Below are positions 1-64,000 of a DNA stretch of 64,000 nucleotides, piece after piece. A model generated the notes under the pieces. It ran no database searches. It was given only the letters and a program-made list of their open reading frames with translations, and was not told the DNA's origin. Location: positions 33,735 through 97,734 of the forward strand of contig CAZVHI010000009.1 in NCBI GenBank assembly GCA_964627205.1. Direction: 5' to 3'. Within the stretch, counting starts at the first letter, position 1; each line of letters opens with the position of its first letter. The position numbers and the translations under genes are program-made. Source of the DNA: an uncultured bacterium. GTDB taxonomy: Bacteria > Krumholzibacteriota > Krumholzibacteriia > JACNKJ01.

Positions 1-708
1 CTGCTCGACGTGGGCGGCGAGTCGACGCGGCCGGGCGCGGCACCCGTGTCCGCGGAGGAAGAATCGCGGCGGGTGCTGCCGGTGATCCGCGAGCTCGTGC
101 GGCAGGCGGGCGTGCCCGTGTCGGTGGACACGCGCAAGGCAGAGGTGGCCGCCGAAGCGCTGGCGGCGGGCGCGGCGATCGTCAACGACGTCTCCGCCCT
201 CGGCGACCCGGCCATGGCGCCCCTGCTGGCCGGCGGCGACGCCGCGCTCGTGCTGATGCACATGCGGGGCGAGCCGGAGACCATGCAGGACGATCCGCGC
301 TACGCGGATCCCGTTGACGAGATCTACCGCTGGCTCGAGGCGCGGCTCGCGGCGGCGGAAGAAGCGGGAATCGCGCGGGAACGACTGGTGGTCGACCCGG
401 GCATCGGCTTCGGCAAGCGCCCGGAGGACAACAGCGCGCTGATCCGGCGCCTGGCCGAGTTCCACTCCCTCGGCGCGCCGCTGCTCCTGGGCGCGAGCCG
501 GAAGTCCTTCCTGGGGCTGCTCACCGGCGAGGAGGATCCGGAGCGGCGGCTGGAGGGCAGCCTCGCGGCCGCGGCGCGCGCGGCGGACGCGGGCGCGCAG
601 ATCCTGCGAGTGCACGACGTGGCGGCGACGCGGCGCTTCCTCGCCGCCTACCTGCCCCTGGCGAGGGAAGAGTCGCGGGAGGATTCCCGCAGGGCCGGCG
701 CCGACTAG
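1..708 (+). CDS. folP: Dihydropteroate synthase, C-terminal portion (5' end lies outside the window)
   Basis: Translation matches DHPS pterin-binding domain (VDPGIGFGK, LLGASRKSF). Reading frame is open from position 1. TAG stop at 706-708. Confidence 0.85.
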   Translation: MLDVGGESTRPGAAPVSAEEESRRVLPVIRELVRQAGVPVSVDTRKAEVAAEALAAGAAIVNDVSALGDPAMAPLLAGGDAALVLMHMRGEPETMQDDPRYADPVDEIYRWLEARLAAAEEAGIARERLVVDPGIGFGKRPEDNSALIRRLAEFHSLGAPLLLGASRKSFLGLLTGEEDPERRLEGSLAAAARAADAGAQILRVHDVAATRRFLAAYLPLAREESREDSRRAGAD

Positions 709-735
709 GGCGAGCGGCGAGAAGGACGGCAAGAC

Positions 736-1494
736 GTGAACCAGGTGCTCTTCTACATTCTCAACATCCTGGACATCGTGGTCGTCGCGCTCGTCTTCTA
801 CCGCCTCTACGTCCTCGTGCGCGGCACCCGCGCCGCGCTCATGCTCAACGGCTTCCTCGTGATCCTCGTAGCCGGCGTGCTCGCCCAGTGGATCGGCCTG
901 GCCACGATCAACTGGATCATCAGCAACCTGCGCACCGTCTGGCTGATCGCCTTCATCATCCTGTTCCAGCACGAGCTGCGCTCCGCGCTGGCACAGCTCG
1001 GCCGCAACCGCGTCGTCGGGCTCTTCCTCAAGGTCGAGAAGGACGTGGGCTACATCCAGGAGATCGGCCGCGCAGTCGAGGGTCTCGCGCGCTCGGGCCT
1101 CGGCGCGCTGATCGTGATCGAGCGCGAGATGGGCCTGCGCAACTACATGGAGAACGGCGTGATGGTCAACGCGCGCGTCACCGCCGACCTGCTCGAGACC
1201 ATCTTCACGCCGCCCTCGCCGCTGCACGACGGCGCGGTGATCATCAGCGAGGACACGCTCCTGGCGGCTCGCGTCGTGCTGCCGCTCTCCCAGGACCCCA
1301 CGCTCAGCCGCGTGCTCGGCACGCGGCACCGCGCGGCCATCGGCATCGCCGAGGAATCGGACGCGCTCGTGGTAGTGGTCAGCGAGGAGACGCGGACCAT
1401 CAGCCTCTGCGAGGCCGGCATGATCGAGCGCGACCTGGACGTGGCCGCCCTGCGCAAGAAGCTCATCGAGCGCCTCAGCCCCGAGCGAAGCTGA
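736..1494 (+). CDS. cdaA: Diadenylate cyclase (c-di-AMP synthase), membrane-anchored CdaA/DacA type
   Basis: GTG start. N-terminal TM helices followed by a DisA_N (DAC) domain (LHDGAVII, GTRHRAA, VVVSEETR). The folP-cdaA arrangement is a common conserved neighbourhood. Confidence 0.85.
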   Translation: MNQVLFYILNILDIVVVALVFYRLYVLVRGTRAALMLNGFLVILVAGVLAQWIGLATINWIISNLRTVWLIAFIILFQHELRSALAQLGRNRVVGLFLKVEKDVGYIQEIGRAVEGLARSGLGALIVIEREMGLRNYMENGVMVNARVTADLLETIFTPPSPLHDGAVIISEDTLLAARVVLPLSQDPTLSRVLGTRHRAAIGIAEESDALVVVVSEETRTISLCEAGMIERDLDVAALRKKLIERLSPERS

Positions 1495-1563
1495 TCCGCG
1501 GCGGCTTGCAACACGGAAACCCAGATGGAAGGGTGGGAACGCTAAATGTAGAACTCGACTCAA

Positions 1564-2883
1564 GTGGAGGGACTTCTCATGTCCAAGAAACTCTCCAGTA
1601 CCTTGATTCGGATCACGATCCTCGTCGTCATCGTTGCGTTTCTTGCCGCGCCGAACCAGTCTGCAGCGCAATCATCGTGCGACCAGCGCGCCTCCACCAC
1701 TGCCTGTCCGCCGCTTCCTCCACCTACCGGTACGGTCGTCCAGGTCGACAACGAATCCGAATTACGAAACCTCGCCGAGAACGCAGCAGAGAACACGACG
1801 ATTCTCGTATCCGCGAACACGTATGCCATGCAAGATTACGTCCGTGTGGTCAGCGACGGCATCGCCATCCGCGGCGCCACTGGGAATCGCGACGATGTGA
1901 TCCTCGATTTCGGCGGCATGGTGGGGGGACATTTCGGCATTCTCGTCGAAGGCGATGATGCGACCATAGCCGATCTGACGATTCGCAACGCCAGCGATCA
2001 TGGTGTTTCCATCCAGGGCCGTGACCGGCCCATCCTCTACAACCTGCACATCCAGGACATCGGCGATCAGCTCGTCAAGGTCAACCCTTGGGGCGATGGC
2101 AGCTAGAACGGTCTGCTGGCCTGCTCCTGCCTGGAGTACAGCGACAGCGCGCCCGATGCATACACCAACGGCATCAGCGCCCACGATGCGCACGACTGGG
2201 TGGTCCGCGACAACGTGTGGCGGCGCATCCGCAGCGCGATGGGGGATCCCGTGCCGGCGATCCTGTTCTGGTCGGCGTCGTCCGGGACCATCGTCGAACG
2301 CAACTTGCTGGTGGATTGCTCCGGCGGCATCGCCTTCGGCAATTCGGGCCAGGGGCCCGGCAGCCACAGCGGGGGCATCGTGCGCAACAACATCTTCTAT
2401 GCCGAGCTCGAGCACGATATGGCCATCCAGATGGTCCATGCCGCAGGCTGGCTAATGGCTCACAATACCGTCATCGGGCTCATGCCGATGTCCGCCTGGT
2501 GCATGGAAGCGCGGTTTGCGGATACGTCGGGGACCTTTGCTTACAACCTCAGCAACTTGGACATCTTCCACGATCGTGACGGGGCCCAGGGCATCGTGCA
2601 GGGAAATGTCACCCATGCGACAACGGACTGGTTTGTCGACGCCGATGACGCGGACCTCCATCTTCTGGCCACGACAACCGACGCCATCGACCAGGCGGCC
2701 GAACTGGCCGATGTGACCGACGATTTCGACGGCGACCCGCGGCCCATGGGCACGGCCCCCGACGTGGGCGCCGACGAGTACGACGGGTCGCAGCCCGTCA
2801 ATGCGACCTCGTCCTGGAGCGCGTTGAAGGCGCTCTTTCGCGAGGCGGGCGAACGCCAGGCTCCGCGCGCCGGATCGCAGTGA
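1564..2883 (+). pseudogene. Secreted right-handed beta-helix (pectate-lyase fold) protein interrupted by an in-frame TAG at 2104-2106; C-terminal SWSALKALF motif
   Basis: Signal peptide (MSKKLSSTLIRITILVVIVAFLAAP). Beta-helix repeats continue in the same frame across the TAG (...NPWGDGS*NGLLACSCLEYSDSAPDAYTNGISAHDAHDWVVRDNVW...). TAG is used as a normal stop elsewhere in the window. Could instead be two genes or a sequencing error. Confidence 0.55.
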
Positions 2884-3783
2884 CACGATACGCAGCCGAG
2901 TGCCCGTCCCTGAAGTAGATGGCGCCCCCCGCCACCCCCAATCAGCTCCGGCCTTCCGTGTAGATGATTACACTAAATATCGCATGAGCAATTCCAGAAT
3001 CCGGGGCCGGCGGGGTGCGACCGTGCCGGCGCGGCGGATCCACGAGGAGGCGCCGCCCATCCTCCGGATCCCCGCTCTCGCGGCAGCGCTCCGCAGCCCG
3101 AGACCCGCCCGCGCGGCGGCCGGAGAAACTCCGGATCCCCTCTACCGCAGCGTTTGCGTCCCGGCCGCCCGCCCGCGATGGCTTGAAGCGCCGGCCGTGC
3201 CGACATCGATCCCACGCCTGCAGGACGACTCCTCCCAAATCCCCCTGCACGAAGGCCCTCGCCCGCCGGCCCCGAAAATAAAGGCAGCCGCTCACGGCGT
3301 CGAGGCGTCGCGGCCGGATCTTCGCGTGCTCCGGACCAAGTTGCCTCTCCGGCCTGGCACCGCCCGCAGACGGTCCCGCCTGTCGCCTCGCTACCGCGGA
3401 CGGGGTCGCCGGCCGCCGCCTGCGCCAAGGGTTGCCTGATTCGTTCCGGCGCCCGACGCGACGTCCGTCCTCGCGGCTGCGCTCGGGACATTGCAGAGGG
3501 CGAGCCAGTCGCGACGGCCGGGCAAGGCGCTGACCGGGGCGCAGTTGCGGGGGCGGCCCGCGCCGGCGCCGCGCGAAGCTGTCAACGGCGGTCGACTGCC
3601 GGCGAGGCGCCTGTCCACGCGCGCCCTTGCGTCCCGACCGCGGAATGGCTCGAGACCCGCGCGCGCCGCAGCAACAATTTCGATGGCACAAGGCAAGGGT
3701 CTTGAGTCGACGCGTCCGAGGCGTTAGGCTCTGGCCCCTGTCCCCGATCCGGAACCCCCTCGACCGTCCTTCAAGGAGACGGC

Positions 3784-5415
3784 ATGTCCCGTCGGCACAT
3801 CCACGCCTGGGCTCTGCTCGGACTGGCCCTGCTCTTCGGCTCCTGTACCGAGAAGCTCGAGCTGCTGGGCCCGCAGATCGTCGCGCCCGACAGCCTGCGC
3901 GGCACCATCGGCGACACGCTGCTGTTCACCAGCATCTACCTGGGCGATGGCAGCGACGTGGCGCGGCATTCCTGGGACTTCAACTCCGACGGCATCATCG
4001 ACTTCGTGTGGACGAACTTCGGCGACAGCGACACGCTGGTCGTCGACGGCGACACACTGGTCTTCGACGGCAACATGCAGATCATCGGGCACGCCTACTC
4101 GAGCACGGGCGAGTACACGGCCACCCTGCAGATCACGACCGTCGGCAACCGCCTCTTCCGCTCGCACACGCCCGTGCGCATCACGGACGGGCGGCCACAG
4201 CTCGCGGCCACGGTGAGCGATTCGGTCGGCTGCGGCGAGACAATCCTGCTCAGCGGCACGGCCTCCGACGACGCGGGCCTGCGCGCCTTCTGGGACCTCG
4301 ACGGCGACGGCATCCCCGACCTCAGCGCGGACTTCGTCGACTCGGTGACCCTGGAGGCCGAGGTCGCCTTCGACGAGCCGGGCGTCTACCCCTTCCGCTT
4401 CTCGGCCAGCGACAACGACGGCCACCTCGAGGCACTCGACTTCGCGGTCACGGTCGGCGTGGCACCCGAGTGGACGGATGGAGCGGCCATGAGCCAGCCG
4501 CGAGCCGACCACGCGGCGGCGGTCTTCGGCGGCGAGATCTACGTCTTCGGCGGCCGCCACGGCCGCGGGGCGACGGGCCGCGTCGAGATCTACGATCCCG
4601 TCGGTGACAACTGGCGCGACGGCGCGGACATGCCCACGCCGCGCTGGGGGCTCCAGGCCGTCGCGATCGGCGACTCCATCTTTGTCGCCGGCGGCGTCAC
4701 CATGGCCGACACGATCTTCCCCTACATGGAGATCTACGATCCGGTCGGCGATGCCTGGGAGACCTTCCCCGCGGACACGATCCACGCCATGCCCCTGCCG
4801 CGGCGCGGCTTCGCGATGCTGGAGGTGGGCGAGAAGTACGCGGGCGGCGACTCGCTGCTGCTCGTCGGCGGCACGACCGGCGGCGAGATGATCGAGTCGA
4901 ACCTGATCTACAACACGCACACGCGCAGCTGGTCGATCGACACCAACCCCAACAGCCCCCTCAGTCCCGGCCGCGCCTGGCTGGACGCGGTGACCGTGTG
5001 GAACGACGAGGCCGAGATCGGCGGCCGCATGTTCGCGCTCGGCGGCACGGGCGACGGCATCACCCCCAGCGGGATCTTCGAGCGCTACATCCCCTTCAAC
5101 GACTTCTGGACTGGCGAGCCCCCGCTGCCGACGCCGCGCATCGCGCCGGCGCTGGCCCAGCACGGCGGCAAGCTCTACGTGTTCGGCGGCTCGCTCGGTA
5201 TCGTCGGGGCCACGGACGTCGTGGAGGTCTTCAGCCTGACGACCGAGCTCTGGGACGCGGTGACGCCCATGCCCCTGGCGCGCAGCGGTGCCGTGGCGGT
5301 GACCCTGGAGGGCCGTATCTACGTGATCGGCGGCGCCACGGAGTTCACCTCGCCCTATCATGTCGAGGGCAGCGTGGAACTGCAGGTCCTCGTTCCCTGG
5401 CGCTGCGCTCCCTGA
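3784..5415 (+). CDS. Lipoprotein with N-terminal PKD-like domains and a C-terminal Kelch-repeat beta-propeller
   Basis: AAGGAG RBS 6 nt upstream. Lipobox LFGSC. Repeated Kelch signatures (IYVFGG, IFVAGG, LLLVGG, LYVFGG, IYVIGG). Confidence 0.75.
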   Translation: MSRRHIHAWALLGLALLFGSCTEKLELLGPQIVAPDSLRGTIGDTLLFTSIYLGDGSDVARHSWDFNSDGIIDFVWTNFGDSDTLVVDGDTLVFDGNMQIIGHAYSSTGEYTATLQITTVGNRLFRSHTPVRITDGRPQLAATVSDSVGCGETILLSGTASDDAGLRAFWDLDGDGIPDLSADFVDSVTLEAEVAFDEPGVYPFRFSASDNDGHLEALDFAVTVGVAPEWTDGAAMSQPRADHAAAVFGGEIYVFGGRHGRGATGRVEIYDPVGDNWRDGADMPTPRWGLQAVAIGDSIFVAGGVTMADTIFPYMEIYDPVGDAWETFPADTIHAMPLPRRGFAMLEVGEKYAGGDSLLLVGGTTGGEMIESNLIYNTHTRSWSIDTNPNSPLSPGRAWLDAVTVWNDEAEIGGRMFALGGTGDGITPSGIFERYIPFNDFWTGEPPLPTPRIAPALAQHGGKLYVFGGSLGIVGATDVVEVFSLTTELWDAVTPMPLARSGAVAVTLEGRIYVIGGATEFTSPYHVEGSVELQVLVPWRCAP

Positions 5416-5673
5416 GCTTTCCGATCATCCCGATGGGCACCGTGCCGCTCCGCATACTTTCCCGGCTCGTCTTACTGCGTTAGCTTTTCGATTTCGGTAA
5501 GCGATCGCTTTCCCCTGTAGAATCGGGGTTGAGGAGCCGATTTATATCATTTGTGGGGCTTTACGAAGGAATCGCCGGGATCGGACCTGACAAGTTCCGC
5601 TCCGAACCGCGGCGACTTCTGCCGACTCCGGTATTCATGCTAGACTGGCAGTAGAACGAGGACCGGATACTCC

Positions 5674-6711
5674 ATGAACCCGAAGACACCGCCAGACGGG
5701 CTGCGCATCGAGATGATCGCCCGCGGGCACCCCGCGCTGGGCGCGTTCCTTCATGCGCTGCCCGTGGACTCCGGCTGGCCGGTGGATACGGTCCTCTCCC
5801 TCACCGACCGTGAGCCCACCGAGTTCGAGCGGGCAGAGAACTACGTGGCGGCCTTCGAGGACGAGCAGATCGTCGGCGCGATCAGCCTGCACCCCGCTGC
5901 GCCCGGCAACTACCACCGCATGCACAACCTGCACTTCCACATCGACATCCTCGCCCCCTGGCAGGGCAAGGGCATCGGCACGGCCCTGATGTCGCGGCTG
6001 ATCGAGCACGCGCGCGAGCAGGGCTACTGGCGCATCTACCTGGGCACCCTCTCCTGGAACACCCGCGCGCTCGGCCTCTTCGGGCGCTTCGGCTTCCGCG
6101 TGGAGGGCGTGAGCCGGGCCGCCTACCGTGTCAAGACGGAGGGCGGGAAGGAGTACTTCCTCGACGGCATCGGCATGGCCCTCTGGATCGGACCGCAGCT
6201 GGTCATGGAGGCAGGGGATTGGAAGCTGCACGTGGGCGAACGCCCCGCGCCGGTGGACGACGGGATCCTCTTCAACGCGGACGACTCCGCGGGCATCGAG
6301 GAGCTCGTGTCTCTTTACGCGTCCGTGAACGACCACCGGCACCGTTACTCCGACATGCTCAAGGGCGCCTGGCAGTACAGCGACCTCAGCGTCACCGCCC
6401 GCAAGAGCGGCGAGCTCGTGGGACTGGCCCGCGGCATCACCGATCGCCACACGACACTCTTCGTCTGCGATTGCCTCGTCCGCCCCGAGTTTCAGCGTCG
6501 GGGCATCGGCGGCGAGCTCATGCGGCGCTTGATCGCCCCCTACCGCGGCATCTACCAGGTGGTCCTGCTCACGGACCCCGAGACCCTGTCCTTCTATCGC
6601 AAGCTGGGTTACATGCACTGGGAGAGCGCCTGCCTGAAGATGCACGCACCGGGCGATGCGGACGACGCGCCGGAGGGCGATCCCGCCCCCGACGAGACTA
6701 ACGAGAAATAG
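5674..6711 (+). CDS. Tandem-GNAT N-acetyltransferase (two GNAT domains)
   Basis: Two acetyl-CoA binding motifs (WQGKGIGTALM and QRRGIGGELM) roughly 170 aa apart. Lower-GC promoter region lies upstream. Confidence 0.75.
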   Translation: MNPKTPPDGLRIEMIARGHPALGAFLHALPVDSGWPVDTVLSLTDREPTEFERAENYVAAFEDEQIVGAISLHPAAPGNYHRMHNLHFHIDILAPWQGKGIGTALMSRLIEHAREQGYWRIYLGTLSWNTRALGLFGRFGFRVEGVSRAAYRVKTEGGKEYFLDGIGMALWIGPQLVMEAGDWKLHVGERPAPVDDGILFNADDSAGIEELVSLYASVNDHRHRYSDMLKGAWQYSDLSVTARKSGELVGLARGITDRHTTLFVCDCLVRPEFQRRGIGGELMRRLIAPYRGIYQVVLLTDPETLSFYRKLGYMHWESACLKMHAPGDADDAPEGDPAPDETNEK

Positions 6712-6743
6712 GAAGCGCCATTCGGCCTGCGCCTGGCCGCCTG

Positions 6744-7919
6744 CTAGAGGCCGGCGCCGGCTGCGACCGGCTCGCCCCGCTTCTCGCTCGGCTCGGGCAG
6801 CCCCAGGACCTCATGGTAGATCCGGTCCAGTCTGCGCGCGATCTCGCTCCAGCTCAGATCCCGGGCCTTTTCGCGGCCGCGCTCGCCGTAGAGCGTGCGC
6901 TCGGCGGGGTGAGCGAGCATGTAGTCGAGGGCTTGGGCGAGGGCGACCGTGTTGCCCGCCTCGACCAGCAGGCCGTCTTTGCCGTGGGCCACCACGTCGC
7001 GGTAGCCCTCGATGTCGTAGCCGATCACCGGCAGGCCCGCCGCCATGGCCTCGAGCAGGACCATGCCGAAGCTCTCGCGCCCGAGGCTGGGCGCACAGAA
7101 GAGGTCGGCGGCGGCGTAGTACTCGGCCAGCTTGGGCCGGTGGACCACGGAGCCGAGGAAGTGGACCCGCTCGCGGATGCCCGCGGGCAGGCGCCGCTGG
7201 ATCTGCGCGCGCATGGGGCCGTCACCCACGACGAGCAGCTCGACATCGTCCCTGCGCTCGCAGATGCGCTCGAAGGCGCACAGCAGCTCGGGCAGGCCCT
7301 TGCGCTTGACCATGGCCCCCACGAAGAGGATGCGAAGCCGGTCGGGATCCAATCCGGGCAGATGCCCCCGGTCGCCCGCCGCGGCGGAGAAGAGCTCGTA
7401 GTCGACGCCGTTGGGCACGATGCGGTAGTCGCCCGGGAACAGGACCTCCACGGCCTGCCGCGCCGCGGGGCTGACGGCGATGCGCGTGTCGACCTTCGCC
7501 AGCAGACGCGACAGCGGGCCCTGGAACAGCTCCGAGAGGACGTCGCGGGGGTAGTAGCTGTGAAATGTGGCGACGACCGGGCAGCGCGCCCTCTTCATCG
7601 CCAGCAGCGTGAGGGTGGGCTGCAGGGGGCTGTGCAGGTGGAGCAGGTCGAAGTCCTCCGACGCGAGCAACTCCTCGAGCCGTTGCCCGAGACGCCAGCC
7701 CACGCTGAAGCGGGAGAGGCTGTTGTTGTAGCGCACGGGCACGCTACGCCCCACGCGGACGACCCGCGGGCCGAGGTCGATCTGCTCGCCCGGCATGTGC
7801 CCGGTTACGATGACCACCTCGTGCCCCATCCGGCGCAGCTCGCCCGCGACGGCGCGGATGTGCTCGCTCACCCCGCCCCAGAGGGGATAGTAGAACTCGC
7901 TCACTACTCCGATCTTCAT
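6744..7919 (-). CDS. Glycosyltransferase family 4 (PimA/MgtA-like GT-B)
   Basis: GT4 motifs (GGVSEHI, FVGAMVKRKG, EsFGmvllEAMAAGlPVI). ATGA start/stop overlap with the upstream acyltransferase gene implies translational coupling. Confidence 0.8.
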   Translation of the reverse strand: MKIGVVSEFYYPLWGGVSEHIRAVAGELRRMGHEVVIVTGHMPGEQIDLGPRVVRVGRSVPVRYNNSLSRFSVGWRLGQRLEELLASEDFDLLHLHSPLQPTLTLLAMKRARCPVVATFHSYYPRDVLSELFQGPLSRLLAKVDTRIAVSPAARQAVEVLFPGDYRIVPNGVDYELFSAAAGDRGHLPGLDPDRLRILFVGAMVKRKGLPELLCAFERICERRDDVELLVVGDGPMRAQIQRRLPAGIRERVHFLGSVVHRPKLAEYYAAADLFCAPSLGRESFGMVLLEAMAAGLPVIGYDIEGYRDVVAHGKDGLLVEAGNTVALAQALDYMLAHPAERTLYGERGREKARDLSWSEIARRLDRIYHEVLGLPEPSEKRGEPVAAGAGL

Positions 7920-8794
7920 GGACCGGCCGCTCCTTTGGCCCATCCCCGGCCTGCCTCCTCCTCCCCCGCGTCGTGCACGGGATAGAGCAGGCAGAACTGC
8001 TCGGGATGGGTCCGGACCTCCTCCTCCAGTGCGCGAGCATACCCGATCACCGGATCCTCGTCCCCGGAAAAAGGCGGATGAATCTTGATAACATAGTCGC
8101 CCTGCTCGCGCAGCAGAAAGATGGGCAGCAGCGCCGCCCCGGCCTGCCGCGCCAGGTCCATCCCCGCCGACGGGAAGCGTCGCCGGCCTCCCAGGAAGGG
8201 CGCCGCGCGCTGCCCCCCGCCCCCTTCCGAACCCGCGCCGAAGACCCGGTCGGCCATCAGTCCGATGGGGCGCCCCGCCCGCAGGAGACGGAAGAAGCGC
8301 AGGCCCTTACCGTCCGCGGGCAGGACCGCGCAGCCGACGCTCTCGCGCATCGCCACGAAGAGTCGGAACAGCGCCCGCGGGCGCAGCTCCTCGGCCGCCA
8401 CGGTGAAACCGGGCAGCCCGCGAGCCAGCCAGCCGGCCAGGAGATCCCAGTTGCCGAGGTGCCCCGAGAGCACGCAGACGGGCCCCCGCGACTTCGCCTC
8501 CATCAGGTGTCTCCCTCCCTCGACGCGCAGGCGCCGGCGCAGGAGCCTCTCCGGCCGTGCAGCAACGGCAAGCAGCTCTCCCCAGTAGCGACCGTAGCTC
8601 GCGAAGACTGCAGCGGGCCGTGCGCTCGGCGCGCCGGCGCGATTCATCAGCGTCAGGTTGGCCACGACGATCCTTCGCCGCGTCGAGAAGGGCGCGGCGA
8701 GGGCGAAGAGCCCCGCGCAGAGCGCGGCGATCAGCCGCTCCGGCAGGTAGCGGGCGAGGAAGAGCCCCGCGCGGAGAACGAGGTAGAGGACCAA
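7916..8794 (-). CDS. Lysophospholipid/lipid A-type lauroyl acyltransferase family (LpxL/HtrB/PatA-like)
   Basis: HX4D acyltransferase motif (SGHLGNWD). Length and topology fit the LPLAT family. The operon with a GT4 resembles the mycobacterial patA-pimA arrangement. Confidence 0.7.
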   Translation of the reverse strand: MVLYLVLRAGLFLARYLPERLIAALCAGLFALAAPFSTRRRIVVANLTLMNRAGAPSARPAAVFASYGRYWGELLAVAARPERLLRRRLRVEGGRHLMEAKSRGPVCVLSGHLGNWDLLAGWLARGLPGFTVAAEELRPRALFRLFVAMRESVGCAVLPADGKGLRFFRLLRAGRPIGLMADRVFGAGSEGGGGQRAAPFLGGRRRFPSAGMDLARQAGAALLPIFLLREQGDYVIKIHPPFSGDEDPVIGYARALEEEVRTHPEQFCLLYPVHDAGEEEAGRGWAKGAAGP

Positions 8795-8871
8795 GGCGCT
8801 CCCGCAGGAAGAGCCCCCCGAGACGGGGGGCTCGCAGGTGATTCTCTCGCTTCCGAAGACTAGCGTGTTTC

Positions 8872-11316
8872 CTACTGGACGACGAGCAGCTTCTTCGTGC
8901 CCTTCTCGTTGTGGCCGGTGAGCGGGTTGCTCGCCCAGACGCCGGCGATGTAGGCGCCGCTGGGAACCTGGACGCCCGCGTCGCTCAGGCCGTCCCAGCC
9001 GAGCAGGTGGTAGCCGCCACCCATGGGCTCGCCGTCCTTGAGGACGCGCACCAGGCGGCCGCTGACGTCGAAGATCTTCACGGTGACGTCGGCGTCCGCC
9101 GCGGTCGCGAAGGCGATGTTCGTGAACGGGTTGAAGGGGTTCGGGTAGCTCTGCACTGCGCCGAGCAGGCGGTCGCCCGAGGGCACCCAGTCGCCGACGG
9201 CGGTCAGCTCGCCAAGCGGCTCGCTGCCGCCGGACTCGTGATAGCGCGCCGCGAACTCCTGCAGGTACATGTTGGCCACGCTCTGGTCATGGATGATCAG
9301 CGTGTTCTCGTCGTTGGAACTGTCGGCGCTGAAGCTCCAGTTGTGACTGCCGGTGACCACGAGGGGATCGTCGTCCACCCAGTTCACGTCGACGATCATG
9401 TACTTGTGGTGGAGCAGGCGGTTGCCGGGCAGGGGCGTGTCGATCCAGACGTCGGCGGGGATGTCCCAGGCGTAGGGCGAGCAGGGATCGCCGGCCATCT
9501 GATAGTAGACGCTGCCGTTGTAGCAGTCGCCCAGGCCCTCGTCGAAGACGCCGCGGATCTCCAGGTCGCCGCCGAGGGCGGCGCGGTGGTCGTACATGGC
9601 GTCGGAGAGGTTGTAGTTCGTGAAGGCCAGGATAGCGAAGTAGACCGAGTGGTCGGCGGTCTCCATGGCCTCGGTGATCTTCCCGTGGGTGCCGTCGCTC
9701 GGGCTCATGTACTGCTGGACGCGCAGGCCGTTGATCAGGAACTCGTGCGGCGTGTCGTCCACCTTGTTGCGGCCCATGCGCGCGTAGGTGGAGTTGGGGG
9801 TCTGCGTGTCGCTGCCCCACATCTCGTTGAACTCGAGCGTGTAGGCCTGCGCGAGGCCCGCGTCCTGGATCTTGACCGCGTTGTTCACGTCGTCGTTGCC
9901 GGAGATGCTCATGTTGGCGCTGCCGGTCCAGACCCAGTCGTTGTAGGGATCCGCGTCGCGCGCGTCGATGGTCACGAACTTGTTGTGCATGATGCCGTCG
10001 CTGCCGTCACCGCCGTGGTTGCCCCCGTAGGCGCTGGTGATGTAGGGGATGCCGTGGCTGGCGCAGTAGTCCGCGGCGGCCGACGAGTTGTTCTCGTCGA
10101 TGATGATGCGCACCAGGCAGCCGCGGTTGTGGGCGTTGACCAGGGCGTCGCGCACGTTGTTCAGGCTGAAGCTGTAGAGGCAGGCGTCCACCGAGTAATC
10201 GGCCTGGTTGATCTGAACGGTCAGGAGCGAGGAGAGCCCCATCATCACCGGGACCTCGTTGCCCTCGTCCGCGTAGTCGTGATCCGCGGTGAAGCTCATG
10301 TAGACGTGCAACTCACCGGGCTGGTCGTTGGCGGTGGCCAGCAGCTGGTCGGGGCCGTAGCGCGTGCCCTCGCCGTCGCTGCTCTTGGCACGGAAGTGGT
10401 AGACGCTGTTCGGGTCGAGGCCGGTGATCTCCACCGTGTGCTCGGTCTCCTCGGCGAGGGGATCGCCGGCGGTGTTGCCGTAGCTGTCGTCGACGCCCCA
10501 CTCGATCTCGCTCGAGCCGGGGGAGGACGTCTCGAAGTAGATCGTCGCGCTGTTCTCTGTGATCGCGATCACCTCGGGCAGGCCCACGATGGGCGGGCCG
10601 GACTCGTGCGTGAGGACGTCGCTGGCGAAGCGCGGGACGATCTCGTAACCGTCCGTGTAGGGCGAGCTGCTATCGAACTGCTTCAGGATGCCGATGACGT
10701 CGAAGACCGCGCCGGGGTCCGGGCTGCCGTTGGCCGTGGTGTCCTTGTCGATGAAGAGCAGGGCGGTGTCGGTACCGTCGCTGATGTCGATGAAGGAGTT
10801 GCTGCTCTGGGGCGTGATGGGCCAGGGATCGCCACCGACGATGCTGACGTCATTGATACGGATCAGGCGGCCCTCGTCGGGCTCGCTGTAGTCGCCCAGG
10901 AAGGTGGCGTTCAGCTCGGCGCAGGTGATGATCAGGGGATCGGGCAGGCCGGAGCCGGGACCGTGGTTGGTGATCGTCGTCTCGCCGGTGCTGGTACCCA
11001 GCTCGGTGAGGCCGTTGTACTGGTCCACGCGGGCGGTCACCGTGATGCTGTCGCCGAGTTCGGCCACGTAGCTGGCGGCGCCGCCGCTCACCCAGACGTT
11101 CACGCCGGCCGTGGCGTCCTGGAGGTAGATCTCCAGGTTGTAGAGGCTGTAGGTGAAGTTGGGGCTGGTCACGACCCCGCGGACCGTCACCACCTCGTCC
11201 ATCATCGTGGGCACGCCGGTGGCGTCGTTCTGGTGTACGTCGATGATGTCGATGGCCAAGGCCGGCAGGGCGATGCCCAGAACCGCCAGCGCGACGAGCA
11301 GGCTGTGCAGACGCAT
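8872..11316 (-). CDS. Secreted phospholipase-D-superfamily protein (two HKD motifs; nuclease or phospholipase) with FN3-like region and FlgD-Ig-like / T9SS type-A C-terminal domain
   Basis: Signal peptide MRLHSLLVALAVLGIALPALA. HKD motifs IMHNKFVTID...GSANMS and LHHKYMIVD...GSHNWS. C-terminus SYPNPFNPFTNIAF...VKIFDVSGRLVRVL...WDGLSDAGVQVPSGAYIAGV matches the Por_Secre_tail family. Confidence 0.8.
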   Translation of the reverse strand: MRLHSLLVALAVLGIALPALAIDIIDVHQNDATGVPTMMDEVVTVRGVVTSPNFTYSLYNLEIYLQDATAGVNVWVSGGAASYVAELGDSITVTARVDQYNGLTELGTSTGETTITNHGPGSGLPDPLIITCAELNATFLGDYSEPDEGRLIRINDVSIVGGDPWPITPQSSNSFIDISDGTDTALLFIDKDTTANGSPDPGAVFDVIGILKQFDSSSPYTDGYEIVPRFASDVLTHESGPPIVGLPEVIAITENSATIYFETSSPGSSEIEWGVDDSYGNTAGDPLAEETEHTVEITGLDPNSVYHFRAKSSDGEGTRYGPDQLLATANDQPGELHVYMSFTADHDYADEGNEVPVMMGLSSLLTVQINQADYSVDACLYSFSLNNVRDALVNAHNRGCLVRIIIDENNSSAAADYCASHGIPYITSAYGGNHGGDGSDGIMHNKFVTIDARDADPYNDWVWTGSANMSISGNDDVNNAVKIQDAGLAQAYTLEFNEMWGSDTQTPNSTYARMGRNKVDDTPHEFLINGLRVQQYMSPSDGTHGKITEAMETADHSVYFAILAFTNYNLSDAMYDHRAALGGDLEIRGVFDEGLGDCYNGSVYYQMAGDPCSPYAWDIPADVWIDTPLPGNRLLHHKYMIVDVNWVDDDPLVVTGSHNWSFSADSSNDENTLIIHDQSVANMYLQEFAARYHESGGSEPLGELTAVGDWVPSGDRLLGAVQSYPNPFNPFTNIAFATAADADVTVKIFDVSGRLVRVLKDGEPMGGGYHLLGWDGLSDAGVQVPSGAYIAGVWASNPLTGHNEKGTKKLLVVQ

Positions 11317-11475
11317 GATATCGACTCCTCTTGAGAACATGGAATGGAGGCTCAAAGGCCCAAGGGCCCCATCTGGGGTCCTGTGGGACCCTTAAGTATA
11401 ACAAACAAATGGGGCTGCGCGAAAGGGCGTTGGCGCGCGGATCCTCTTCAGCCGGGGAGTGCCCCGATGCCTGGT

Positions 11476-12633
11476 TCAGGGATCGGGTTCCATCCCGGGG
11501 AGATACGGTGCCGGCTCATCGAAGGGATCTCCCACCGGCTTTGGCTTCTCGATCTTCAAGCAGATCGCCTTGAGCTTGTCCGAAGCGACATAGTACCGGC
11601 CGCGCTTCTCTCCCTGCGGAGACAGGAGTTCTCTGTCGACCAGGAGCTTGAGATCTCGACTCGCCAGATTGTTCGAGATATCCGCCACCTTTCGATAGGT
11701 GGAATTCCTGACACGATAACCAGTAGCCGCATCTGCGAGAGCCAGTATCGTACGATCGGGCATACCGTCCTTCTCGATCGCGATCTCCAACGCATTCCAG
11801 GTTTCCTGCATCTGCCGGATTCGCTGAGCAATCGTGGATGCCTGTCGGAAATGCGCAGTGAGACAGAATCGGATCCATGGCCTTGCGTCCCGACGCGGAT
11901 TCCAGCTCCCGCCTCCGACCTCGGCCAGGACGTCATAGTACTCGGGGGTGTTCCTCCCCAGGTATTCCTCGATGCTTGAAAACGTAGGCGCGAGCGTGCC
12001 GCCACGCGCCAGGACCAGAGTCTGGAGACAGCGCGCCATGCGACCATTCCCGTCCTTGAACGGATGGATCATGGTGAGATTGAGATGAGCCATGGCAGCT
12101 TGAATCATCCACGGAAGATTAATGTCATCGGCATTCAGCGCATCCACGAGTTCCCGCATCAGAGCAGGGACATCACCCGCCTCGGCCCCTTCGTAGACGA
12201 TCTCTCCGGATTCTTCGTTGCGGATGGCGATGTACCCCGGCCGCCACTGACCCGGGTTCTTCGACAGATCGTGCTCGAGCATCATGTAATGCAGGCTGCG
12301 GAGAAGATCCGGGGAGTAGGCGAAGTGAGGATCCGACGCAAGTCGCAGCACATAGGTCATGGCTCTGCGATAGCCCGTGACCGCAGACCAAGACGATGCC
12401 TCTGCCTCCACGGGTTCGAGTTCCTCCTCCGCCGCGATGGCATCCTCGATCGTGACGTTGTATCCCTCAATCGCATTGGAGCCACGAATCGCCCGTGCCT
12501 GAGTGCTTCTTCGGAGAAGCCCGTACCAGCGCGGTGGCGCGGTCAGGGGGTATCTTAGTTTTCCCTTGATCTCACTGATTCTCTCGATCACCCGAGTTTC
12601 TTCTGGGTTGAGAACAGGAGCTTGGAAGATCAT
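11476..12633 (-). CDS. fic: Fic-family AMPylase (class II; intramolecular inhibitory helix) with C-terminal winged-helix domain
   Basis: Fic motif HPFKDGNGRMAR. Upstream inhibitory motif SNAIEG = (S/T)xxxE(G/N). C-terminal wHTH. ATG at 12633 preceded by AGGAG. Lies in a ~55% GC patch of a ~70% GC genome. Confidence 0.85.
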   Translation of the reverse strand: MIFQAPVLNPEETRVIERISEIKGKLRYPLTAPPRWYGLLRRSTQARAIRGSNAIEGYNVTIEDAIAAEEELEPVEAEASSWSAVTGYRRAMTYVLRLASDPHFAYSPDLLRSLHYMMLEHDLSKNPGQWRPGYIAIRNEESGEIVYEGAEAGDVPALMRELVDALNADDINLPWMIQAAMAHLNLTMIHPFKDGNGRMARCLQTLVLARGGTLAPTFSSIEEYLGRNTPEYYDVLAEVGGGSWNPRRDARPWIRFCLTAHFRQASTIAQRIRQMQETWNALEIAIEKDGMPDRTILALADAATGYRVRNSTYRKVADISNNLASRDLKLLVDRELLSPQGEKRGRYYVASDKLKAICLKIEKPKPVGDPFDEPAPYLPGMEPDP

Positions 12634-12662
12634 GTTAACACTCCTAACTGACCATGGATCAG

Positions 12663-12691
12663 ATATTAACTGACTATACATCAATTGTCAA
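12663..12691 (-). promoter_or_regulatory. Sigma70-like promoter for fic (-35 TTGACA, 17-bp spacer, -10 TAATAT), interleaved with three direct repeats TGGTCAGTTA
   Basis: Minus-strand TTGACA at 12686-12691 and TAATAT at 12663-12668. Plus-strand repeat copies TAACTGAC[CT]A at 12645-12654, 12667-12676 and 12697-12706. The last copy abuts the RBS. Confidence 0.5.
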
Positions 12692-12712
12692 GTGGATAAC
12701 TGACCAGGACCC

Positions 12713-14434
12713 TTAGGAGCTGATCCGCGCGCCCAGGCGCCAGTTCAGGCGGAGCTCGGCTTGCCAGCCGGAGCCCTCCCAGGCGCCGGAGCGCGCGACG
12801 TGGGCCAGGCTCAGGCGCCAGTCCAGGGTGCCGGGCAGCGGCCCGCGCCAGCCGTGGCGCTCCCAGCTCAGCGCCAGCCAGCGCTCGGTGGCCACCTCGC
12901 CCACGAGCCACTCCTTGTCCTTCTTCTTCAGGTCGAAGAAGCCCAGCTCGGCGCCGCGCAGTCCGTCCACGAGCCCCCAGCGGGCCTGCTCGAACTCCAG
13001 CTCGAGACGCCCCCAATCACGTAAAGGCGGGAGGCGCAGGGCGGCGTAGAGGCCGTCGGCGTTGGGGCCCAGCCAGTGGCCGACGAGCCTGCCCTCGCCG
13101 AGCCTGTCGTCGGTGACGAGCGCGCGCCGGATGTCGTGGTCGTGGTGGAAGTAGACCTGCGGATCGAGGTGAGCGTACTCCAGATCGAGGTCGGCCCCGG
13201 CCAGGCCGAAGGGGTTCGCCCAGCGCAGTCCGACCAGCTCCGCGAAGCTGGAGATGCCCGCCTCCTCGCCGTCGTCGGCCGAGTCCAGGACCACGAGGCG
13301 GTCTAGCAGGAACTCGCCGTAGAGGGTCAGCGGCGGCAGGTCCAGGCGCAGGTCAGCCCCCACGACCTTCTTGTCGTCGGTGCCGGAGCGGTCGACGATG
13401 TCCTGGGTCATGGCCACCAGGAAGCCCACGGGGTTGGCGTAGGCGAGGTCGATCCCGCGCCCGCCGTAGGCCACCGCCTCGACCAGGCCCAGGGTCGCCG
13501 GGCCCGGAAGGCGGAACTCGAAGCGGTGCGCGGCCAGGTAGGCGTCGCCTGGCACGTCCTGGACCTCGCCCTCCGGCGGCCAGGCCTCGCCCGGCATGTA
13601 GCTGGGCGGGTTGGGTCCCCGCTGACTCTGCGCGAAGAGGCTGGTCCCCGACACGTGCTTCGTATGGAAGTGAAAGCTGAGGCCGTCGAGAGGGAAGGGG
13701 TTCTCGCTGAGCAGGAGGCTACCCCGCCGGCCCGGTCCCAGGCGGCGGTCCTCGCGCCCAAGGCGCAGCTCCCACCAGTTGCGGCCGTAGGCGACGACCG
13801 CGCGGTCGAGGCGGGCGCTGGGGTCGGTGAAGACGCCGCGCCCGTCGGGGGGCAGGTTGTCCGTCCAGTCGCCAGCCGGCAGGGGCGTCAGCCGGCTGTA
13901 GTCCTCGTAGAAGCGGAGCTGGGCGCCCAGGCGGCCCGCGATCTCGGCGTCGAGGGCGAGGAAGAAGAGGCCGTCCCGCCGGGGACGCCGGTCAAGGTCG
14001 GCCAGTGAGTCCAAGGGCGAGGGTCCGCCAAAGAACTGGAGGCCGAGGCCGGGCTCCCAGATCGCTGGCGGCTCGGCGATCCCTGCGGACGCGGCCTCCC
14101 GGGCGATGGCATCGCCCAGCCAGGCACCCGGCGGGCCGGGGAGCTTCTCCTCGCAGTAGCGGAGCAGGCGACGGAGCCGCCGGAAGTCGGCGCCGGAGAG
14201 CTCGCCGCTCCGCTCGGCGATCTCGTGGGCGGCGCGGCAGAGCTCAACCCGGCTCAGGGGCCGAGCCTCCAGGCTTCCCCGCCAGTAGCCCAGGGCCCGG
14301 AAGTGCTCCAGGTCGTCGTAGAGGGGGCTGCCCGAGGGAAGACGCAGGGTCGACGCCTCCGACGCCCTTGGGGTGACGCAAATCGCAACGATCAGGAGGG
14401 TCGAGATTGCAAAGAGAGCGATGGGAACGCGCAC
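12713..14434 (-). CDS. Secreted protein of unknown function (signal peptide; possibly an outer-membrane protein)
   Basis: 573-aa ORF with an N-terminal signal sequence (MRVPIALFAISTLLIVAICV). Coding-like composition. No motif recognised with confidence. Confidence 0.55.
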   Translation of the reverse strand: MRVPIALFAISTLLIVAICVTPRASEASTLRLPSGSPLYDDLEHFRALGYWRGSLEARPLSRVELCRAAHEIAERSGELSGADFRRLRRLLRYCEEKLPGPPGAWLGDAIAREAASAGIAEPPAIWEPGLGLQFFGGPSPLDSLADLDRRPRRDGLFFLALDAEIAGRLGAQLRFYEDYSRLTPLPAGDWTDNLPPDGRGVFTDPSARLDRAVVAYGRNWWELRLGREDRRLGPGRRGSLLLSENPFPLDGLSFHFHTKHVSGTSLFAQSQRGPNPPSYMPGEAWPPEGEVQDVPGDAYLAAHRFEFRLPGPATLGLVEAVAYGGRGIDLAYANPVGFLVAMTQDIVDRSGTDDKKVVGADLRLDLPPLTLYGEFLLDRLVVLDSADDGEEAGISSFAELVGLRWANPFGLAGADLDLEYAHLDPQVYFHHDHDIRRALVTDDRLGEGRLVGHWLGPNADGLYAALRLPPLRDWGRLELEFEQARWGLVDGLRGAELGFFDLKKKDKEWLVGEVATERWLALSWERHGWRGPLPGTLDWRLSLAHVARSGAWEGSGWQAELRLNWRLGARISS

Positions 14435-14527
14435 GAAAGCCTCCGGCAGGGTGAGGACATCGCGGGGATTTCCGGAAAGGGGAGCCGGACGCGCCGGATT
14501 CTAGGCAAGGACCGTCCGGGGGACAAC

Positions 14528-14555
14528 AAAAAGCCGCCCCGGCAAGCGGGGCGGC
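14528..14555 (-). terminator. Rho-independent terminator downstream of the HTH gene
   Basis: GCCGCCCCG-gcaag-CGGGGCGGC stem-loop, followed on the minus strand by TTTTT (plus-strand A-run immediately 5' of the stem). A 14-bp palindrome GCCTATGCATAGGC sits alongside. Confidence 0.6.
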
Positions 14556-14631
14556 CTATGCATAGGCTTATGCCTAAAAACGTTTCGGCGAAAGGACCGC
14601 CTCCCTGCGGGCCCCTCGCCGAACCGAAACT

Positions 14632-14868
14632 CTAGGAACTCACTTCCATCGCGAGCCAGCGGTCCAGCACACTCTTGAGGAACCGCCACTCACTGCCGAC
14701 CTTCTTCGCCGGGATCTTGCCTTCCTTGGCGAGGCGACAGACGGTCTTCACGTGCATCTTCAAATACTCAGCGGCCTCCACGGAGGTCAAAACCGGAGAA
14801 ACCTGCTCCTCCGTTCCCACATAGATGTTGGAGTATTCGCTTTCCTTCCAGTCGGACATCGGTTTCAT
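14632..14868 (-). CDS. Excisionase/MerR-type helix-turn-helix DNA-binding protein (small)
   Basis: LTSVEAAEYLKMHVKTVCRLAKEGKIPAKKVGSEWRF matches the excisionase-family HTH (TIGR01764-like). Local GC is ~52%. Confidence 0.7.
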   Translation of the reverse strand: MKPMSDWKESEYSNIYVGTEEQVSPVLTSVEAAEYLKMHVKTVCRLAKEGKIPAKKVGSEWRFLKSVLDRWLAMEVSS

Positions 14869-15300
14869 CCTTCGTTTGCAGGTTCCATCGATGCAGGAAA
14901 AGCACGTCTTCCCACTAAAGCTTCAACGAGAGTCCAAGACCACCCTTGCTCGCTGACTCACTCCTGGGGTTCGCCCGTGGAGTGTTCCCCGTCGAACCCC
15001 GATGAGCAAGGCCCATGCCACAGGGGCCATCGCCCGCAATCGACGGAAAATCATGGGATTGCGCGAGAGATGCCCAGGATTCCCTGGCAAGACCTGCTCC
15101 GGGTTGGCATTTCTCGTCGTTCCTCGTGCCTCCCCGAGGGCGCTCATCGTTCCCCATGTTTCCCCATGCTGCCGCAGAGGAAGTTTCGCAATCCGCACGC
15201 TCCCCGTTGCGGGATGGATGCCCCCCGGAATCCTGCCGGCGGTGCGCTGTCCCGTCGGTGGCATAGGCCTTGCAGCCTGCGCGATCCGCAGGAGGGGAGT

Positions 15301-15951
15301 ATGGATCTGGACGCGAACTACATCGAGATCGAGGGTGGCCAGGGCAAGCGGAAGCGACCGCGATTCGCCTTTGTCATCGAGGCGCTGCTGCGCAGCCGGC
15401 GGGACGCGGGGCTGGAGACGGGCATCCACCGGCCCGACGAGGACGTCAACATGTACCTCGGCGCCCTGCTCTGCCGCTACGCCGACTCCCCCACCGGCGG
15501 CGTGGAGGAATCAAGCCTGATTCCTTACGAGGGGGATCTCTACGAGAGCATTCGCGAGGTCGGCCAGACGCGCGCGAAGTACCACATCTACCGCTGGAAC
15601 GCCGACCACCTCCTGATGACCCTCGGCATCTTCGGCAACGCCTGGTGGCGCAACCCCAAGCAGTCGGCCTTCCACTGGACGCCCACGCGGCTCGAGTCCA
15701 TCGCCCGCGGCAAGCTCTACTATGGCAAGGCCGCGACCTACGTGTCGCGTCTCGAGGAGGGACGCAAGGGCTTGGAGGAGCTGCTCGCGAAGCTCGAGGT
15801 GGGATTCGAGGAGTACCTGAGAATCCTGGAGACGCTGCGCGTGGACTACTTCCACATGCTCCGGGGTTTCGGGCCGGGCGAGTGGTATCACCTCTGCAAA
15901 GATCTCGGCGTCAGTCCCGACGCTTCCCCGCCTTCTGCGTCTTCTGGATGA
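15301..15951 (+). CDS. Hypothetical protein (217 aa), unknown function
   Basis: Strong RBS (AGGAGGGGAGT-ATG). No recognised domain. 3' end overlaps the convergent hydrolase gene by 41 bp, so the end is uncertain. Confidence 0.5.
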   Translation: MDLDANYIEIEGGQGKRKRPRFAFVIEALLRSRRDAGLETGIHRPDEDVNMYLGALLCRYADSPTGGVEESSLIPYEGDLYESIREVGQTRAKYHIYRWNADHLLMTLGIFGNAWWRNPKQSAFHWTPTRLESIARGKLYYGKAATYVSRLEEGRKGLEELLAKLEVGFEEYLRILETLRVDYFHMLRGFGPGEWYHLCKDLGVSPDASPPSASSG

Positions 15952-16804
15952 AGTCCAGGACCTTCTGCTGAACTTGATGGCCCTCCTCGCCGGCGAGGAG
16001 CAGATGGCCGCCGCGCTCCATGAGCAGCGTCTCGGTGTCCCGCTCCCCCCGCGCTCTCCGGATCACCTTGAGGCCGCCCGGCGGCAGCTCGCTGTTGTCG
16101 CTGGCGTGGATGGCCAGCAGCGGATTCTGCAAGGAGCCCAGGCGCCCCCGGGCCCTGCGCACGGCACCGTAGCGGTCGGCCATCCAGCGGTGCGGGCTGG
16201 CCGCGATCATCCGCTCGAAGAAGCGCGGGAAGAGCCGGCTCCAGGCGAGGGCGAAGCGTTCGCCCAGGCCCAGGTGCGGCTTCAGGGGCGGCGAGAGCAG
16301 AGTGAGGCTGCGGACCGCGTGCTGGTCGGCCAGCATGATCGCGAGGATGCTGCCGAAGCTCGAACCCACCACGTGCACGGGCACGCCGAGCATTGCCAAG
16401 AGCTCGTAGCGCATCTCCAGCTCGGAAAGCGACAGCTGCCAGGGCACGCCCCCGCGCTGCGCCCCCACGGCCGCCTCGTTGGGAAGCAGCGAGCTGTAGA
16501 CCGTCATCCCCGAGCGATACAGGTGCTGTCCCAGGTGGAAGTACTGGGCGGGGGTGCTGTGGCCGCCGGGCACCAGGAGCACGGCCGCCGTCGGCTCTTC
16601 CTGCAGGTAGAGGAAGGAGCGGTCCCGCTCGGGAATGTCCAGCTCCTCCTCCTTGAGGCGCTGCAACTCGTACTGGGTCCGCAGCAGGTTCACCCGCTCG
16701 GTGAGCGGGAGCTGCCCCGCCGTGTTCAGCTTCTCCAGGGTCCAGACCGTGTTGGCCATGTTCTGGAGCTGCTCTTCCTTGCTCTTCGGTACGATGCTAT
16801 TCAT
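15911..16804 (-). CDS. Alpha/beta hydrolase (esterase/lipase type) with N-terminal coiled-coil
   Basis: GxSxG nucleophile elbow (VGSSFGS). Hydrolase-like core (LLVPGGHSTP...). Confidence 0.7.
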   Translation of the reverse strand: MNSIVPKSKEEQLQNMANTVWTLEKLNTAGQLPLTERVNLLRTQYELQRLKEEELDIPERDRSFLYLQEEPTAAVLLVPGGHSTPAQYFHLGQHLYRSGMTVYSSLLPNEAAVGAQRGGVPWQLSLSELEMRYELLAMLGVPVHVVGSSFGSILAIMLADQHAVRSLTLLSPPLKPHLGLGERFALAWSRLFPRFFERMIAASPHRWMADRYGAVRRARGRLGSLQNPLLAIHASDNSELPPGGLKVIRRARGERDTETLLMERGGHLLLAGEEGHQVQQKVLDFIQKTQKAGKRRD

Positions 16805-16827
16805 GTCCGCCCTACTTCCACGTGGAG

Positions 16828-17886
16828 CTAGTCATCCCAATCGGCCACGAAGACGTTCGTCTCGCGGGGTTTGGCGTTCAGGCGGTTCGAGGCGAAGATC
16901 AGCTGGCTGCCGTCGGCGTTCCACATGGGGAAACCCTCGAAGCTCGGCCCGTAGGTGACGCGCTCGTTGTTCTTGCCGTCGATGCCGATGATCCACAGGT
17001 CGAAGTTGCGGCCCCTCGGGTCCCCCTGGTTGCTGCAGTAGATGATGCGCTTGCCGTCGGGGAAGAAGTAGGGGCCGATGTTGGCGGCGCCGTTGTCGGT
17101 CACCTGGCGCTTGTTCGAGCCGTCGGCGTCCATCACCCAGACCTGGAGGGCCATGGGGCTGATCGCGTGGTCGGCCATGAGCTGCTCGTAGTGGGCGATC
17201 TCGTCTTCGGTCTCGGGATAGAAGGCGCGCCAGACGATCATGCTCCCGTCGGCGCTCCACCAGGGCCCGCCGTCGTAGCCCAGGCGGTCGGTGAGTTGCA
17301 CCTTGTTCCCGCCGTCGGCGTCCATCACCCAGATGTCCAGGTCGCCCCCGCGCTGGGAGGTGTAGACGATGCGCCCGTCCGGTCCGACGATGGCCTCGGC
17401 GTCGTAGCCCCAGTCGTCGGTGAGCTGCTCGAGGTCGCTGCCGTCGGTCTTGGCGGTGAAGACGTCGAACTCGGGGTGCAGCGGCCAGACGTAGCCCTTG
17501 CGGAAGTCGGGGGGCGGCGGGCAGTCGTCCATGTGGTGATGGGTCGAGGCGTAGAGGATGCGCTCGTCCCCCTGCATGAAGTAGCTGCAGGTGGTCTTGC
17601 CCTTGCCCGTCGAGACCATGTTCTGCTCGCTGCCGTCGGGCTTCATGGTGAAGATCTGGTCACATTCGCGGGGCGGGCGCGTGGCCTGGAAGATGATCCG
17701 GTCGTTCGCCCAGGACCAGTAGGCCTCGGCGTTCTCGCCGCCGAAGGTGAGCTGGCGGAGATTGGACAGGTGGGCCTCTCCCGCGTATTGCAGGGAGTCG
17801 CCGCCCCCGCCGCCGCTCTGGGCGGGCGCCCGGTCCACGGACCCGGCGAGTAGGGCCAGGGCCGCCATTGCGGCCGCTGCCGACAT
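16828..17886 (-). CDS. TolB-like / PD40 (WD40-like) beta-propeller periplasmic protein
   Basis: Signal peptide MSAAAAMAALALLAGS. Repeated PD40 signatures (PDG..I.Y.S.R.G..D.W). GAGGAAG RBS. Confidence 0.75.
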   Translation of the reverse strand: MSAAAAMAALALLAGSVDRAPAQSGGGGGDSLQYAGEAHLSNLRQLTFGGENAEAYWSWANDRIIFQATRPPRECDQIFTMKPDGSEQNMVSTGKGKTTCSYFMQGDERILYASTHHHMDDCPPPPDFRKGYVWPLHPEFDVFTAKTDGSDLEQLTDDWGYDAEAIVGPDGRIVYTSQRGGDLDIWVMDADGGNKVQLTDRLGYDGGPWWSADGSMIVWRAFYPETEDEIAHYEQLMADHAISPMALQVWVMDADGSNKRQVTDNGAANIGPYFFPDGKRIIYCSNQGDPRGRNFDLWIIGIDGKNNERVTYGPSFEGFPMWNADGSQLIFASNRLNAKPRETNVFVADWDD

Positions 17887-18186
17887 GATGCTTCCTCTTA
17901 CGATCTCGACACCTCCTGCTGGCTTCCGAGCGGGGCCCTCGGGGGACCGCCCGGCAAGACGTGAATCGCCGCGGGCCGGCGGCTCGGGCCGGAGACGGCC
18001 TTTGCGAGGGCCTGCGAGCGCATGAAGCAACTATACTATGGAACCGCGCCGCGCAAGGGATTAAAGTCAGGGGCGACAGGGAGACTCCGGGGCCGGCGTG
18101 TCGGGTGGACCCTCAGGACCTTCGCAGACCCCCTCATCGGGGCGCTCCCCAAAGATTTCGACAAACAGTCAACGAGGAGTGCAAAG

Positions 18187-19185
18187 ATGGTAGGCAAGAT
18201 CGGACTCGTCGGCGGCGGCCAGATCGGTGGCGTGCTGCTGTCGGAAATCGTATCCCGGGGACTGGCTCGCAACGTCGGTCTGGTGGACATCAAGCCACCC
18301 GCGCTCGCGGAGGGCAAGTGTCTCGACATCGCCGAGGGATCGCCGGTGCTGGGCAGCGACGTGGGCTACACGGCATCGAAGGACTTCAGCGCCCTGAAGG
18401 GCTCGGAGTACGTCATCAACACCGCCGGCGTGCCGCGCACGGTACGGCCGGACGGCACCTTTCCCAGCCGCGAGGAGCTGCTGGCCACCAACCTGAAGAT
18501 CACTGACGCAGTCGCCGCGGGCATCAAGAAGTACTGCCCGAAGGCGCTGATCATCTCCGTCGCAAACCCGCTGGACGCGATCGTCTACCGGCTGAAGCAG
18601 AAGCTGAAGCTGCCGCGCAACCGGCTCTTCGGCATGGCCGGCGTGCTCGACTCGGCGCGCTACCGCTACTTCCTGGCCAAGGAGGCCGGCGTCTCGGTGG
18701 AGAACGTCGAGGCGATGGTCCTCGGTGGGCACGGCGACACGATGGTGCCGATCCGCAGCGCCTGCCGCATCGCCGGCATGCCCATCGAGCAGTTCATCGG
18801 CAAGGCCAAGCTGGAGAAGATCGAGACCCGCACGCGCAAGGCGGGCGGCGAGGTGGTCGGGCTGCTCGGCTCGGGCTCGGCCTTCGTCAGCCCGGCCTGG
18901 TCCGCGCTCGAGATGCTCGAGGCGGTGATCTTCGACAAGAAGAAGATCATGGCCGCCTGCGCGCTGCTCGAGGGCGAGTACGGCGTGAGGGGCTACTACG
19001 TCGGCGTGCCGGTCGTGCTCGGCAAGGGCGGCGTGGAGAAGATCATCCAGGTCAAGCTCACGGCCGAGGAGAAGAAGGCCTTCCACCACTCGGTCAGCGC
19101 GGTCAAGAAAACCTGCGCCGAGGTGGACCGCCTTTCCAAGCCGAAGCCGGCTCGCAAGAAGGCCGCCAAGGCGACGAAGAAGTAA
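18187..19185 (+). CDS. mdh: Malate dehydrogenase (LDH-like MDH family)
   Basis: GLVGGGQIGG Rossmann motif, NPLDA, GVLDSARYRYF, GGHGDTMVP. GGAG RBS. Confidence 0.9.
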   Translation: MVGKIGLVGGGQIGGVLLSEIVSRGLARNVGLVDIKPPALAEGKCLDIAEGSPVLGSDVGYTASKDFSALKGSEYVINTAGVPRTVRPDGTFPSREELLATNLKITDAVAAGIKKYCPKALIISVANPLDAIVYRLKQKLKLPRNRLFGMAGVLDSARYRYFLAKEAGVSVENVEAMVLGGHGDTMVPIRSACRIAGMPIEQFIGKAKLEKIETRTRKAGGEVVGLLGSGSAFVSPAWSALEMLEAVIFDKKKIMAACALLEGEYGVRGYYVGVPVVLGKGGVEKIIQVKLTAEEKKAFHHSVSAVKKTCAEVDRLSKPKPARKKAAKATKK

Positions 19186-19203
19186 ACGGCGTCCCGATCC
19201 GGC

Positions 19204-19235
19204 AGAAGACCCCGGCTCTCCGGCCGGGGTCTTCT
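19204..19235. terminator. Bidirectional Rho-independent terminator between convergent mdh and the membrane glycosyltransferase gene
   Basis: Perfect 12-bp inverted repeat AGAAGACCCCGG...CCGGGGTCTTCT, followed by TCTGTGTG. Confidence 0.65.
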
Positions 19236-19248
19236 GTGTGGATACCCC

Positions 19249-20742
19249 CTATTCGACTTCCTTGACGTACATCTTCGTGAAGCTTCCGACACGATGATAC
19301 ATGACGTGGAGACACGGAGCCTGCGCCAGCGCTTCCCCCGCGTTTTCCACATTGAGAATCCGCAGGCGGGGTCGCTCGAGTCTGACTCCCGCCTCGAGGT
19401 AGTGGAAGGCAATGGGCGGCCTCTGCACTGCAATGACGGAGTGGCCCCCGTAGTTGTCGGACAGGTCGACGAGAGCGTTGATCGCTTTCCGGTATCTCTC
19501 CGTGAGGCGATCGTACTTCTGCTCGAGCATCCGATTCCGCAGGGTATAGCCGGTGCACATGAGCAGCAGCAGCCCCATGGCGATTGCGGTTCGGCTCTTC
19601 GAGCGCGCCCGCCACAGCATGGACAGCAGCAGCGCGATGACGAGCACCGTGCCGACCGAGGAGAGGTAGTAGTACCGGCTCTGAGTGAACGATTCGGTCG
19701 AGAAGAAGCGATACCGGAAGAGGGACATGGGGAGCAGACCGGCCAGTCCCCAGGCGAGGGCGAGCAGCATCACCCTCATCCTGTTCGACCGATATACAGC
19801 GAGCAGGAGAACGATCAGAACCGCGACGGCCAGGATCTCGGGGAAGAAGGGGTGCTCGGACTCCGGGATGTAGTTGCCCCGCGGCCAGAAGAGCCGGAAG
19901 ACGTACCACGGGTGGAGCTGGTAGAGAAACCCGCCGCCGACGTTGCGCAGCATGTGCCAGCCCGGACCCCAGTGCTCCTGGACGAATCCGCCGATGACCA
20001 TCCTGCGCAGGATGAAGTAGCCGGCCGTGACGACGGTGAAGGCGAGGATCGCCGGCTTGCCGAAGGAGTGCTCCTTCCGCCCGCCGCGCAGGAAGAGATA
20101 CACGATCAACACGAGCGGCAGGCCGATGACGGCCGTCTCCTTTGCCGCGAGCGCAAGGACGTAGGCGAGCACGGCGAGTGGAGCAGTGAGGCTCCGCCGC
20201 GAGGAGCCCGCGAGTAGGACCATGGCGGCCATGAGCAGCACGCTCGAGAGCAGAGTCGTCCGGGCGCTCATCCACAGGACAGCCCCGGCATGGACGCTCG
20301 TGAGGGCGAAGAGGAGTGCGGCCACGGCGGCGATGTCCCAGCGGTCGAGGATCCGCAGGAACAGATGCAGGACGAGCAGCGCGGTGAGAATGTGGAGCAG
20401 CAGGTTGACCTGGTAGTGGAGGGGGAGCCTGCCGGGCAGGAAATGTTCCTGGAGGAAGAAGGACAGGTTCACGAGGGGGCGGAAGAAGCCCACGACACGG
20501 TAGGAGAGCAGGTTGCCGGGGGTCATCTCGTAGCGCGCTGCGCGCAGCCACTGGAAGTCGTCGTTCAGGAGGAAGTTGTCCACCGTTTGAGAGTAGGACA
20601 GAAGACAGGCGAGGATGATCAACGCGTATAGCGCGACGAGCAGGCGCCCCGTCAGCGGCTGCTCGGTCCAGTGGCTACTCGGTTCCCTTGGCGGCTCGGC
20701 CTTGCGCCGGTCGTTCAATAGGCTCTCCCCGTTCTCGCTCAC
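19249..20742 (-). CDS. Polytopic membrane protein, TMTC/DUF1736-like GT-C glycosyltransferase family (protein O-glycosyltransferase-like)
   Basis: Multiple TM segments. First-loop motif SYRVVGFFRPLVNLSFFL...HYQVNLLLHILTALLVLHLF resembles the DUF1736/PMT-like signature. Paralogue of 50163-51467. Confidence 0.6.
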   Translation of the reverse strand: MSENGESLLNDRRKAEPPREPSSHWTEQPLTGRLLVALYALIILACLLSYSQTVDNFLLNDDFQWLRAARYEMTPGNLLSYRVVGFFRPLVNLSFFLQEHFLPGRLPLHYQVNLLLHILTALLVLHLFLRILDRWDIAAVAALLFALTSVHAGAVLWMSARTTLLSSVLLMAAMVLLAGSSRRSLTAPLAVLAYVLALAAKETAVIGLPLVLIVYLFLRGGRKEHSFGKPAILAFTVVTAGYFILRRMVIGGFVQEHWGPGWHMLRNVGGGFLYQLHPWYVFRLFWPRGNYIPESEHPFFPEILAVAVLIVLLLAVYRSNRMRVMLLALAWGLAGLLPMSLFRYRFFSTESFTQSRYYYLSSVGTVLVIALLLSMLWRARSKSRTAIAMGLLLLMCTGYTLRNRMLEQKYDRLTERYRKAINALVDLSDNYGGHSVIAVQRPPIAFHYLEAGVRLERPRLRILNVENAGEALAQAPCLHVMYHRVGSFTKMYVKEVE

Positions 20743-20827
20743 GCCGAACGATGATACCCAAAACCGGCGCCGGCTCTAAGGAGATTCCGAGAGCTTCGAC
20801 CTCTCGAGGAGTGCCTCCCTCCGAACG

Positions 20828-20858
20828 AAAAAGGACCCCGGGGATCTCCCGGGGTCCT
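20828..20858 (-). terminator. Rho-independent terminator after the SGNH lipoprotein gene
   Basis: GGACCCCGGGG-atct-CCCCGGGGTCC (11-bp stem). A-run on the plus strand gives a T-run on the minus strand. Confidence 0.55.
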
Positions 20859-20952
20859 TCTCTCTCTCGTTGGCATCTCGGCAATTCAAAGGGTTTCGAT
20901 GGTGGTCGGCTCTCTACGCGCCGGCGCCGGATCCGGTTCCCGGAATATTCCG

Positions 20953-21978
20953 CTACCAACCGAAGTGCTCCCGCACGGTTGCCCAGACCGAGTCCTCGAT
21001 CTGCTCCCGCTCCTCCTGTGGCACCGCACTGTCCATGTCGTAGCCTGCCTCGCCCGGGTGGCCCTGCAGCAGCGTGGCGTAGAGGACGCAGAGGTAGAGA
21101 TAGGTGCCGGCCTCGGTGGGGTGCACGTGGTCACGGAAGAGCTCGATGTCGGGGTGAGTCGCCAGGCAGTCGTACCAGGCCTGGCTGGCGGGGACGATCC
21201 GCGCCCCCGTGTCCTCGGCCGCGGCCGCGCAGGTCGCCTGCAGGTATTCGATGTACTCGTCCTCGCCCTGGTAGGACTGCGGCACCAGCAGGGCCGTCCT
21301 GCCGCCAGCCGACTCGATCGCCGCCGCGAAGTAGCCCGCGTAGCGCTCGTAATCACCGGGGTTGTTCACCATTCCCGAGGGACTGCCCTGCAGCACCACC
21401 CAATCGTAATCCCCCGTCGCTATGGCCTCGCGCGATGCCGAGGGCTCGTTGTCCCAGTGCGCGGCCAGGGAGTATCCGCCATAGGCGATCTGGTCGGCGC
21501 TGGTTTCCAGAAAGGGCCAGGCGCCGACGGCCATGGGCGCGAAGTGCGCGGCCAGGCCGCCGTTGGCGCCGGTGAGGCTGTTGCCGATGAAGAGCACACT
21601 GCGGGGGAACTCGGGATAGACGTCCTGCCAGTCGACGAAGTCCACCGGCAGTGTCGTGCTGTCGCCTTCCCGCACCGTGACGGATTTCTCGCCGGCCGCG
21701 TAAGCGGGGATGTCGGCGTGCACCAAGACGCGTAGCTCGTAGTCCCCCGCATACAGGCCGGCCAGCGTGCCGCTGGCCTGGCTGCTATCGATGCTCAGCT
21801 CGATGCTCACGTGATCCGGATAGCCCCTCGCCTCGGCAAGCACCCGGTCAGGCACGATGCCCGCGTCGATGGCAGGCTGCAGGTCGAGCGTGAGGACGAG
21901 ATCCCCCGTCGGCGAGACCGGCGTCTTGGCGCAGGCGGCCAGTGAGAGAAGCAGCAGGGGAAGGATTCGCGCGCGCAC
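20953..21978 (-). CDS. SGNH/GDSL-family hydrolase lipoprotein
   Basis: Lipobox LSLAAC. SGNH block I (VLFIGNSLT) and block V (DHVHPT). GTG start chosen at 21978; the longer ORF reaching 22158 is possible. Confidence 0.6.
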   Translation of the reverse strand: MRARILPLLLLSLAACAKTPVSPTGDLVLTLDLQPAIDAGIVPDRVLAEARGYPDHVSIELSIDSSQASGTLAGLYAGDYELRVLVHADIPAYAAGEKSVTVREGDSTTLPVDFVDWQDVYPEFPRSVLFIGNSLTGANGGLAAHFAPMAVGAWPFLETSADQIAYGGYSLAAHWDNEPSASREAIATGDYDWVVLQGSPSGMVNNPGDYERYAGYFAAAIESAGGRTALLVPQSYQGEDEYIEYLQATCAAAAEDTGARIVPASQAWYDCLATHPDIELFRDHVHPTEAGTYLYLCVLYATLLQGHPGEAGYDMDSAVPQEEREQIEDSVWATVREHFGW

Positions 21979-22280
21979 GGGGTACCGCCTTTCCAGCAAC
22001 GCGAGAATAGATAGCAGCTCGCCCCTCGACTTCAAAGCGAAAGGGCCGGCATCCGCCGGCCCTTTCGCGGGAATTAGCCGGGGTGGAACCCGGCCACAGG
22101 TCAGCGCAGCAGGATGAGCAGGTCCCGGCCGGCGCGAACGCCTCGGCGAGCTACTCACCGACCCCTCCGGGGCGGCCGCCGGCGGCGAGCGGGACCGAGC
22201 CCAAGTGCTCGCGCACTACGCCTGGGACCGCGTCGCTGACCGCACCCTCGAGGTCTACCGCGAGCTGCGCCCTGATCCCC

Positions 22281-23846
22281 CTATTTGAGCAGCGTCAGCT
22301 TTCGCGTCCGCGAGTGACCACTTGCGTCCAGGCGGCAGATGTAGACGCCGGACGCGAGCGGCCCACCCTCCGCGTCGCGGGCGTCCCAGGCGACTGCGTG
22401 CCGGCCGGGTCCGCGTAGAGCACTGTCGAGCAAAACGGCCACGCGCCGCCCGGCGAGGTCGTGGATAGCCAGGGTCACCCGCGCGGGAGCCAGCAGGGTG
22501 AAGGCGATCTCGGTCTTTGGGTTGAACGGATTGGGGTGGTTCTGGGCGAGTGTGAAGCCGATGGGCGCCGGAGCATCCACGGCAGTCGGATCGCAGCCCA
22601 TGGCATAGGCCCCCATGAGGTGGCCGCAGTCGTTGTTCTCCGGCAGGCAGGGCGAGTCCTCGGCTAAGTGAAAGTCCCCGGCCGACGGCGCGCAGAAACG
22701 GGGATCGGCCGAGATGTTGCTGTAGATGCCGGTTTGGTCCTGTAGGCTTCCAAGATAGTCGCCACCCACGTTCCCGTAGACGTCGCAGCACCAGACCATC
22801 GCGTCACTGAAAACGTCAAAGAGGTAGATGCCGCCGCCCTCGGATGAGAAAGCGACGATAGTCTGCATCAGCACGAGCCAGGCTCCGTCCCGGCCATGGA
22901 GTGCGCCGCCCCGGCTGCCGGTTTCTAGTGCCACCTCGGCGCGGTTGCCGTGGAATGTGCACTTGTTGAACTCCGGCGCGGCGTTCACCACACAGGCTGC
23001 CCCGCCCTCGCCTGACGTGGGAAAGTTGACGTCGTCATCCACGAGACTTGCCTCAGCCTTGTTCCCATCGAAGAGGCAGTACTCGAACAGCGCGTCGGCG
23101 TACCAGCCACAATAGACGGCCCCGCCATAGCCGGCCGAGTGGTTGATCTCGTCCGTCCATACGTCGACTGCGCGATTGCGCAGGAAACGAGCGTTGTAGA
23201 ACTCGGGCGTACAATCTGACAAATACACGGCGCCGCCCCGCCGTCCCTCGTTCCCCTCGAAGATCACGTTCGTGAAGATGGGGCTGCCTGCCTCCGAACA
23301 GAACACGGCCGGTCCGTAGGCCGCGCTATTGTTCCGGAATATACAATCCTCGACGACGGGTGAGGCGTCGCCGTGGATGGAGAGCGCAGCACCCTCCTTG
23401 TAATGGCCGCCGAGCGGGCCGTAGCAGTTTTCGAACACGAGGTTCTGCAGGGTCGGGGAGGCGCCGTCGATCCTGACAGCCGCATCGTACCAGTAGTACG
23501 CATAGGCGCCGCGGAACGTGATCCCGCGGAGCACTGTGCCCGGCCCCTCGCCGTTGCGGATATAGAAGATGCTTCGGGGGTCCGCGTTCTCGAGGATGGG
23601 GAACTCGGCGCCCTTCAGGCCGGTCACGGTGATCGCCTTGCCTGTGAAGTCGATCTCGACAAAGCCCTCACCGCTGTAGGTGCCAGGCTCGACGAGGATG
23701 CTGTCGCCGTCGGTTAGAACGGAAATCGCTTCCTGGATCGTCGCTACCTGCGTCGGCACTACGACTGTGTTGGCGCCGGCGTTGGCGGCAAGGATCAGCA
23801 GCAGGAAAAAACCGGAGCGCCCTATGATGCGAGCATCCATCGCCAC
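22281..23846 (-). CDS. Secreted right-handed beta-helix protein with FlgD-Ig-like / T9SS type-A C-terminal domain
   Basis: Signal peptide. Beta-helix repeats (NNSAAYGPAVFC, GNEGRRGGAVYL, NRAVDVW...). C-terminus LAQNHPNPFNPKTEIAFTL...LAIHDLAGRRVAVL...WDARDAEGGPLASGVYICRL. Confidence 0.8.
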   Translation of the reverse strand: MAMDARIIGRSGFFLLLILAANAGANTVVVPTQVATIQEAISVLTDGDSILVEPGTYSGEGFVEIDFTGKAITVTGLKGAEFPILENADPRSIFYIRNGEGPGTVLRGITFRGAYAYYWYDAAVRIDGASPTLQNLVFENCYGPLGGHYKEGAALSIHGDASPVVEDCIFRNNSAAYGPAVFCSEAGSPIFTNVIFEGNEGRRGGAVYLSDCTPEFYNARFLRNRAVDVWTDEINHSAGYGGAVYCGWYADALFEYCLFDGNKAEASLVDDDVNFPTSGEGGAACVVNAAPEFNKCTFHGNRAEVALETGSRGGALHGRDGAWLVLMQTIVAFSSEGGGIYLFDVFSDAMVWCCDVYGNVGGDYLGSLQDQTGIYSNISADPRFCAPSAGDFHLAEDSPCLPENNDCGHLMGAYAMGCDPTAVDAPAPIGFTLAQNHPNPFNPKTEIAFTLLAPARVTLAIHDLAGRRVAVLLDSALRGPGRHAVAWDARDAEGGPLASGVYICRLDASGHSRTRKLTLLK

Positions 23847-24009
23847 ACCTTTCGTCGAGCAGGATCATTTTCATGATTATAGCGCACATTGAGGCCGAGG
23901 ATCGGAGAATCGAGCTGCGGATTCGCGTGGGCGCCGGCGGCGCAACCCAAAGCAGGCCGTGGCCCAAGCAATGGCTGGAAGATGCTTCGCGTGGCGAAAA
24001 GACGGGAGC

Positions 24010-24142
24010 AAGTTTGCAGCGTCAGGTCGCGTACGTAGGTCACGCCGTCATAGCCGATCACGCCCACCTGCCCTTCGAAGGAGCAGGAGACGATAGCTAG
24101 ATAGCCGTGCTCGTTCGGCGGGCCGACGGTGATGTCTATCAT
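24010..24142 (-). pseudogene. Remnant (~45 codons) of an FG-GAP/T9SS-protein paralogue
   Basis: Translation PNEHGYLAIVSCSFEGQVGVIGYDGVTYVRDL is ~70% identical to an internal segment (PDNEHGFPTVVACSFEGQVDVIGYDGITYAREL) of the intact FG-GAP gene at 25360-27069. No start, no signal peptide, no CTD. Confidence 0.6.
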
Positions 24143-24302
24143 ATTGAAGCGGATCGATGCTTGGGCCGGCAGAGCAGGCTGCTAAGATCCATCCGCAGCC
24201 GTGTCGAAGGCCGCGGGAGGATCAGCAGGAGCAACGAGAATCCAGACTTGTGCCCTGGGAAGGGCGGGCCCGGCCACGAGGGCATGGCGCCCATCGGGCT
24301 CG

Positions 24303-24662
24303 TCAAGACAGCAGCTTCGCCACGGCATCGCGAAAATGGCGGATCTGCTCCAGAAAGTCCGCGTCGTCCATGCCCACATAATCGTAGACCGACAGATTCC
24401 GCGCGTTCAGGAACCGGTTCCATGTCTCGAGATCACGGATCAGCCGCAGTTGGGCCGCGGCCTTGAGCGCGTCGCGCGGACTGTAGACCTCGAGGCCGGC
24501 ACGATCGGCTTCTCGCTTGAAGCGCTTCCAGGCGTATTCGAAGGTGGTCTCGAAAGCTTTTGCCAGTGCGGCGAAGCGGAGTGGATTTGCAGGCTCGGCC
24601 TCCTGCTCGCGCAATGCGGCGTCCAGAAGAGCGCAGGCCTGACCGAGCTTTTCGTCATTCAT
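24303..24662 (-). CDS. hepT: HepT-like HEPN-domain protein (HI0074 family; nucleotidyltransferase substrate-binding protein), toxin component
   Basis: Matches HI0074/HepT family (FETTFEYAWKRFK, PRDALKAAAQLRLI). The Rx4-6H region reads RNLSVYDY (Tyr where the catalytic His is expected). Overlaps the upstream MNT gene by 8 bp. Confidence 0.75.
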   Translation of the reverse strand: MNDEKLGQACALLDAALREQEAEPANPLRFAALAKAFETTFEYAWKRFKREADRAGLEVYSPRDALKAAAQLRLIRDLETWNRFLNARNLSVYDYVGMDDADFLEQIRHFRDAVAKLLS

Positions 24663-25245
24663 GGAGCTTCATCCCCGCCTTTCGCAGCAGCTCGCACCAG
24701 ATCCCATGCGAGCCAGCCAAGAATACAAGATCCTCCGCCAGACCGCGAAGGAAGGATGCCTCCGCTCGGCTGAGGTCGACGAGCTGAGCTGTCAGCAAGG
24801 ACTCCTGATTCCATTCACTGACGCGATCGAGCAGTCGCGAGAACCTGGCGAAATCGAGAACGTCCGGACTGAACACGGCGATGTCGTAGTCGGAGTAAGG
24901 TTTCGCTGTCCCGCGAGCACGGGATCCGAAGAGCGCGAATACGGCCTCTGGAACGATCGTGTGCAGTTGATCGACGAGACTCGACACGCCCAAGCCCGGC
25001 ACCAGCCTGCGCCGCAGGCGCAGATTCAGGATCTCCGCCGGTGAGAGTTCGAGCGTCGCGAGCATCCTGGCCAGAGCGCTCGGCAGGCTTGCCTTGCCCG
25101 CCAGGTATTTGCTGACGGTATTGCGGTGCAAGCCCAGGGCATGCGCGAAATCCGTGGCGGAGGAGAATCCGTGCTCGTGCATGGCCTGCTGCAGGCGCGT
25201 GGCATCGAGGGTGATCTCTGCGTGTTCAGCTGTCATAGCCTGCAT
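24655..25245 (-). CDS. mntA: Minimal nucleotidyltransferase (MntA-like antitoxin) fused to an N-terminal XRE-type HTH domain
   Basis: N-terminal HTH (FSSATDFAHALGLHRNTVSKYLAGK). C-terminal NTase motif GSRARGTAKPYSDYDIAVF (GS...DxD). Palindrome ACTGTGC-attc-GCACAGT at 25252-25269 lies just upstream. Confidence 0.8.
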   Translation of the reverse strand: MQAMTAEHAEITLDATRLQQAMHEHGFSSATDFAHALGLHRNTVSKYLAGKASLPSALARMLATLELSPAEILNLRLRRRLVPGLGVSSLVDQLHTIVPEAVFALFGSRARGTAKPYSDYDIAVFSPDVLDFARFSRLLDRVSEWNQESLLTAQLVDLSRAEASFLRGLAEDLVFLAGSHGIWCELLRKAGMKLHE

Positions 25246-25359
25246 AGTTTAACTGTGCATTCGCACAGTGTCAATGTGCCATCCCATTCACGGAGACGAT
25301 GTCCCCGGGCTCGACCGTCCCATCCTTGTAAGTTATTGCCATGTTGAGAGTTCTTCAGC

Positions 25360-27069
25360 TCAGCGCAGGAGGACGATCCGGCGGGAGAGGGTCTCGCTGC
25401 CAGCCCGGAGCTGCAGCAGATAGACGCCGCTGGCCTGGGGCTCTCCGTCCGCGCCCTGCCCGTTCCAGAGGGCCGCGGCCATTGCGCCGGGCGAGGCTCC
25501 CTCGGCGAGGATGCGCAGCAAGCGCCCACGCACGTCGTAGACGCGCAGCGAAACCGGCGCCATGCCCGCCGGCGCCGCGAAGCGGATCTCACCGCCCGGC
25601 CGGAAGGGGTTCGGCGCCGCGAGTCGCAGGGCGTTCGCGGCCCCCGGCTCCCAGTCCGCGGCCGTCAGGTCCAGCTCCTCGAACATCGAGACCAGGTCGC
25701 TGCCACTGCGCGCGAGGACGAGATCGCGCCGCGGATCAGTGCCGTCGACAAAAGCAAAGTCCGCGCTGCGCAGGGGATCGCCCACGCTTAGCGGCGGCGC
25801 CAGCTCGCGCGCGTAGGTTATGCCGTCGTAGCCGATCACGTCCACCTGGCCCTCGAAGGAGCAGGCGACGACCGTCGGAAAGCCGTGCTCGTTATCCGGG
25901 CCGATCGCGAGGTCCATCACGTTGCCGGGGATCGCAAAGGGGCTCGTCCACACGGGCGTGAAGGTGTCGTCCGCGTAGGACTCGTAGATGTAGATCACCT
26001 CGTTGCTGCCGAGGACCAGCTCGTTCTCCTCGTCGCCGTCCAGGTCGGCGATGGCGCCGCTGATCGGCAGCCCCGTCGTCGTCGCCTCGAAGAGCTTGTG
26101 TTCCCAGGTTCCCGAGCTGGGATTGTGTTCGAGGCGGCGGATGTAGGTGGGGTAGCCCGGCCAGCCGCCTACCTCGAGCAGGACCTCGCCCTTGCCGTCG
26201 TTGTCGGCGTCGCCGGGCTTGCAGCCGAAGAGGTAGCTCACCGTGTCGTAGTCGTGCGCGAGCGTATAGACGTTGTCACCGATCGCCCCGCTGTGCTCGA
26301 AGAGCTTCAGCGAGCCGCCGTCGGTGGACGAACTGCCCGCGGCGATGATCTCGACAGCTCCGTCGCCGTCCGTATCGGCCGTCTGGATCTCGCGCACCTG
26401 CCAGTCGACCTGGAAGCCCAGCGTCCGCGCCTCGAAGGTGTCGTCGCCCGTGTTCTCCCACAGGTAGAGGCGGCCGAGCGTGCCCGCCTCGCCAGCGATG
26501 ACCTCGCGCAGCATGTCGCCGTCGGTCTCGCCGGTGTCCAGCGCAACGATCGATGGCGTGCTCTGCTGCGGGCTCGCCCAGACCTGGGCGAAGTGATCGT
26601 CCGCGCCGTTTTCGAAGACGCGCACGAGCGTGCCCGGGTAGTAGTAGGCCTGGCCGACGATCTCGCGCGCGCCATCGCTGTCCAGGTCGTCGACCTCGCT
26701 GTCCCAGACGTTCTGCAGCGCGCCGCCCGTGTTCCACTTCTCCGTGAAGCCGAGGATCTCGCGCCCAGACGGGCCCGCCAGCTCGCGGCCCGCGAACAGC
26801 AGCGTGTCGCCGGCCAGCAGGTCGGGCAGGCCGTCGCCGTCGACGTCGGCGAAGCGCAGAGCACCATCATCCCAGACTGCGCGCGATGCGGCGGGAAGAC
26901 GCGTGATCACGTCGCCCGTCTCGCTCCGCAGCACGAGATCGCCACCCTCCCGGGCGGCGTCGATCCGCTCCAGTGTTCCGTCCTGCTCGAGATCCGTGAC
27001 GAGCGTGACTCCGCCCGCGGAGGCGGCGACAAGCAGGGCACTGAAAGTAACAAGGATTCGGGCAGACAT
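25360..27069 (-). CDS. Secreted FG-GAP/VCBS-repeat (integrin-alpha-like) protein with FlgD-Ig-like / T9SS type-A C-terminal domain
   Basis: Signal peptide MSARILVTFSALLVAASAGG. FG-GAP repeats (DVDGDGLPDL, DLDSDGAREI, DTDGDGAVEI, DADNDGKGEV, DLDGDEENEL). CTD LAAPNPFRPGGEIRF...LRVYDVRGRLLRIL...WNGQGADGEPQASGVYLLQL. Start lies 2 nt after the stop of the upstream gene. Confidence 0.8.
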   Translation of the reverse strand: MSARILVTFSALLVAASAGGVTLVTDLEQDGTLERIDAAREGGDLVLRSETGDVITRLPAASRAVWDDGALRFADVDGDGLPDLLAGDTLLFAGRELAGPSGREILGFTEKWNTGGALQNVWDSEVDDLDSDGAREIVGQAYYYPGTLVRVFENGADDHFAQVWASPQQSTPSIVALDTGETDGDMLREVIAGEAGTLGRLYLWENTGDDTFEARTLGFQVDWQVREIQTADTDGDGAVEIIAAGSSSTDGGSLKLFEHSGAIGDNVYTLAHDYDTVSYLFGCKPGDADNDGKGEVLLEVGGWPGYPTYIRRLEHNPSSGTWEHKLFEATTTGLPISGAIADLDGDEENELVLGSNEVIYIYESYADDTFTPVWTSPFAIPGNVMDLAIGPDNEHGFPTVVACSFEGQVDVIGYDGITYARELAPPLSVGDPLRSADFAFVDGTDPRRDLVLARSGSDLVSMFEELDLTAADWEPGAANALRLAAPNPFRPGGEIRFAAPAGMAPVSLRVYDVRGRLLRILAEGASPGAMAAALWNGQGADGEPQASGVYLLQLRAGSETLSRRIVLLR

Positions 27070-27071
27070 GG

Positions 27072-28094
27072 CTAGTAGAGGGCCTTCACGGCGCTCCAGC
27101 TGAGCTCGGCGGTGGCGGTCGCCTGGCAGCCCACCGGCAGGGCGCCGACGAGCCCGCAGTCGTTGGCGGCCGGCGCGCAGGGCGAGTCGCTTTGAAGATA
27201 CAGGTTGCCACTGCCGAGGACGCCGCAGAACTGGGGATCCACGGAGAAGTTGCCCCGCAGGTAGCGCTGCTCGGCGACGGCGCCCGTCCAGTCGCCGCCC
27301 GCGTTGCCGAAGAGGTTGCAGCAGCCCAGCGTGATCGTGCCCTGACCGTCCTTCCAGATCGCCGCGCCCTCTTCGCTGTAGCTGACGATGCAGCAGTCCA
27401 GCTCCTGCTGCGATGTGGACTCGCAATGGATGACGGCGCCCGACGCGGCGTCGTTCTCGCTGAACGTGCAGCGGACCAGGGTGAAGTCGCCCTTCGGGCC
27501 GGAGTAGATCGCGCCGCCGTCGCTGTCCGCATGGTTGCGATAGAAGACGCAGTCGGTGGCGAGCAGGTCGGTCTCGATGAGCTTGACGCCGCCGCCGCGC
27601 CAGGCCCGGTTGTTCCGGATGACGCAGCCGGTGAGCTCGAAGCTGGACCAGCTCAGGTTCAGCCCGCCCTTCGAGTCCTCGATGATGCAGTTCCGGATCA
27701 GCAGCTGCGTGAAGACGGCGCCGATCGCCCAGCCGCCGGTGTTGCGGATGCCGATCCCGTCGATCACCGCCATCTCGGGCCAGGAAGGTATGTCGGGTCC
27801 GTCGTGGAAGTCGAGGCCGCGGCTCTCGCCCTGGCAATCGATCACGCAACGGCTCGGGTCGCCGCTCTCCGAGAGCAGATGGAGCACCTTCCGCCGGATG
27901 AGGATGTCGTGGTTGCCGGCGCCCTTGTAGACGCCGTCGGCGAGGAGAATCGTGTCGCCGCTCGCGCAGGCGTCCACGGCGGCCTGGATACTGGGAAAGA
28001 CGCCGCTTCCATTGGGCTCGAGATGATAGACAGTGGCGCCCACGACCGCGGGAACGGCCAGGATGAGGAACATCGCCAGGAGGGAAGGGCGCAT
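27072..28094 (-). CDS. Secreted right-handed beta-helix protein ending in the C-terminal motif SWSAVKALY
   Basis: Signal peptide MRPSLLAMFLILAVPAVVGA. GGAGGA RBS. Beta-helix repeats (NNRAWRGGGVKL, NHADSDGGAIYS, NDAASGAVIHC, SEEGAAIW, GNAGGDW). Ends ...ELSWSAVKALY immediately before TAG. Confidence 0.8.
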   Translation of the reverse strand: MRPSLLAMFLILAVPAVVGATVYHLEPNGSGVFPSIQAAVDACASGDTILLADGVYKGAGNHDILIRRKVLHLLSESGDPSRCVIDCQGESRGLDFHDGPDIPSWPEMAVIDGIGIRNTGGWAIGAVFTQLLIRNCIIEDSKGGLNLSWSSFELTGCVIRNNRAWRGGGVKLIETDLLATDCVFYRNHADSDGGAIYSGPKGDFTLVRCTFSENDAASGAVIHCESTSQQELDCCIVSYSEEGAAIWKDGQGTITLGCCNLFGNAGGDWTGAVAEQRYLRGNFSVDPQFCGVLGSGNLYLQSDSPCAPAANDCGLVGALPVGCQATATAELSWSAVKALY

Positions 28095-28298
28095 CTTCGT
28101 CTCCTCCACCACACGACCAAGACGAGCATAGCAGATGCGCCTTCGCTGTTCACTCTTTTCCGCGCCGGCCTCGATCGGCGAGCCAAGTCCATGTCCCACA
28201 CCGGCAAGGACGCGCCGTGACCGGTCGCCACCCTACACGACCGGGCCCTCCCCGTAGCGTCGCGGAGCCGACGGATGGATGTAAACGGCATGTAAACT

Positions 28299-28326
28299 CT
28301 CAAGCCCTTCCATGGAAGGGCTTGAG
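28299..28326. promoter_or_regulatory. Perfect 28-bp palindrome CTCAAGCCCTTCCATGGAAGGGCTTGAG in the divergent promoter region; TGTAAAC direct repeats alongside
   Basis: Read directly from the sequence. Lies ~60 bp upstream of the AKR gene start and ~200 bp upstream of the divergent beta-helix gene. TGTAAACggcaTGTAAAC at 28280-28297. Confidence 0.5.
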
Positions 28327-28386
28327 CCGCGCGCGGCGGCACCGCTAAGCTCGATCCGCCCCCAGGCGACAAGGAGCGTGGACATA

Positions 28387-29733
28387 ATGAACCCCGACGA
28401 TTTAAATCTCTCCCGCAGGAGCTTCCTCAAGACCGGCGGCGCCGCGATCGCGGGCAGTGCTCTCATCTATCCCCCGGGCTTCCGCCGAAAGAAGGAGGAG
28501 CCGAACCTCGTTCAGCGCCACCGCCTGCTTGGCAGGACGGGCTTTGAAGTCTCCGACATCAGCATGGGCGCCGCGCCCGTGAGCGACGGCAACGTCATCC
28601 GTCTCTCCTACGACCGCGGCGTAAACTACTTCGACACCGCGGAGGGCTACGGCAACGGCGCCTCCGAGCGCGCCATCGGCGAGGCCATGCCGCACATGGA
28701 TCGGGCGAAGATCTTCATCACGACCAAGCTGCTTCTCGAGCCCGAGGAAGGTGAGGACTCGATCCGCGAGCGCTTCGCGGTCTGTCTGGAGCGCATGAAG
28801 ACCGATTACGCGGACGCCCTCTTCGTCCACGACGCACAGGACATCTCCCTTGTCGCCCACGCGGGCTACCATGCGGCCGTGAAGAGCCTGAAGGCCGAAG
28901 GGCGGCTGAAGTACGCCGGCATCTCCTCCCACGGCCCGCGGGGCAGGGGCAACAGCAGCATGGACGCCGTGCTGCTCGCGGCGGCCGAGGATGGGCGCTT
29001 CGACCTGATGCTCTTCTCCTGCAACTTCCTCAACACGGAGGAGTCGGATCGAGTCGTCGAGGCGTGCAAGGAGCACTCGATCGGCACCACCGCGATGAAG
29101 ACTGTCCCCGGTTACCTCGACGTCCAGCCCTGGGACGAGGAGAATCCCTTCCAGCCCTACCTGGACTACATCGAGCGCGTGGGCGAGCAGGGCGTAGCGC
29201 GGGAGGTGGCGATCGAGCGGATCAAGTTCTGGATCGCCTCGCAGCAGGGGATCCAGAAAAGGATGACTCCCTTCGCGGAGAAGCACGGCATCGACAGCCA
29301 GGAGCGACTGCACGACGCGAGTATCCAGTGGGTGCTGAACAATCCCGACATGCACACGATCTGCGTTTCGATGCCCGACTTCGACAGCGTCCAGCGCTTC
29401 ATCGGCCTGTCGGGCACGGAGCTCAGCCTCGGCGACGCGAGCTTCTTGGAGGAGATGCGCTACGCCATCGGCGACCGCTACTGCCGCCACGGCTGCCGCG
29501 AATGCCTGGCTGCCTGCCCCGGCGAGGTGCCCGTGAGCACGATCATGCGCTACTCCTACTACTTTGCGTGGCAGAGGCGCGAGAAGTACGCCATGGGCAA
29601 GTATGCCGGGCTCGGCGACCGCAATGTCACGCGCTGCGCCGCCTGCGACGCGCCCTGCCTTGCGGCCTGCCCCCACGGCGTGCAGGTGCCGGCGAACCTG
29701 CTCCAGGCGCATGCGCTGCTGAGTCTGGCGTGA
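28387..29733 (+). CDS. Aldo/keto reductase fused to a C-terminal 4Fe-4S ferredoxin-like domain, Tat-exported
   Basis: Twin-arginine signal (SRRSFLKTGGAAIAGSAL). AKR motifs (LGRTGFEVS, NYFDTAEGYG). C-terminal Cys clusters (CRHGCRECLAACP, CAACDAPCLAACP). AAGGAG RBS. Confidence 0.8.
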   Translation: MNPDDLNLSRRSFLKTGGAAIAGSALIYPPGFRRKKEEPNLVQRHRLLGRTGFEVSDISMGAAPVSDGNVIRLSYDRGVNYFDTAEGYGNGASERAIGEAMPHMDRAKIFITTKLLLEPEEGEDSIRERFAVCLERMKTDYADALFVHDAQDISLVAHAGYHAAVKSLKAEGRLKYAGISSHGPRGRGNSSMDAVLLAAAEDGRFDLMLFSCNFLNTEESDRVVEACKEHSIGTTAMKTVPGYLDVQPWDEENPFQPYLDYIERVGEQGVAREVAIERIKFWIASQQGIQKRMTPFAEKHGIDSQERLHDASIQWVLNNPDMHTICVSMPDFDSVQRFIGLSGTELSLGDASFLEEMRYAIGDRYCRHGCRECLAACPGEVPVSTIMRYSYYFAWQRREKYAMGKYAGLGDRNVTRCAACDAPCLAACPHGVQVPANLLQAHALLSLA

Positions 29734-30590
29734 AGAGGCTCCCGGCCGCCTTCGGTCTGGCGGCCTGCCTGCTCGCCGCCATCGCGGCGTCGGCCCCCGT
29801 CGCGGCAGAGACGCCCGCCACGGCGGTCGCGTCCGAGTTTCCCGTCTTCGAGGGCTGGTCGCCTCTCGGCGAGGTCGAGGTCTTCATCCCCGACACCCTC
29901 TGGAAGCTCATCAACGGCGCCGCGGACCAGTATCTCGCCTACGGCTTCGAACGGCTGCTCTACCGCGAGCTGATCGCGGGCGAGCGGGAACTCGCAGTGG
30001 AGATCTACAACATGGGCACGCGCCTGAACGCCTACGGCATCTACCGTGCCGAATGTGGCGACGGCGCCGCGCGGCTGCCTGTCGGCGTCGAGGCCGCGCT
30101 GGCGCTCCCCCACCAGGCGCTGATGCTGGCGGGCGCGAGCTTCGTGCGACTCACCCCCCTCGCGGGCGAGCTCGACGAAGCCGCCGCGCACGCGCTTCTC
30201 GGAGAGGTAGCCAGCTTCCTCCCTGGCGATGACTCCTGGCCCGAAGAGCTGGGCTGGCTGCCGGAGCGCGGGCGTGTCGCGGGCACGGAGGGCTACACGC
30301 GCCGCGCCTACCTGGGCCTCCGCGAACTCGGTCCCTGCGTTCACGCCGACTACCGCAACGGGCACGGGCTCTTCCTCGTCCTGCCGGGCTCGCAGTACAG
30401 CGCCGAGGATCTCTGGCAGGCGTTGGCGGAAAGCTGGGAGAGTCGCCGGCACAGAGGCAGCAAGTTCCTGCTTCGCGAGATCCCCTACCGCGGCTGGGTC
30501 GGCGTCGTCGAGACGGAGCGCGGTCTGCTCGGCACTGTCGACGAAGTCGAGAAGCGCCTGCTCGCGCGCCTGCGGGATCTGTCCCGCTGA
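29730..30590 (+). CDS. Putative lipoprotein of unknown function
   Basis: GTG start overlapping the AKR stop (GTGA). Signal/lipobox VKRLPAAFGLAAC. No recognised domain. The ORF-track extension upstream of 29730 overlaps the AKR gene in another frame and was discarded. Confidence 0.55.
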   Translation: MKRLPAAFGLAACLLAAIAASAPVAAETPATAVASEFPVFEGWSPLGEVEVFIPDTLWKLINGAADQYLAYGFERLLYRELIAGERELAVEIYNMGTRLNAYGIYRAECGDGAARLPVGVEAALALPHQALMLAGASFVRLTPLAGELDEAAAHALLGEVASFLPGDDSWPEELGWLPERGRVAGTEGYTRRAYLGLRELGPCVHADYRNGHGLFLVLPGSQYSAEDLWQALAESWESRRHRGSKFLLREIPYRGWVGVVETERGLLGTVDEVEKRLLARLRDLSR

Positions 30591-30631
30591 GGGTTAATGC
30601 CATTCACCTCATTGCCGTGGAGAATACGTGG

Positions 30632-30649
30632 CGTCATCTCGAGATGACG
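30632..30649. promoter_or_regulatory. Perfect 18-bp palindrome CGTCATCTCGAGATGACG upstream of the hybrid histidine kinase gene
   Basis: Read directly from the sequence. Lies ~95 bp upstream of ATG 30744. Confidence 0.45.
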
Positions 30650-30743
30650 GATTCTCCTTGTTGATTCCGCAGCCCAGGCGTAGCTTCGGCTGAAAGTCGA
30701 GCGGCTCCATCTTCGCGATCTCCGACAGCCAGAGGTGATCCGC

Positions 30744-32414
30744 ATGACCAACCCGTTGCTGCTCATCGAGCGCAAAGACAAGATCGTCCTGATCTCGCTC
30801 CTCGCCCTGATGACCCTGATTGCGAGCATACCCTTCGGATTCAGCGCGCTCAACATCATCAGCCACTTGCTTGCCCGCAGCATCGCCACGATCTCGTTCC
30901 TGCCCTTCGGCGTGGCTCTCCTGTACATCAGCATGAAGATGCGTCACCTGCGCCTGCTGCGCCGGCTCATGTTCGCGGGCATGATCATCATGCCTATTGC
31001 GAGGATCCTGCAGGCGCTCCTGATGTGGCGCGTACCCCATCCGGGCACGACGGGGGACATCTTGCCCGCCATCGCCTTCAGCGGCCTCGAGATGGCGACG
31101 ATGACCGGGATATCGATCCTGTTCTTTGCCGTCTTCACCGCTCTGCTCATTGCCGACCGCAGCCAGGACAAGCTCGAGAAGGAGGTCGCCGAGCGCCGCG
31201 AAGCGGAGCGGAAGGTCCGCGAGCAGTCCGCGGCGCTGGCGGACGCCGTCGCCAGAACCAAGGCGGCGAGCCAGGCCAAGAGCGAGTTCGTGGCCCATAT
31301 GAGCCACGAGATCCGCACGCCCTTCTGCGGTGTGCTCGGCATGACCGAGCTCGCCTACGATCTCGCCGAGAACGAAGAGCAGCGGGAGTACTTAAGCACG
31401 GCCCGCCAATCGGCCGAGTCCCTGCTGATGCTGATCGAACACGTGCTCGACCTCTCCAAGATCGAATCCGGCAAGCTCGCGCTGGAGGAGAGGGAGTTCG
31501 ACCTCCTCCCCATCCTGGAGGAGACCCTGAGCATCCTTCGCCCCCAGGCCGCCGGCAAGGGCCTCAATCTCCGCTTCGAATCCGAGGGCGATCTGCCGGA
31601 GCGAATCATGAGCGATCCCTTGCGTCTCCGCCAGGTGCTCCTCAACCTCCTCGGCAACGCCGTCAAGTTCACCGCGGAAGGCGAAGTGGTCCTGCACGTG
31701 TCCGTCGGACCGCGCCTTGGTGAAGAGGTTCCCCTCTCGATCAAGGTCCGGGACACGGGTATTGGACTGGCGCCGGAGCAGCTGACGCGGATCTTCGAGC
31801 CCTTCTACCGAGCGGAAGACTCGAGCCCGGGGAAGACGGGCGGCACGGGCCTCGGCCTGGCGATCAGCGCGAAGATCGTCGAGCTGCTCGGGGGGAGCCT
31901 CGAGGCGGAGAGCCACGAGGGAGAGGGCAGCGTCTTTCGCTTCACCTTCACGACCCGGATCGCGGATCCGGCGCCATTCGCCACCGAGGGTGAAGACGAT
32001 CGCTCGGTCCTATCGTTGCCGCGTCCACTGCATGTGCTCCTGATCGAGGATAATCCCGTCAACCAGAAGGTGGTAGCGAAGCTGCTCGAGAAGGAAAACC
32101 ACGAGGTCTTGATCGCGAGCGACGGCCGGGAGGGCCTGGCGCGTGTCAACGATGAGATCGATCTCGTGTTGATGGACATCCAGATGCCCGAGCTGGATGG
32201 CATCGCGGCCACGCGTGCCATCCGGGAGCGCGAAAAGGGTACGGGTCGGCATGTGCCGATCCTCGCCCTCACAGCGGGCGTCCTCACCGACGAGCGCGAA
32301 CGCTGCTTCGAGGCGGGCATGGACGCCTTCCTCTCCAAGCCCGTCACCCGCCGCAACCTGCTCGCCGGCATCAAGAGCGCCCTGGACTCCTTGTCCGAGA
32401 CGGCGTCGAACTGA
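30744..32414 (+). CDS. Hybrid sensor histidine kinase / response regulator (membrane sensor, HisKA-HATPase-REC)
   Basis: N-terminal TM region. H-box SEFVAHMSHEIRTP. G-box GTGLGLAISAKIVE. C-terminal receiver (VLLIEDNPVNQKV...VLMDIQMPELDG). Confidence 0.85.
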   Translation: MTNPLLLIERKDKIVLISLLALMTLIASIPFGFSALNIISHLLARSIATISFLPFGVALLYISMKMRHLRLLRRLMFAGMIIMPIARILQALLMWRVPHPGTTGDILPAIAFSGLEMATMTGISILFFAVFTALLIADRSQDKLEKEVAERREAERKVREQSAALADAVARTKAASQAKSEFVAHMSHEIRTPFCGVLGMTELAYDLAENEEQREYLSTARQSAESLLMLIEHVLDLSKIESGKLALEEREFDLLPILEETLSILRPQAAGKGLNLRFESEGDLPERIMSDPLRLRQVLLNLLGNAVKFTAEGEVVLHVSVGPRLGEEVPLSIKVRDTGIGLAPEQLTRIFEPFYRAEDSSPGKTGGTGLGLAISAKIVELLGGSLEAESHEGEGSVFRFTFTTRIADPAPFATEGEDDRSVLSLPRPLHVLLIEDNPVNQKVVAKLLEKENHEVLIASDGREGLARVNDEIDLVLMDIQMPELDGIAATRAIREREKGTGRHVPILALTAGVLTDERERCFEAGMDAFLSKPVTRRNLLAGIKSALDSLSETASN

Positions 32415-32469
32415 AGTGAGAGGCCGCTCCAGTCGTTGAGCTTATCTGTTTGCCCCCAATCGATCCTAG

Positions 32470-34023
32470 CTAGCGCTGCCCCAGCTCGTCTGCGGAAGCC
32501 GCGACGATCCGGAACTTGCGCGAGCGCTCGACCCGGCAGCGCTCCGGTATGATGGCCCAGAGGCGGCAGGATTCGTCGGTCACGGTCACCGAGAGCTTGT
32601 AGTCCCCCGGCACGAGCTGCGACGTGTCGATCACGAGGCTGCTGGCGGCCGTGTTCCCCTCGGACCTCCCGTAGAAGATAGAGCTCATCCCCCGCTTCCC
32701 CTGGCCCTCGCCCTCGATGGAATAGCGCAGCATGTACTCCGCTCGGCCGCGGCGGCCCGTCCTCAGGCCGTAGACCTCGTAGTAGAACGCCAGCTTCATC
32801 CCCCTCCGATAGCTGGCCACGGGATGGGGGAAGCCAAGCAGTTGCTCCCACGGGTCGACCGGATCGGGATAACCGTCCGCCCGGAAGAGGGAGATGTCGC
32901 TGAGGGCCAGCGAATCGGGGCGGAAGCGCGGCGCCACGACCTTGCGCGAGACGATCTGCTCGCCCTCGCCCCAGGCATCCCGCAGGTGAAAGGTGAGATC
33001 GTAGGAACCGGGCGCCACGGTCTGCTCGATCAGGCCCGAGAGCAACGCGAGCTGCCCCTCGTCCCGAGCGCTCGCCTTGACGGCCTGCTCCTCCCTGCGG
33101 ACGACACGCTCGCGCGTCACCGGGTCCACGAGGGCGAGCGCCTGCTGCAGCTTCCGCACTTCGCCGCCGGCGGAATCCGCGCGCGCGGCGAGCTCGTCTC
33201 CCCGGAGCTGGTAGTAGACGCGCAGGAGCGAAGCGCCCTCCACCTCGCCGGGATCCGCGCGGAAGAAGTCCAGCGACACGGCAACCCAGAGCGGCGCGCC
33301 CTCGAGTTCATGCACGTAGCGCTCCGCGCCGGCCTCGTCCGCGATCTCGTAGTTCTCGAGCATGACGAGCGCTTCTTTGACGCTGCCCGCGAGCGCGTAG
33401 AAAAGCGACTCCCTCGCCCGCGGCATGCCGGCGGGCATGAAGACACCGCTGTTGGCGAAGCTCTGGAAGCCGAGGATCATGTCGTCGACACGCCAGACCT
33501 CGACGGGCGGCTCGTAGCTGTTGCCCGTGACCTCGGCCTCCGCGGCGAGCACTCTCTCCGGCTGTCCGAAGCGGATCAGCGCGCGGCCCCGCGCGTCGTA
33601 GTGGGGCGGCCTGGGGCTCGCGTAGAGGCTCCGCGCCAGAACCAGGCGCTCGCGATGGTCCTCCTCGCGCTCGTTGCGCTCCGTGGTCGGCAGCGGGTCC
33701 CGCCGCCGCCAGAACTCGTTCCGCCAGGCCGCGAGTCCGACGAGGTCAGCCACCTCTTGCAGTGCCGCCAGCTCCGCGGGCTTCATCAGCGCTTCCAGAT
33801 CGTTCCAGGCAAGCTGGAGGCCGGCGGTCAGCGAGTCGGAGCGAGTCGAGTCGGCGGGAAAGCAGGGGTGCTCGTAACGCGGCACGTAGGGACGTCCCTC
33901 CCGCAGCGCCCGGTTGAGCTCGTGGATCTCGGGTCCGCAGGCTCCGGCGAACAGGAGAAGCGGAACGATGGCCGCTTCGATCGTAGCGCGTGGCCGATTC
34001 CTACCGATAGCACGGCAGCTCAT
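32470..34023 (-). CDS. GWxTD-domain lipoprotein
   Basis: Lipobox LLLFAGAC. Region ...HYDARGRALIRFGQPE resembles the GWxTD signature. Only the C-terminal 517 aa of the 1016-aa ORF-track entry is real; the rest is a shadow ORF. Confidence 0.65.
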   Translation of the reverse strand: MSCRAIGRNRPRATIEAAIVPLLLFAGACGPEIHELNRALREGRPYVPRYEHPCFPADSTRSDSLTAGLQLAWNDLEALMKPAELAALQEVADLVGLAAWRNEFWRRRDPLPTTERNEREEDHRERLVLARSLYASPRPPHYDARGRALIRFGQPERVLAAEAEVTGNSYEPPVEVWRVDDMILGFQSFANSGVFMPAGMPRARESLFYALAGSVKEALVMLENYEIADEAGAERYVHELEGAPLWVAVSLDFFRADPGEVEGASLLRVYYQLRGDELAARADSAGGEVRKLQQALALVDPVTRERVVRREEQAVKASARDEGQLALLSGLIEQTVAPGSYDLTFHLRDAWGEGEQIVSRKVVAPRFRPDSLALSDISLFRADGYPDPVDPWEQLLGFPHPVASYRRGMKLAFYYEVYGLRTGRRGRAEYMLRYSIEGEGQGKRGMSSIFYGRSEGNTAASSLVIDTSQLVPGDYKLSVTVTDESCRLWAIIPERCRVERSRKFRIVAASADELGQR

Positions 34024-34271
34024 GGGCGGAGTCCCTCCTCGATCAGCGAACTCTTCTTCGTATCCGAGGGGGAAGTCAGCGGAGGAAAGGTAGCGACCCG
34101 GCGCCGCATGAGACAAACGCAGCCAGAGGAAGCGGGCGGAGGCTTGACCGCTTGGGCGAAGCGGCGATTCCCATGCCGATTTCGTCACGTGAGAAAACAC
34201 GGCCGGGTTTCCACGTGGAAACCCGGCCGTTCGTGCGCCTGCCGTCGCGATCGAGCGCGCCTGCGCCCGCG

Positions 34272-35822
34272 CTAGAAAGCCGCGAGCTCGCCCACCTCCG
34301 ACTCCACCGCGTCGAGGATCTCGCAGGCCTTTACCGCGGCGAGCATCTCGTTGTGGTCCTTGTAGAGCGGCCGGTCGATGTCCAGGAACTCCACGCGCTC
34401 GCGCACCGCCGCCTTCGCGGCCAGGGTGCCGCGGCCCGGCGTGTAGTCCCGGAAGTCCAGCGCCTGGGCTGCAGCCATCAGCTCGATACCCAGCACGCCG
34501 TAGGCCGTGTCCATGATCTGCCGCGTCTTCAGCGAGGAGTTCATGCCCATGGACACGAAGTCCTCCTGGTCGGCGGCGGCGGGAATCGACTGGTGGTAGG
34601 CCGGCGTGGAGAGGATCTTCTGCTCGACCACCTGCATGTCGGCCGTGTACTGGCTCAGCATCAGCCCGCTGAACATGCCCGCGCCCTTCGTCAGGAAGGC
34701 GGGCAGGCCCACGCTGAGCGCGGGATTGGTGAGCCGGTTCAGGCGCCGCTCGCTCAGCGCGCAGATCGTGGTGATCGCTCCGCCCATGTGATCGATGGGC
34801 ATGCTCACGGGTGTGCCCTGGAAGTTGGCGCCGGTGAGCACTACCCCGTCCTCGGGCAGGAAGATGGGGTTGTCGCCCACGCCGTTGGCCTCGATCTCCA
34901 GCTGCTCGCGGGTCCAGCGGAGCTGATCGCGCACGGCGCCGTGCACCTGCGGAGTCGAGCGCATGGAGTAGGCATCCTGCACCTTGACCTCCTCCTTGCC
35001 CGTCAGCAGGTCGGAGCCGTCGATGACCCGGCGGATGTTGGCCGCGCTGGTCACCGCGCCTCGGAAGCCGCGCAGACTGTGCAAGCGCTCGTCGTAGGGC
35101 TTCATGTTGGCCTTGAGCGCCTCGAGGGTCATGGCGGCGGCGATGTCCGCCTGCCTCAGCCAGCGCTCGGCGTCGTGCAGGGTGAGGATACCGATGGCGT
35201 TGAGCAGGTTGGAGCCGTTGATGGTGGCCAGCCCGTCGCGGGCCTCCAGGCCCGGCACCGGGATACCCGCGATCTCGAAGGCGCGCGCGGTGGGCATGCG
35301 CTCGCCATCGACGAAGCACTCGCCCTCGCCCATCATGCAGAGGGCGATCTGGCTCATGGGCGAGAGGTCGCCGCAGGCCCCCACCGAACCCTTCGTGCAG
35401 ACCACCGGCGTGACCTGCCGGTTCAGCATCTCGATCAGCGTGCCGGTGATCTCCGGACGGCAACCCGAGTGGCCGTTGGCGTGGACGTTCGTGCGCAGCA
35501 GCATGCCCGCCCGCACCCACTCCTTCTGCATGGGCTCGCCGATGCCGGCAGCATGGTTGTAGATGAGATAGCGCTGGAAATCGCGGACCTGATCGTCGTC
35601 GAGCACCACCGAGGCCAGCTCGCCGATCCCGGTGTTCACGCCGTACATGATCTCCCGCGCCTCGATGCGCTCCTCGATGAACGCGCGGCAGACCTTGATT
35701 CGCTCGATGGCTTCGGGGTGGAGCTGGACTTCCTCGCCGTGGCGGGCGACGGCCACGATGGACTCGACCTTCAGGTCGCTGCCTGTGATGGTGATGGGCA
35801 CCTCTGACCTCCGGGCAGACAT
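34272..35822 (-). CDS. hutH: MIO-dependent aromatic amino-acid ammonia-lyase (histidine ammonia-lyase family; HAL/TAL/PAL), with Ala-Cys-Gly in place of Ala-Ser-Gly
   Basis: Aligns with HAL around the MIO motif (KGSVGACGDLSP vs canonical GSVGASGDLAP). ~516 aa. No hutU/hutI neighbour, so substrate is uncertain. Confidence 0.75.
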   Translation of the reverse strand: MSARRSEVPITITGSDLKVESIVAVARHGEEVQLHPEAIERIKVCRAFIEERIEAREIMYGVNTGIGELASVVLDDDQVRDFQRYLIYNHAAGIGEPMQKEWVRAGMLLRTNVHANGHSGCRPEITGTLIEMLNRQVTPVVCTKGSVGACGDLSPMSQIALCMMGEGECFVDGERMPTARAFEIAGIPVPGLEARDGLATINGSNLLNAIGILTLHDAERWLRQADIAAAMTLEALKANMKPYDERLHSLRGFRGAVTSAANIRRVIDGSDLLTGKEEVKVQDAYSMRSTPQVHGAVRDQLRWTREQLEIEANGVGDNPIFLPEDGVVLTGANFQGTPVSMPIDHMGGAITTICALSERRLNRLTNPALSVGLPAFLTKGAGMFSGLMLSQYTADMQVVEQKILSTPAYHQSIPAAADQEDFVSMGMNSSLKTRQIMDTAYGVLGIELMAAAQALDFRDYTPGRGTLAAKAAVRERVEFLDIDRPLYKDHNEMLAAVKACEILDAVESEVGELAAF

Positions 35823-36047
35823 CTCGCTGCCCGAAGGGGCGGCGAGACGCACAAAGGGATTGGGTTCATCACTCCCGCCCTCCCCGCTGCAACCGGAGGC
35901 CCGGTCCGCGTGCCCCCAATTATGCCTCTGGAAGGGTGGAGCGCAATGCCCGGAGCCCTTCGACTTGCCGGCATTCTTCCGGGTGCGCGGTGGCAGCACC
36001 GTGGGCGGCGTGCGATGTCCAGCGGCGTGGGATGTCTAGCGGGGGGA

Positions 36048-36332
36048 TCAGAGCTCGTTGATGAACTTCGAGGTGGGGAGGTTCCGCTCGATGCAGTAGT
36101 TGGCCAGGGCGGTCTTGGCGGTCGCCATGGCCAGGGCGCCGAGGTGACGCGTGAGCGCGATGCCGATCCGGCGGTAGAGGCGCTGCTCGTTGCGGTCGTT
36201 GGCTTTGCCGAGGCTTCCGTCATCGTCGATATCGAAACCGTGCAGACGAAGGGCCGGGACCACGCGGTCAGTTCCGAACACCTCGATCTGGCGCCTCACC
36301 ATGACCTCGGCGAGCTCGCGGTAGATGCCCAA
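36048..36332 (-). CDS. Small hypothetical protein (94 aa)
   Basis: ORF with coding-like composition, divergent from the FAD-oxidase operon. No confident family assignment. Confidence 0.4.
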   Translation of the reverse strand: MGIYRELAEVMVRRQIEVFGTDRVVPALRLHGFDIDDDGSLGKANDRNEQRLYRRIGIALTRHLGALAMATAKTALANYCIERNLPTSKFINEL

Positions 36333-36471
36333 CGGCCTCTCCTGTTCTCGTGGGGCGGCGGGAGGGCCGATCCCTCCTTTGCTGTGCTGCTGTCTGAAGA
36401 GAGTATCGACCGCAGGACAATATTCCTTAATCGGAGTTCACCTTTTTCTTACCCCACGAAGTCATCCTTCT

Positions 36472-36485
36472 GTTGCAATTGCAAC
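36472..36485. promoter_or_regulatory. Perfect 14-bp palindrome GTTGCAATTGCAAC in a low-GC divergent promoter region
   Basis: Read directly from the sequence. Adjacent hairpin CTCGA-ttt-TCGAG. Region 36333-36669 is ~45% GC. Confidence 0.45.
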
Positions 36486-36669
36486 AAGTTTCTCGATTTC
36501 GAGATCTGGCAATCATCCGATTCCACAAAGCCCTTGCAGTTTTACTTCACGGCAGCCTAGTGTGCGCCGATAAGTCGGTGGGAGGGTCCCCGTTCCGGGA
36601 TCGGTTCTCCTATATCGGATTCTTTCCGTAATCAAGCGACAAGACGCAGCTCCCCGCAGCAGGATTTCG

Positions 36670-38586
36670 ATGACGCGACAGGAACTCACCCGCAGCCTCC
36701 GCGAGATCGTGGGCGAGTCCGTGCGCCTTCAGGAGGATCTGCCCAGCCGCCGCCTCTACTCGCGCGACCTGGCGGACGTCCCGAAGCCCTTCCGCCGCCT
36801 CTTCCGCTCGGTCCCCGACCTGGTCGTCCAGCCCCGCGGGCTGGAGGATCTCAGCGCCATCGCCCGCCTGGCCCAGAAGGCCAGGATCCCCGTGCTACCA
36901 CGCGGGATCGGTAGTTGGGGTTACGGCGGCGCCATCCCCACTCAGGCCGGGCTCGTCATCGACCTGGCCCGGATGAAGAGGATCAGCGAGCCCGTGGGGC
37001 ACGAGATCCTGGTCGAGGCGGGCGCGCGCTGGGGCGAGCTGGATTTCTTCCTGGAAGGCCGCGGGCTGCGCTTCCCGGTCCATCCCTCCAACCGCTACGG
37101 CACGGTCGGTGGGTGGTTCGCCACCGGCGGCTATGGCCTGAACGGCCTCCGCCATGGGCACGCGAGTCGCCATGTCTCGTCGCTCGTGGTCGTGCTCCCC
37201 GACGGCACCCTGCGCGAGATCAGCGCGGAAGACCCCGAGTTCTCTCTTTGGTTCGGCAGCGAGGGACAGCTGGGAACCCTGGCCGCCGTCCGGCTCAAGC
37301 TGATGCCACAGGCTGCCGCGGACCGTCCGCTGCTCCTCTATTTCCAGAGCTTCGAGAAGGCCTGCGAGTGGATGCTCCGCCTGCGCGACCTGCCCACGCC
37401 GCCCGCAACCGCCAAGGCCCTGGATGCGGCGCACATGCGCGCGATCATCGCCAGCCATCATCGACGCCGCCCCGGCGGCCCCGACATCCTGGAGCCCAGG
37501 GACGCTCTGCTCCTCCACTTCGATGACAAACAGGCTTTCGAGCGCTTCGTCCGCGAGTTCGGCGGCGTGGAGGGCCGCTTCGAGAGCGGCGACGCCCGCC
37601 GCGCCCCCGACTGGGTGGCCAGCTATCTCTGGGGCGATCGCTATCACCCCCTGAAGGTGCAGCTCCTGGGGCCCGGCCTCCTGGCCTCCGAACATCTCTT
37701 CGACCCGGATCGTTACGGGCGCTTCGTCCTCAGGGCGCGGCGCGCCGCGGCGCGCTTCGGACGCGAGCTGATACTGGAGGCCATGCTCGTCCGCAGCGGC
37801 GAGGAGACGCAGATCCTGAGCCTGGCCACTTGGATCACGGACAAGCGCGCCGATGCGGCCCATCTGCTGCACCTCGCGCTGGCCCCGCTGCTCACCCGCC
37901 TCGGCGTCCGTGTGGGCGGACGCCCCTACGGGCTGGGCATCTGGAACGGCCCCTTCTTCCGGCACCGCTTCCTGGGCCGCAAGGGGCAGAAGATCATGGC
38001 CCTGAAGAGGCGCATCGATCCCGGCGGCGTGCAGAATCCCGGCAAGTTCCATCGCGTCCGCACCCGGGGCCCCCTCTCCACCCTCTTCTTCCACCCGGCC
38101 ATCTTCGAGGGGCTCCTGGACCTCGGCCTGCTCTTCTCACCGCTCCTGGGCGCCTTCGCCCGCGGCGCCAGCCGGGGCGCGGCCAGGGCCGACGCGGCAG
38201 AGAGCCTGCTCGCCCGAGCCGTGGAGGACTGCACCAACTGCGGCAACTGCGTGACCGTCTGTCCGGCCTGGACGCTCACTGGCCACGAGCAGACCACGGG
38301 CCGCGGCAAGCTCTTCCTGGCCAGCAAGCTGCTCGCGGGGGAGACGATCGAGAAGGGCGAGAGCGACTGGGCCCAGCACTGCACGGTCTGCGCGGCCTGC
38401 GCGGACGTCTGCCAGACGGAGATCCCGCTCGTGGAGGCCTACGCCGAGCTGGAGAGGGAGCTGGCGTCGCGGCACGGGCGCCCCGAGGAACAGATCCGGG
38501 CTTTCGTGGAGAGCCTGGGCGGCGAGGACGACTACCTGCGCCTGATCGGCAGCGAGCCCTATGGAGAGCGGCATGTCGTCGGGTAA
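36670..38586 (+). CDS. FAD-linked oxidase (GlcD/D-lactate dehydrogenase-like FAD_binding_4) fused to a C-terminal cysteine-rich Fe-S (CCG/ferredoxin-like) domain
   Basis: FAD-binding segment (IPVLPRGIGSWGYGGA, GGWFATGGYG). C-terminal CTNCGNCVTVCPAW and CTVCAACADVCQTEIP clusters. Confidence 0.75.
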   Translation: MTRQELTRSLREIVGESVRLQEDLPSRRLYSRDLADVPKPFRRLFRSVPDLVVQPRGLEDLSAIARLAQKARIPVLPRGIGSWGYGGAIPTQAGLVIDLARMKRISEPVGHEILVEAGARWGELDFFLEGRGLRFPVHPSNRYGTVGGWFATGGYGLNGLRHGHASRHVSSLVVVLPDGTLREISAEDPEFSLWFGSEGQLGTLAAVRLKLMPQAAADRPLLLYFQSFEKACEWMLRLRDLPTPPATAKALDAAHMRAIIASHHRRRPGGPDILEPRDALLLHFDDKQAFERFVREFGGVEGRFESGDARRAPDWVASYLWGDRYHPLKVQLLGPGLLASEHLFDPDRYGRFVLRARRAAARFGRELILEAMLVRSGEETQILSLATWITDKRADAAHLLHLALAPLLTRLGVRVGGRPYGLGIWNGPFFRHRFLGRKGQKIMALKRRIDPGGVQNPGKFHRVRTRGPLSTLFFHPAIFEGLLDLGLLFSPLLGAFARGASRGAARADAAESLLARAVEDCTNCGNCVTVCPAWTLTGHEQTTGRGKLFLASKLLAGETIEKGESDWAQHCTVCAACADVCQTEIPLVEAYAELERELASRHGRPEEQIRAFVESLGGEDDYLRLIGSEPYGERHVVG

Positions 38587-41500
38587 ATTCCACATCGAGA
38601 ACCGCATCGCCGAGCCCCGCTTCACGCCCAAGGGGCGCTTCTCGATCGCGCGGAATCTGGACGAGTGCATCAACTGCGGCAAGTGCGCGGCCCTCTGCGT
38701 CTACGGCGTGCACGGCCGCGAGGAGCTCGACTATCGCAAGATGGCCGAGCCCATCGACTACCTCTGCCGCGACTGCTTCATGTGCACGCAGGGCTGCCCC
38801 GAGCAGGCGCTGACGATCGGCATCAATCCCGACTTCATGGCCCGGGGCGACGGCCTCTTCAAGCCGGAGATCGTCGCGAGCCTGATGGAGCAGTCCAACC
38901 GCGGCAGCCTGCCGGTCTTCGGCGCGGGCTACCGCGGCCGCTTCTCCGGCCCGGGCTTCGACGCCATGTGGACCGACATGAGCGAGATCGTGCGACCCAC
39001 GCGCGACGGCATCCACGGCCGCGAGTACATCAGCACCGCCGTGGACCTCGGGCGGAAGCCCATGGATCTGTGCGGACTGGAGTTCGACGAGAAGGGCGAC
39101 CCGCTCTTCAACATCCCGCCGACGGTCGAGATCAAGCTGCCGATCCTCTTCGGCCGCCTGCGCTTCTCGCCTGCGGACGAGGCCATCCTGAGCGCCCTGG
39201 CCGCGGCGGCCGTCGAGCTGGGCACCTTCCTCGTGCTGGACGCCGAACGGATCGACGAAACCCTGCAGGCGAGCCGTCACCACCTGATCCCCAGCCTGGA
39301 CCCGTCCCTCTACAGCTGGTCGAAGATGGCCGAGATCGCCCGGGACGAGTGGTTCATCGAGCTGCGCAACGACCGCGACCTGGCCGGCCTCGTGCGGGGA
39401 CTGAAGGAGCTGAAGCCCGACCTGATCATCATGGCCGAGCTGGCACTGGACGGGAAGGCGGCCGAGAGCGAGGCGCGGGCCGCCGAGCTCGTGGAGAGCG
39501 GCGTGGACATCCTCCACCTGAGCCTCGACCCCTACGCGCCGGGCAACGTGGCCGGCGAGCCTCCCGGTCCCGGCACCGTGGCCGACGCGCTCCCCCTCGT
39601 CCACCAGGGCCTCGTGCGCAGGGGCATCCGCGACGAGGTGAGTATCGTGGTCAGCGGCGACATCGCCATGGCCGAGCACGTGCCCAAGTCCATCATCCTC
39701 GGCGCCGATGCCGTGGCCGTCGACACGCCCCTGCTCATCGCCCTCGAGTGCACGGTCTGCGGCGACTGCAAGGTAGACAAGCCCTGCCCCATGGAGCTCG
39801 AGAAGATCGGCTTGCGTTGGGGCCAGGCGCGCGTCGTCAACCTCATGGCCAGCTGGCAGAACCAGCTCCTCGAGATCCTGGGCGCCATGGGCCTGCGCGA
39901 GGTGAGCCGCCTGCGCGGGGAGATGGGGCGCGCGATCTTCAAGGAGGATCTGGACGACGAGCTCCTCTCCGGCCTGAAGCGGGCCGGTCCCGCCGAGCTG
40001 GCGTCCGAGCTTGCGAGCGTGGGCATGTCCAAGCCCACGGCGCCACGCAGGGTCACGAGCGCGGACGAACCCGTACCCGGGCTCCTGCCCGTACCGCGAC
40101 GGGAGATGATGGAGCGCCACTGGCACCGCAGCATGGTCCAGTCGGTGGAGACGGAACAGCAGGGCGGCAGGCCCACGATCCCGCCGGACACGCGCGAGCT
40201 GATGACATTCCCCCTCGCGCTCTGGCGCGTCACCCGCGGCGACGACTGCATCGCCTGCGGGACCTGCGAGCGCGCCTGCCCGACGGGCGTGCACCTCCGC
40301 AAGCCCGGCCACAACCGGATGGAGCCCGCGCGCGCGCAGCTCTGCATGGGATCCGACTGCGCGGAGAAGGAGCCGAGCTGCGTCTTCCAGTGCCCGACCG
40401 AATCCCTGACCGTCGAGCCCAATCCCGAGATGGAGGCGCTGGGAGACGCGCGCTGGCCGCCGCGGATGATCGAGTCCAGCTTCCGCGTCGCCGAGGGGCG
40501 GCAGGAGATCCTGGCGGACTTCGAGACGGGCGCGAGCGGCGGCGGCTTCGACCGTATCGTCTTCGACCGTGCGATCCCGACACCGGCGAGCGGCGCGCCG
40601 GAACCCGAGATCGACCTGTCCCTGCCGCTCAACCGCCGCGGCGAGGGGCCCGAGCGCACGCTGTCGCTCCCCATCTACGGCGGGGGCATGTCCTACGGCT
40701 CGATCGGGCCGGAGGTCATGCTCGCGCGGGCCATGGCGGCGCGCGAGCTCGACATCCTCACCTGCACCGGCGAGGGCGGCTACCCCGAGTTCCTCGAGCC
40801 CTACGCGGATTGGGTCATCACGCAGGTCGCCACGGGGCTCTTCGGCGTCAGCGAGGATTCGCTCCGCCGCTCGCCCATGGTGGAGTTCAAGTATGCGCAG
40901 GGCGCCAAGCCGGGACTCGGCGGCCACCTGCTCGGCGAGAAGGTCACGCCCGACGTGGCGCGCATGCGCCAGAGCGTGGAGGAGCGGAGCTTGTTTTCGC
41001 CCTTCCCCTTCCACAGCGTCTACTCCGTGGAGGATCACAAGAAGCACATCGACTGGATCCTCGCCACGAACCCCGACGCGCTGATCAGCGTGAAGGTCTC
41101 CACGCCCAACGATGTGGACATGGTGGCCGTGGGCAGCTACTACGCTGGCGCGCACGTGCTGCACATCGACGGGGCCTACGGCGGCACGGGAGCCGCGCCG
41201 GAAATCGCCAAGAAGAACATCGCCATGCCCATCGAGTACGCCATCCCCAAGACCCACCGCTTCCTGGCGAACGAGGGCATCCGCAACGAGATCACGCTCA
41301 TCGCCTCGGGTGGCATCCGCACGGCGAGCGACATGGCCAAGGCGATCGCCCTGGGCGCCGACGGCATCGTGATCGGCACGTCCGAGCTGATCGCGCTCGA
41401 GTGCGTGCGCTGCGGCAACTGCGAGAGCTTCCGCGGCTGCCCGCGCGGCATCGCGACCACGGATCCCTACCTGGTGCGCTTCATGGACGCGAACTGGGGC

Positions 41501-41698
41501 AAGGAGCGCATCCTCAACATCTACCGGGCCTATGCGCGCGGGCTGCGGCACATCCTCTCGCAGCTCGGGCTGAAGCGGATCGCCGACCTGCGCGGCCAAA
41601 CCGAGTACCTGCGCCTCACGGATCAGGACCCGGCCCTGCAGCCTGATGCCGTCGCGGAGGCGAGCCGGAGCGCGGAGGAGGGGCAGCATGTCGAGTAG
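38573..41698 (+). CDS. Glutamate synthase-related large protein: N-terminal 2x[4Fe-4S] ferredoxin, a degenerate TIM-barrel copy, inserted ferredoxin domains, and a canonical GltS FMN-binding domain
   Basis: Ferredoxin clusters (CINCGKCAALC, CRDCFMCTQGCP, CTVCGDCKVDKPCP, CIACGTCERACP). GltS FMN-domain motifs (GGMSYGSIGPE, KYAQGAKPGLGGHLLGEKV, GGTGAAPEI, ASGGIRTASDMAKAIALGADG). Overlaps the upstream gene by ~14-26 bp. Confidence 0.75.
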   Translation: MSSGKFHIENRIAEPRFTPKGRFSIARNLDECINCGKCAALCVYGVHGREELDYRKMAEPIDYLCRDCFMCTQGCPEQALTIGINPDFMARGDGLFKPEIVASLMEQSNRGSLPVFGAGYRGRFSGPGFDAMWTDMSEIVRPTRDGIHGREYISTAVDLGRKPMDLCGLEFDEKGDPLFNIPPTVEIKLPILFGRLRFSPADEAILSALAAAAVELGTFLVLDAERIDETLQASRHHLIPSLDPSLYSWSKMAEIARDEWFIELRNDRDLAGLVRGLKELKPDLIIMAELALDGKAAESEARAAELVESGVDILHLSLDPYAPGNVAGEPPGPGTVADALPLVHQGLVRRGIRDEVSIVVSGDIAMAEHVPKSIILGADAVAVDTPLLIALECTVCGDCKVDKPCPMELEKIGLRWGQARVVNLMASWQNQLLEILGAMGLREVSRLRGEMGRAIFKEDLDDELLSGLKRAGPAELASELASVGMSKPTAPRRVTSADEPVPGLLPVPRREMMERHWHRSMVQSVETEQQGGRPTIPPDTRELMTFPLALWRVTRGDDCIACGTCERACPTGVHLRKPGHNRMEPARAQLCMGSDCAEKEPSCVFQCPTESLTVEPNPEMEALGDARWPPRMIESSFRVAEGRQEILADFETGASGGGFDRIVFDRAIPTPASGAPEPEIDLSLPLNRRGEGPERTLSLPIYGGGMSYGSIGPEVMLARAMAARELDILTCTGEGGYPEFLEPYADWVITQVATGLFGVSEDSLRRSPMVEFKYAQGAKPGLGGHLLGEKVTPDVARMRQSVEERSLFSPFPFHSVYSVEDHKKHIDWILATNPDALISVKVSTPNDVDMVAVGSYYAGAHVLHIDGAYGGTGAAPEIAKKNIAMPIEYAIPKTHRFLANEGIRNEITLIASGGIRTASDMAKAIALGADGIVIGTSELIALECVRCGNCESFRGCPRGIATTDPYLVRFMDANWGKERILNIYRAYARGLRHILSQLGLKRIADLRGQTEYLRLTDQDPALQPDAVAEASRSAEEGQHVE

Positions 41699-44225
41699 AC
41701 GCCTCGGTCTTCCGATTCACCGACGCACGAGCGAAGAGGGCGGCTGCGGAGTCATCGGCTGTGTCTCCTCGGAGCCCATCGCCGGGCGCCACCTCATCAG
41801 GCCCCTGGCCCAGATGCACAACCGCGGCAACGGCAAGGGCGGCGGCCTCGCCGTGGCCGGCTGCTTCGAGGAGCACAAGGAGCGCTTCGCGCTGCAGGTG
41901 GGCTACCTCGACCGGGCGGTGCAGGGCGAGCTCGAGGAGGCCTTCGTCCGGCCCCTCTTCGACGTGACCCACGAGGAGGACCAGCCCGAGCTGAGAGACC
42001 ACCGCGAGGTGCCCGGGCTGAAGATCCGCCCGCCGGGCGTGCGGCGCTACTTCGTGCGCGTTCGCGAGGATCGCCTGCGCGAGTTCATGCTGGACCGCGG
42101 GATCAAGAACGCGCTCGAGGCCGAGCAGCTCATGATCTACGAGAACAGCGTGGCGCTGAACCGGCGCTTCTACGTGGACGACCCGCGCGCCTTCGTGCTC
42201 AGCCACGGCCGGAATCTCATGGTGCTCAAGGGCGTGGCCTATGCCGAACAGGTGGCTCTCTTCTACCGCCTCGACGACTTCGAGGCGAACATCTGGATCG
42301 GCCACCAGCGCTATCCCACCCGCGGACGCGTCTGGCACCCGGGCGGTGCCCATCCCTTCGTCGGGCTCAACGAGGCCCTGGTCCACAACGGCGACTTCGC
42401 CAATTATCACTCCGTGCGGGAGTACCTGCTGCAGCGGGGCATGGAGCCGCTCTTCCTCACCGACACCGAGGTGGCCGTCCTCCTCTTCGACTACTACACG
42501 CGTGTACTCGGCTACGACTTCGAGCAGACGGTCGAAGCCCTGGCGCCCACGAGCGAGCGCGACTTCACGCTGCTGCCCAAGCAGAGGCAGCGCCTCTACC
42601 AGGCCCTGCGCAGCGCCCACATCCACGGCAGCCCCGACGGCCCCTGGTTCTTCATCATCGCGCGCAGCTTCGCCGCGAGCGACGAACTCGAGCTGATCGG
42701 GATCACCGACACGAGCATGCTGCGCCCCCACGTCTTCAGCCTGAGCGGCGGTTCTTTCCCCATCGGCTGCGTGGCCAGCGAGCGCCAGGCCATCGACGCG
42801 CTACTCGAGGGCCTGGCCGCCGAGGATCCGCGCGTGTCGCCCGTGCCCGAGGACCGCTGGTCCTGCCGCGGCGGCAGCCACGTGGACGGCGGCACCTACC
42901 GCTTCACCCTCGGCGCGCCCGAGCGGCCGGGCTTCCGTCCCATCGTCTGCCGGGACAAGTTCGGCGACGAACGGCGGCTCCTCGGGGACCGCGAGGACTG
43001 GGCGCGGCCCGTCAGCATCGACACGGCTCCCACGGCCGGCGGCGCGAACGGCGAGGTCGCCGAGCTGCGCGACCGCTTCGGCGCCGAGGGCACGCCGGGT
43101 CTGCTCCGCGGCGTCCGCGAGTTTCTACCGCAGGCCGGCTACGATGGCTTGCGCAAGCTGGTGGGCACGTTCCTCGAGCTGGGTCGGAGCGACTGCAAGG
43201 CCGCTCTCGAGGCGCTCACCGCGCTCCGGGACCGTCCCACGGACATCGGCCGCATGAAACGCAGCTGGGTGGAGGCGACGATCCGACAGGGGATCTTCAC
43301 CCTCCTCGACGGCGTGGACAGCGGCCTGGGCGGCAACGGGGAGAGCGAAGGTTTCCTGCGCCGCGGCTGGGAGAGCCGCCAGGACATCCCCGCCGCCGCG
43401 AACGGCAGCTGCCTCGTCCTCGACGCGCGCGGCTTCCCCCCCGAGGGCGAGGGAAACCTCTCGCGCCTGGTGGCGGACGCCGCTGGCAGGGGCTGGCGGC
43501 GCTTCGTCCTCTACCGCCTGCGCGGGGACCGCTTCCTGGGCTGCGGGCTCGGCCGCGGCTCGGCGGGAGTGCGCATCGACACCTACGGCTCGGCCGGCGA
43601 CTACCTCGGCAGCGGCCTCGACGGCGCGGAGATCTACGTGCACGGCGACGCGCAGGACCAGGTGGGCCAGATCTTCGGCTCGGGCAGGCTCGTCGTCTAC
43701 GGCAATGTGGGGCAGGCCTTCCTCTACGGCGCGAAGGGCGGCGAGGCCTACGTCCACGGCAACACGGCGGGCCGCCCGCTGATCAACAGCGTCGGCGACA
43801 TCCGCTGCGTGGTCAACGGCACCTGCCTCGACTACGCCGCCGAGAGCTTCATGGCCGGCGAGGAGACCGGCGGTGGATTTCTCCTCATCAACGGCCTGCG
43901 CGTGAACGTCCACGGCGAGATCATGGGACTGGAAGAGCGCTACCCGGGCGGGAACTTCTTCAGCCTGGCCTCCGGCGGCGCTGGCTACGTGAACGATCCC
44001 TACCGCACGCTGAGCGAGGATCAGCTCAACGGCGCCAAGTTCGTCGACTTCACGCAGGAAGACTGGAGCTGCATCCTGCCCTACCTCGAGACCAACGAGG
44101 AACTCTTCGGCGTGTCGGTCGAGGCGGACCTGCTCACTGTCGACCGCACCCGGCGCTGGCCCGACGAGGTCTTCCGCAAGGTCGTGGCCCGGCCGATCGC
44201 GGTCCAGGGCGTCAGCCACGGCTGA
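41688..44225 (+). CDS. Glutamate synthase-related protein: class-II (Ntn) glutamine amidotransferase domain fused to GltS GXGXG (alpha-subunit C-terminal) domain
   Basis: N-terminal CGVIGCVS (Cys nucleophile after Met). HNRGNGKGGGLA. C-terminal GXGXG repeats (GSGLDGAEIYVHGDAQDQVGQIFGSGRLVVYGNVGQAF). Start overlaps the upstream stop by 11 nt. Confidence 0.75.
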   Translation: MSSRRLGLPIHRRTSEEGGCGVIGCVSSEPIAGRHLIRPLAQMHNRGNGKGGGLAVAGCFEEHKERFALQVGYLDRAVQGELEEAFVRPLFDVTHEEDQPELRDHREVPGLKIRPPGVRRYFVRVREDRLREFMLDRGIKNALEAEQLMIYENSVALNRRFYVDDPRAFVLSHGRNLMVLKGVAYAEQVALFYRLDDFEANIWIGHQRYPTRGRVWHPGGAHPFVGLNEALVHNGDFANYHSVREYLLQRGMEPLFLTDTEVAVLLFDYYTRVLGYDFEQTVEALAPTSERDFTLLPKQRQRLYQALRSAHIHGSPDGPWFFIIARSFAASDELELIGITDTSMLRPHVFSLSGGSFPIGCVASERQAIDALLEGLAAEDPRVSPVPEDRWSCRGGSHVDGGTYRFTLGAPERPGFRPIVCRDKFGDERRLLGDREDWARPVSIDTAPTAGGANGEVAELRDRFGAEGTPGLLRGVREFLPQAGYDGLRKLVGTFLELGRSDCKAALEALTALRDRPTDIGRMKRSWVEATIRQGIFTLLDGVDSGLGGNGESEGFLRRGWESRQDIPAAANGSCLVLDARGFPPEGEGNLSRLVADAAGRGWRRFVLYRLRGDRFLGCGLGRGSAGVRIDTYGSAGDYLGSGLDGAEIYVHGDAQDQVGQIFGSGRLVVYGNVGQAFLYGAKGGEAYVHGNTAGRPLINSVGDIRCVVNGTCLDYAAESFMAGEETGGGFLLINGLRVNVHGEIMGLEERYPGGNFFSLASGGAGYVNDPYRTLSEDQLNGAKFVDFTQEDWSCILPYLETNEELFGVSVEADLLTVDRTRRWPDEVFRKVVARPIAVQGVSHG

Positions 44226-44525
44226 TCCCGGCCTGGGCGCTTTAATTGACCAATCGGGGTCGCGTCCTCATGCTTCCCCATGATTTCCCATAGGTCCTCA
44301 TCATTTCTCATGCTTCCCCCCAGCCCAATACCAGCTTTTCTGGTCCGGTTGTATCATTTTCGAAAAATTAACTGGACCCATCCAAGTGCGGTATAATTGG
44401 CCTCGTACTGACATATCCCAGGTTCTTGGGTTCGGCCCATGAGCCGGTCGAGAACTACATCATGGGCTGCACCAACGGACCGAACTCAGGAAGAACACCA
44501 CCCCCATGTCTCCTGGGAGGGCATC

Positions 44526-45056
44526 ATGAAGAGAATACTGGTTCTGCTGACCCTGCTGGCTGCCGTCGCAGCGCCGGCCTTGGCCGATCGGGACATGACG
44601 GGCAGCTGGGCGGAGATCCAGGCCCCCGCCATCGCCAATCCCGGCGACACCGTCGTCTTCAAGCTCTTTGTTTTCAACGGTAGTCCGGACCTCGAGTGGA
44701 CCCGGGAAGTGATCATCTACTTCCCCGAGAACTTCGACGTGCTGGACGGCTGGTACGACGACCTCGGCCAGGACTGGGCCTTCGACTTCAGCATCGACGG
44801 CTTCCACGGCAACATCGCCGTCTTCACCGACGCCGATGGCGGTTTCGGCGAGATCTACGACGGCACCGGCGGCGAATTCTACGCGCAGGTCTACCTGCAC
44901 GAGAACGTTGACTGCGGGCCCATCCACATCGACTGGAAGCAGTGGGGCGACGGCTACGGCAGCGACCCCCACTGGATCCGGGGCGAGCTGCCCTACGTGC
45001 TCTGCGTGATTCCGACCCAAGAGAGCAGCTGGTCGACGGTCAAGAGCCTGTACTAG
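44526..45056 (+). CDS. Small secreted protein (paralogue 1 of 2) ending in C-terminal SWSTVKSLY
   Basis: gGAGGGcatcATG start context identical to paralogue 2. Signal peptide MKRILVLLTLLAAVAAPALA. Conserved blocks shared with paralogue 2 (EW..E.II.FP, DADGG.GEIY.G.GG.F, PH...GE). Ends ...SSWSTVKSLY*. Confidence 0.75.
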   Translation: MKRILVLLTLLAAVAAPALADRDMTGSWAEIQAPAIANPGDTVVFKLFVFNGSPDLEWTREVIIYFPENFDVLDGWYDDLGQDWAFDFSIDGFHGNIAVFTDADGGFGEIYDGTGGEFYAQVYLHENVDCGPIHIDWKQWGDGYGSDPHWIRGELPYVLCVIPTQESSWSTVKSLY

Positions 45057-45113
45057 AAGCGACCCGGGCCGACTGGATCCGGCCCCGGGCTCGGCTCGAA
45101 TAGCACCCAGGAA

Positions 45114-45137
45114 ACCCGCGCACGCACGCGGGTTTTC
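45114..45137 (+). terminator. Rho-independent terminator after paralogue 1
   Basis: CCCGCG-cacgca-CGCGGG stem followed by TTTTCG. Confidence 0.55.
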
Positions 45138-45345
45138 GCATGTTTCGGGTGGTTTATCTTGAAATTTTAGAGATTCGCATCTCTTGAACCCTTCCCCGCA
45201 TTCCTGCCATAGTTTGAGACGCTGGGAGCGTTAATGCGCATAACAGGAGTTCGCGAACCCGCTCTCGGCGAGGCCACTGGAAGAGCCCCCATGGAAGGCT
45301 CGTATACCGGATTCCGGGTACAACATTGCAGCAATGGAGGGCATC

Positions 45346-45885
45346 ATGAAGAAACTGTTTCTGACAGTCGCGGTGCTGGCTCTATTCGCAACACCAGCAC
45401 TGGCCGACCGCAGTATAGAGGGTAGTTACGTAGAACTTATCGAACCGCAGGGATTGCTCTGCGCGTGCTCGACCTATGAGTTCGTCTTCTACGTCTGGAA
45501 CAACTCCATGGATGTGGAGTGGATCGCCGAAATCATCATCACCTTCCCCGACTGCTGGGAGATCGTGGCCGGTTCCGACTGGTACACGCCGGATCCCGGC
45601 GCCGCGGGTCCCTTCAACTTCATGTTCATCGGTGGCGGTAACGTGGCCCACTGGGCGGACGCCGATGGAGGCTGGGGCGAGATCTACGGCGGCGAGGGTG
45701 GACACTTCGGCGTGACCGTTCACATCTGCCCCGACATGGTGGGCGATGTGCCGATCTACTGGGGCCTGCAGGGCGACATCTACGGCAACGAGCCGCACTA
45801 TGTCGACGGCGAAATCTGGGTCATTGTCTCCGACACCACACCAGTCGAGGACAGCACCTGGAGCAAGGTCAAGGGCCTCTACTAG
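45346..45885 (+). CDS. Small secreted protein (paralogue 2 of 2) ending in C-terminal TWSKVKGLY
   Basis: Signal peptide MKKLFLTVAVLALFATPALA. ~40% identity to paralogue 1 across the mature region. Ends ...DSTWSKVKGLY*. Confidence 0.75.
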   Translation: MKKLFLTVAVLALFATPALADRSIEGSYVELIEPQGLLCACSTYEFVFYVWNNSMDVEWIAEIIITFPDCWEIVAGSDWYTPDPGAAGPFNFMFIGGGNVAHWADADGGWGEIYGGEGGHFGVTVHICPDMVGDVPIYWGLQGDIYGNEPHYVDGEIWVIVSDTTPVEDSTWSKVKGLY

Positions 45886-45922
45886 TCCAATCGGATTTGC
45901 CCTGGATCTGCATCTGAAGTCA

Positions 45923-45955
45923 AGCCGCTCCGGTTCTTCCGGAGCGGCTCTTTTT
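45923..45955. terminator. Rho-independent terminator (11-bp perfect stem, TTTTT tail) after paralogue 2, shared with the convergent giant gene
   Basis: AGCCGCTCCGG-ttctt-CCGGAGCGGCT followed by CTTTTTG. Confidence 0.7.
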
Positions 45956-46029
45956 GCGGCCTTCCATGCAACGGGATCGCGAGCGGCGCGTGAGGAACGG
46001 AAGCTATTCGGCCCGCGCAGCCGTGCTCG

Positions 46030-49000
46030 CTAGTCGAGTGAGATGCGATAGAGCGCGCCGCCGTTGCAGCCGGCCCAGAGCGTGCGTCCGTCCTCGCCAA
46101 GACGCAGGTGCCAGACGGAGCCGTTGCCCGGGCGCATCCCAAACGGCGACCAGCTCGCGCCCGCGTCGCGGCTGACGAAGACGCCCCAGTGGTTCAGGCC
46201 GACATAGATCGTGCCCGCCTCGCTACCCGCAGCGATGGAGCGAGCGTGCGGACTTGGGATTCCCGCGTTCACCTCTTCCCAGCTCTCCCCGCCGTCGCGG
46301 CTGCGCAGCACACCGCCGCGCGAGACCGCCGCGTAGACGAGGGACGCGTCCTCCGCGTCGACCGCGAAGCCCTTGACGCCCGTGCGCGGGCGATTCCAGA
46401 CCTCGCGCCAGCTCTCCCCGCCGTCGTCGCTTATCAGAATTCCCTTCCCGTATGTGCCCAACAGCGCCTTGCCTTCGGCGCCCGGCAGGGCGATCACCGC
46501 GTAGGCGTCGACACGACCCGGTCCGGACTCGGGCCGCCGCCACTCGGCGCCCCGCTCCAGCCCGAGGTAGACACCGCCGCCGGGCCCCGAGGCGGCGGCG
46601 AGGAGGTCGCCATTCGGGAAGACGGCCAGCATGTTCGCGCGCAGCGTACCGAGCGCGTCGGTGGCTAGGATCCAGCTTTCGCCGCCGTTGTCCGAGCGAT
46701 ACACCCCATCCGCGCAGGCGGCGAAGAGGCGATGTGTCTCCTCGTCGAAGGCGAGGCTCCAGGCAAAGCTCTTCTCCGGCTCGGGCCCCGCGAAGATCCA
46801 TGCGTCCGTACTACTCCCGTGAGCGCGGGAAAACACGCCGCTCGACGTGGCCGCATAGAGGCGCGGCTCGCCCTGCCAACTCAGCTCCTCGAGCCACCAC
46901 ACCGACGCGGCGCCGAGGCCCGCGCTGCTCGGCGTCCAGCTCGCACCGGAGTTTACGCTTCGGGCTGCGCCGCTTCCCGTGGCGGCCAGCAGCGTGCCGT
47001 CCTCTCCACGCCACGCGAGTGCGCGCACAATAGGATCGGCGAGGCCCTCGCCTTGCAGATGCCAGGGCTCCGAGCCCTCGAGCCACGCGACGCCCTTCCC
47101 GTTGCAGGCAGCGGCGATCCTGCCCGCGCCGGGCTCGCGGTATAGGCGGTAGATGCCCACGCGCTCCAGACCGGGCGCGGCCTCGCGCCAGCTCAGCCCG
47201 CCGTCCGTGCTCTGGAAGACGCCGCTGGAGCTGCCGACGAGGATGCGCGCACCGCCGTCGGCGGCGAGGAGGTCCCAGACGGGGGTCTTGCCGAGGCCCT
47301 CGCCGTGGAGCTCCCAGCTTGCGCCGCGGTCGCGCGAGAGGTGGAAGTCGCCGCGCCCGCCGGCGAGGACGCGATCGCCCTCCTCGTCCAGCGGCAGGAG
47401 GCAGAGCACGCGCTCGCCGCTCGCGGAGCCGGAGGCCGGCTCCCAGTGCGCGCCGCGGTCGGCGCTGCGAAAGATCCCCTGCTCCGTGGCCGCGAGGACT
47501 TCATCACTCGCGGGCAGGACGAGCAGATCCCAGCAGCGCGGCGCGTCCCCGGGGTAGGCGCCGCGCTCCCAGTTCGCGCCGCCGTCCGCGCTGCGGAAGA
47601 CGCCACTCGAGCTGCCGACGTAGAGCAGGCCACTCGCGTCGCGGGCGAGGCAGGAGACCCAGTAGTTCTCCAGCGCAGCGCCGCGGGGCGCCCAGCTCTC
47701 GCCGAAGTCCGTGGACCGGAAGATGCCCGCCCCGTGCACGGCGGCGAGTACGGTATCGCCGCCGGCGAAGGCGAGCAAGTCGTGCAGCGCGCCGCCCGGC
47801 GGGGCCAGGACACGCTCCCAGGCCGGCGCCGCTACGACGGGGCGGGGTGTCGGGGAGGCGGCGGCGCGGGGGACGGGCGCGTCCGCAGCGCGAGGCGACG
47901 CGGCGGCGGTCCCCCGCCCGCGCAGCACGGCGATGTCGTCGCTGTGGTAGTTCGACACCACGACGTCGTCGAAACCGTCGCGGTCGAAGTCGCCCACGAC
48001 GAGCGACATGGGCGTGTTGTTCACGCCGTAGGCAGCGTCCAGGACGAAGGTGCCGTCACCTCTGCCCAGGAGTAGAAGCACGTTGTCGCCGTGGAAGTCG
48101 GCCACCGCGAGGTCGCTGTTGCCGTCGCGATCGAAGTCGCCGGGAGCGAGGTGGCGGGGGCGCACGCCACGGCTGCAGTCCGTGCCCGTGATGCGGCAGG
48201 ACGAGCCACCCGCCCAGCCGACGTCCGGCAGGTCCGACTCCGCGAAGGTGCCTTTGCCGTCCCCCGTCAGAATGATCACCTGCCCACCGAAGAAGTCGGC
48301 GACGGCCAGGTCGAGGTGCCTGTCGGCGTTCCAGTCGCCGGCGACGGCCGCGCGCGGGCCGAGGCCCACCGGCAGGCTCTCGCCGAGGCGGAAGGCGCCG
48401 CCTTCCTTCCCGAAGAGCAAGGTCAGCGTGGCGTCGTCGCGGCTGAGCACGGCCACGTCCTCGCGCCCGTCCTCGTCGAAGTCGCCCGCGACGAGGTAGC
48501 ACGCGGCCTTGCCGATCTCGCCGCCGAGCGGCTCGCCGAAGCTGCCGTCGCCGCGGCCGAGCAGCAGGGTGGCCGTGCCGCTCCAGTGGTTCGCCGCCAT
48601 GATGTCGAGCGCGCGGTCGCCATCGGCGTCGAGGGCGAGGAGGCCCCAGGGGCCGTCGCCCATCGGGATCGCCTCCGCTTCGGCGAGGGAGCCGTCCCCC
48701 GCGCCGCGGAGGAGCGTGAGGGTGTTGCGCTGGTGGTTCGCCGAGATCACGTCGCTCTTGCCGTCGGCGTCGAAGTCCGCCGCGCAGACGTACCAGGATT
48801 GTGCGCCGATCGGGAAGGAGCTCGCGAGTTCGAACGAGGCGCCAGTCCCCCCGAGGAGCAGGGACACCGATTGCCCGAAGAGGTTGCCCACGGCGAGGTC
48901 GGGCAGGTCGTCCCCGTCGAAGTGGGCGAGGGCGAGGGAGGTCGGGCCGTCGCCGGCGGGAAAAAGGGGCGCGACCGCGAAGCTGCCGTCGCCGATGCCG

Positions 49001-50166
49001 AAGGCCAGCGAGAGATTGTCGCTGTAGAGGTTCGCCACGAGGAGGTCTGCGTGCGTGTCGCCGTCCATGTCCGCGGCCGCGAGGACTACGGGCTGTTCCC
49101 CGACCACGACGCGCCCGGCCGGCGCGAAGCTGCCGTCGCCCCTGCCGAGGAAGCAGGCGACGGCGTGCTCCTTGCGAAGGGCGCAGGCGAAGTCCAGGCG
49201 CGTGTCGCCGTCGAGGTCTGCGAGCGCGATGGCTTCCGGCTCCTTGCCCACCGCGATCTCGCTCGCCCGCTCGAAGCCGCCGCCGGGCAGGCCCCGCAGC
49301 AACGTGACGGCGCCTTCCCTCTTGCCGAGGACAAGAAGGTCGAACAGAGCGTCTTCGTCGACGAGGCCGCTCGCCAGCGCGGAGATAGACATGCCGACGT
49401 CCAGCGCGAACATCTCCTCGAATCCGCCGTCGGCTCGGCCGCGGAGTATGCTGACGTGTTCCTTGATGGCGGAGCCGATCGCGAGATCGATAAGCCCGTC
49501 GCGGTCCCAGTCGCCCGCGAGCAGCACGCTCGCCAGCCAGCGATTGCCGAGGGAACGGATTTCCGTCCACGTCTCGCCGCGACCTGTCCCGGCCCGGGCG
49601 TCATCGGTCTCCGCCCCTGCGCTGGCGCCGTCTTCCCCGGGCCTTGCGCGATAGACAGCGACACCGCTCTCCTCCCGATCCAGGAGGACGAGCTCGAGCC
49701 ATCCGTCGCCGTCCAGGTCGACGGGACAGCAGAGGCCTGCCGGCGGAAGCCCTGTCATCGCCGAGGGCACCTCGAAGCCGCCCTCGGCGCCGACGCGGAG
49801 CAGCATCATGCCCTCTTCGGTCGCGAGGATCAGCTCGGGAAGGCCGTCGCCCTCGAGATCGAGGAGCCAGGCCTGGCGGGGGACGAAGTCCAGCTCGAGG
49901 CGCTCGCCGCGCGCGAGGAGGCCGCCCGTCTGTCCCTGGAAGAAGCGCAGCCCCTCGCGCTCCAGCACGACGACGTCGGGGCTGCCGTCGCGGTCCATGT
50001 CGGCGACGGCCAGCCAGCGGGGATCCTTGTCGGTCGGGTAGTCGATGCGGGCTTCGAGGAGGCCAGGGCGGGAGGCGGCGTCCCCTCCGCTCAGCGCGAG
50101 GAGACAGACGATCAGCAAGACTGAGGACAAGGCGATGCAGGGTCCGCGCGCGAGGGGCCCGGTCAA
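46030..50166 (-). CDS. Giant secreted protein (1378 aa): N-terminal FG-GAP/VCBS repeat region plus C-terminal BNR/Asp-box (sortilin/Ycf48-like) beta-propeller repeats
   Basis: Signal peptide (LSSVLLIVCLLALSGG). FG-GAP repeats (DFDADGKSDV, DFDEDGREDV, DFDRDGNSDL, DFDRDGFDDV). More than 8 BNR motifs (SxDGGESW, SRDAGASW, SDNGGESW). TTG start overlaps the TGA of the upstream membrane GT gene (TTGA). Confidence 0.75.
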   Translation of the reverse strand: MTGPLARGPCIALSSVLLIVCLLALSGGDAASRPGLLEARIDYPTDKDPRWLAVADMDRDGSPDVVVLEREGLRFFQGQTGGLLARGERLELDFVPRQAWLLDLEGDGLPELILATEEGMMLLRVGAEGGFEVPSAMTGLPPAGLCCPVDLDGDGWLELVLLDREESGVAVYRARPGEDGASAGAETDDARAGTGRGETWTEIRSLGNRWLASVLLAGDWDRDGLIDLAIGSAIKEHVSILRGRADGGFEEMFALDVGMSISALASGLVDEDALFDLLVLGKREGAVTLLRGLPGGGFERASEIAVGKEPEAIALADLDGDTRLDFACALRKEHAVACFLGRGDGSFAPAGRVVVGEQPVVLAAADMDGDTHADLLVANLYSDNLSLAFGIGDGSFAVAPLFPAGDGPTSLALAHFDGDDLPDLAVGNLFGQSVSLLLGGTGASFELASSFPIGAQSWYVCAADFDADGKSDVISANHQRNTLTLLRGAGDGSLAEAEAIPMGDGPWGLLALDADGDRALDIMAANHWSGTATLLLGRGDGSFGEPLGGEIGKAACYLVAGDFDEDGREDVAVLSRDDATLTLLFGKEGGAFRLGESLPVGLGPRAAVAGDWNADRHLDLAVADFFGGQVIILTGDGKGTFAESDLPDVGWAGGSSCRITGTDCSRGVRPRHLAPGDFDRDGNSDLAVADFHGDNVLLLLGRGDGTFVLDAAYGVNNTPMSLVVGDFDRDGFDDVVVSNYHSDDIAVLRGRGTAAASPRAADAPVPRAAASPTPRPVVAAPAWERVLAPPGGALHDLLAFAGGDTVLAAVHGAGIFRSTDFGESWAPRGAALENYWVSCLARDASGLLYVGSSSGVFRSADGGANWERGAYPGDAPRCWDLLVLPASDEVLAATEQGIFRSADRGAHWEPASGSASGERVLCLLPLDEEGDRVLAGGRGDFHLSRDRGASWELHGEGLGKTPVWDLLAADGGARILVGSSSGVFQSTDGGLSWREAAPGLERVGIYRLYREPGAGRIAAACNGKGVAWLEGSEPWHLQGEGLADPIVRALAWRGEDGTLLAATGSGAARSVNSGASWTPSSAGLGAASVWWLEELSWQGEPRLYAATSSGVFSRAHGSSTDAWIFAGPEPEKSFAWSLAFDEETHRLFAACADGVYRSDNGGESWILATDALGTLRANMLAVFPNGDLLAAASGPGGGVYLGLERGAEWRRPESGPGRVDAYAVIALPGAEGKALLGTYGKGILISDDGGESWREVWNRPRTGVKGFAVDAEDASLVYAAVSRGGVLRSRDGGESWEEVNAGIPSPHARSIAAGSEAGTIYVGLNHWGVFVSRDAGASWSPFGMRPGNGSVWHLRLGEDGRTLWAGCNGGALYRISLD

Positions 50167-51467
50167 CGCTGCACGTCCTCGTTCCGCTCCACGTCCTCAC
50201 TCCGCTCCACATCCCCGTTCAGCTCGAGGCTGCGGCGCTTGAGCTCCAGGAATCGCGCCTTCTTGGCCTGGGTCTCGGGCAGACGCGCCCTCTCCTCGTA
50301 GGCCTTGTCCAGGGTCGAGACGACGAAGACCGACGAGATGATGAAATAGGCGGGAACCAGCAGTGGCACTAGCCTGCGCGCGCCCCTCCCGACCAGCACG
50401 CGGAACATCTTCATGGTTCCCGTGGCGAGGATCAGGCAGAAGCCCGCCGAGGCCAGGTAGAGGTACTTCGTGTTCAGCCAGAAGCCTGGCGTGTAGAAGA
50501 AACAGAAGGGTAAAATGGTCACGAAGGCCCAGGCGATGAAGAAGCGCAGGGTCGTGTTGCCGAAGACGAAGCCGTAGGCGGCGTAGCTGAAGATCACGGT
50601 GCCCAGGATCGGCCGGATCCAGCTGCTCCAGTTGAAGAGGAAGGTGAGAAAGCCGCTGCCCTCCACGACGTCGGAATAGTGCAGCGGGTAGACCATGTGG
50701 ATCAGGTAGCCGGGAATGTTACTGAGGAAGTTGCCCAGGAAGAAACCGATCCCCCAGCCCTCGGGATAGGACGAGCTGACCGCCTTGAACGCGGCCCACT
50801 GGAAGCCGGTCAGGACGCCGCCGAACACGAGCAGGATCAGGATCGGCCCGGCGAGGACCGGACGCTGCCGCTCTTTCTTGAAGAATACGTTGTATGCGAG
50901 GAGCACGCCGATGCCGCTCAGGAAGGCGAACTTGTTGATGATCGAGAGGGCGAAGAAGAAGAGCGTGCCCGCGAACCAGACGGAGAGGATACGCCCCTTG
51001 CCCTGGGTCTCGTTCATCACGTAGAACATGACGGTCAGAAGGAAGACCGTGTGCATGAGGATGCCGCTCACACCCGCGGCGTACATCACCTCCTTACCGT
51101 AGTTGCCCACGGTGAACGCGAAGAGGATGGCGCTCAGGAAGGCCACGCCGAAGTCCCGCAGCGTCTGGTGGACGAGGAGGAAGAGGAGGAAGGCGTTGAT
51201 GGCGTGGATGAAGATGTTCAGCAGGTAGTAGCCCGCCGGCCTGTCGCCGAAGAGCGCGTACTCCAGGCGGTGGAAGCTGTTCACCAGCGGGTGGGCCTCG
51301 GAGGTGGCCTGGACGTAGTCCTCCTCCGGTTGCACGTCGAGACTCTTGGCCAGGTACTCGAACTCCGCGTCGGTCCAGAACTCGTTGTCGAGGATCTGGG
51401 CGAACAGCAGCACGCTGATCCCGAACAGGATCAGGAAGAGCAACGCATTGTTGTCTTTGAGCGACAT
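50163..51467 (-). CDS. Polytopic membrane protein, TMTC/DUF1736-like GT-C glycosyltransferase family (paralogue of 19249-20742)
   Basis: Multiple TM helices. Loop motif VNSFHRLEYALFGDRPAGYYLLNIFIHAINAFLLFLLV. ATG at 51467; the long N-terminal Arg-rich extension in the ORF track was rejected. Translationally coupled to the giant gene. Confidence 0.65.
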   Translation of the reverse strand: MSLKDNNALLFLILFGISVLLFAQILDNEFWTDAEFEYLAKSLDVQPEEDYVQATSEAHPLVNSFHRLEYALFGDRPAGYYLLNIFIHAINAFLLFLLVHQTLRDFGVAFLSAILFAFTVGNYGKEVMYAAGVSGILMHTVFLLTVMFYVMNETQGKGRILSVWFAGTLFFFALSIINKFAFLSGIGVLLAYNVFFKKERQRPVLAGPILILLVFGGVLTGFQWAAFKAVSSSYPEGWGIGFFLGNFLSNIPGYLIHMVYPLHYSDVVEGSGFLTFLFNWSSWIRPILGTVIFSYAAYGFVFGNTTLRFFIAWAFVTILPFCFFYTPGFWLNTKYLYLASAGFCLILATGTMKMFRVLVGRGARRLVPLLVPAYFIISSVFVVSTLDKAYEERARLPETQAKKARFLELKRRSLELNGDVERSEDVERNEDVQR

Positions 51468-51529
51468 CCCGGGCAGCCTCGCAGGGTTGGAGCCGCTCCA
51501 GTGTAAGTGGATCCAGGAAGGCGGGCAAC

Positions 51530-52765
51530 GTGTTTCGTGACCGCAACCTCCTCCTCCTCGCCGGAGGCCAGTTCGCCAGCCGCCTGGGGGACTCGAGCTT
51601 TCACATCGCACTGATCTGGCTGGCCAAGGAGCTGACCGGCTCGAAGCAGGCCATGGGCTTCGTGGCGATGATGGAGTACCTTCCCATCCTGCTCTTCGGC
51701 ATGTTGGCGGGTGTGGTCGTGGACCGCAGCGACCGGCGGCGGTTGATGCTGGCCGCCAGCCTCTTCCGCACCCTGCTGATGCTCGCAGTGCCGGTCGCCT
51801 TCCTGCTCGGTTACCGCGGCATCGCCGTGGGCACCGCCGCCGCATTCGGGCTGGCGTTGGCTACCAGCCTCTTCACCCCCGCCCGCGACGCCCTGGTGCC
51901 CGTCATCGTGGGCCGCGGCGACCGCATCTCCGCCAACGCGCTCGTGCAGGTCTCCGATCAGTTCGCCTGGCTGCTGGGGCCGCTCGTCTACCCTCTGCTC
52001 GTGCCCCTGCTCGGGCTGACGCCCGCCTTCGCCGGCCCCGCGTTGATCTTCTTCGTGAGTTGGCTCGCGCTGCTCGCGATGCGCAGCCCCGAGAGCGTGC
52101 CGAGGCGCGAGAGCCCCGAGGCCCTGCTGCGCGGCGCCGAGGCCGGCAGCGTGCCGGCCGGACAGGTCGCCTGGCGAGAGCTGCGGGCCGGGCTATCCCT
52201 CGCCTGGGGCCGGCGCGAGCTCCGCTGGCTGCTCATCCTCACGGCCGTGAACAACTTCTTCATCATGGGACCCGCCCTGGTGGCCATGCCCGCCTATATC
52301 GGCTTCGACCTCGGGCTGCCCGCCCTCTACCTGGGCATCATCGAGTCGGTGCTGGCCGCGGGGATGATCGTGTCGTCTGTCGCGATCATCCGCTGGCGTC
52401 CGCGCATCGGGCTGGGGACCATGTGGCTGCTCGGCATGACGCTCGACGGCCTCACCTACGTCCCCATGCTCCTCGCCCCGAGCTTCGCCTGGCTCGTGCC
52501 GCTGATCTTCTTCCACGCGCTCTTCATCCCCTGGATCACGGTCTTCCGCATCAGCATCGTGCAGGAGGTGGTGGCGCCCGAGCTGCAGGGGCGCGCCTTC
52601 GCCTTCGTCGGCATGGCAGTGGTCGGGATGACGGCCCTGGCAAGCGGCGTGACCGGGCTACTTCTGGGCCTCATCCCCACGCACATCCTCTTCGGCGCCT
52701 GGGGTTTTGCCGGCATGTGCTGCGGCCTGGTCGGCTGGCTCGTGCCCAGCCTCCGTCGCCTATGA
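51530..52765 (+). CDS. MFS transporter
   Basis: 12-TM-like hydrophobic profile. MFS signature region (GVVVDRSDRRRLM). GTG start. Confidence 0.75.
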   Translation: MFRDRNLLLLAGGQFASRLGDSSFHIALIWLAKELTGSKQAMGFVAMMEYLPILLFGMLAGVVVDRSDRRRLMLAASLFRTLLMLAVPVAFLLGYRGIAVGTAAAFGLALATSLFTPARDALVPVIVGRGDRISANALVQVSDQFAWLLGPLVYPLLVPLLGLTPAFAGPALIFFVSWLALLAMRSPESVPRRESPEALLRGAEAGSVPAGQVAWRELRAGLSLAWGRRELRWLLILTAVNNFFIMGPALVAMPAYIGFDLGLPALYLGIIESVLAAGMIVSSVAIIRWRPRIGLGTMWLLGMTLDGLTYVPMLLAPSFAWLVPLIFFHALFIPWITVFRISIVQEVVAPELQGRAFAFVGMAVVGMTALASGVTGLLLGLIPTHILFGAWGFAGMCCGLVGWLVPSLRRL

Positions 52766-52782
52766 CGTGAGCTGATCCAGAT

Positions 52783-54726
52783 TCAGGGGTGTCGGTGCTG
52801 AAGGCCACCCGCGGGCAGATCCGGAGCGCGACCGGACCCTCCCTCCGCGAGGAAGAGATCGCACCATATCTTCAGTGTCAGAGCCCGCATGATCAGAGAG
52901 GAGCTGCCCACCCACTTGTAACTCAGCGTCCGCTTGCGCAGGAAGGGCCGGGCCAGGTTGTAGAGCGTGTAGTTACTGAGGATGCTTTGGCTCAGGAGGT
53001 CACGCGGGCTGAAGGCCTTGAGCTTGGCCAAGCCCCCCATTCCCTGGAAGGCTTTGGCATTGGCATAGCTCGATTCCTCAGCCCGGATCGCCTTGGAGCG
53101 GAACTCGCCCAGGAAACGCTTCAGCTTCGTACCGTCGAAGAGCGAGTCGAAGATCGGGTGGGAAGACGCGAGGAGGATCCGATCGATGAAGTCGCGGACG
53201 CGGGGGGAGTCGCGATACACCTGCTCCCAGTCGGGCAGGTTTCCCGCCCGGGAGAGATTCATGGCGAAGACCCGGGGGTAGCCCGCCACAACCGTTTCAC
53301 GGAACAGGCTGCGGTACATCCTGTGCCGGTAGGGCAGCCTGGCCATGAACTCCAGGATCTCCTTGTCCAGCAGCGGGACCCGCACGTCGATGACCAGCGA
53401 CTTCAGGTAGTTCATCCGACCCCAGAAGTTGGGAACGCCCTGCTGGAAGACGAACCAGTCCTTGCGGTCCACAAGCCTACGGTTCGGGCAGGCGCTGCTG
53501 AGCTTTCCGAGGCCCTGCACCGTCTCGTCATGCAAGCGCGGGAAGGCGTCATCGGTCAGCATGTCGCGGTAGAGCTGCGGTAAGACGATCAGGTTGAAAC
53601 AGGCGAGGGCATCCTGCTCGTGGAAGACGCCGCCCTTCCAACCGAAGAGCTCATCTCCACGCAGGATGACGTCGGCCTTCTCTGCGGTGCGTTGGTAGAC
53701 CGCCAGGCCCTCCGGATAATTCCCCAGCTGATCGATCAGGCCGTCGCTGATGAAGACCATCTGCTCGAGGTGCTCGTTCAGGCGGTCCGTTAGCAGGGGG
53801 ATGGACTCGTGCTCCAGGCCGAGACTGGCGCTGAGCTCCTCGGCGATGACTTGGTCGGAGAAGGGCCGAGGTTGGCCAGCACTCTGCGTCACGGTGGTGA
53901 TCTTCGCTCCCGCCTCGAGACAGGCGCCTAGAATACAGCGGGAATCGTAGCCCCCGCTGAGAGCGACGGCGATCCGTTTCGTGTTGCGATCACGGATCCG
54001 ACGCCTGACCGCCCTGTCAATCAGATCCAGCAGCTCCTCGCGGTAGTGACGCGCGCTGCGCCTGGCCGCCTTCTCGTCGAACCGGAAGCGCCAGTATTGT
54101 GATTCCCGATGCGAACCGGAGGATAGATCCACGGTCAGCAGGGTAGCGGGAGGGAGCTGCCGGATCTTCTCGAAGAAGGTCTCCTCGAACAGCGTCAGGC
54201 CGGTGGCCAGGAAGCTGGCGATGGCGGCCTCGTTGTATGGCTGCGCCTGGCCGGAGACCAGCAGCAGGGCCTTGACTTCGGGGGCGAAGTAGAGCACGCC
54301 GTCATGCTCGGTCACAAAAAGGGGATGGGAGGAGGTGATGTCGTTGGCGAGCAGGAGGCCTGCCCGTTTCGGGTCGTGCAGGGCGAGGGCGAAGGAGCCG
54401 TCCAGCGAGGCGAGGGCGGCGGGCGCGTCCTCTGCGAGCGCGTGAGCCAGCTCCAACCCCACCGGATCGCCGAGAACGTCCCGGTTCCCGAGGCGATAGA
54501 ACTCGCCCGCGAGGAAGAGGGAGCACGGCCTCTCGGGCTCGTGGCAGGGAAAGGACTCCCCGTCTCCGCGATGGATCCTCGCTATTGCGAACTGTTCGCT
54601 GCAGTACCTGTCGCTCTGGAGGGATTGACCATAGTCGAGAAGGGAGCACATCCGAGCCAGGGTCGAGTCGAGCTTCTCACGGCCCAGCCTACTCTGCGGA
54701 TCGACAATGCCCAGCAGCCCTGGCAT
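52783..54726 (-). CDS. Asparagine synthetase (AsnB) family amidotransferase lacking the N-terminal catalytic Cys (MPGLLGIV instead of MCGIAGI)
   Basis: PP-loop SGGYDSR. AsnB-like N-domain (LGIVDP..., FAIARIHRGDGES). Cys to Pro at the nucleophile position. Start could instead be 54828. Confidence 0.65.
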   Translation of the reverse strand: MPGLLGIVDPQSRLGREKLDSTLARMCSLLDYGQSLQSDRYCSEQFAIARIHRGDGESFPCHEPERPCSLFLAGEFYRLGNRDVLGDPVGLELAHALAEDAPAALASLDGSFALALHDPKRAGLLLANDITSSHPLFVTEHDGVLYFAPEVKALLLVSGQAQPYNEAAIASFLATGLTLFEETFFEKIRQLPPATLLTVDLSSGSHRESQYWRFRFDEKAARRSARHYREELLDLIDRAVRRRIRDRNTKRIAVALSGGYDSRCILGACLEAGAKITTVTQSAGQPRPFSDQVIAEELSASLGLEHESIPLLTDRLNEHLEQMVFISDGLIDQLGNYPEGLAVYQRTAEKADVILRGDELFGWKGGVFHEQDALACFNLIVLPQLYRDMLTDDAFPRLHDETVQGLGKLSSACPNRRLVDRKDWFVFQQGVPNFWGRMNYLKSLVIDVRVPLLDKEILEFMARLPYRHRMYRSLFRETVVAGYPRVFAMNLSRAGNLPDWEQVYRDSPRVRDFIDRILLASSHPIFDSLFDGTKLKRFLGEFRSKAIRAEESSYANAKAFQGMGGLAKLKAFSPRDLLSQSILSNYTLYNLARPFLRKRTLSYKWVGSSSLIMRALTLKIWCDLFLAEGGSGRAPDLPAGGLQHRHP

Positions 54727-54963
54727 CCCTTTACCCGTATCGATCAGAAACCCTTCACCCTGACGGACCGCCCTCTGGATTCCACTTAACGACGGGCGTC
54801 GCCGCACTGGTTTCTCATTCATCAGCATAGGGATCGGCGCCCCGACTTGGCAAGCTCTATGTATTCAATTCGATACAGCTGGATAACACGGCTCACGCAT
54901 CCTCATGGCGACGGCCTAGCCGAACGCTTGTGCCCGGCCCACGCGCGTGCTAGTTCTTGCGCC

Positions 54964-56433
54964 ATGGACAAGATCACGGACCTGCGCGACTTCATCGCCC
55001 TGCTCGAGCAACGCGGCGAGCTGATCCGCATCACCGAGCCGGTCAGCCGCGACCTCGAGATCACGGAGATCGTGGACCGCACCGTCAAGGCGGGCGGCCC
55101 CGCACTGCTGTTCACGAACGTGACGGGTTACCGCACACCGCTGGCCATCAACCTCCTCGGCACGGAGAGGCGCATGGCCTGGGCGCTTGGCGCCGAGAGC
55201 CTGGAGGAGGTGGCCGACCGCGTCGAGGCGCTGATCCGGACGGCACCACCGGCCGACTGGAAGGAGAAGCTCCGCCTGCTGCCGAAGCTCGCTGGGCTGA
55301 CGAAGGCCCTGCCGAAGACCGTGAGCCGAGCCCCCTGCCAGGAGGTCGTGCTCGCGGGAGACGACATCAACCTGGACGTCATGCCCGCCCAGCTCTGCTG
55401 GCCCGGAGACGGCGGCCGCTACATCACGCAGACGCAGGTCTTCACCCGCGATCCGGCGACGGGCGAGCGCAACGTGGGCATGTACCGCGTCCAGATCTTC
55501 GATCGCGACACCTGCGGCATGCACTGGCAGACGCACAAGGTGGGCGCGCAGCATCACAGGAGCGCCGAGGAACGCGGCGCGCGCATCGAGGCGGCGATCG
55601 CGCTGGGCGGCCACCCCGCCATGATCTATTCCGCGAGCGCGCCCCTGCCCGAGGGGTTGGACGAGTGCCTTCTTGCCGGCTTCCTCGCCGGGCGTCCCAT
55701 CGAGCTTGTGCAGGCGAAGACCGTGGACCTGCTCGTACCCGCCGAGGCCGAGTACGTGATCGAGGGCTACCTGGACCCAGGCGAGCGCCGCCTGGAGGGG
55801 CCCTTCGGCGACCACACCGGCTACTACTCGCTGGCCGAGGACTACCCCGTCCTCCACGTGACGGCGATCACGCATCGCCGCGATCCCGTCTACCCGAGCA
55901 TCGTCGTGGGTCCGCCGCTGCAGGAGGACGGCCCCATGGGCAAGGCCACCGAGCGCATCTTCCTGCCACTGATCCGCGCGCAGTTCCCGGAGATCGTGGA
56001 CATGCACCTACCCGTGGAGGGCGTGTTCCACAACCTCGCGCTGGTCGCCATCAAGAAGCGCTACCCGGGACACGCGCGGAAGATCATGCAGGCGATCTGG
56101 GGCACGGGGCAGCTGATGTTCAGCAAGGTCGTCATCGTGGTCGACGACGACGTGGACGTGCAGAACCTCGCCGAGGTGGTCTGGCGCGTGACGGCGAACA
56201 TCGATCCCAAGCGCGACGCGGTCTTCGCGGACGGCATCACCGACGTGCTCGACCACGCCAGCGACCGCATCGGCCTGAGCGGCAAGATGGGCATCGACGC
56301 CACGCGCAAGTGGCCGGAGGAGGGCTTCCCCCGCGAGTGGCCGGAGGTGCTGCGCATGGACGAGAGCGTCCGCAGCCAAGTCGACGAGATGTGGCCGCGT
56401 CTCGGGATACACCTGCCGGGCCGCGAGGACTGA
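54964..56433 (+). CDS. ubiD: UbiD-family prenyl-FMN-dependent decarboxylase (futalosine-pathway MqnL/MqnM-type or UbiD)
   Basis: N-terminus MDKITDLRDFIALLEQRGELIRI is a canonical UbiD start. ~490 aa. Confidence 0.85.
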   Translation: MDKITDLRDFIALLEQRGELIRITEPVSRDLEITEIVDRTVKAGGPALLFTNVTGYRTPLAINLLGTERRMAWALGAESLEEVADRVEALIRTAPPADWKEKLRLLPKLAGLTKALPKTVSRAPCQEVVLAGDDINLDVMPAQLCWPGDGGRYITQTQVFTRDPATGERNVGMYRVQIFDRDTCGMHWQTHKVGAQHHRSAEERGARIEAAIALGGHPAMIYSASAPLPEGLDECLLAGFLAGRPIELVQAKTVDLLVPAEAEYVIEGYLDPGERRLEGPFGDHTGYYSLAEDYPVLHVTAITHRRDPVYPSIVVGPPLQEDGPMGKATERIFLPLIRAQFPEIVDMHLPVEGVFHNLALVAIKKRYPGHARKIMQAIWGTGQLMFSKVVIVVDDDVDVQNLAEVVWRVTANIDPKRDAVFADGITDVLDHASDRIGLSGKMGIDATRKWPEEGFPREWPEVLRMDESVRSQVDEMWPRLGIHLPGRED

Positions 56434-56435
56434 GC

Positions 56436-57224
56436 GTGTCCGCCGCCGATCCCCGCGCGCGCCCCGCGCGCGTCGAGCCCGCACCCGCCGGCGACGCGGG
56501 CGAATCCGGCGGCGCATCGGGCAGCGCGTCGGAGAAGCGCGAGGCCGTTCGCCGCATGTTCGCGGCCATCACCCCGAGCTACGACCGGCTCAACCATCTG
56601 CTCAGCTTCAGCCGCGACCGGCGCTGGCGGCGCCGCGCCGTGGCGATGTTCTCGCCGGGGGTGAGGCGAGTGCTCGACGTGGCCGCGGGCACCGGCGACC
56701 TGGCGGCGGCCTGGCTGCGGGACAGGCCAGGCACCGAGGTCCTGGCCACGGACTTCGTCGCCGAGATGTGCGCGGCGGGCGCGGCCAAGCTGGGCGGCGA
56801 GGTCGGCCACCTGGGCTGCGCCCGGGCCGACGCGCTGGCCCTGCCCTTCGCAGACACCAGCTTCGACGGCGCCATGGCCGCCTTCGGCGTGCGCAACTTC
56901 GTAGGTTTGGAGACGGGGATCGCCGAGATGGCCCGCGTGCTGCGCCCCGCCGGCGAGATCCTGGTCCTGGAATTCTTCCCCTCGCGCAGCGCGATCCTCG
57001 ACCGCCTCTTCCGCTTCTACTTCCACCGAGTCCTGCCGCGTGTGGGCGCCTGGATCTCGCGGGACCGGAAAGCATATTCCTATCTGCCCCGCAGCGTGGA
57101 GGGTTTCGTCACGCGCGAGGAGTTCACGGCCCTGCTCGAGAGGCTCGGCTTCCGCGAGATCCGCCAGCGGGACTTCGACGGCGGCATCGCCACCGCCTTC
57201 CACGCCGTGCGCAGCGCGGGCTGA
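56436..57224 (+). CDS. ubiE: Demethylmenaquinone/ubiquinone C-methyltransferase
   Basis: MFAAITPSYDRLNHLLSFSRDRRWRR plus the SAM-binding motif VLDVAAGTGD. GTG start 3 nt after the ubiD stop. Confidence 0.8.
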   Translation: MSAADPRARPARVEPAPAGDAGESGGASGSASEKREAVRRMFAAITPSYDRLNHLLSFSRDRRWRRRAVAMFSPGVRRVLDVAAGTGDLAAAWLRDRPGTEVLATDFVAEMCAAGAAKLGGEVGHLGCARADALALPFADTSFDGAMAAFGVRNFVGLETGIAEMARVLRPAGEILVLEFFPSRSAILDRLFRFYFHRVLPRVGAWISRDRKAYSYLPRSVEGFVTREEFTALLERLGFREIRQRDFDGGIATAFHAVRSAG

Positions 57225-57229
57225 GTCGC

Positions 57230-58162
57230 ATGCCCGAGCTACCTGAAGTGGAGAACGTCGCACGAGTCCTACGCGCGACGCTATTGGGTCGTCGCCTGGA
57301 CGGCATCCGCGTGCGCTTCGCGGGCGCGCTGAAGCCTTCGCCCCGGGTGGTGCGGCGGGCCCTGCAGGGCTCGCGCCTCGTCGGCGTGCGCCGCCACGGC
57401 AAGTATCTCCTCCTCGACTTCGCGCGGGAGCTCGACGCCGGCGAAGCGCTCGCCGGGGGCTCTGCCGCTGTCGTCGCGGAGCCGGCGGCGGCCTACGGCC
57501 CCGGTCCCCCGCCCGGCGCAGAGAACGTGCTCCTCTTGCACCTGCGCATGACCGGCCAGGTCTTCGTCGATCCAGGTTACCGCCCCGACAAGCACCTGCG
57601 CCTTGTCTTCGACTTCGAGGGCCTCCCGGTCCACTACCGCGATCTGCGCAAGTTCGGCGGCTTCACGCTCCTCGCTCCGGGCGAGGAGGCAAGCGCCCTG
57701 GCACGGGTCGGCCCCGACATGCTCGCGATCTCCTTCGCGGAATGGGAAAGGCGTCTGGCAGGCCGACGCGCGCCGCTCAAGTCGCTGCTGCTCGACCAGC
57801 GCATCGCGGCCGGGCTCGGAAACATCTACGCGGACGAGGCCCTCCACCGCGCGGGTGTGAACCCCCTTGCCGCGCCGCGGGATCTGGAGGGCGACACCCT
57901 ACGACGCGTGTGGCGCGAGGCGAGGCGTGTCCTCCGCCTGGGCATCCGCCACGGCGGTACGACCTTCCTCGACTTCGTGGATTTCACGGGAAAGCCCGGG
58001 AGGTTCCGGCGCAAGCTGAGGGTCTACGGCCGCGGGGGCGAGCCCTGCGCGACCTGCGGCACGGCGATCGAGAAGCGCAAGGTCGGGGGGCGCGGCACGC
58101 ACTATTGCCCGCGCTGTCAGCCCCCACCAAGGTGGGCCAGGTTCTCCCGGGCGCGCTCGTAG
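57230..58162 (+). CDS. fpg: Formamidopyrimidine-DNA glycosylase (MutM)
   Basis: Canonical N-terminus MPELPEVE. C-terminal zinc finger CATCGTAIEKRKVGGRGTHYCPRCQ. Confidence 0.85.
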   Translation: MPELPEVENVARVLRATLLGRRLDGIRVRFAGALKPSPRVVRRALQGSRLVGVRRHGKYLLLDFARELDAGEALAGGSAAVVAEPAAAYGPGPPPGAENVLLLHLRMTGQVFVDPGYRPDKHLRLVFDFEGLPVHYRDLRKFGGFTLLAPGEEASALARVGPDMLAISFAEWERRLAGRRAPLKSLLLDQRIAAGLGNIYADEALHRAGVNPLAAPRDLEGDTLRRVWREARRVLRLGIRHGGTTFLDFVDFTGKPGRFRRKLRVYGRGGEPCATCGTAIEKRKVGGRGTHYCPRCQPPPRWARFSRARS

Positions 58163-58246
58163 CCGGGATCCAGCTCCAGCGGCGCACCTCCGGACCAGAT
58201 CAGAGTGAAGCGAACGCCCCGGAGTATAGCGGCGGGGTTGAAACGC

Positions 58247-59095
58247 TCACAAGCCCGCGGGTTCGGGCAGAGGCTCAGCCGGGAAGCCAGCGGCGCTCAG
58301 GAAGCGGTCCAGTCCGGCAACATAGTCCGCGCGCGAGACGAGCCAGCCGTCGTCATGCCCGCCATGGATCGCGAGGAAGCGCTTCGGCTCCGCCGCCGCA
58401 TTGTGCAGCCTGCGGCCCATCGCGAAGGGCACGACCTCATCCTCGTGCGCGTGAACGAAGAGCTTGGGCACACCGATCTCCCCGACGCGGGACAGCGAGT
58501 CGAAGCGGTGGCGCAGCAGCGGACGGACCGGTAGCCACGGGTAGACCCGCCGGCCGAGATCGGCAGCTGAGGTGAAGGCGGACTCGATCACGAGCGCGCC
58601 GGGGCGCACACGGCTCGCCAGCTCGATCGCCACAGCGGCGCCGAGGGAGCGGCCGTGGATCGCGATCCGCTCCGGCGCCAGCCCTCGCTCGCCGGTCAGG
58701 TGGCGCCAGGCCGCCGCGGCGTCGGCGTAGAGGCCCGCCTCGCTCGGCTCGCCCCCACTGCGCCCGTAGCCCCGGTACTCGAGGGCCAGGACGCTGAAGC
58801 CGAGCTCGTGGAGGAAGCGTAGAAACTCTACGCGGTGAGATAGGTTGCCCGCGTTGCCGTGGCAGAAGAGCAGCGTGCCGCGCGCTTCTTCCGTGGGAAG
58901 GAACCAGGCGTGGACACGGTGGCCGTCCGCCGTCTCCAGGAACACGTCTTCGTATGCAAGACCCGAGGCGGCCGGCGTGGCGAAGAGCCGGCGCTCGGGA
59001 AAGAAGATGAGGCGGCCCTGCTGCAGCCAGACCAGCAGGCAGACAAGCAGGTAGGCTGCGAGGAGAACGGCAAGGCCGATCACCAGCGGGCGCAT
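58247..59095 (-). CDS. Alpha/beta hydrolase (Bem46/YqiA-like), membrane-anchored
   Basis: N-terminal TM helix. GxSxG (HGRSLGA). HGNAGN oxyanion region. Confidence 0.7.
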   Translation of the reverse strand: MRPLVIGLAVLLAAYLLVCLLVWLQQGRLIFFPERRLFATPAASGLAYEDVFLETADGHRVHAWFLPTEEARGTLLFCHGNAGNLSHRVEFLRFLHELGFSVLALEYRGYGRSGGEPSEAGLYADAAAAWRHLTGERGLAPERIAIHGRSLGAAVAIELASRVRPGALVIESAFTSAADLGRRVYPWLPVRPLLRHRFDSLSRVGEIGVPKLFVHAHEDEVVPFAMGRRLHNAAAEPKRFLAIHGGHDDGWLVSRADYVAGLDRFLSAAGFPAEPLPEPAGL

Positions 59096-59219
59096 GGCTC
59101 TCCTTCCCCGCGTTCGCCCGGATCCCGGGCAGCAACGCGGGTCCGATTCTACACGAAGAAACGCCCATCGCAAGCGGTCAGCGATCCTGCTATCTTCTGC
59201 GGAGCCCGGGAGGTTTTCC

Positions 59220-59873
59220 TTGTCCGCACCCGCAGCGAACACGCCCGACGGACTCCGCGCCATCGTCGCTCTCACCGGCGCCAGCGCGACCCCCTACGCC
59301 TTCCGCCTGCTGGCCCTCATGGTAGGCCACGGCGTTGGCGCCGAGCTCATGGCCAGCGAGAATGTCGACGAGCTCTGCCGCGTCGAGCTGGGCCGCGGTC
59401 TGGACGATGAGCTCGCAAGCATCTACGGCCGCACGATCGCCCCCGGCGAGAGCTTCGGGAAGGCGCGTGGCGGCGGCCCGCTCGTTCGCCGCCACGGCCT
59501 GCGCGACTTCGCCGCAGCGGCAGCCAGCGGCAGCGGCCGCGCCCTGCCCATGGTCGTCGTCCCCTGCTCCACGGGCACCCTGGGCCGCATCGCCGCCGGG
59601 GTGAGCGACAACCTCATCACCCGCTCGGCCGACGTCTGTCTCAAGGAAAGGCGGCGCCTGGTCCTCGTGCCCCGGGAGACCCCCCTCGGCGCGATCCACC
59701 TGGAGAACATGCTGCGCCTGACCCGCGCCGGCGCCGTGGTCCTGCCCGCGAGCCCCGGCTTCTACCAGGGAGGCGAGACCGTCGACCAATTGCTGGACTT
59801 CATCGTGAGGCGCATCACCCAGCAGCTCGGCCTCGCGATCGACACCGGTCCCGGCTGGGGGGAGGACGCGTGA
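59220..59873 (+). CDS. ubiX: UbiX-family flavin prenyltransferase (prFMN synthase)
   Basis: HFCD flavoprotein motifs (IVALTGASATPYAFRLL, VVVPCSTGTLGRIAAG). Putative TTG start with GGGAGG RBS. Stop overlaps the ubiA GTG (GTGA). Confidence 0.75.
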   Translation: MSAPAANTPDGLRAIVALTGASATPYAFRLLALMVGHGVGAELMASENVDELCRVELGRGLDDELASIYGRTIAPGESFGKARGGGPLVRRHGLRDFAAAAASGSGRALPMVVVPCSTGTLGRIAAGVSDNLITRSADVCLKERRRLVLVPRETPLGAIHLENMLRLTRAGAVVLPASPGFYQGGETVDQLLDFIVRRITQQLGLAIDTGPGWGEDA

Positions 59874-60811
59874 ACACGGGCCGTGTCGGACGGGACACGG
59901 GAGCCGAGGCTGCCGCAGCGGACCCCCGGCCTCAGGGTTTCTTCGCCCGCCTGGCGACCGTGCTGGACATGATCCAGTTCGCCCACACGCTCTTCGCCCT
60001 GCCCTTCGCTCTGCTGGGCGCTGCCCTCGCCGCCCGCTGGGCGCCAGTCCCCGGCTTTCCGGGCTGGAGACCCCTACTGTGGATCCTGGCCTGCATGGTC
60101 ACGGCCCGCAGCGCGGCCATGGCCTACAATCGCCTCGCGGACCGGGACGTGGACGCCGAGAATCCCCGCACCGCCGCCCGCGCCATCCCGGCGGGACGCC
60201 TCGGCCCGCGCTGGGTGGCCGTCTTCGTAACTATCAATGCTATCTTGTTTGTTTACTTTGCTTTTCAGCTGAATCCCCTGGCTGGCCGGCTGAGCCCCTT
60301 CGCCCTGGCCTGGATCCTCGCTTACTCGCACACGAAGCGCTTCTTCTCGGGCTCCCACTTCTGGCTCGGCGCCTCCCTGGCCCTGGCGCCCCTGGGGGCC
60401 TGGATCGCGGTCCGGGGAGAGCTGACCGGCGCCCCTTGGCTGGCGGCCCTGGCGGTCCTCCTCTGGGTCGCGGGTTTCGACATCATCTACGCTTGTCAGG
60501 ATCTCGACTTCGACCGTCGGCGGGGCCTCCGCTCCCTCGGCGCCCGGCTCGGGGCCCCGGCGGCCCTGCGCCTGGCCGCCCTCTGCCATCTGCTGGCCTC
60601 GGCCGCCCTCCTGGGCTTCGGCCTCCGCCGCGGCTTCGGCCTTCCCTATCACTCCGGCTGGGTCTTGGCCTCGCTCTTGCTGGTCTGGGAGCATAAGGTG
60701 GTGCGCGGCGGGGATTTGTCTCGGATCGACCTGGCCTTCTTCCGGATCAACAGCTGGGTAGGGGTCATCGTCTTCCTGGCCGCCCTTCTCGACATCGTGT
60801 TGGCGCGCTGA
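59870..60811 (+). CDS. ubiA: UbiA-family aromatic prenyltransferase (MqnP/UbiA)
   Basis: NRLADRDVDAEN (NDxxDxxxD-type) and a second Asp-rich motif DIIYACQDLDFD. Multi-TM. Confidence 0.8.
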   Translation: MNTGRVGRDTGAEAAAADPRPQGFFARLATVLDMIQFAHTLFALPFALLGAALAARWAPVPGFPGWRPLLWILACMVTARSAAMAYNRLADRDVDAENPRTAARAIPAGRLGPRWVAVFVTINAILFVYFAFQLNPLAGRLSPFALAWILAYSHTKRFFSGSHFWLGASLALAPLGAWIAVRGELTGAPWLAALAVLLWVAGFDIIYACQDLDFDRRRGLRSLGARLGAPAALRLAALCHLLASAALLGFGLRRGFGLPYHSGWVLASLLLVWEHKVVRGGDLSRIDLAFFRINSWVGVIVFLAALLDIVLAR

Positions 60812-60945
60812 ATCTTGCGGCCGGAGGGCCGCTACCGGCGAGCCAAATGCCTGCTTGCGAGATACCCGGGCTTGCCATAGCATGTCCGCGCCCGCGCCCC
60901 GCCGGGCCGGAGCGTATTGCCGGGTGAGAGAAAAAGGAGACGAGC

Positions 60946-61809
60946 ATGGGTCCGCTCCGCATCGGAGTCATTTCCTTCGTCAACACGCTTCCCCTGATCC
61001 GCGGCCTCGAGAGAGGCATCCCGGGGGACTACGAGCTCGTCTATTCGAATCCCAGCACGCTGGCCGATCGACTGCGCTACGGCGAGCTGGACGTGGCCCT
61101 GATCCCCTCGGTGGAGTTCTTCCGCGGCGTGGGACACGGCGTCGTGCCCGGCCCCTGCATCGCCAGCCACGGTCCCGTCGAGAGCATCCGCCTCCTGGCC
61201 AACGAACCTCTCGACCAGCTGAGCAGCGTCCTGGTGGACCAGAGCAGCCGCTCGAGCGTGGCGATGCTGCGCCTGCTGCTGGACCGCGTCCATCGCTGCA
61301 ATCCCGACCTCCACACATTCCGCCCCGACCCCGAGCAGCCGCTGCTGGGCCCGGACGGCGAGCGGTCCCCGGCGGCCCTCATCATCGGTGACACCGCCAT
61401 GGAGGCCGACCCGGCTCAGGCCGAGCGGGTGATCGACATGGGCGAGTGGTGGCAGAACACCTTCCACCGCCCCTTCGTCTACGCGCTCTGGGTCTACCGC
61501 GAGTCGGCCGACGGAATGCCGGCCGACGAGCTGACTGAGCTGCTCCGGGAGAGCTTCCGCGTGGGGATCCGCGAGCTGCCTCTGATCTGTGAGGAGGTGG
61601 CCGAGGCCAAGGGCTGGCGCGAGGCTTACGTGCACGAGTACCTGACGCGCAAGATCCACTTCAAGCTGGACACCCGCGCCCTGGACGGACTGCGCTTCTT
61701 CCGCCGCCTCTGCATCGAGAGCTACCTGGCCCCCGAGCGCCACGGCGTGGCGGAAACCCTGGAAACTCTCGCTGCCGAGTCGCAGAGCTTCACGGGGACG
61801 CTGTCCTAA
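60946..61809 (+). CDS. mqnA: MqnA/MqnD-family menaquinone (futalosine pathway) biosynthesis protein
   Basis: IGVISFVNTLPL...GELDVALIPSVE is typical of the VitK2_biosynth (MqnA/MqnD) fold. AAGGAG RBS. Confidence 0.75.
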   Translation: MGPLRIGVISFVNTLPLIRGLERGIPGDYELVYSNPSTLADRLRYGELDVALIPSVEFFRGVGHGVVPGPCIASHGPVESIRLLANEPLDQLSSVLVDQSSRSSVAMLRLLLDRVHRCNPDLHTFRPDPEQPLLGPDGERSPAALIIGDTAMEADPAQAERVIDMGEWWQNTFHRPFVYALWVYRESADGMPADELTELLRESFRVGIRELPLICEEVAEAKGWREAYVHEYLTRKIHFKLDTRALDGLRFFRRLCIESYLAPERHGVAETLETLAAESQSFTGTLS

Positions 61810-61816
61810 GGGGCCC

Positions 61817-63307
61817 ATGCGGAGCCCCCACCAGCTCTACGACTCCTGCCGCCTGCCCGGCTTCCTGCCGGAGAGCCCGACCACGCCCGACACTCCCGCC
61901 GCGTCTGGCCCTTCCGAGCACTCCCGGGACGAACCCGCGCCCGCCGCGGACGCGCCGCGGCTCTACCGCGCGGGGCTCCTGCTCCCGCTGGCCTCGCCCC
62001 CCATCGCCGACGGCGCCGTGCTCGTGGCAGACGGCCGCGTGCGGGCCCTCGGCCCGGCCCGCGAGCTGATCCGCGAGCATGGAGACGCCGCCGTCGCCTG
62101 TGAGATGCCGGGCGCCGTGCTCCTGCCCGGACTGGTCAACGCGCACTGCCATCTCTCGCTCAGCATCGCCGAGGGCCTGCTCCCTCCCCGCGAGGACTTC
62201 GTCGACTGGATACTGGGGCTGGTCGCGGCCCGCCGCAGCTGGACCGAGCGCGAGTTCGAGCTGTCGATCCGGGCCGGCCTGCGCGAGACGCTGCGCGGCG
62301 GCTGCGCCTGCCTGGGCGACATCGTGACGGACTGGGACTTCGACGCCTGGGGCTTCCTGGGCGCGGAACACGCGCCGCTGCGCATCCGGGGTTTCCGCGA
62401 GTGGCTGGGCTGGCCGGAGGGCGAGCGCCGCGCGGCTGCGGCCAGCGCGGCGGCCTGGCTGGCCGCAGAGGGTTTCGTGACCGGCGCCGCCGAGTCTGGC
62501 ACGGGTCGCGGCGAGGACGGGTGCCCCGCGCGCGCGGGCGGCCTCTTCCCCGGCCTGAGCCCCCACGCCCCCTACAGCACCCACCCCCAGCTCTACGAGG
62601 AGCTGATCACGCTCGCCGAGGGCGCGGGCCTGCCGCTCTCCACCCACGCGGCCGAGACGGCGGCCGAGGTCGAGTTCCTGCGCGCGGGGACGGGACCCTT
62701 CGCGGACCTGCACCGGCGCGTGGGCTGGAAAGGCGACGGCGCCGCGGCCTGGGGGAAGCGCAGCTTTGCCCGCTGGCTCGCCGAGCGCGCGCCGGGCGTG
62801 CCCCTGCAGCTCGTGCACGGCACGCAGCTGGGCGACGAGGAGATCGCCTTGCTCGCAGGCCTCGACGCGACGGTCGTCTACTGCCCTGGCTCGGTGGCTT
62901 GGTTTTGCGGCGACGAAGACCCCCACCCTGTCACACGCCTCCTGGCGGCGGGGGTGACCGTGGCTCTGGGCACGGACTCGCTGGCCAGCAGCCCCAGCCT
63001 GAACCTGCCACTCACTTGCACCCTGGCCCATCGCGCTCATCCGGAGCTGGAGCCGGAGGTCATCCTCGAGATGGTCACGCGCGCCGGGGCGCGCAGCCTG
63101 GGCTTCCCGGACGCCGGGGCTCTCGCGCCGGGCGGGCCGGCGGACTTCCTGCTCTTTGACCTGGCGGGGGTGGGCGATGCGTCGCGACTGAGCGCGGCGG
63201 AGGCGGTCGAGGGCGCGCTGCTCTCGGGCTACCGTGTGCCGAGCCTGCACGTCTTCGCCGGCGAGCCTTACGCCTTCGCGGGGCTGCCGCCTTTCCCCCG
63301 ATCCTAG
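61817..63307 (+). CDS. Amidohydrolase-superfamily protein (candidate aminodeoxyfutalosine deaminase)
   Basis: Metal-binding motif LPGLVNAHCHL. Amidohydrolase core (HAAET..., GTDS). Adjacent to mqnA. Start position uncertain (N-terminal ~50 aa look low-complexity). Confidence 0.65.
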   Translation: MRSPHQLYDSCRLPGFLPESPTTPDTPAASGPSEHSRDEPAPAADAPRLYRAGLLLPLASPPIADGAVLVADGRVRALGPARELIREHGDAAVACEMPGAVLLPGLVNAHCHLSLSIAEGLLPPREDFVDWILGLVAARRSWTEREFELSIRAGLRETLRGGCACLGDIVTDWDFDAWGFLGAEHAPLRIRGFREWLGWPEGERRAAAASAAAWLAAEGFVTGAAESGTGRGEDGCPARAGGLFPGLSPHAPYSTHPQLYEELITLAEGAGLPLSTHAAETAAEVEFLRAGTGPFADLHRRVGWKGDGAAAWGKRSFARWLAERAPGVPLQLVHGTQLGDEEIALLAGLDATVVYCPGSVAWFCGDEDPHPVTRLLAAGVTVALGTDSLASSPSLNLPLTCTLAHRAHPELEPEVILEMVTRAGARSLGFPDAGALAPGGPADFLLFDLAGVGDASRLSAAEAVEGALLSGYRVPSLHVFAGEPYAFAGLPPFPRS

Positions 63308-64000
63308 GAGATCGTCCTACCCTGCTCGCAGAGCTCGTCGACGAGGGCGAGCTCCCTCTCCACGCGCTCGTCCCAGGAGTCGAAGTGCTCCTCGGCGAAG
63401 TGGCGCGCGCCCTCGCCCAGGCGGGCGCGGAGTTCGTCTTCGCATGCGAGGCGGCGGAGCGCGGCGAGCAGGGCGTCGTCATCGCCGTGGGGCACGAGCA
63501 GGCCGGTCTCCTCGTGGATCACGGTCTCGGCCGTGCCCGCTACGTCGCTGGCGAGCACGGGCACGCCGCAGACCATGGCCTCGCTGGTCGGGATGGAGCC
63601 GTTGGAATAGGTGTTGATCGTGAGGAAGAGGTCCGCGGCGGCGAACAGGCGCGGCACCTCGTCGTGGGGTACGGCGCCGAGGAAGCGCACGCGCTCGGGT
63701 TCGGCGAGGCGGGCGGCGTCGGCGCGCAGGCCGTCCTCGTCGGGGCCCGAGCCGGCGATGAGCAGGCGAAGGGAGCGCCCCGTCTCCGAGAAGAGCTGCG
63801 GCAGCACACGCGCCAGCTGGGCCGTCCCCTTGAAGTGGTCCAGCCTCGCCAAGAAAAGCACGGCGATCTCGTCTTCTTTCACCCCGAGCCGCGAGCGCTC
63901 GGCCGCGTGGTCGTGCACGAGCGCGGCCCACTCGGTATGGATGCCGTTGCGCAGGTAGACCACGCGCTCGGCGGGGAAGCCCGCATGGATGGCGGTCTCG
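63304..64000 (-). CDS. Glycosyltransferase family 4, C-terminal part (5' end lies beyond the window)
   Basis: GT4 C-terminal motifs (LFLARLDHFKG, EAMVCGVPVLASDVAGTAE). Reading frame is open to position 64000. Confidence 0.7.
   Translation of the reverse strand, partial: ETAIHAGFPAERVVYLRNGIHTEWAALVHDHAAERSRLGVKEDEIAVLFLARLDHFKGTAQLARVLPQLFSETGRSLRLLIAGSGPDEDGLRADAARLAEPERVRFLGAVPHDEVPRLFAAADLFLTINTYSNGSIPTSEAMVCGVPVLASDVAGTAETVIHEETGLLVPHGDDDALLAALRRLACEDELRARLGEGARHFAEEHFDSWDERVERELALVDELCEQGRTIS

Follow-up and report, generated by a model that had tools for sequence, protein, structure and literature searches.

Two adjacent genes on the forward strand of the window, the whole stretch of 64,000 nucleotides of uncultured Krumholzibacteriota DNA that was analyzed, probably encode exported single-domain binding modules: old tandem paralogues, separately transcribed, each ending in a short and previously undescribed sorting or retention tag. 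Sequence comparisons indicate that the domain, which stands alone in these two proteins, also occurs inside hundreds of large secreted hydrolases, and that the tag is a portable, strictly C-terminal element that many otherwise unrelated exported proteins share in Krumholzibacteriota, Eisenbacteria and related uncultured lineages.

Gene A (positions 44526 to 45056, plus strand) and gene B (45346 to 45885, plus strand) encode proteins of 176 and 179 residues that share one architecture, which in A consists of a signal peptide at residues 1 to 20 (cleavage between ALA and DR), a core at residues ~22 to 160 and the tag at residues ~162 to 176; the tag reads IPTQESSWSTVKSLY in A and TPVEDSTWSKVKGLY in B. 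Both open reading frames were found with the ends that an earlier note on this DNA had claimed, starting from the ATG codons at 44526 and 45346, and both genes had the GC3 > GC1 > GC2 pattern of coding sequence. For gene B, the ATG at 45346 was favored over a start at 45334 because the ribosome binding site GGAGGG lies 4 nucleotides upstream of it. Alignment by BLASTP gave 40% identity across the full length of A and B (E = 3e-38), confirming that they are real paralogues with the level of identity that the earlier note had estimated. The near-identical start contexts that it had pointed out were also recovered, as a repeat scan identified a 17-nucleotide block, GGAGGGCATCATGAAGA, that spans the ribosome binding site and start and is identical in both genes. 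Each N terminus consists of MK(R/K), a hydrophobic stretch and PALA followed by DR, in agreement with the proposed Sec-type signal peptides ending in ALADR, and the conserved blocks and SWSxVKxLY ends were likewise present in both proteins. The predicted mature N termini are DRDMTG in A and DRSIEG in B. Homologues of 169 to 191 residues with the same architecture were found in many metagenomes and metagenome-assembled genomes (MAGs), and the concern that the reading frames might be spurious, with no relatives outside the contig, did not hold. Neighboring genes in the window encode glutamate-synthase-like proteins, an FG-GAP/BNR protein, a GT-C-like membrane protein and an MFS transporter.

The two proteins had been assigned to an unrecognized family. 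This was correct in that A and B had no Pfam or NCBIfam match at E ≤ 1, but the family is not isolated: profile searches with the ~135-residue core retrieved 573 cluster representatives at E ≤ 1e-3, 297 of them at E ≤ 1e-10. Among these representatives, large secreted hydrolases with C-terminal domains of the type IX secretion system (T9SS) form the majority, and the core is one internal module in them. Ten large members that were scanned contained Peptidase_C25, M28, S8, C39_2 or Kelch domains, together with FlgD_ig or Por_Secre_tail in several of them. Since the domain serves T9SS-secreted peptidases and Kelch proteins as an accessory module, A and B themselves are likely to be free-standing binding modules and not enzymes or toxins. 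A profile search of PDB sequences returned only a spurious cold-shock match (E = 0.77).

Three near-invariant loops were identified in the core, namely N51-x-S53-x-D55-x-E57-W58, D102-x-D-G-G-x-G-E and G141-D142-x-x-G145-x-x-P148-H149, and the embedded modules keep the N-x-S-x-D-x-E-W and G-D-x-x-G-x-x-P-H motifs near-invariant as well. Residues N51, S53, D55, E57, W58, P67, G108, G141, D142, G145, P148 and H149 were 81 to 100% conserved among 57 free-standing members and 96 to 100% conserved among 98 embedded modules. The structure prediction that the earlier note had called for was run with AlphaFold and gave a model (pLDDT 82.8, pTM 0.73) made up of a signal helix, nine strands and, at residues 168 to 175, a short C-terminal helix of low confidence (pLDDT ~50), so that the core is predicted to be a nine-strand beta-sandwich. 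Foldseek matched the model to cohesins, integrin calf/thigh domains, YcnI and Gram-positive pilins; these are generic fold matches with modest TM scores of 0.45 to 0.55 on query length and up to 0.72 on target length. Judging from the strand order in the model, the three conserved loops should lie at one end of the sandwich, and by analogy with domains of the lectin or carbohydrate-binding-module type this suggests a predicted metal- or ligand-binding site. Alternatively, the conserved set of His, Asp, Ser and Glu residues could be catalytic or purely structural. An adhesin-type or cell-envelope binding role, one of those first proposed for the pair, appears to be the most reasonable reading of sequence and model. 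As a widespread accessory domain of secreted peptidases for which there is no model, and with an unusually sharp conserved site, the core is a candidate for a new domain family.

At most loci the family occurs as arrays of two to three copies, and the copies within one tandem array belong to separate subclades shared between genomes. As read from these sequences, the tandem duplication is old, and the side-by-side retention of the subclades in many genomes suggests either different specificities or mixed assembly. No neighboring gene was found to be common to all lineages; the GT-C/MFS block is confined to Krumholzibacteriia, and Eisenbacteria-type loci differ.

Separate transcription of A and B forms part of the joint reading given at the outset. 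The promoter scan called a promoter in the A/B region for A alone, a sigma-70-like TTAACT-18-TATAAT sequence (44368 to 44397, plus strand) that matches at 10 of 12 positions and lies ~130 nucleotides 5' of the ATG. For gene B we infer a promoter, TTGAAC-18-CATAGT (45184 to 45213, plus strand), from reading the sequence; with matches at only 8 of 12 positions it falls short of the scan threshold, and the earlier assertion that each gene has its own promoter is therefore firm for A and weak for B. In other genomes, near-consensus promoters were seen by eye 100 to 150 nucleotides upstream of most family genes, and in four of them most family genes were preceded, again by eye, by a promoter-like TTGACx-17-TATAxT of their own. 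The clean Rho-independent terminators attributed to both genes fared similarly. Downstream of gene B, the scan called an intrinsic terminator (45923 to 45955, plus strand) with an 11-pair GC-rich stem at 45923 to 45949 followed by CTTTTTG (z = -4.67). The terminator-like hairpin downstream of gene A (45110 to 45137, plus strand) has an 11-pair stem and a 6-nucleotide loop and folds with z = -3.35, but it was not called by the scan because its T-run lies mostly within the stem, leaving a weak and interrupted tail. Separate regulatory regions for A and B were thus supported by the scan calls for promoter A and terminator B and by the significant folding of both hairpins.

The upstream regions of both genes are lower in GC than the window, as had been noticed (0.49 to 0.56 versus 0.676). 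They had also been said to share a TTCCCC...ATTCC...CCATAG element, and the window does contain exactly two copies, at 44274 to 44293 and 45192 to 45212, although the pattern was written from those two and the count in the window is circular. The first copy is included in a run of about five repeats of the TYCYCATNNT type with a 10-bp period (44264 to 44319, plus strand; repeat family D2, spacing 10, 10, 10) located 5' of promoter A, the second coincides with the spacer and -10 element of the putative promoter of gene B, and the distance to the ATG differs between the two genes. The string was not found in the equivalent regions of the loci of other genomes and, being genome specific, was rejected as a conserved regulatory site. 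A search of the whole locus with Rfam gave nothing significant, and no riboswitch or leader RNA was recognized in the long 5' regions.

The tag of ~15 residues has the consensus [TV][AP]xE[ED][ST][ST]-W-[SG]-x-[VI]-K-x-L-Y(-R), in which the residue after Lys is typically Ala or Ser. Trp (92 to 97%), Lys (95 to 97%) and Tyr (92 to 100%) are strongly conserved at a fixed distance from the C terminus, a nearly invariant Ser or Thr stands beside the invariant Trp, and acidic and Ser/Thr residues are kept upstream. Overall, 157 matches to the tag were terminal and 5 internal, as in 455,591 residues of six-frame open reading frames 48 matches were C-terminal and 2 internal, and in 394 kb of sequence 109 were terminal and 3 were not. 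In a metagenome scan, 84 of 86 matches were followed directly by a stop codon; the tag-bearing genes were scattered over contigs, and just 11 of the 86 belonged to the A/B family, the others falling into at least 20 sequence clusters. By a crude test, 48 of the 62 non-family tagged reading frames of at least 100 residues had a Sec-type signal peptide, and some of the remaining 14 run off contig ends. Positions -7 to -2 were conserved across unrelated cargo even though the search pattern left them unconstrained. The tail had been regarded as dedicated to the A/B pair, a view that proved untenable, since at least 25 unrelated Sec-exported protein families of the clade carry it. One of these is a third protein of the window (27072 to 28094, minus strand), in which a signal peptide and a passenger of right-handed beta-helix/PMP repeats precede the tag ATATAELSWSAVKALY. 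The cargo also includes Big_5, PPC, cupredoxin, AhpC/TSA and MAM-like proteins as well as Beta_helix/PMP proteins, and for most tagged families Pfam gives no match. The tag itself matched no model in Pfam or NCBIfam, and no description of it was found in the literature by full-text searches with the tail string or with Krumholzibacteriota or Eisenbacteria combined with secretion or sorting.

Several assignments of the tag to known kinds of C-terminal element were rejected. An outer-membrane beta-signal is contradicted by the lack of alternation among the hydrophobic residues, by a low beta-type hydrophobic moment of 0.09 to 0.16 in two of the three tags of the window, by the soluble sandwiches that precede the tag and by the many tags that end in Arg. 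A PDZ-type C-terminal ligand was dismissed because many tags end in an extra Arg or Asn, and a covalent link through the Lys because this residue is sometimes Arg. A conserved Cys located 9 to 10 residues before the Trp was assigned to the passenger and not to the tag because a T9SS-type paralogue shares it.

That paralogue, a second beta-helix protein of the window (22281 to 23846, minus strand), carries a T9SS C-terminal domain (FlgD_ig, Pfam) at the junction in place of the tag. The two beta-helix paralogues align up to ...NDCG.L.GA..GC..TA and then diverge, one continuing with a 12-residue tail and the other with a T9SS domain of ~95 residues. At the C terminus, relatives of the A/B domain have a T9SS domain, a true IPTL-CTERM (Pfam, E = 4e-6) or another hydrophobic stretch with basic residues after it. 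These alignments indicate that the tag holds the slot that is filled in homologues by a T9SS domain or an IPTL-CTERM anchor.

We tentatively propose, as a possibility short of an even chance, that the tag is the signal of an undescribed envelope pathway for sorting, anchoring or modification that runs parallel to type IX secretion in Krumholzibacteriota, Eisenbacteria and related lineages, with a cargo of possibly dozens to hundreds of proteins per genome. On the more probable joint reading given at the outset, A and B are exported by Sec and would be cut after ALA by signal peptidase I to give mature proteins of ~155 residues, and an envelope component would then recognize the tag and direct the protein to the cell envelope or surface, or retain it there. 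Cupredoxin-like and TlpA-like redoxin proteins, which usually reside in the periplasm, are among the cargo, and what the tag marks may therefore be retention in the periplasm instead of display at the surface. The combination of strict C-terminal position and signal peptide provides a bioinformatic handle for finding the machinery, of which the GT-C-like membrane enzyme beside the A/B array is one candidate component.

This enzyme is a 434-residue multipass membrane protein (50163 to 51467, minus strand), probably a GT-C-fold glycosyltransferase by its fold matches, and its presence raises the unlikely alternative that the tag is a sequon for glycosylation or another modification, at which a lipid-carried glycan would be moved onto the [ST][ST] pair or the Trp in the periplasm. 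There are precedents in the O-oligosaccharyltransferases encoded beside pilin genes and in the protein O- and C-mannosyltransferases. The protein is the immediate convergent neighbor of the tandem array in six other genomes (loci L007, L008/L014, L018, L125 and L126) despite differing outer flanks, is 57 to 73% identical across Krumholzibacteriia and has a distant homologue in a polysaccharide gene cluster; at Eisenbacteria-type loci, the arrays adjoin GT4 and sugar-modifying genes, and the position of the near-invariant Ser or Thr next to the Trp would suit such a sequon. All matches of its AlphaFold model (pLDDT 77.5) with TM ≥ 0.4 or probability ≥ 0.8 were GT-C proteins, including the protein-modifying enzymes STT3A, Pmt4, Pmt1/2 and DPY19. 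However, these matches are weak (best E 1.9e-3, TM 0.42 to 0.45), and neither Pfam nor NCBIfam finds anything in the protein. Homologues of the enzyme came from Krumholzibacteriia only; the tag, in contrast, reaches Eisenbacteria-type lineages, and the scattered tagged genes are not tied to the enzyme. In the window a 4.1-kb gene separates it from the array, and the adjacency is possibly inherited gene order. A link between the membrane protein and the A/B pair is only suggested.

A recognized sorting tag must also be weighed against the improbable case of a tail that acts by itself, as a two-turn amphipathic helix that anchors the protein peripherally at the periplasmic face of a membrane, with Trp, Val/Ile, Leu and Tyr on one face, the Lys snorkeling and no machinery involved. 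Low-molecular-weight penicillin-binding proteins are anchored at the membrane by C-terminal amphipathic helices. The tag has the i, i+3, i+6/7 pattern of hydrophobic residues with interfacial Trp, Tyr and Lys/Arg, AlphaFold placed its short helix there, the normally periplasmic cupredoxin and AhpC/TSA redoxins are among its cargo, and true transmembrane anchors replace the tail in homologues. But the helix spans only about eight residues, is predicted with the low confidence given above and has low hydrophobicity, with a hydrophobic moment of 0.26 to 0.43 compared with 0.45 to 0.57 for the membrane-targeting helices of MinD and FtsA. In addition, conservation of Trp, Lys and Tyr at 92% or more at a fixed C-terminal distance resembles specific protein recognition, whereas generic amphipathic anchors drift.

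A role of A and B as subunits of a surface fiber of the pilin or fimbria type, assembled by strand or tail insertion with the paralogues as major and minor subunits, is very unlikely. Small Ig-like sandwiches encoded by paralogues in tandem, every copy with a promoter and a terminator of its own, would fit such a role, and the Gram-positive pilins SpaD and BcpA were among the Foldseek matches. Against this, gene tables of seven genomes showed no usher, chaperone, sortase or pilus-assembly genes beside the arrays, A and B lack an LPXTG motif, and the modeled nine-strand sandwich is complete, no strand being evidently absent; membership of the chaperone-usher or sortase pilins was rejected on these grounds. 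The domain is also an internal module of peptidases, and polymerization is unlikely for the enzymes and redox proteins that also carry the tail. The earlier suggestion of bacteriocin-like toxins or secreted effectors, to which the small size, secretion and duplication of A and B lend themselves, received no support and can practically be discounted, class II bacteriocins and leader-peptide toxins included, as the leader is of the Sec type with an AxA cleavage site (ALA before DR) and not a double-glycine leader, gene tables and Pfam searches of the window and six other genomes revealed neither an immunity gene nor a peptidase-ABC exporter nor modification enzymes nearby, large hydrolases use the core as a conserved accessory domain, and the arrays hold a stable, nonmobile position across genomes.

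The A/B domain resembles several known beta-sandwich modules in its predicted fold class. Cohesins, which have a nine-strand jelly-roll fold, were the top Foldseek matches to the nine-strand model (E ~1e-6), though only at TM 0.40 to 0.56; A and B had no Pfam match to cohesin PF00963, and just one of 55 members matched a "TMEM132 cohesin-like" model at 0.047. A role of the tag as a mini-dockerin would be speculative. The predicted Ig-like fold class is also that of CARDB/DUF11-type domains; DUF11 was matched by 6 of 55 members (best E = 0.021), below the gathering score, and A and B themselves had no match to CARDB or DUF11. Sub-threshold Pfam matches of a few members were to DUF11, NPCBM_assoc and DUF1775. 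The TM of 0.72 on target length was to YcnI/DUF1775, with a DUF1775 match in 1 of 55 members (E = 0.022, below threshold). The copper site of YcnI uses an N-terminal His, which the mature N termini of A and B lack, and membership of this copper-binding family was rejected. The signature loops NxSxDxEW and GDxxGxxPH set the A/B family apart from the cohesin, Ig-like and YcnI modules.

The tag itself is closest to two kinds of C-terminal element. Like the T9SS domains of the Fibrobacteres-Chlorobi-Bacteroidetes (FCB) group (Por_Secre_tail/FlgD_ig), it is C-terminal on Sec-exported proteins of the same organisms and follows the same junction, but the T9SS domain is folded and has ~70 to 100 residues, whereas the tag has ~15 residues, forms at most two helical turns and shows no sequence similarity to it. 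Pfam detected true T9SS domains in other proteins of the window; A and B had no match to Por_Secre_tail, FlgD_ig or TIGR04183 at E ≤ 1 and have only ~15 residues after the sandwich, and they were rejected as T9SS cargo. By eye, the start (VPT(M/L)S(E/Q)WGM(I/L)) and end (YLRRK) of IPTL-CTERM appear to resemble the tag, written as (I/S)PTxE(S/T)(S/T)W(S/G)x(V/I)KxLY(R). In IPTL- and PEP-CTERM, however, a signature motif precedes a transmembrane helix and a terminal cluster of Arg/Lys residues, and the hydrophobic stretch of the tag has only ~7 residues, interrupted midway by a Lys. With no membrane-spanning stretch after the Trp, and with the IPTL-CTERM model scoring only two members that have a full anchor, the tag was not assigned to this class. 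Host phyla related to the FCB group are common in sediments and sludge. Other C-terminal sorting signals, among them LPXTG, PEP-CTERM, the T9SS C-terminal domain and GlyGly-CTERM, have each led to a dedicated envelope machine and outlined the surface proteins of entire phyla. If the proposed pathway exists, the tag would mark a large and mostly unannotated exported proteome in uncultured FCB-related phyla. It would then be the shortest of such signals, lacking both a transmembrane segment and a folded domain.

The tandem genes A (44526-45056, +) and B (45346-45885, +), which the earlier note had described as paralogues encoding small secreted proteins, were confirmed as such. They are co-directional ORFs of 176 and 179 residues starting at ATGs 44526 and 45346, both show the coding-type pattern GC3 > GC1 > GC2 expected at the window's 67.6% GC, and their products share 40% identity over their full length by BLASTP (E=3e-38). 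A 17-nt block spanning the ribosome-binding site and start codon, GGAGGGCATCATGAAGA, is identical in the two genes, which fixes these ATGs, and not the starts of longer ORFs, as the true starts. Each N terminus begins MK(R/K) and continues through a hydrophobic segment to PALA|DR, a standard signal-peptidase-I site without a lipobox cysteine. The genes and the features described for them are real.

The two genes have separate regulatory regions. For A, a consensus scan picked out a sigma-70-like promoter at 44368-44397 (TTAACT-18-TATAAT); for B, it listed a downstream terminator (45923-45949 plus CTTTTTG; folding z=-4.67). The hairpin after A (45110-45137) was also significant against shuffled sequence (z=-3.35). 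That hairpin has a weak T tail and is absent from the consensus-scan list, and the putative promoter of B (TTGAAC-18-CATAGT, 45184-45213) was recognized by eye and matches at 8/12 positions. In four other genomes, most of the family genes examined, again by eye, carry their own promoter-like TTGACx-17-TATAxT sequence approximately 100-150 nt upstream, which supports independent, and probably strong, transcription. The upstream regions of A and B are indeed lower in GC (down to 0.49-0.56) and share the element TTCCCC..ATTCC..CCATAG, which occurs exactly twice in the window when searched with a pattern itself derived from those two copies. However, its distance to the ATG differs between the genes, and it was not found in the corresponding upstream stretches elsewhere, in other genomes. 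At B it falls on the spacer and -10 of the putative promoter, and at A within 10-bp-period repeats (44264-44319); its meaning is uncertain. The repeats comprise about five head-to-tail units (GTCCTCATGC TTCCCCATGA TTTCCCATAG GTCCTCATCA TTTCTCATGC TTCCCC) located 50-100 nt upstream of A's -35 element. Their phasing of one helical turn hints at bent DNA or an array of protein-binding sites; no such repeats were seen upstream of B or in other genomes.

Neither Pfam nor NCBIfam recognizes A or B, and a word-indexed search of 5.8 billion proteins returned only about 15 relatives (173-182 residues, one of them from a Krumholzibacteriota MAG), all with the same signal peptide and tail. The earlier note's description of an unrecognized family is accurate to that extent, but the same domain proved to be embedded in hundreds of larger secreted proteins. 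A full HMM search with a 15-sequence profile recovered 573 cluster representatives at E<=1e-3 (297 at E<=1e-10), of which about 50, at 169-191 residues, stand alone; most of the others are 300-2,800 residues long, with profile positions ~20-160 forming one internal module. In ten large members, a Pfam scan identified gingipain-type Peptidase_C25, M28, S8, C39-like or Kelch domains, several of these proteins also bearing the type IX secretion (T9SS) domains FlgD_ig or Por_Secre_tail. In a species-level genome collection, free-standing members were found in Krumholzibacteriota, Candidatus Eisenbacteria and several other MAGs, and the embedded domain also in Cloacimonadota, Anaerolineae, Thermoanaerobaculales and one MAG labelled Bacteroidaceae. 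A and B are thus stand-alone versions of a widespread accessory domain of secreted hydrolases for which no model exists, probably of a binding type.

Structure prediction, which had been proposed alongside the HMM search as a check on the family, yielded a confident AlphaFold2 model from the 15-sequence alignment (pLDDT 82.8, pTM 0.73, core mostly >90), with a signal helix spanning residues 2-19, nine strands within 28-159, and a short helix at 168-175 (pLDDT ~50). The pattern of conservation says more: twelve residues (N51, S53, D55, E57, W58, P67, G108, G141, D142, G145, P148 and H149) are conserved at 81-100% in 57 free-standing copies and at 96-100% in 98 embedded copies. They lie in the loops that follow strands 2, 6 and 8, which, from the strand order, should sit at one end of the predicted sandwich. 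We infer a metal-dependent ligand-binding site of the lectin or carbohydrate-binding-module type, in keeping with the domain serving hydrolases as an accessory module. It is possible that these residues are instead catalytic or purely structural. That A and B are the subunits of a fibre is unlikely, and the bacteriocin-like role once offered for them was not supported.

As a rule, genes for free-standing members are found in arrays of two or three. In a neighbour-joining tree the members of one array fall into different subclades that are common to several genomes, indicating that the duplication is old and that both copies have been retained. No neighbouring gene is shared by every lineage; in at least six Krumholzibacteriia genomes, however, a block recurs between differing outer flanks, consisting of an MFS_3 transporter, a divergently oriented multipass membrane protein of 420-434 residues and the convergent array, frequently accompanied by a tagged MAM-like protein. 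In the window, a gene for a 1,378-aa FG-GAP/VCBS and BNR/sortilin-like repeat protein (46030-50166, -) separates the array from the membrane-protein gene; it looks like an insertion, since the two adjoin directly in the other genomes examined. The membrane protein itself (50163-51467, -; 434 aa) is 57-73% identical across Krumholzibacteriia and had no sequence match in Pfam, NCBIfam or PDB. The only fold matches of its AlphaFold model (pLDDT 77.5) at TM>=0.4 or probability>=0.8 were GT-C glycosyltransferases (STT3A, Pmt4, ALG12, DPY19, Pmt1/2 and EmbA/B), with weak E-values (best 1.9e-3), and a distant homologue sits in a polysaccharide gene cluster. Together these raise the possibility, as a lead only, that tagged proteins are glycosylated or bind an envelope glycan. 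Directly upstream of A, three consecutive genes (36670-44225, +) together resemble a split glutamate synthase, encoding FAD_binding_4 with 4Fe-4S, 4Fe-4S with a Glu_synthase FMN domain, and GATase with a GXGXG domain.

The most interesting part of the A/B finding is the tail, the last ~15 residues of both proteins. It had been taken as dedicated to the pair, but a third protein of the window, a signal peptide followed by a beta-helix/PMP-repeat passenger (27072-28094, -), ends in ELSWSAVKALY. In the window and non-redundant genome loci (455,591 six-frame ORF residues), a relaxed tail pattern occurred 48 times at the C terminus and twice internally, and tagged proteins outside the family included PPC-domain proteins, one MAM-like protein and three tandem AhpC/TSA-type redoxins. 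The genes for these TlpA-like redoxins, each tagged, lie a few kilobases from a single-copy A/B-family member in the loci L019 (12693-16519) and L025 (13597-15140) of MAGs CAYPGS and CAYFNT, and tandem sets are common among tagged genes (e.g., L066, L091, L098, L109 and L114). A codon-level scan of a metagenome collection for the pattern [ST]WxxVKxLY-stop gave 86 matches in 76 loci, with a true stop codon next in 84/86. Only 11 of the 86 belong to the A/B family, and the remainder fall into at least 20 sequence clusters. By a crude test, 48/62 non-family tagged ORFs of at least 100 residues carry a Sec-type signal peptide, and some of the other 14 run off contigs. Beta_helix/PMP (the largest), Big_5, PPC and cupredoxin were the clusters with Pfam matches; most clusters had none whatever. 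In the same loci (394 kb), the relaxed pattern was terminal in 109 cases, including 23 tagged ORFs missed by the strict pattern, and non-terminal in 3. The consensus of 152 non-identical tails is [TV][AP][VTA]E[ED][ST][ST]-W-[SG]-x-[VI]-K-[AS]-L-Y, with an additional R or N at the end in Eisenbacteria-type lineages; positions -7 to -2 are conserved across unrelated cargo, though free in the search pattern. The tag is matched by no model in Pfam or NCBIfam and is not mentioned in the papers searched. As judged from these sequences, the tail marks many families of exported proteins throughout the clade, and its position is strictly C-terminal.

The window contains the clearest case of exchanged C-terminal endings: the beta-helix protein at 27072-28094 has a paralogue there (22281-23846, -). 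The whole passenger aligns up to a common junction, ...NDCG.L.GA..GC..TA, past which one protein has a 12-residue tail and the other an FlgD_ig T9SS domain of ~95 residues; tag and T9SS domain are therefore alternative C-terminal endings in one organism. The pair, in which the short tag reads SWSAVKALY, amounts to a natural "anchor swap" in a single genome. Between the two genes (24303-25245, -), an HTH and nucleotidyltransferase gene and, after it, one encoding a nucleotidyltransferase substrate-binding protein resemble a toxin-antitoxin pair of the HEPN/MNT type. Proteins homologous to the A/B domain likewise differ in how they end: with the short tag, with a T9SS domain, with a true IPTL-CTERM anchor (Pfam E=4e-6, two members), or with another hydrophobic stretch and then basic residues. 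The tag thus alternates with T9SS and IPTL-CTERM signals.

Most likely, the tag is a short signal for sorting or retention of a kind not described before. A specific envelope protein would recognize it, leading to a sorting, retention or modification step; such recognition is suggested by the strict C-terminal position, the high conservation of the W, K, Y, [ST] pair and upstream acidic residues, the portability between unrelated proteins and the way it trades places with established sorting signals. A non-specific amphipathic anchor seems less likely: the hydrophobic moment of the tag is only 0.26-0.43, compared with 0.45-0.57 for the membrane helices of MinD and FtsA. The destination could be a periplasmic surface rather than the cell exterior, since some of the cargo, the cupredoxin and redoxin classes, is usually periplasmic.

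By eye, the IPTL-CTERM signal VPTMSEWGMIAF...LVYLRRK of the domain homologues P0150 and P0157 is similar to the tags IPTQESSWSTVKSLY and SPTEHTTWGQVKGLYR: the tag resembles IPTL-CTERM minus its membrane core, and IPTL-CTERM resembles the tag with a transmembrane core inserted. This likeness suggests that the two may have a common evolutionary origin. The finding as a whole would fall among the C-terminal protein-sorting tags on exported modular proteins.
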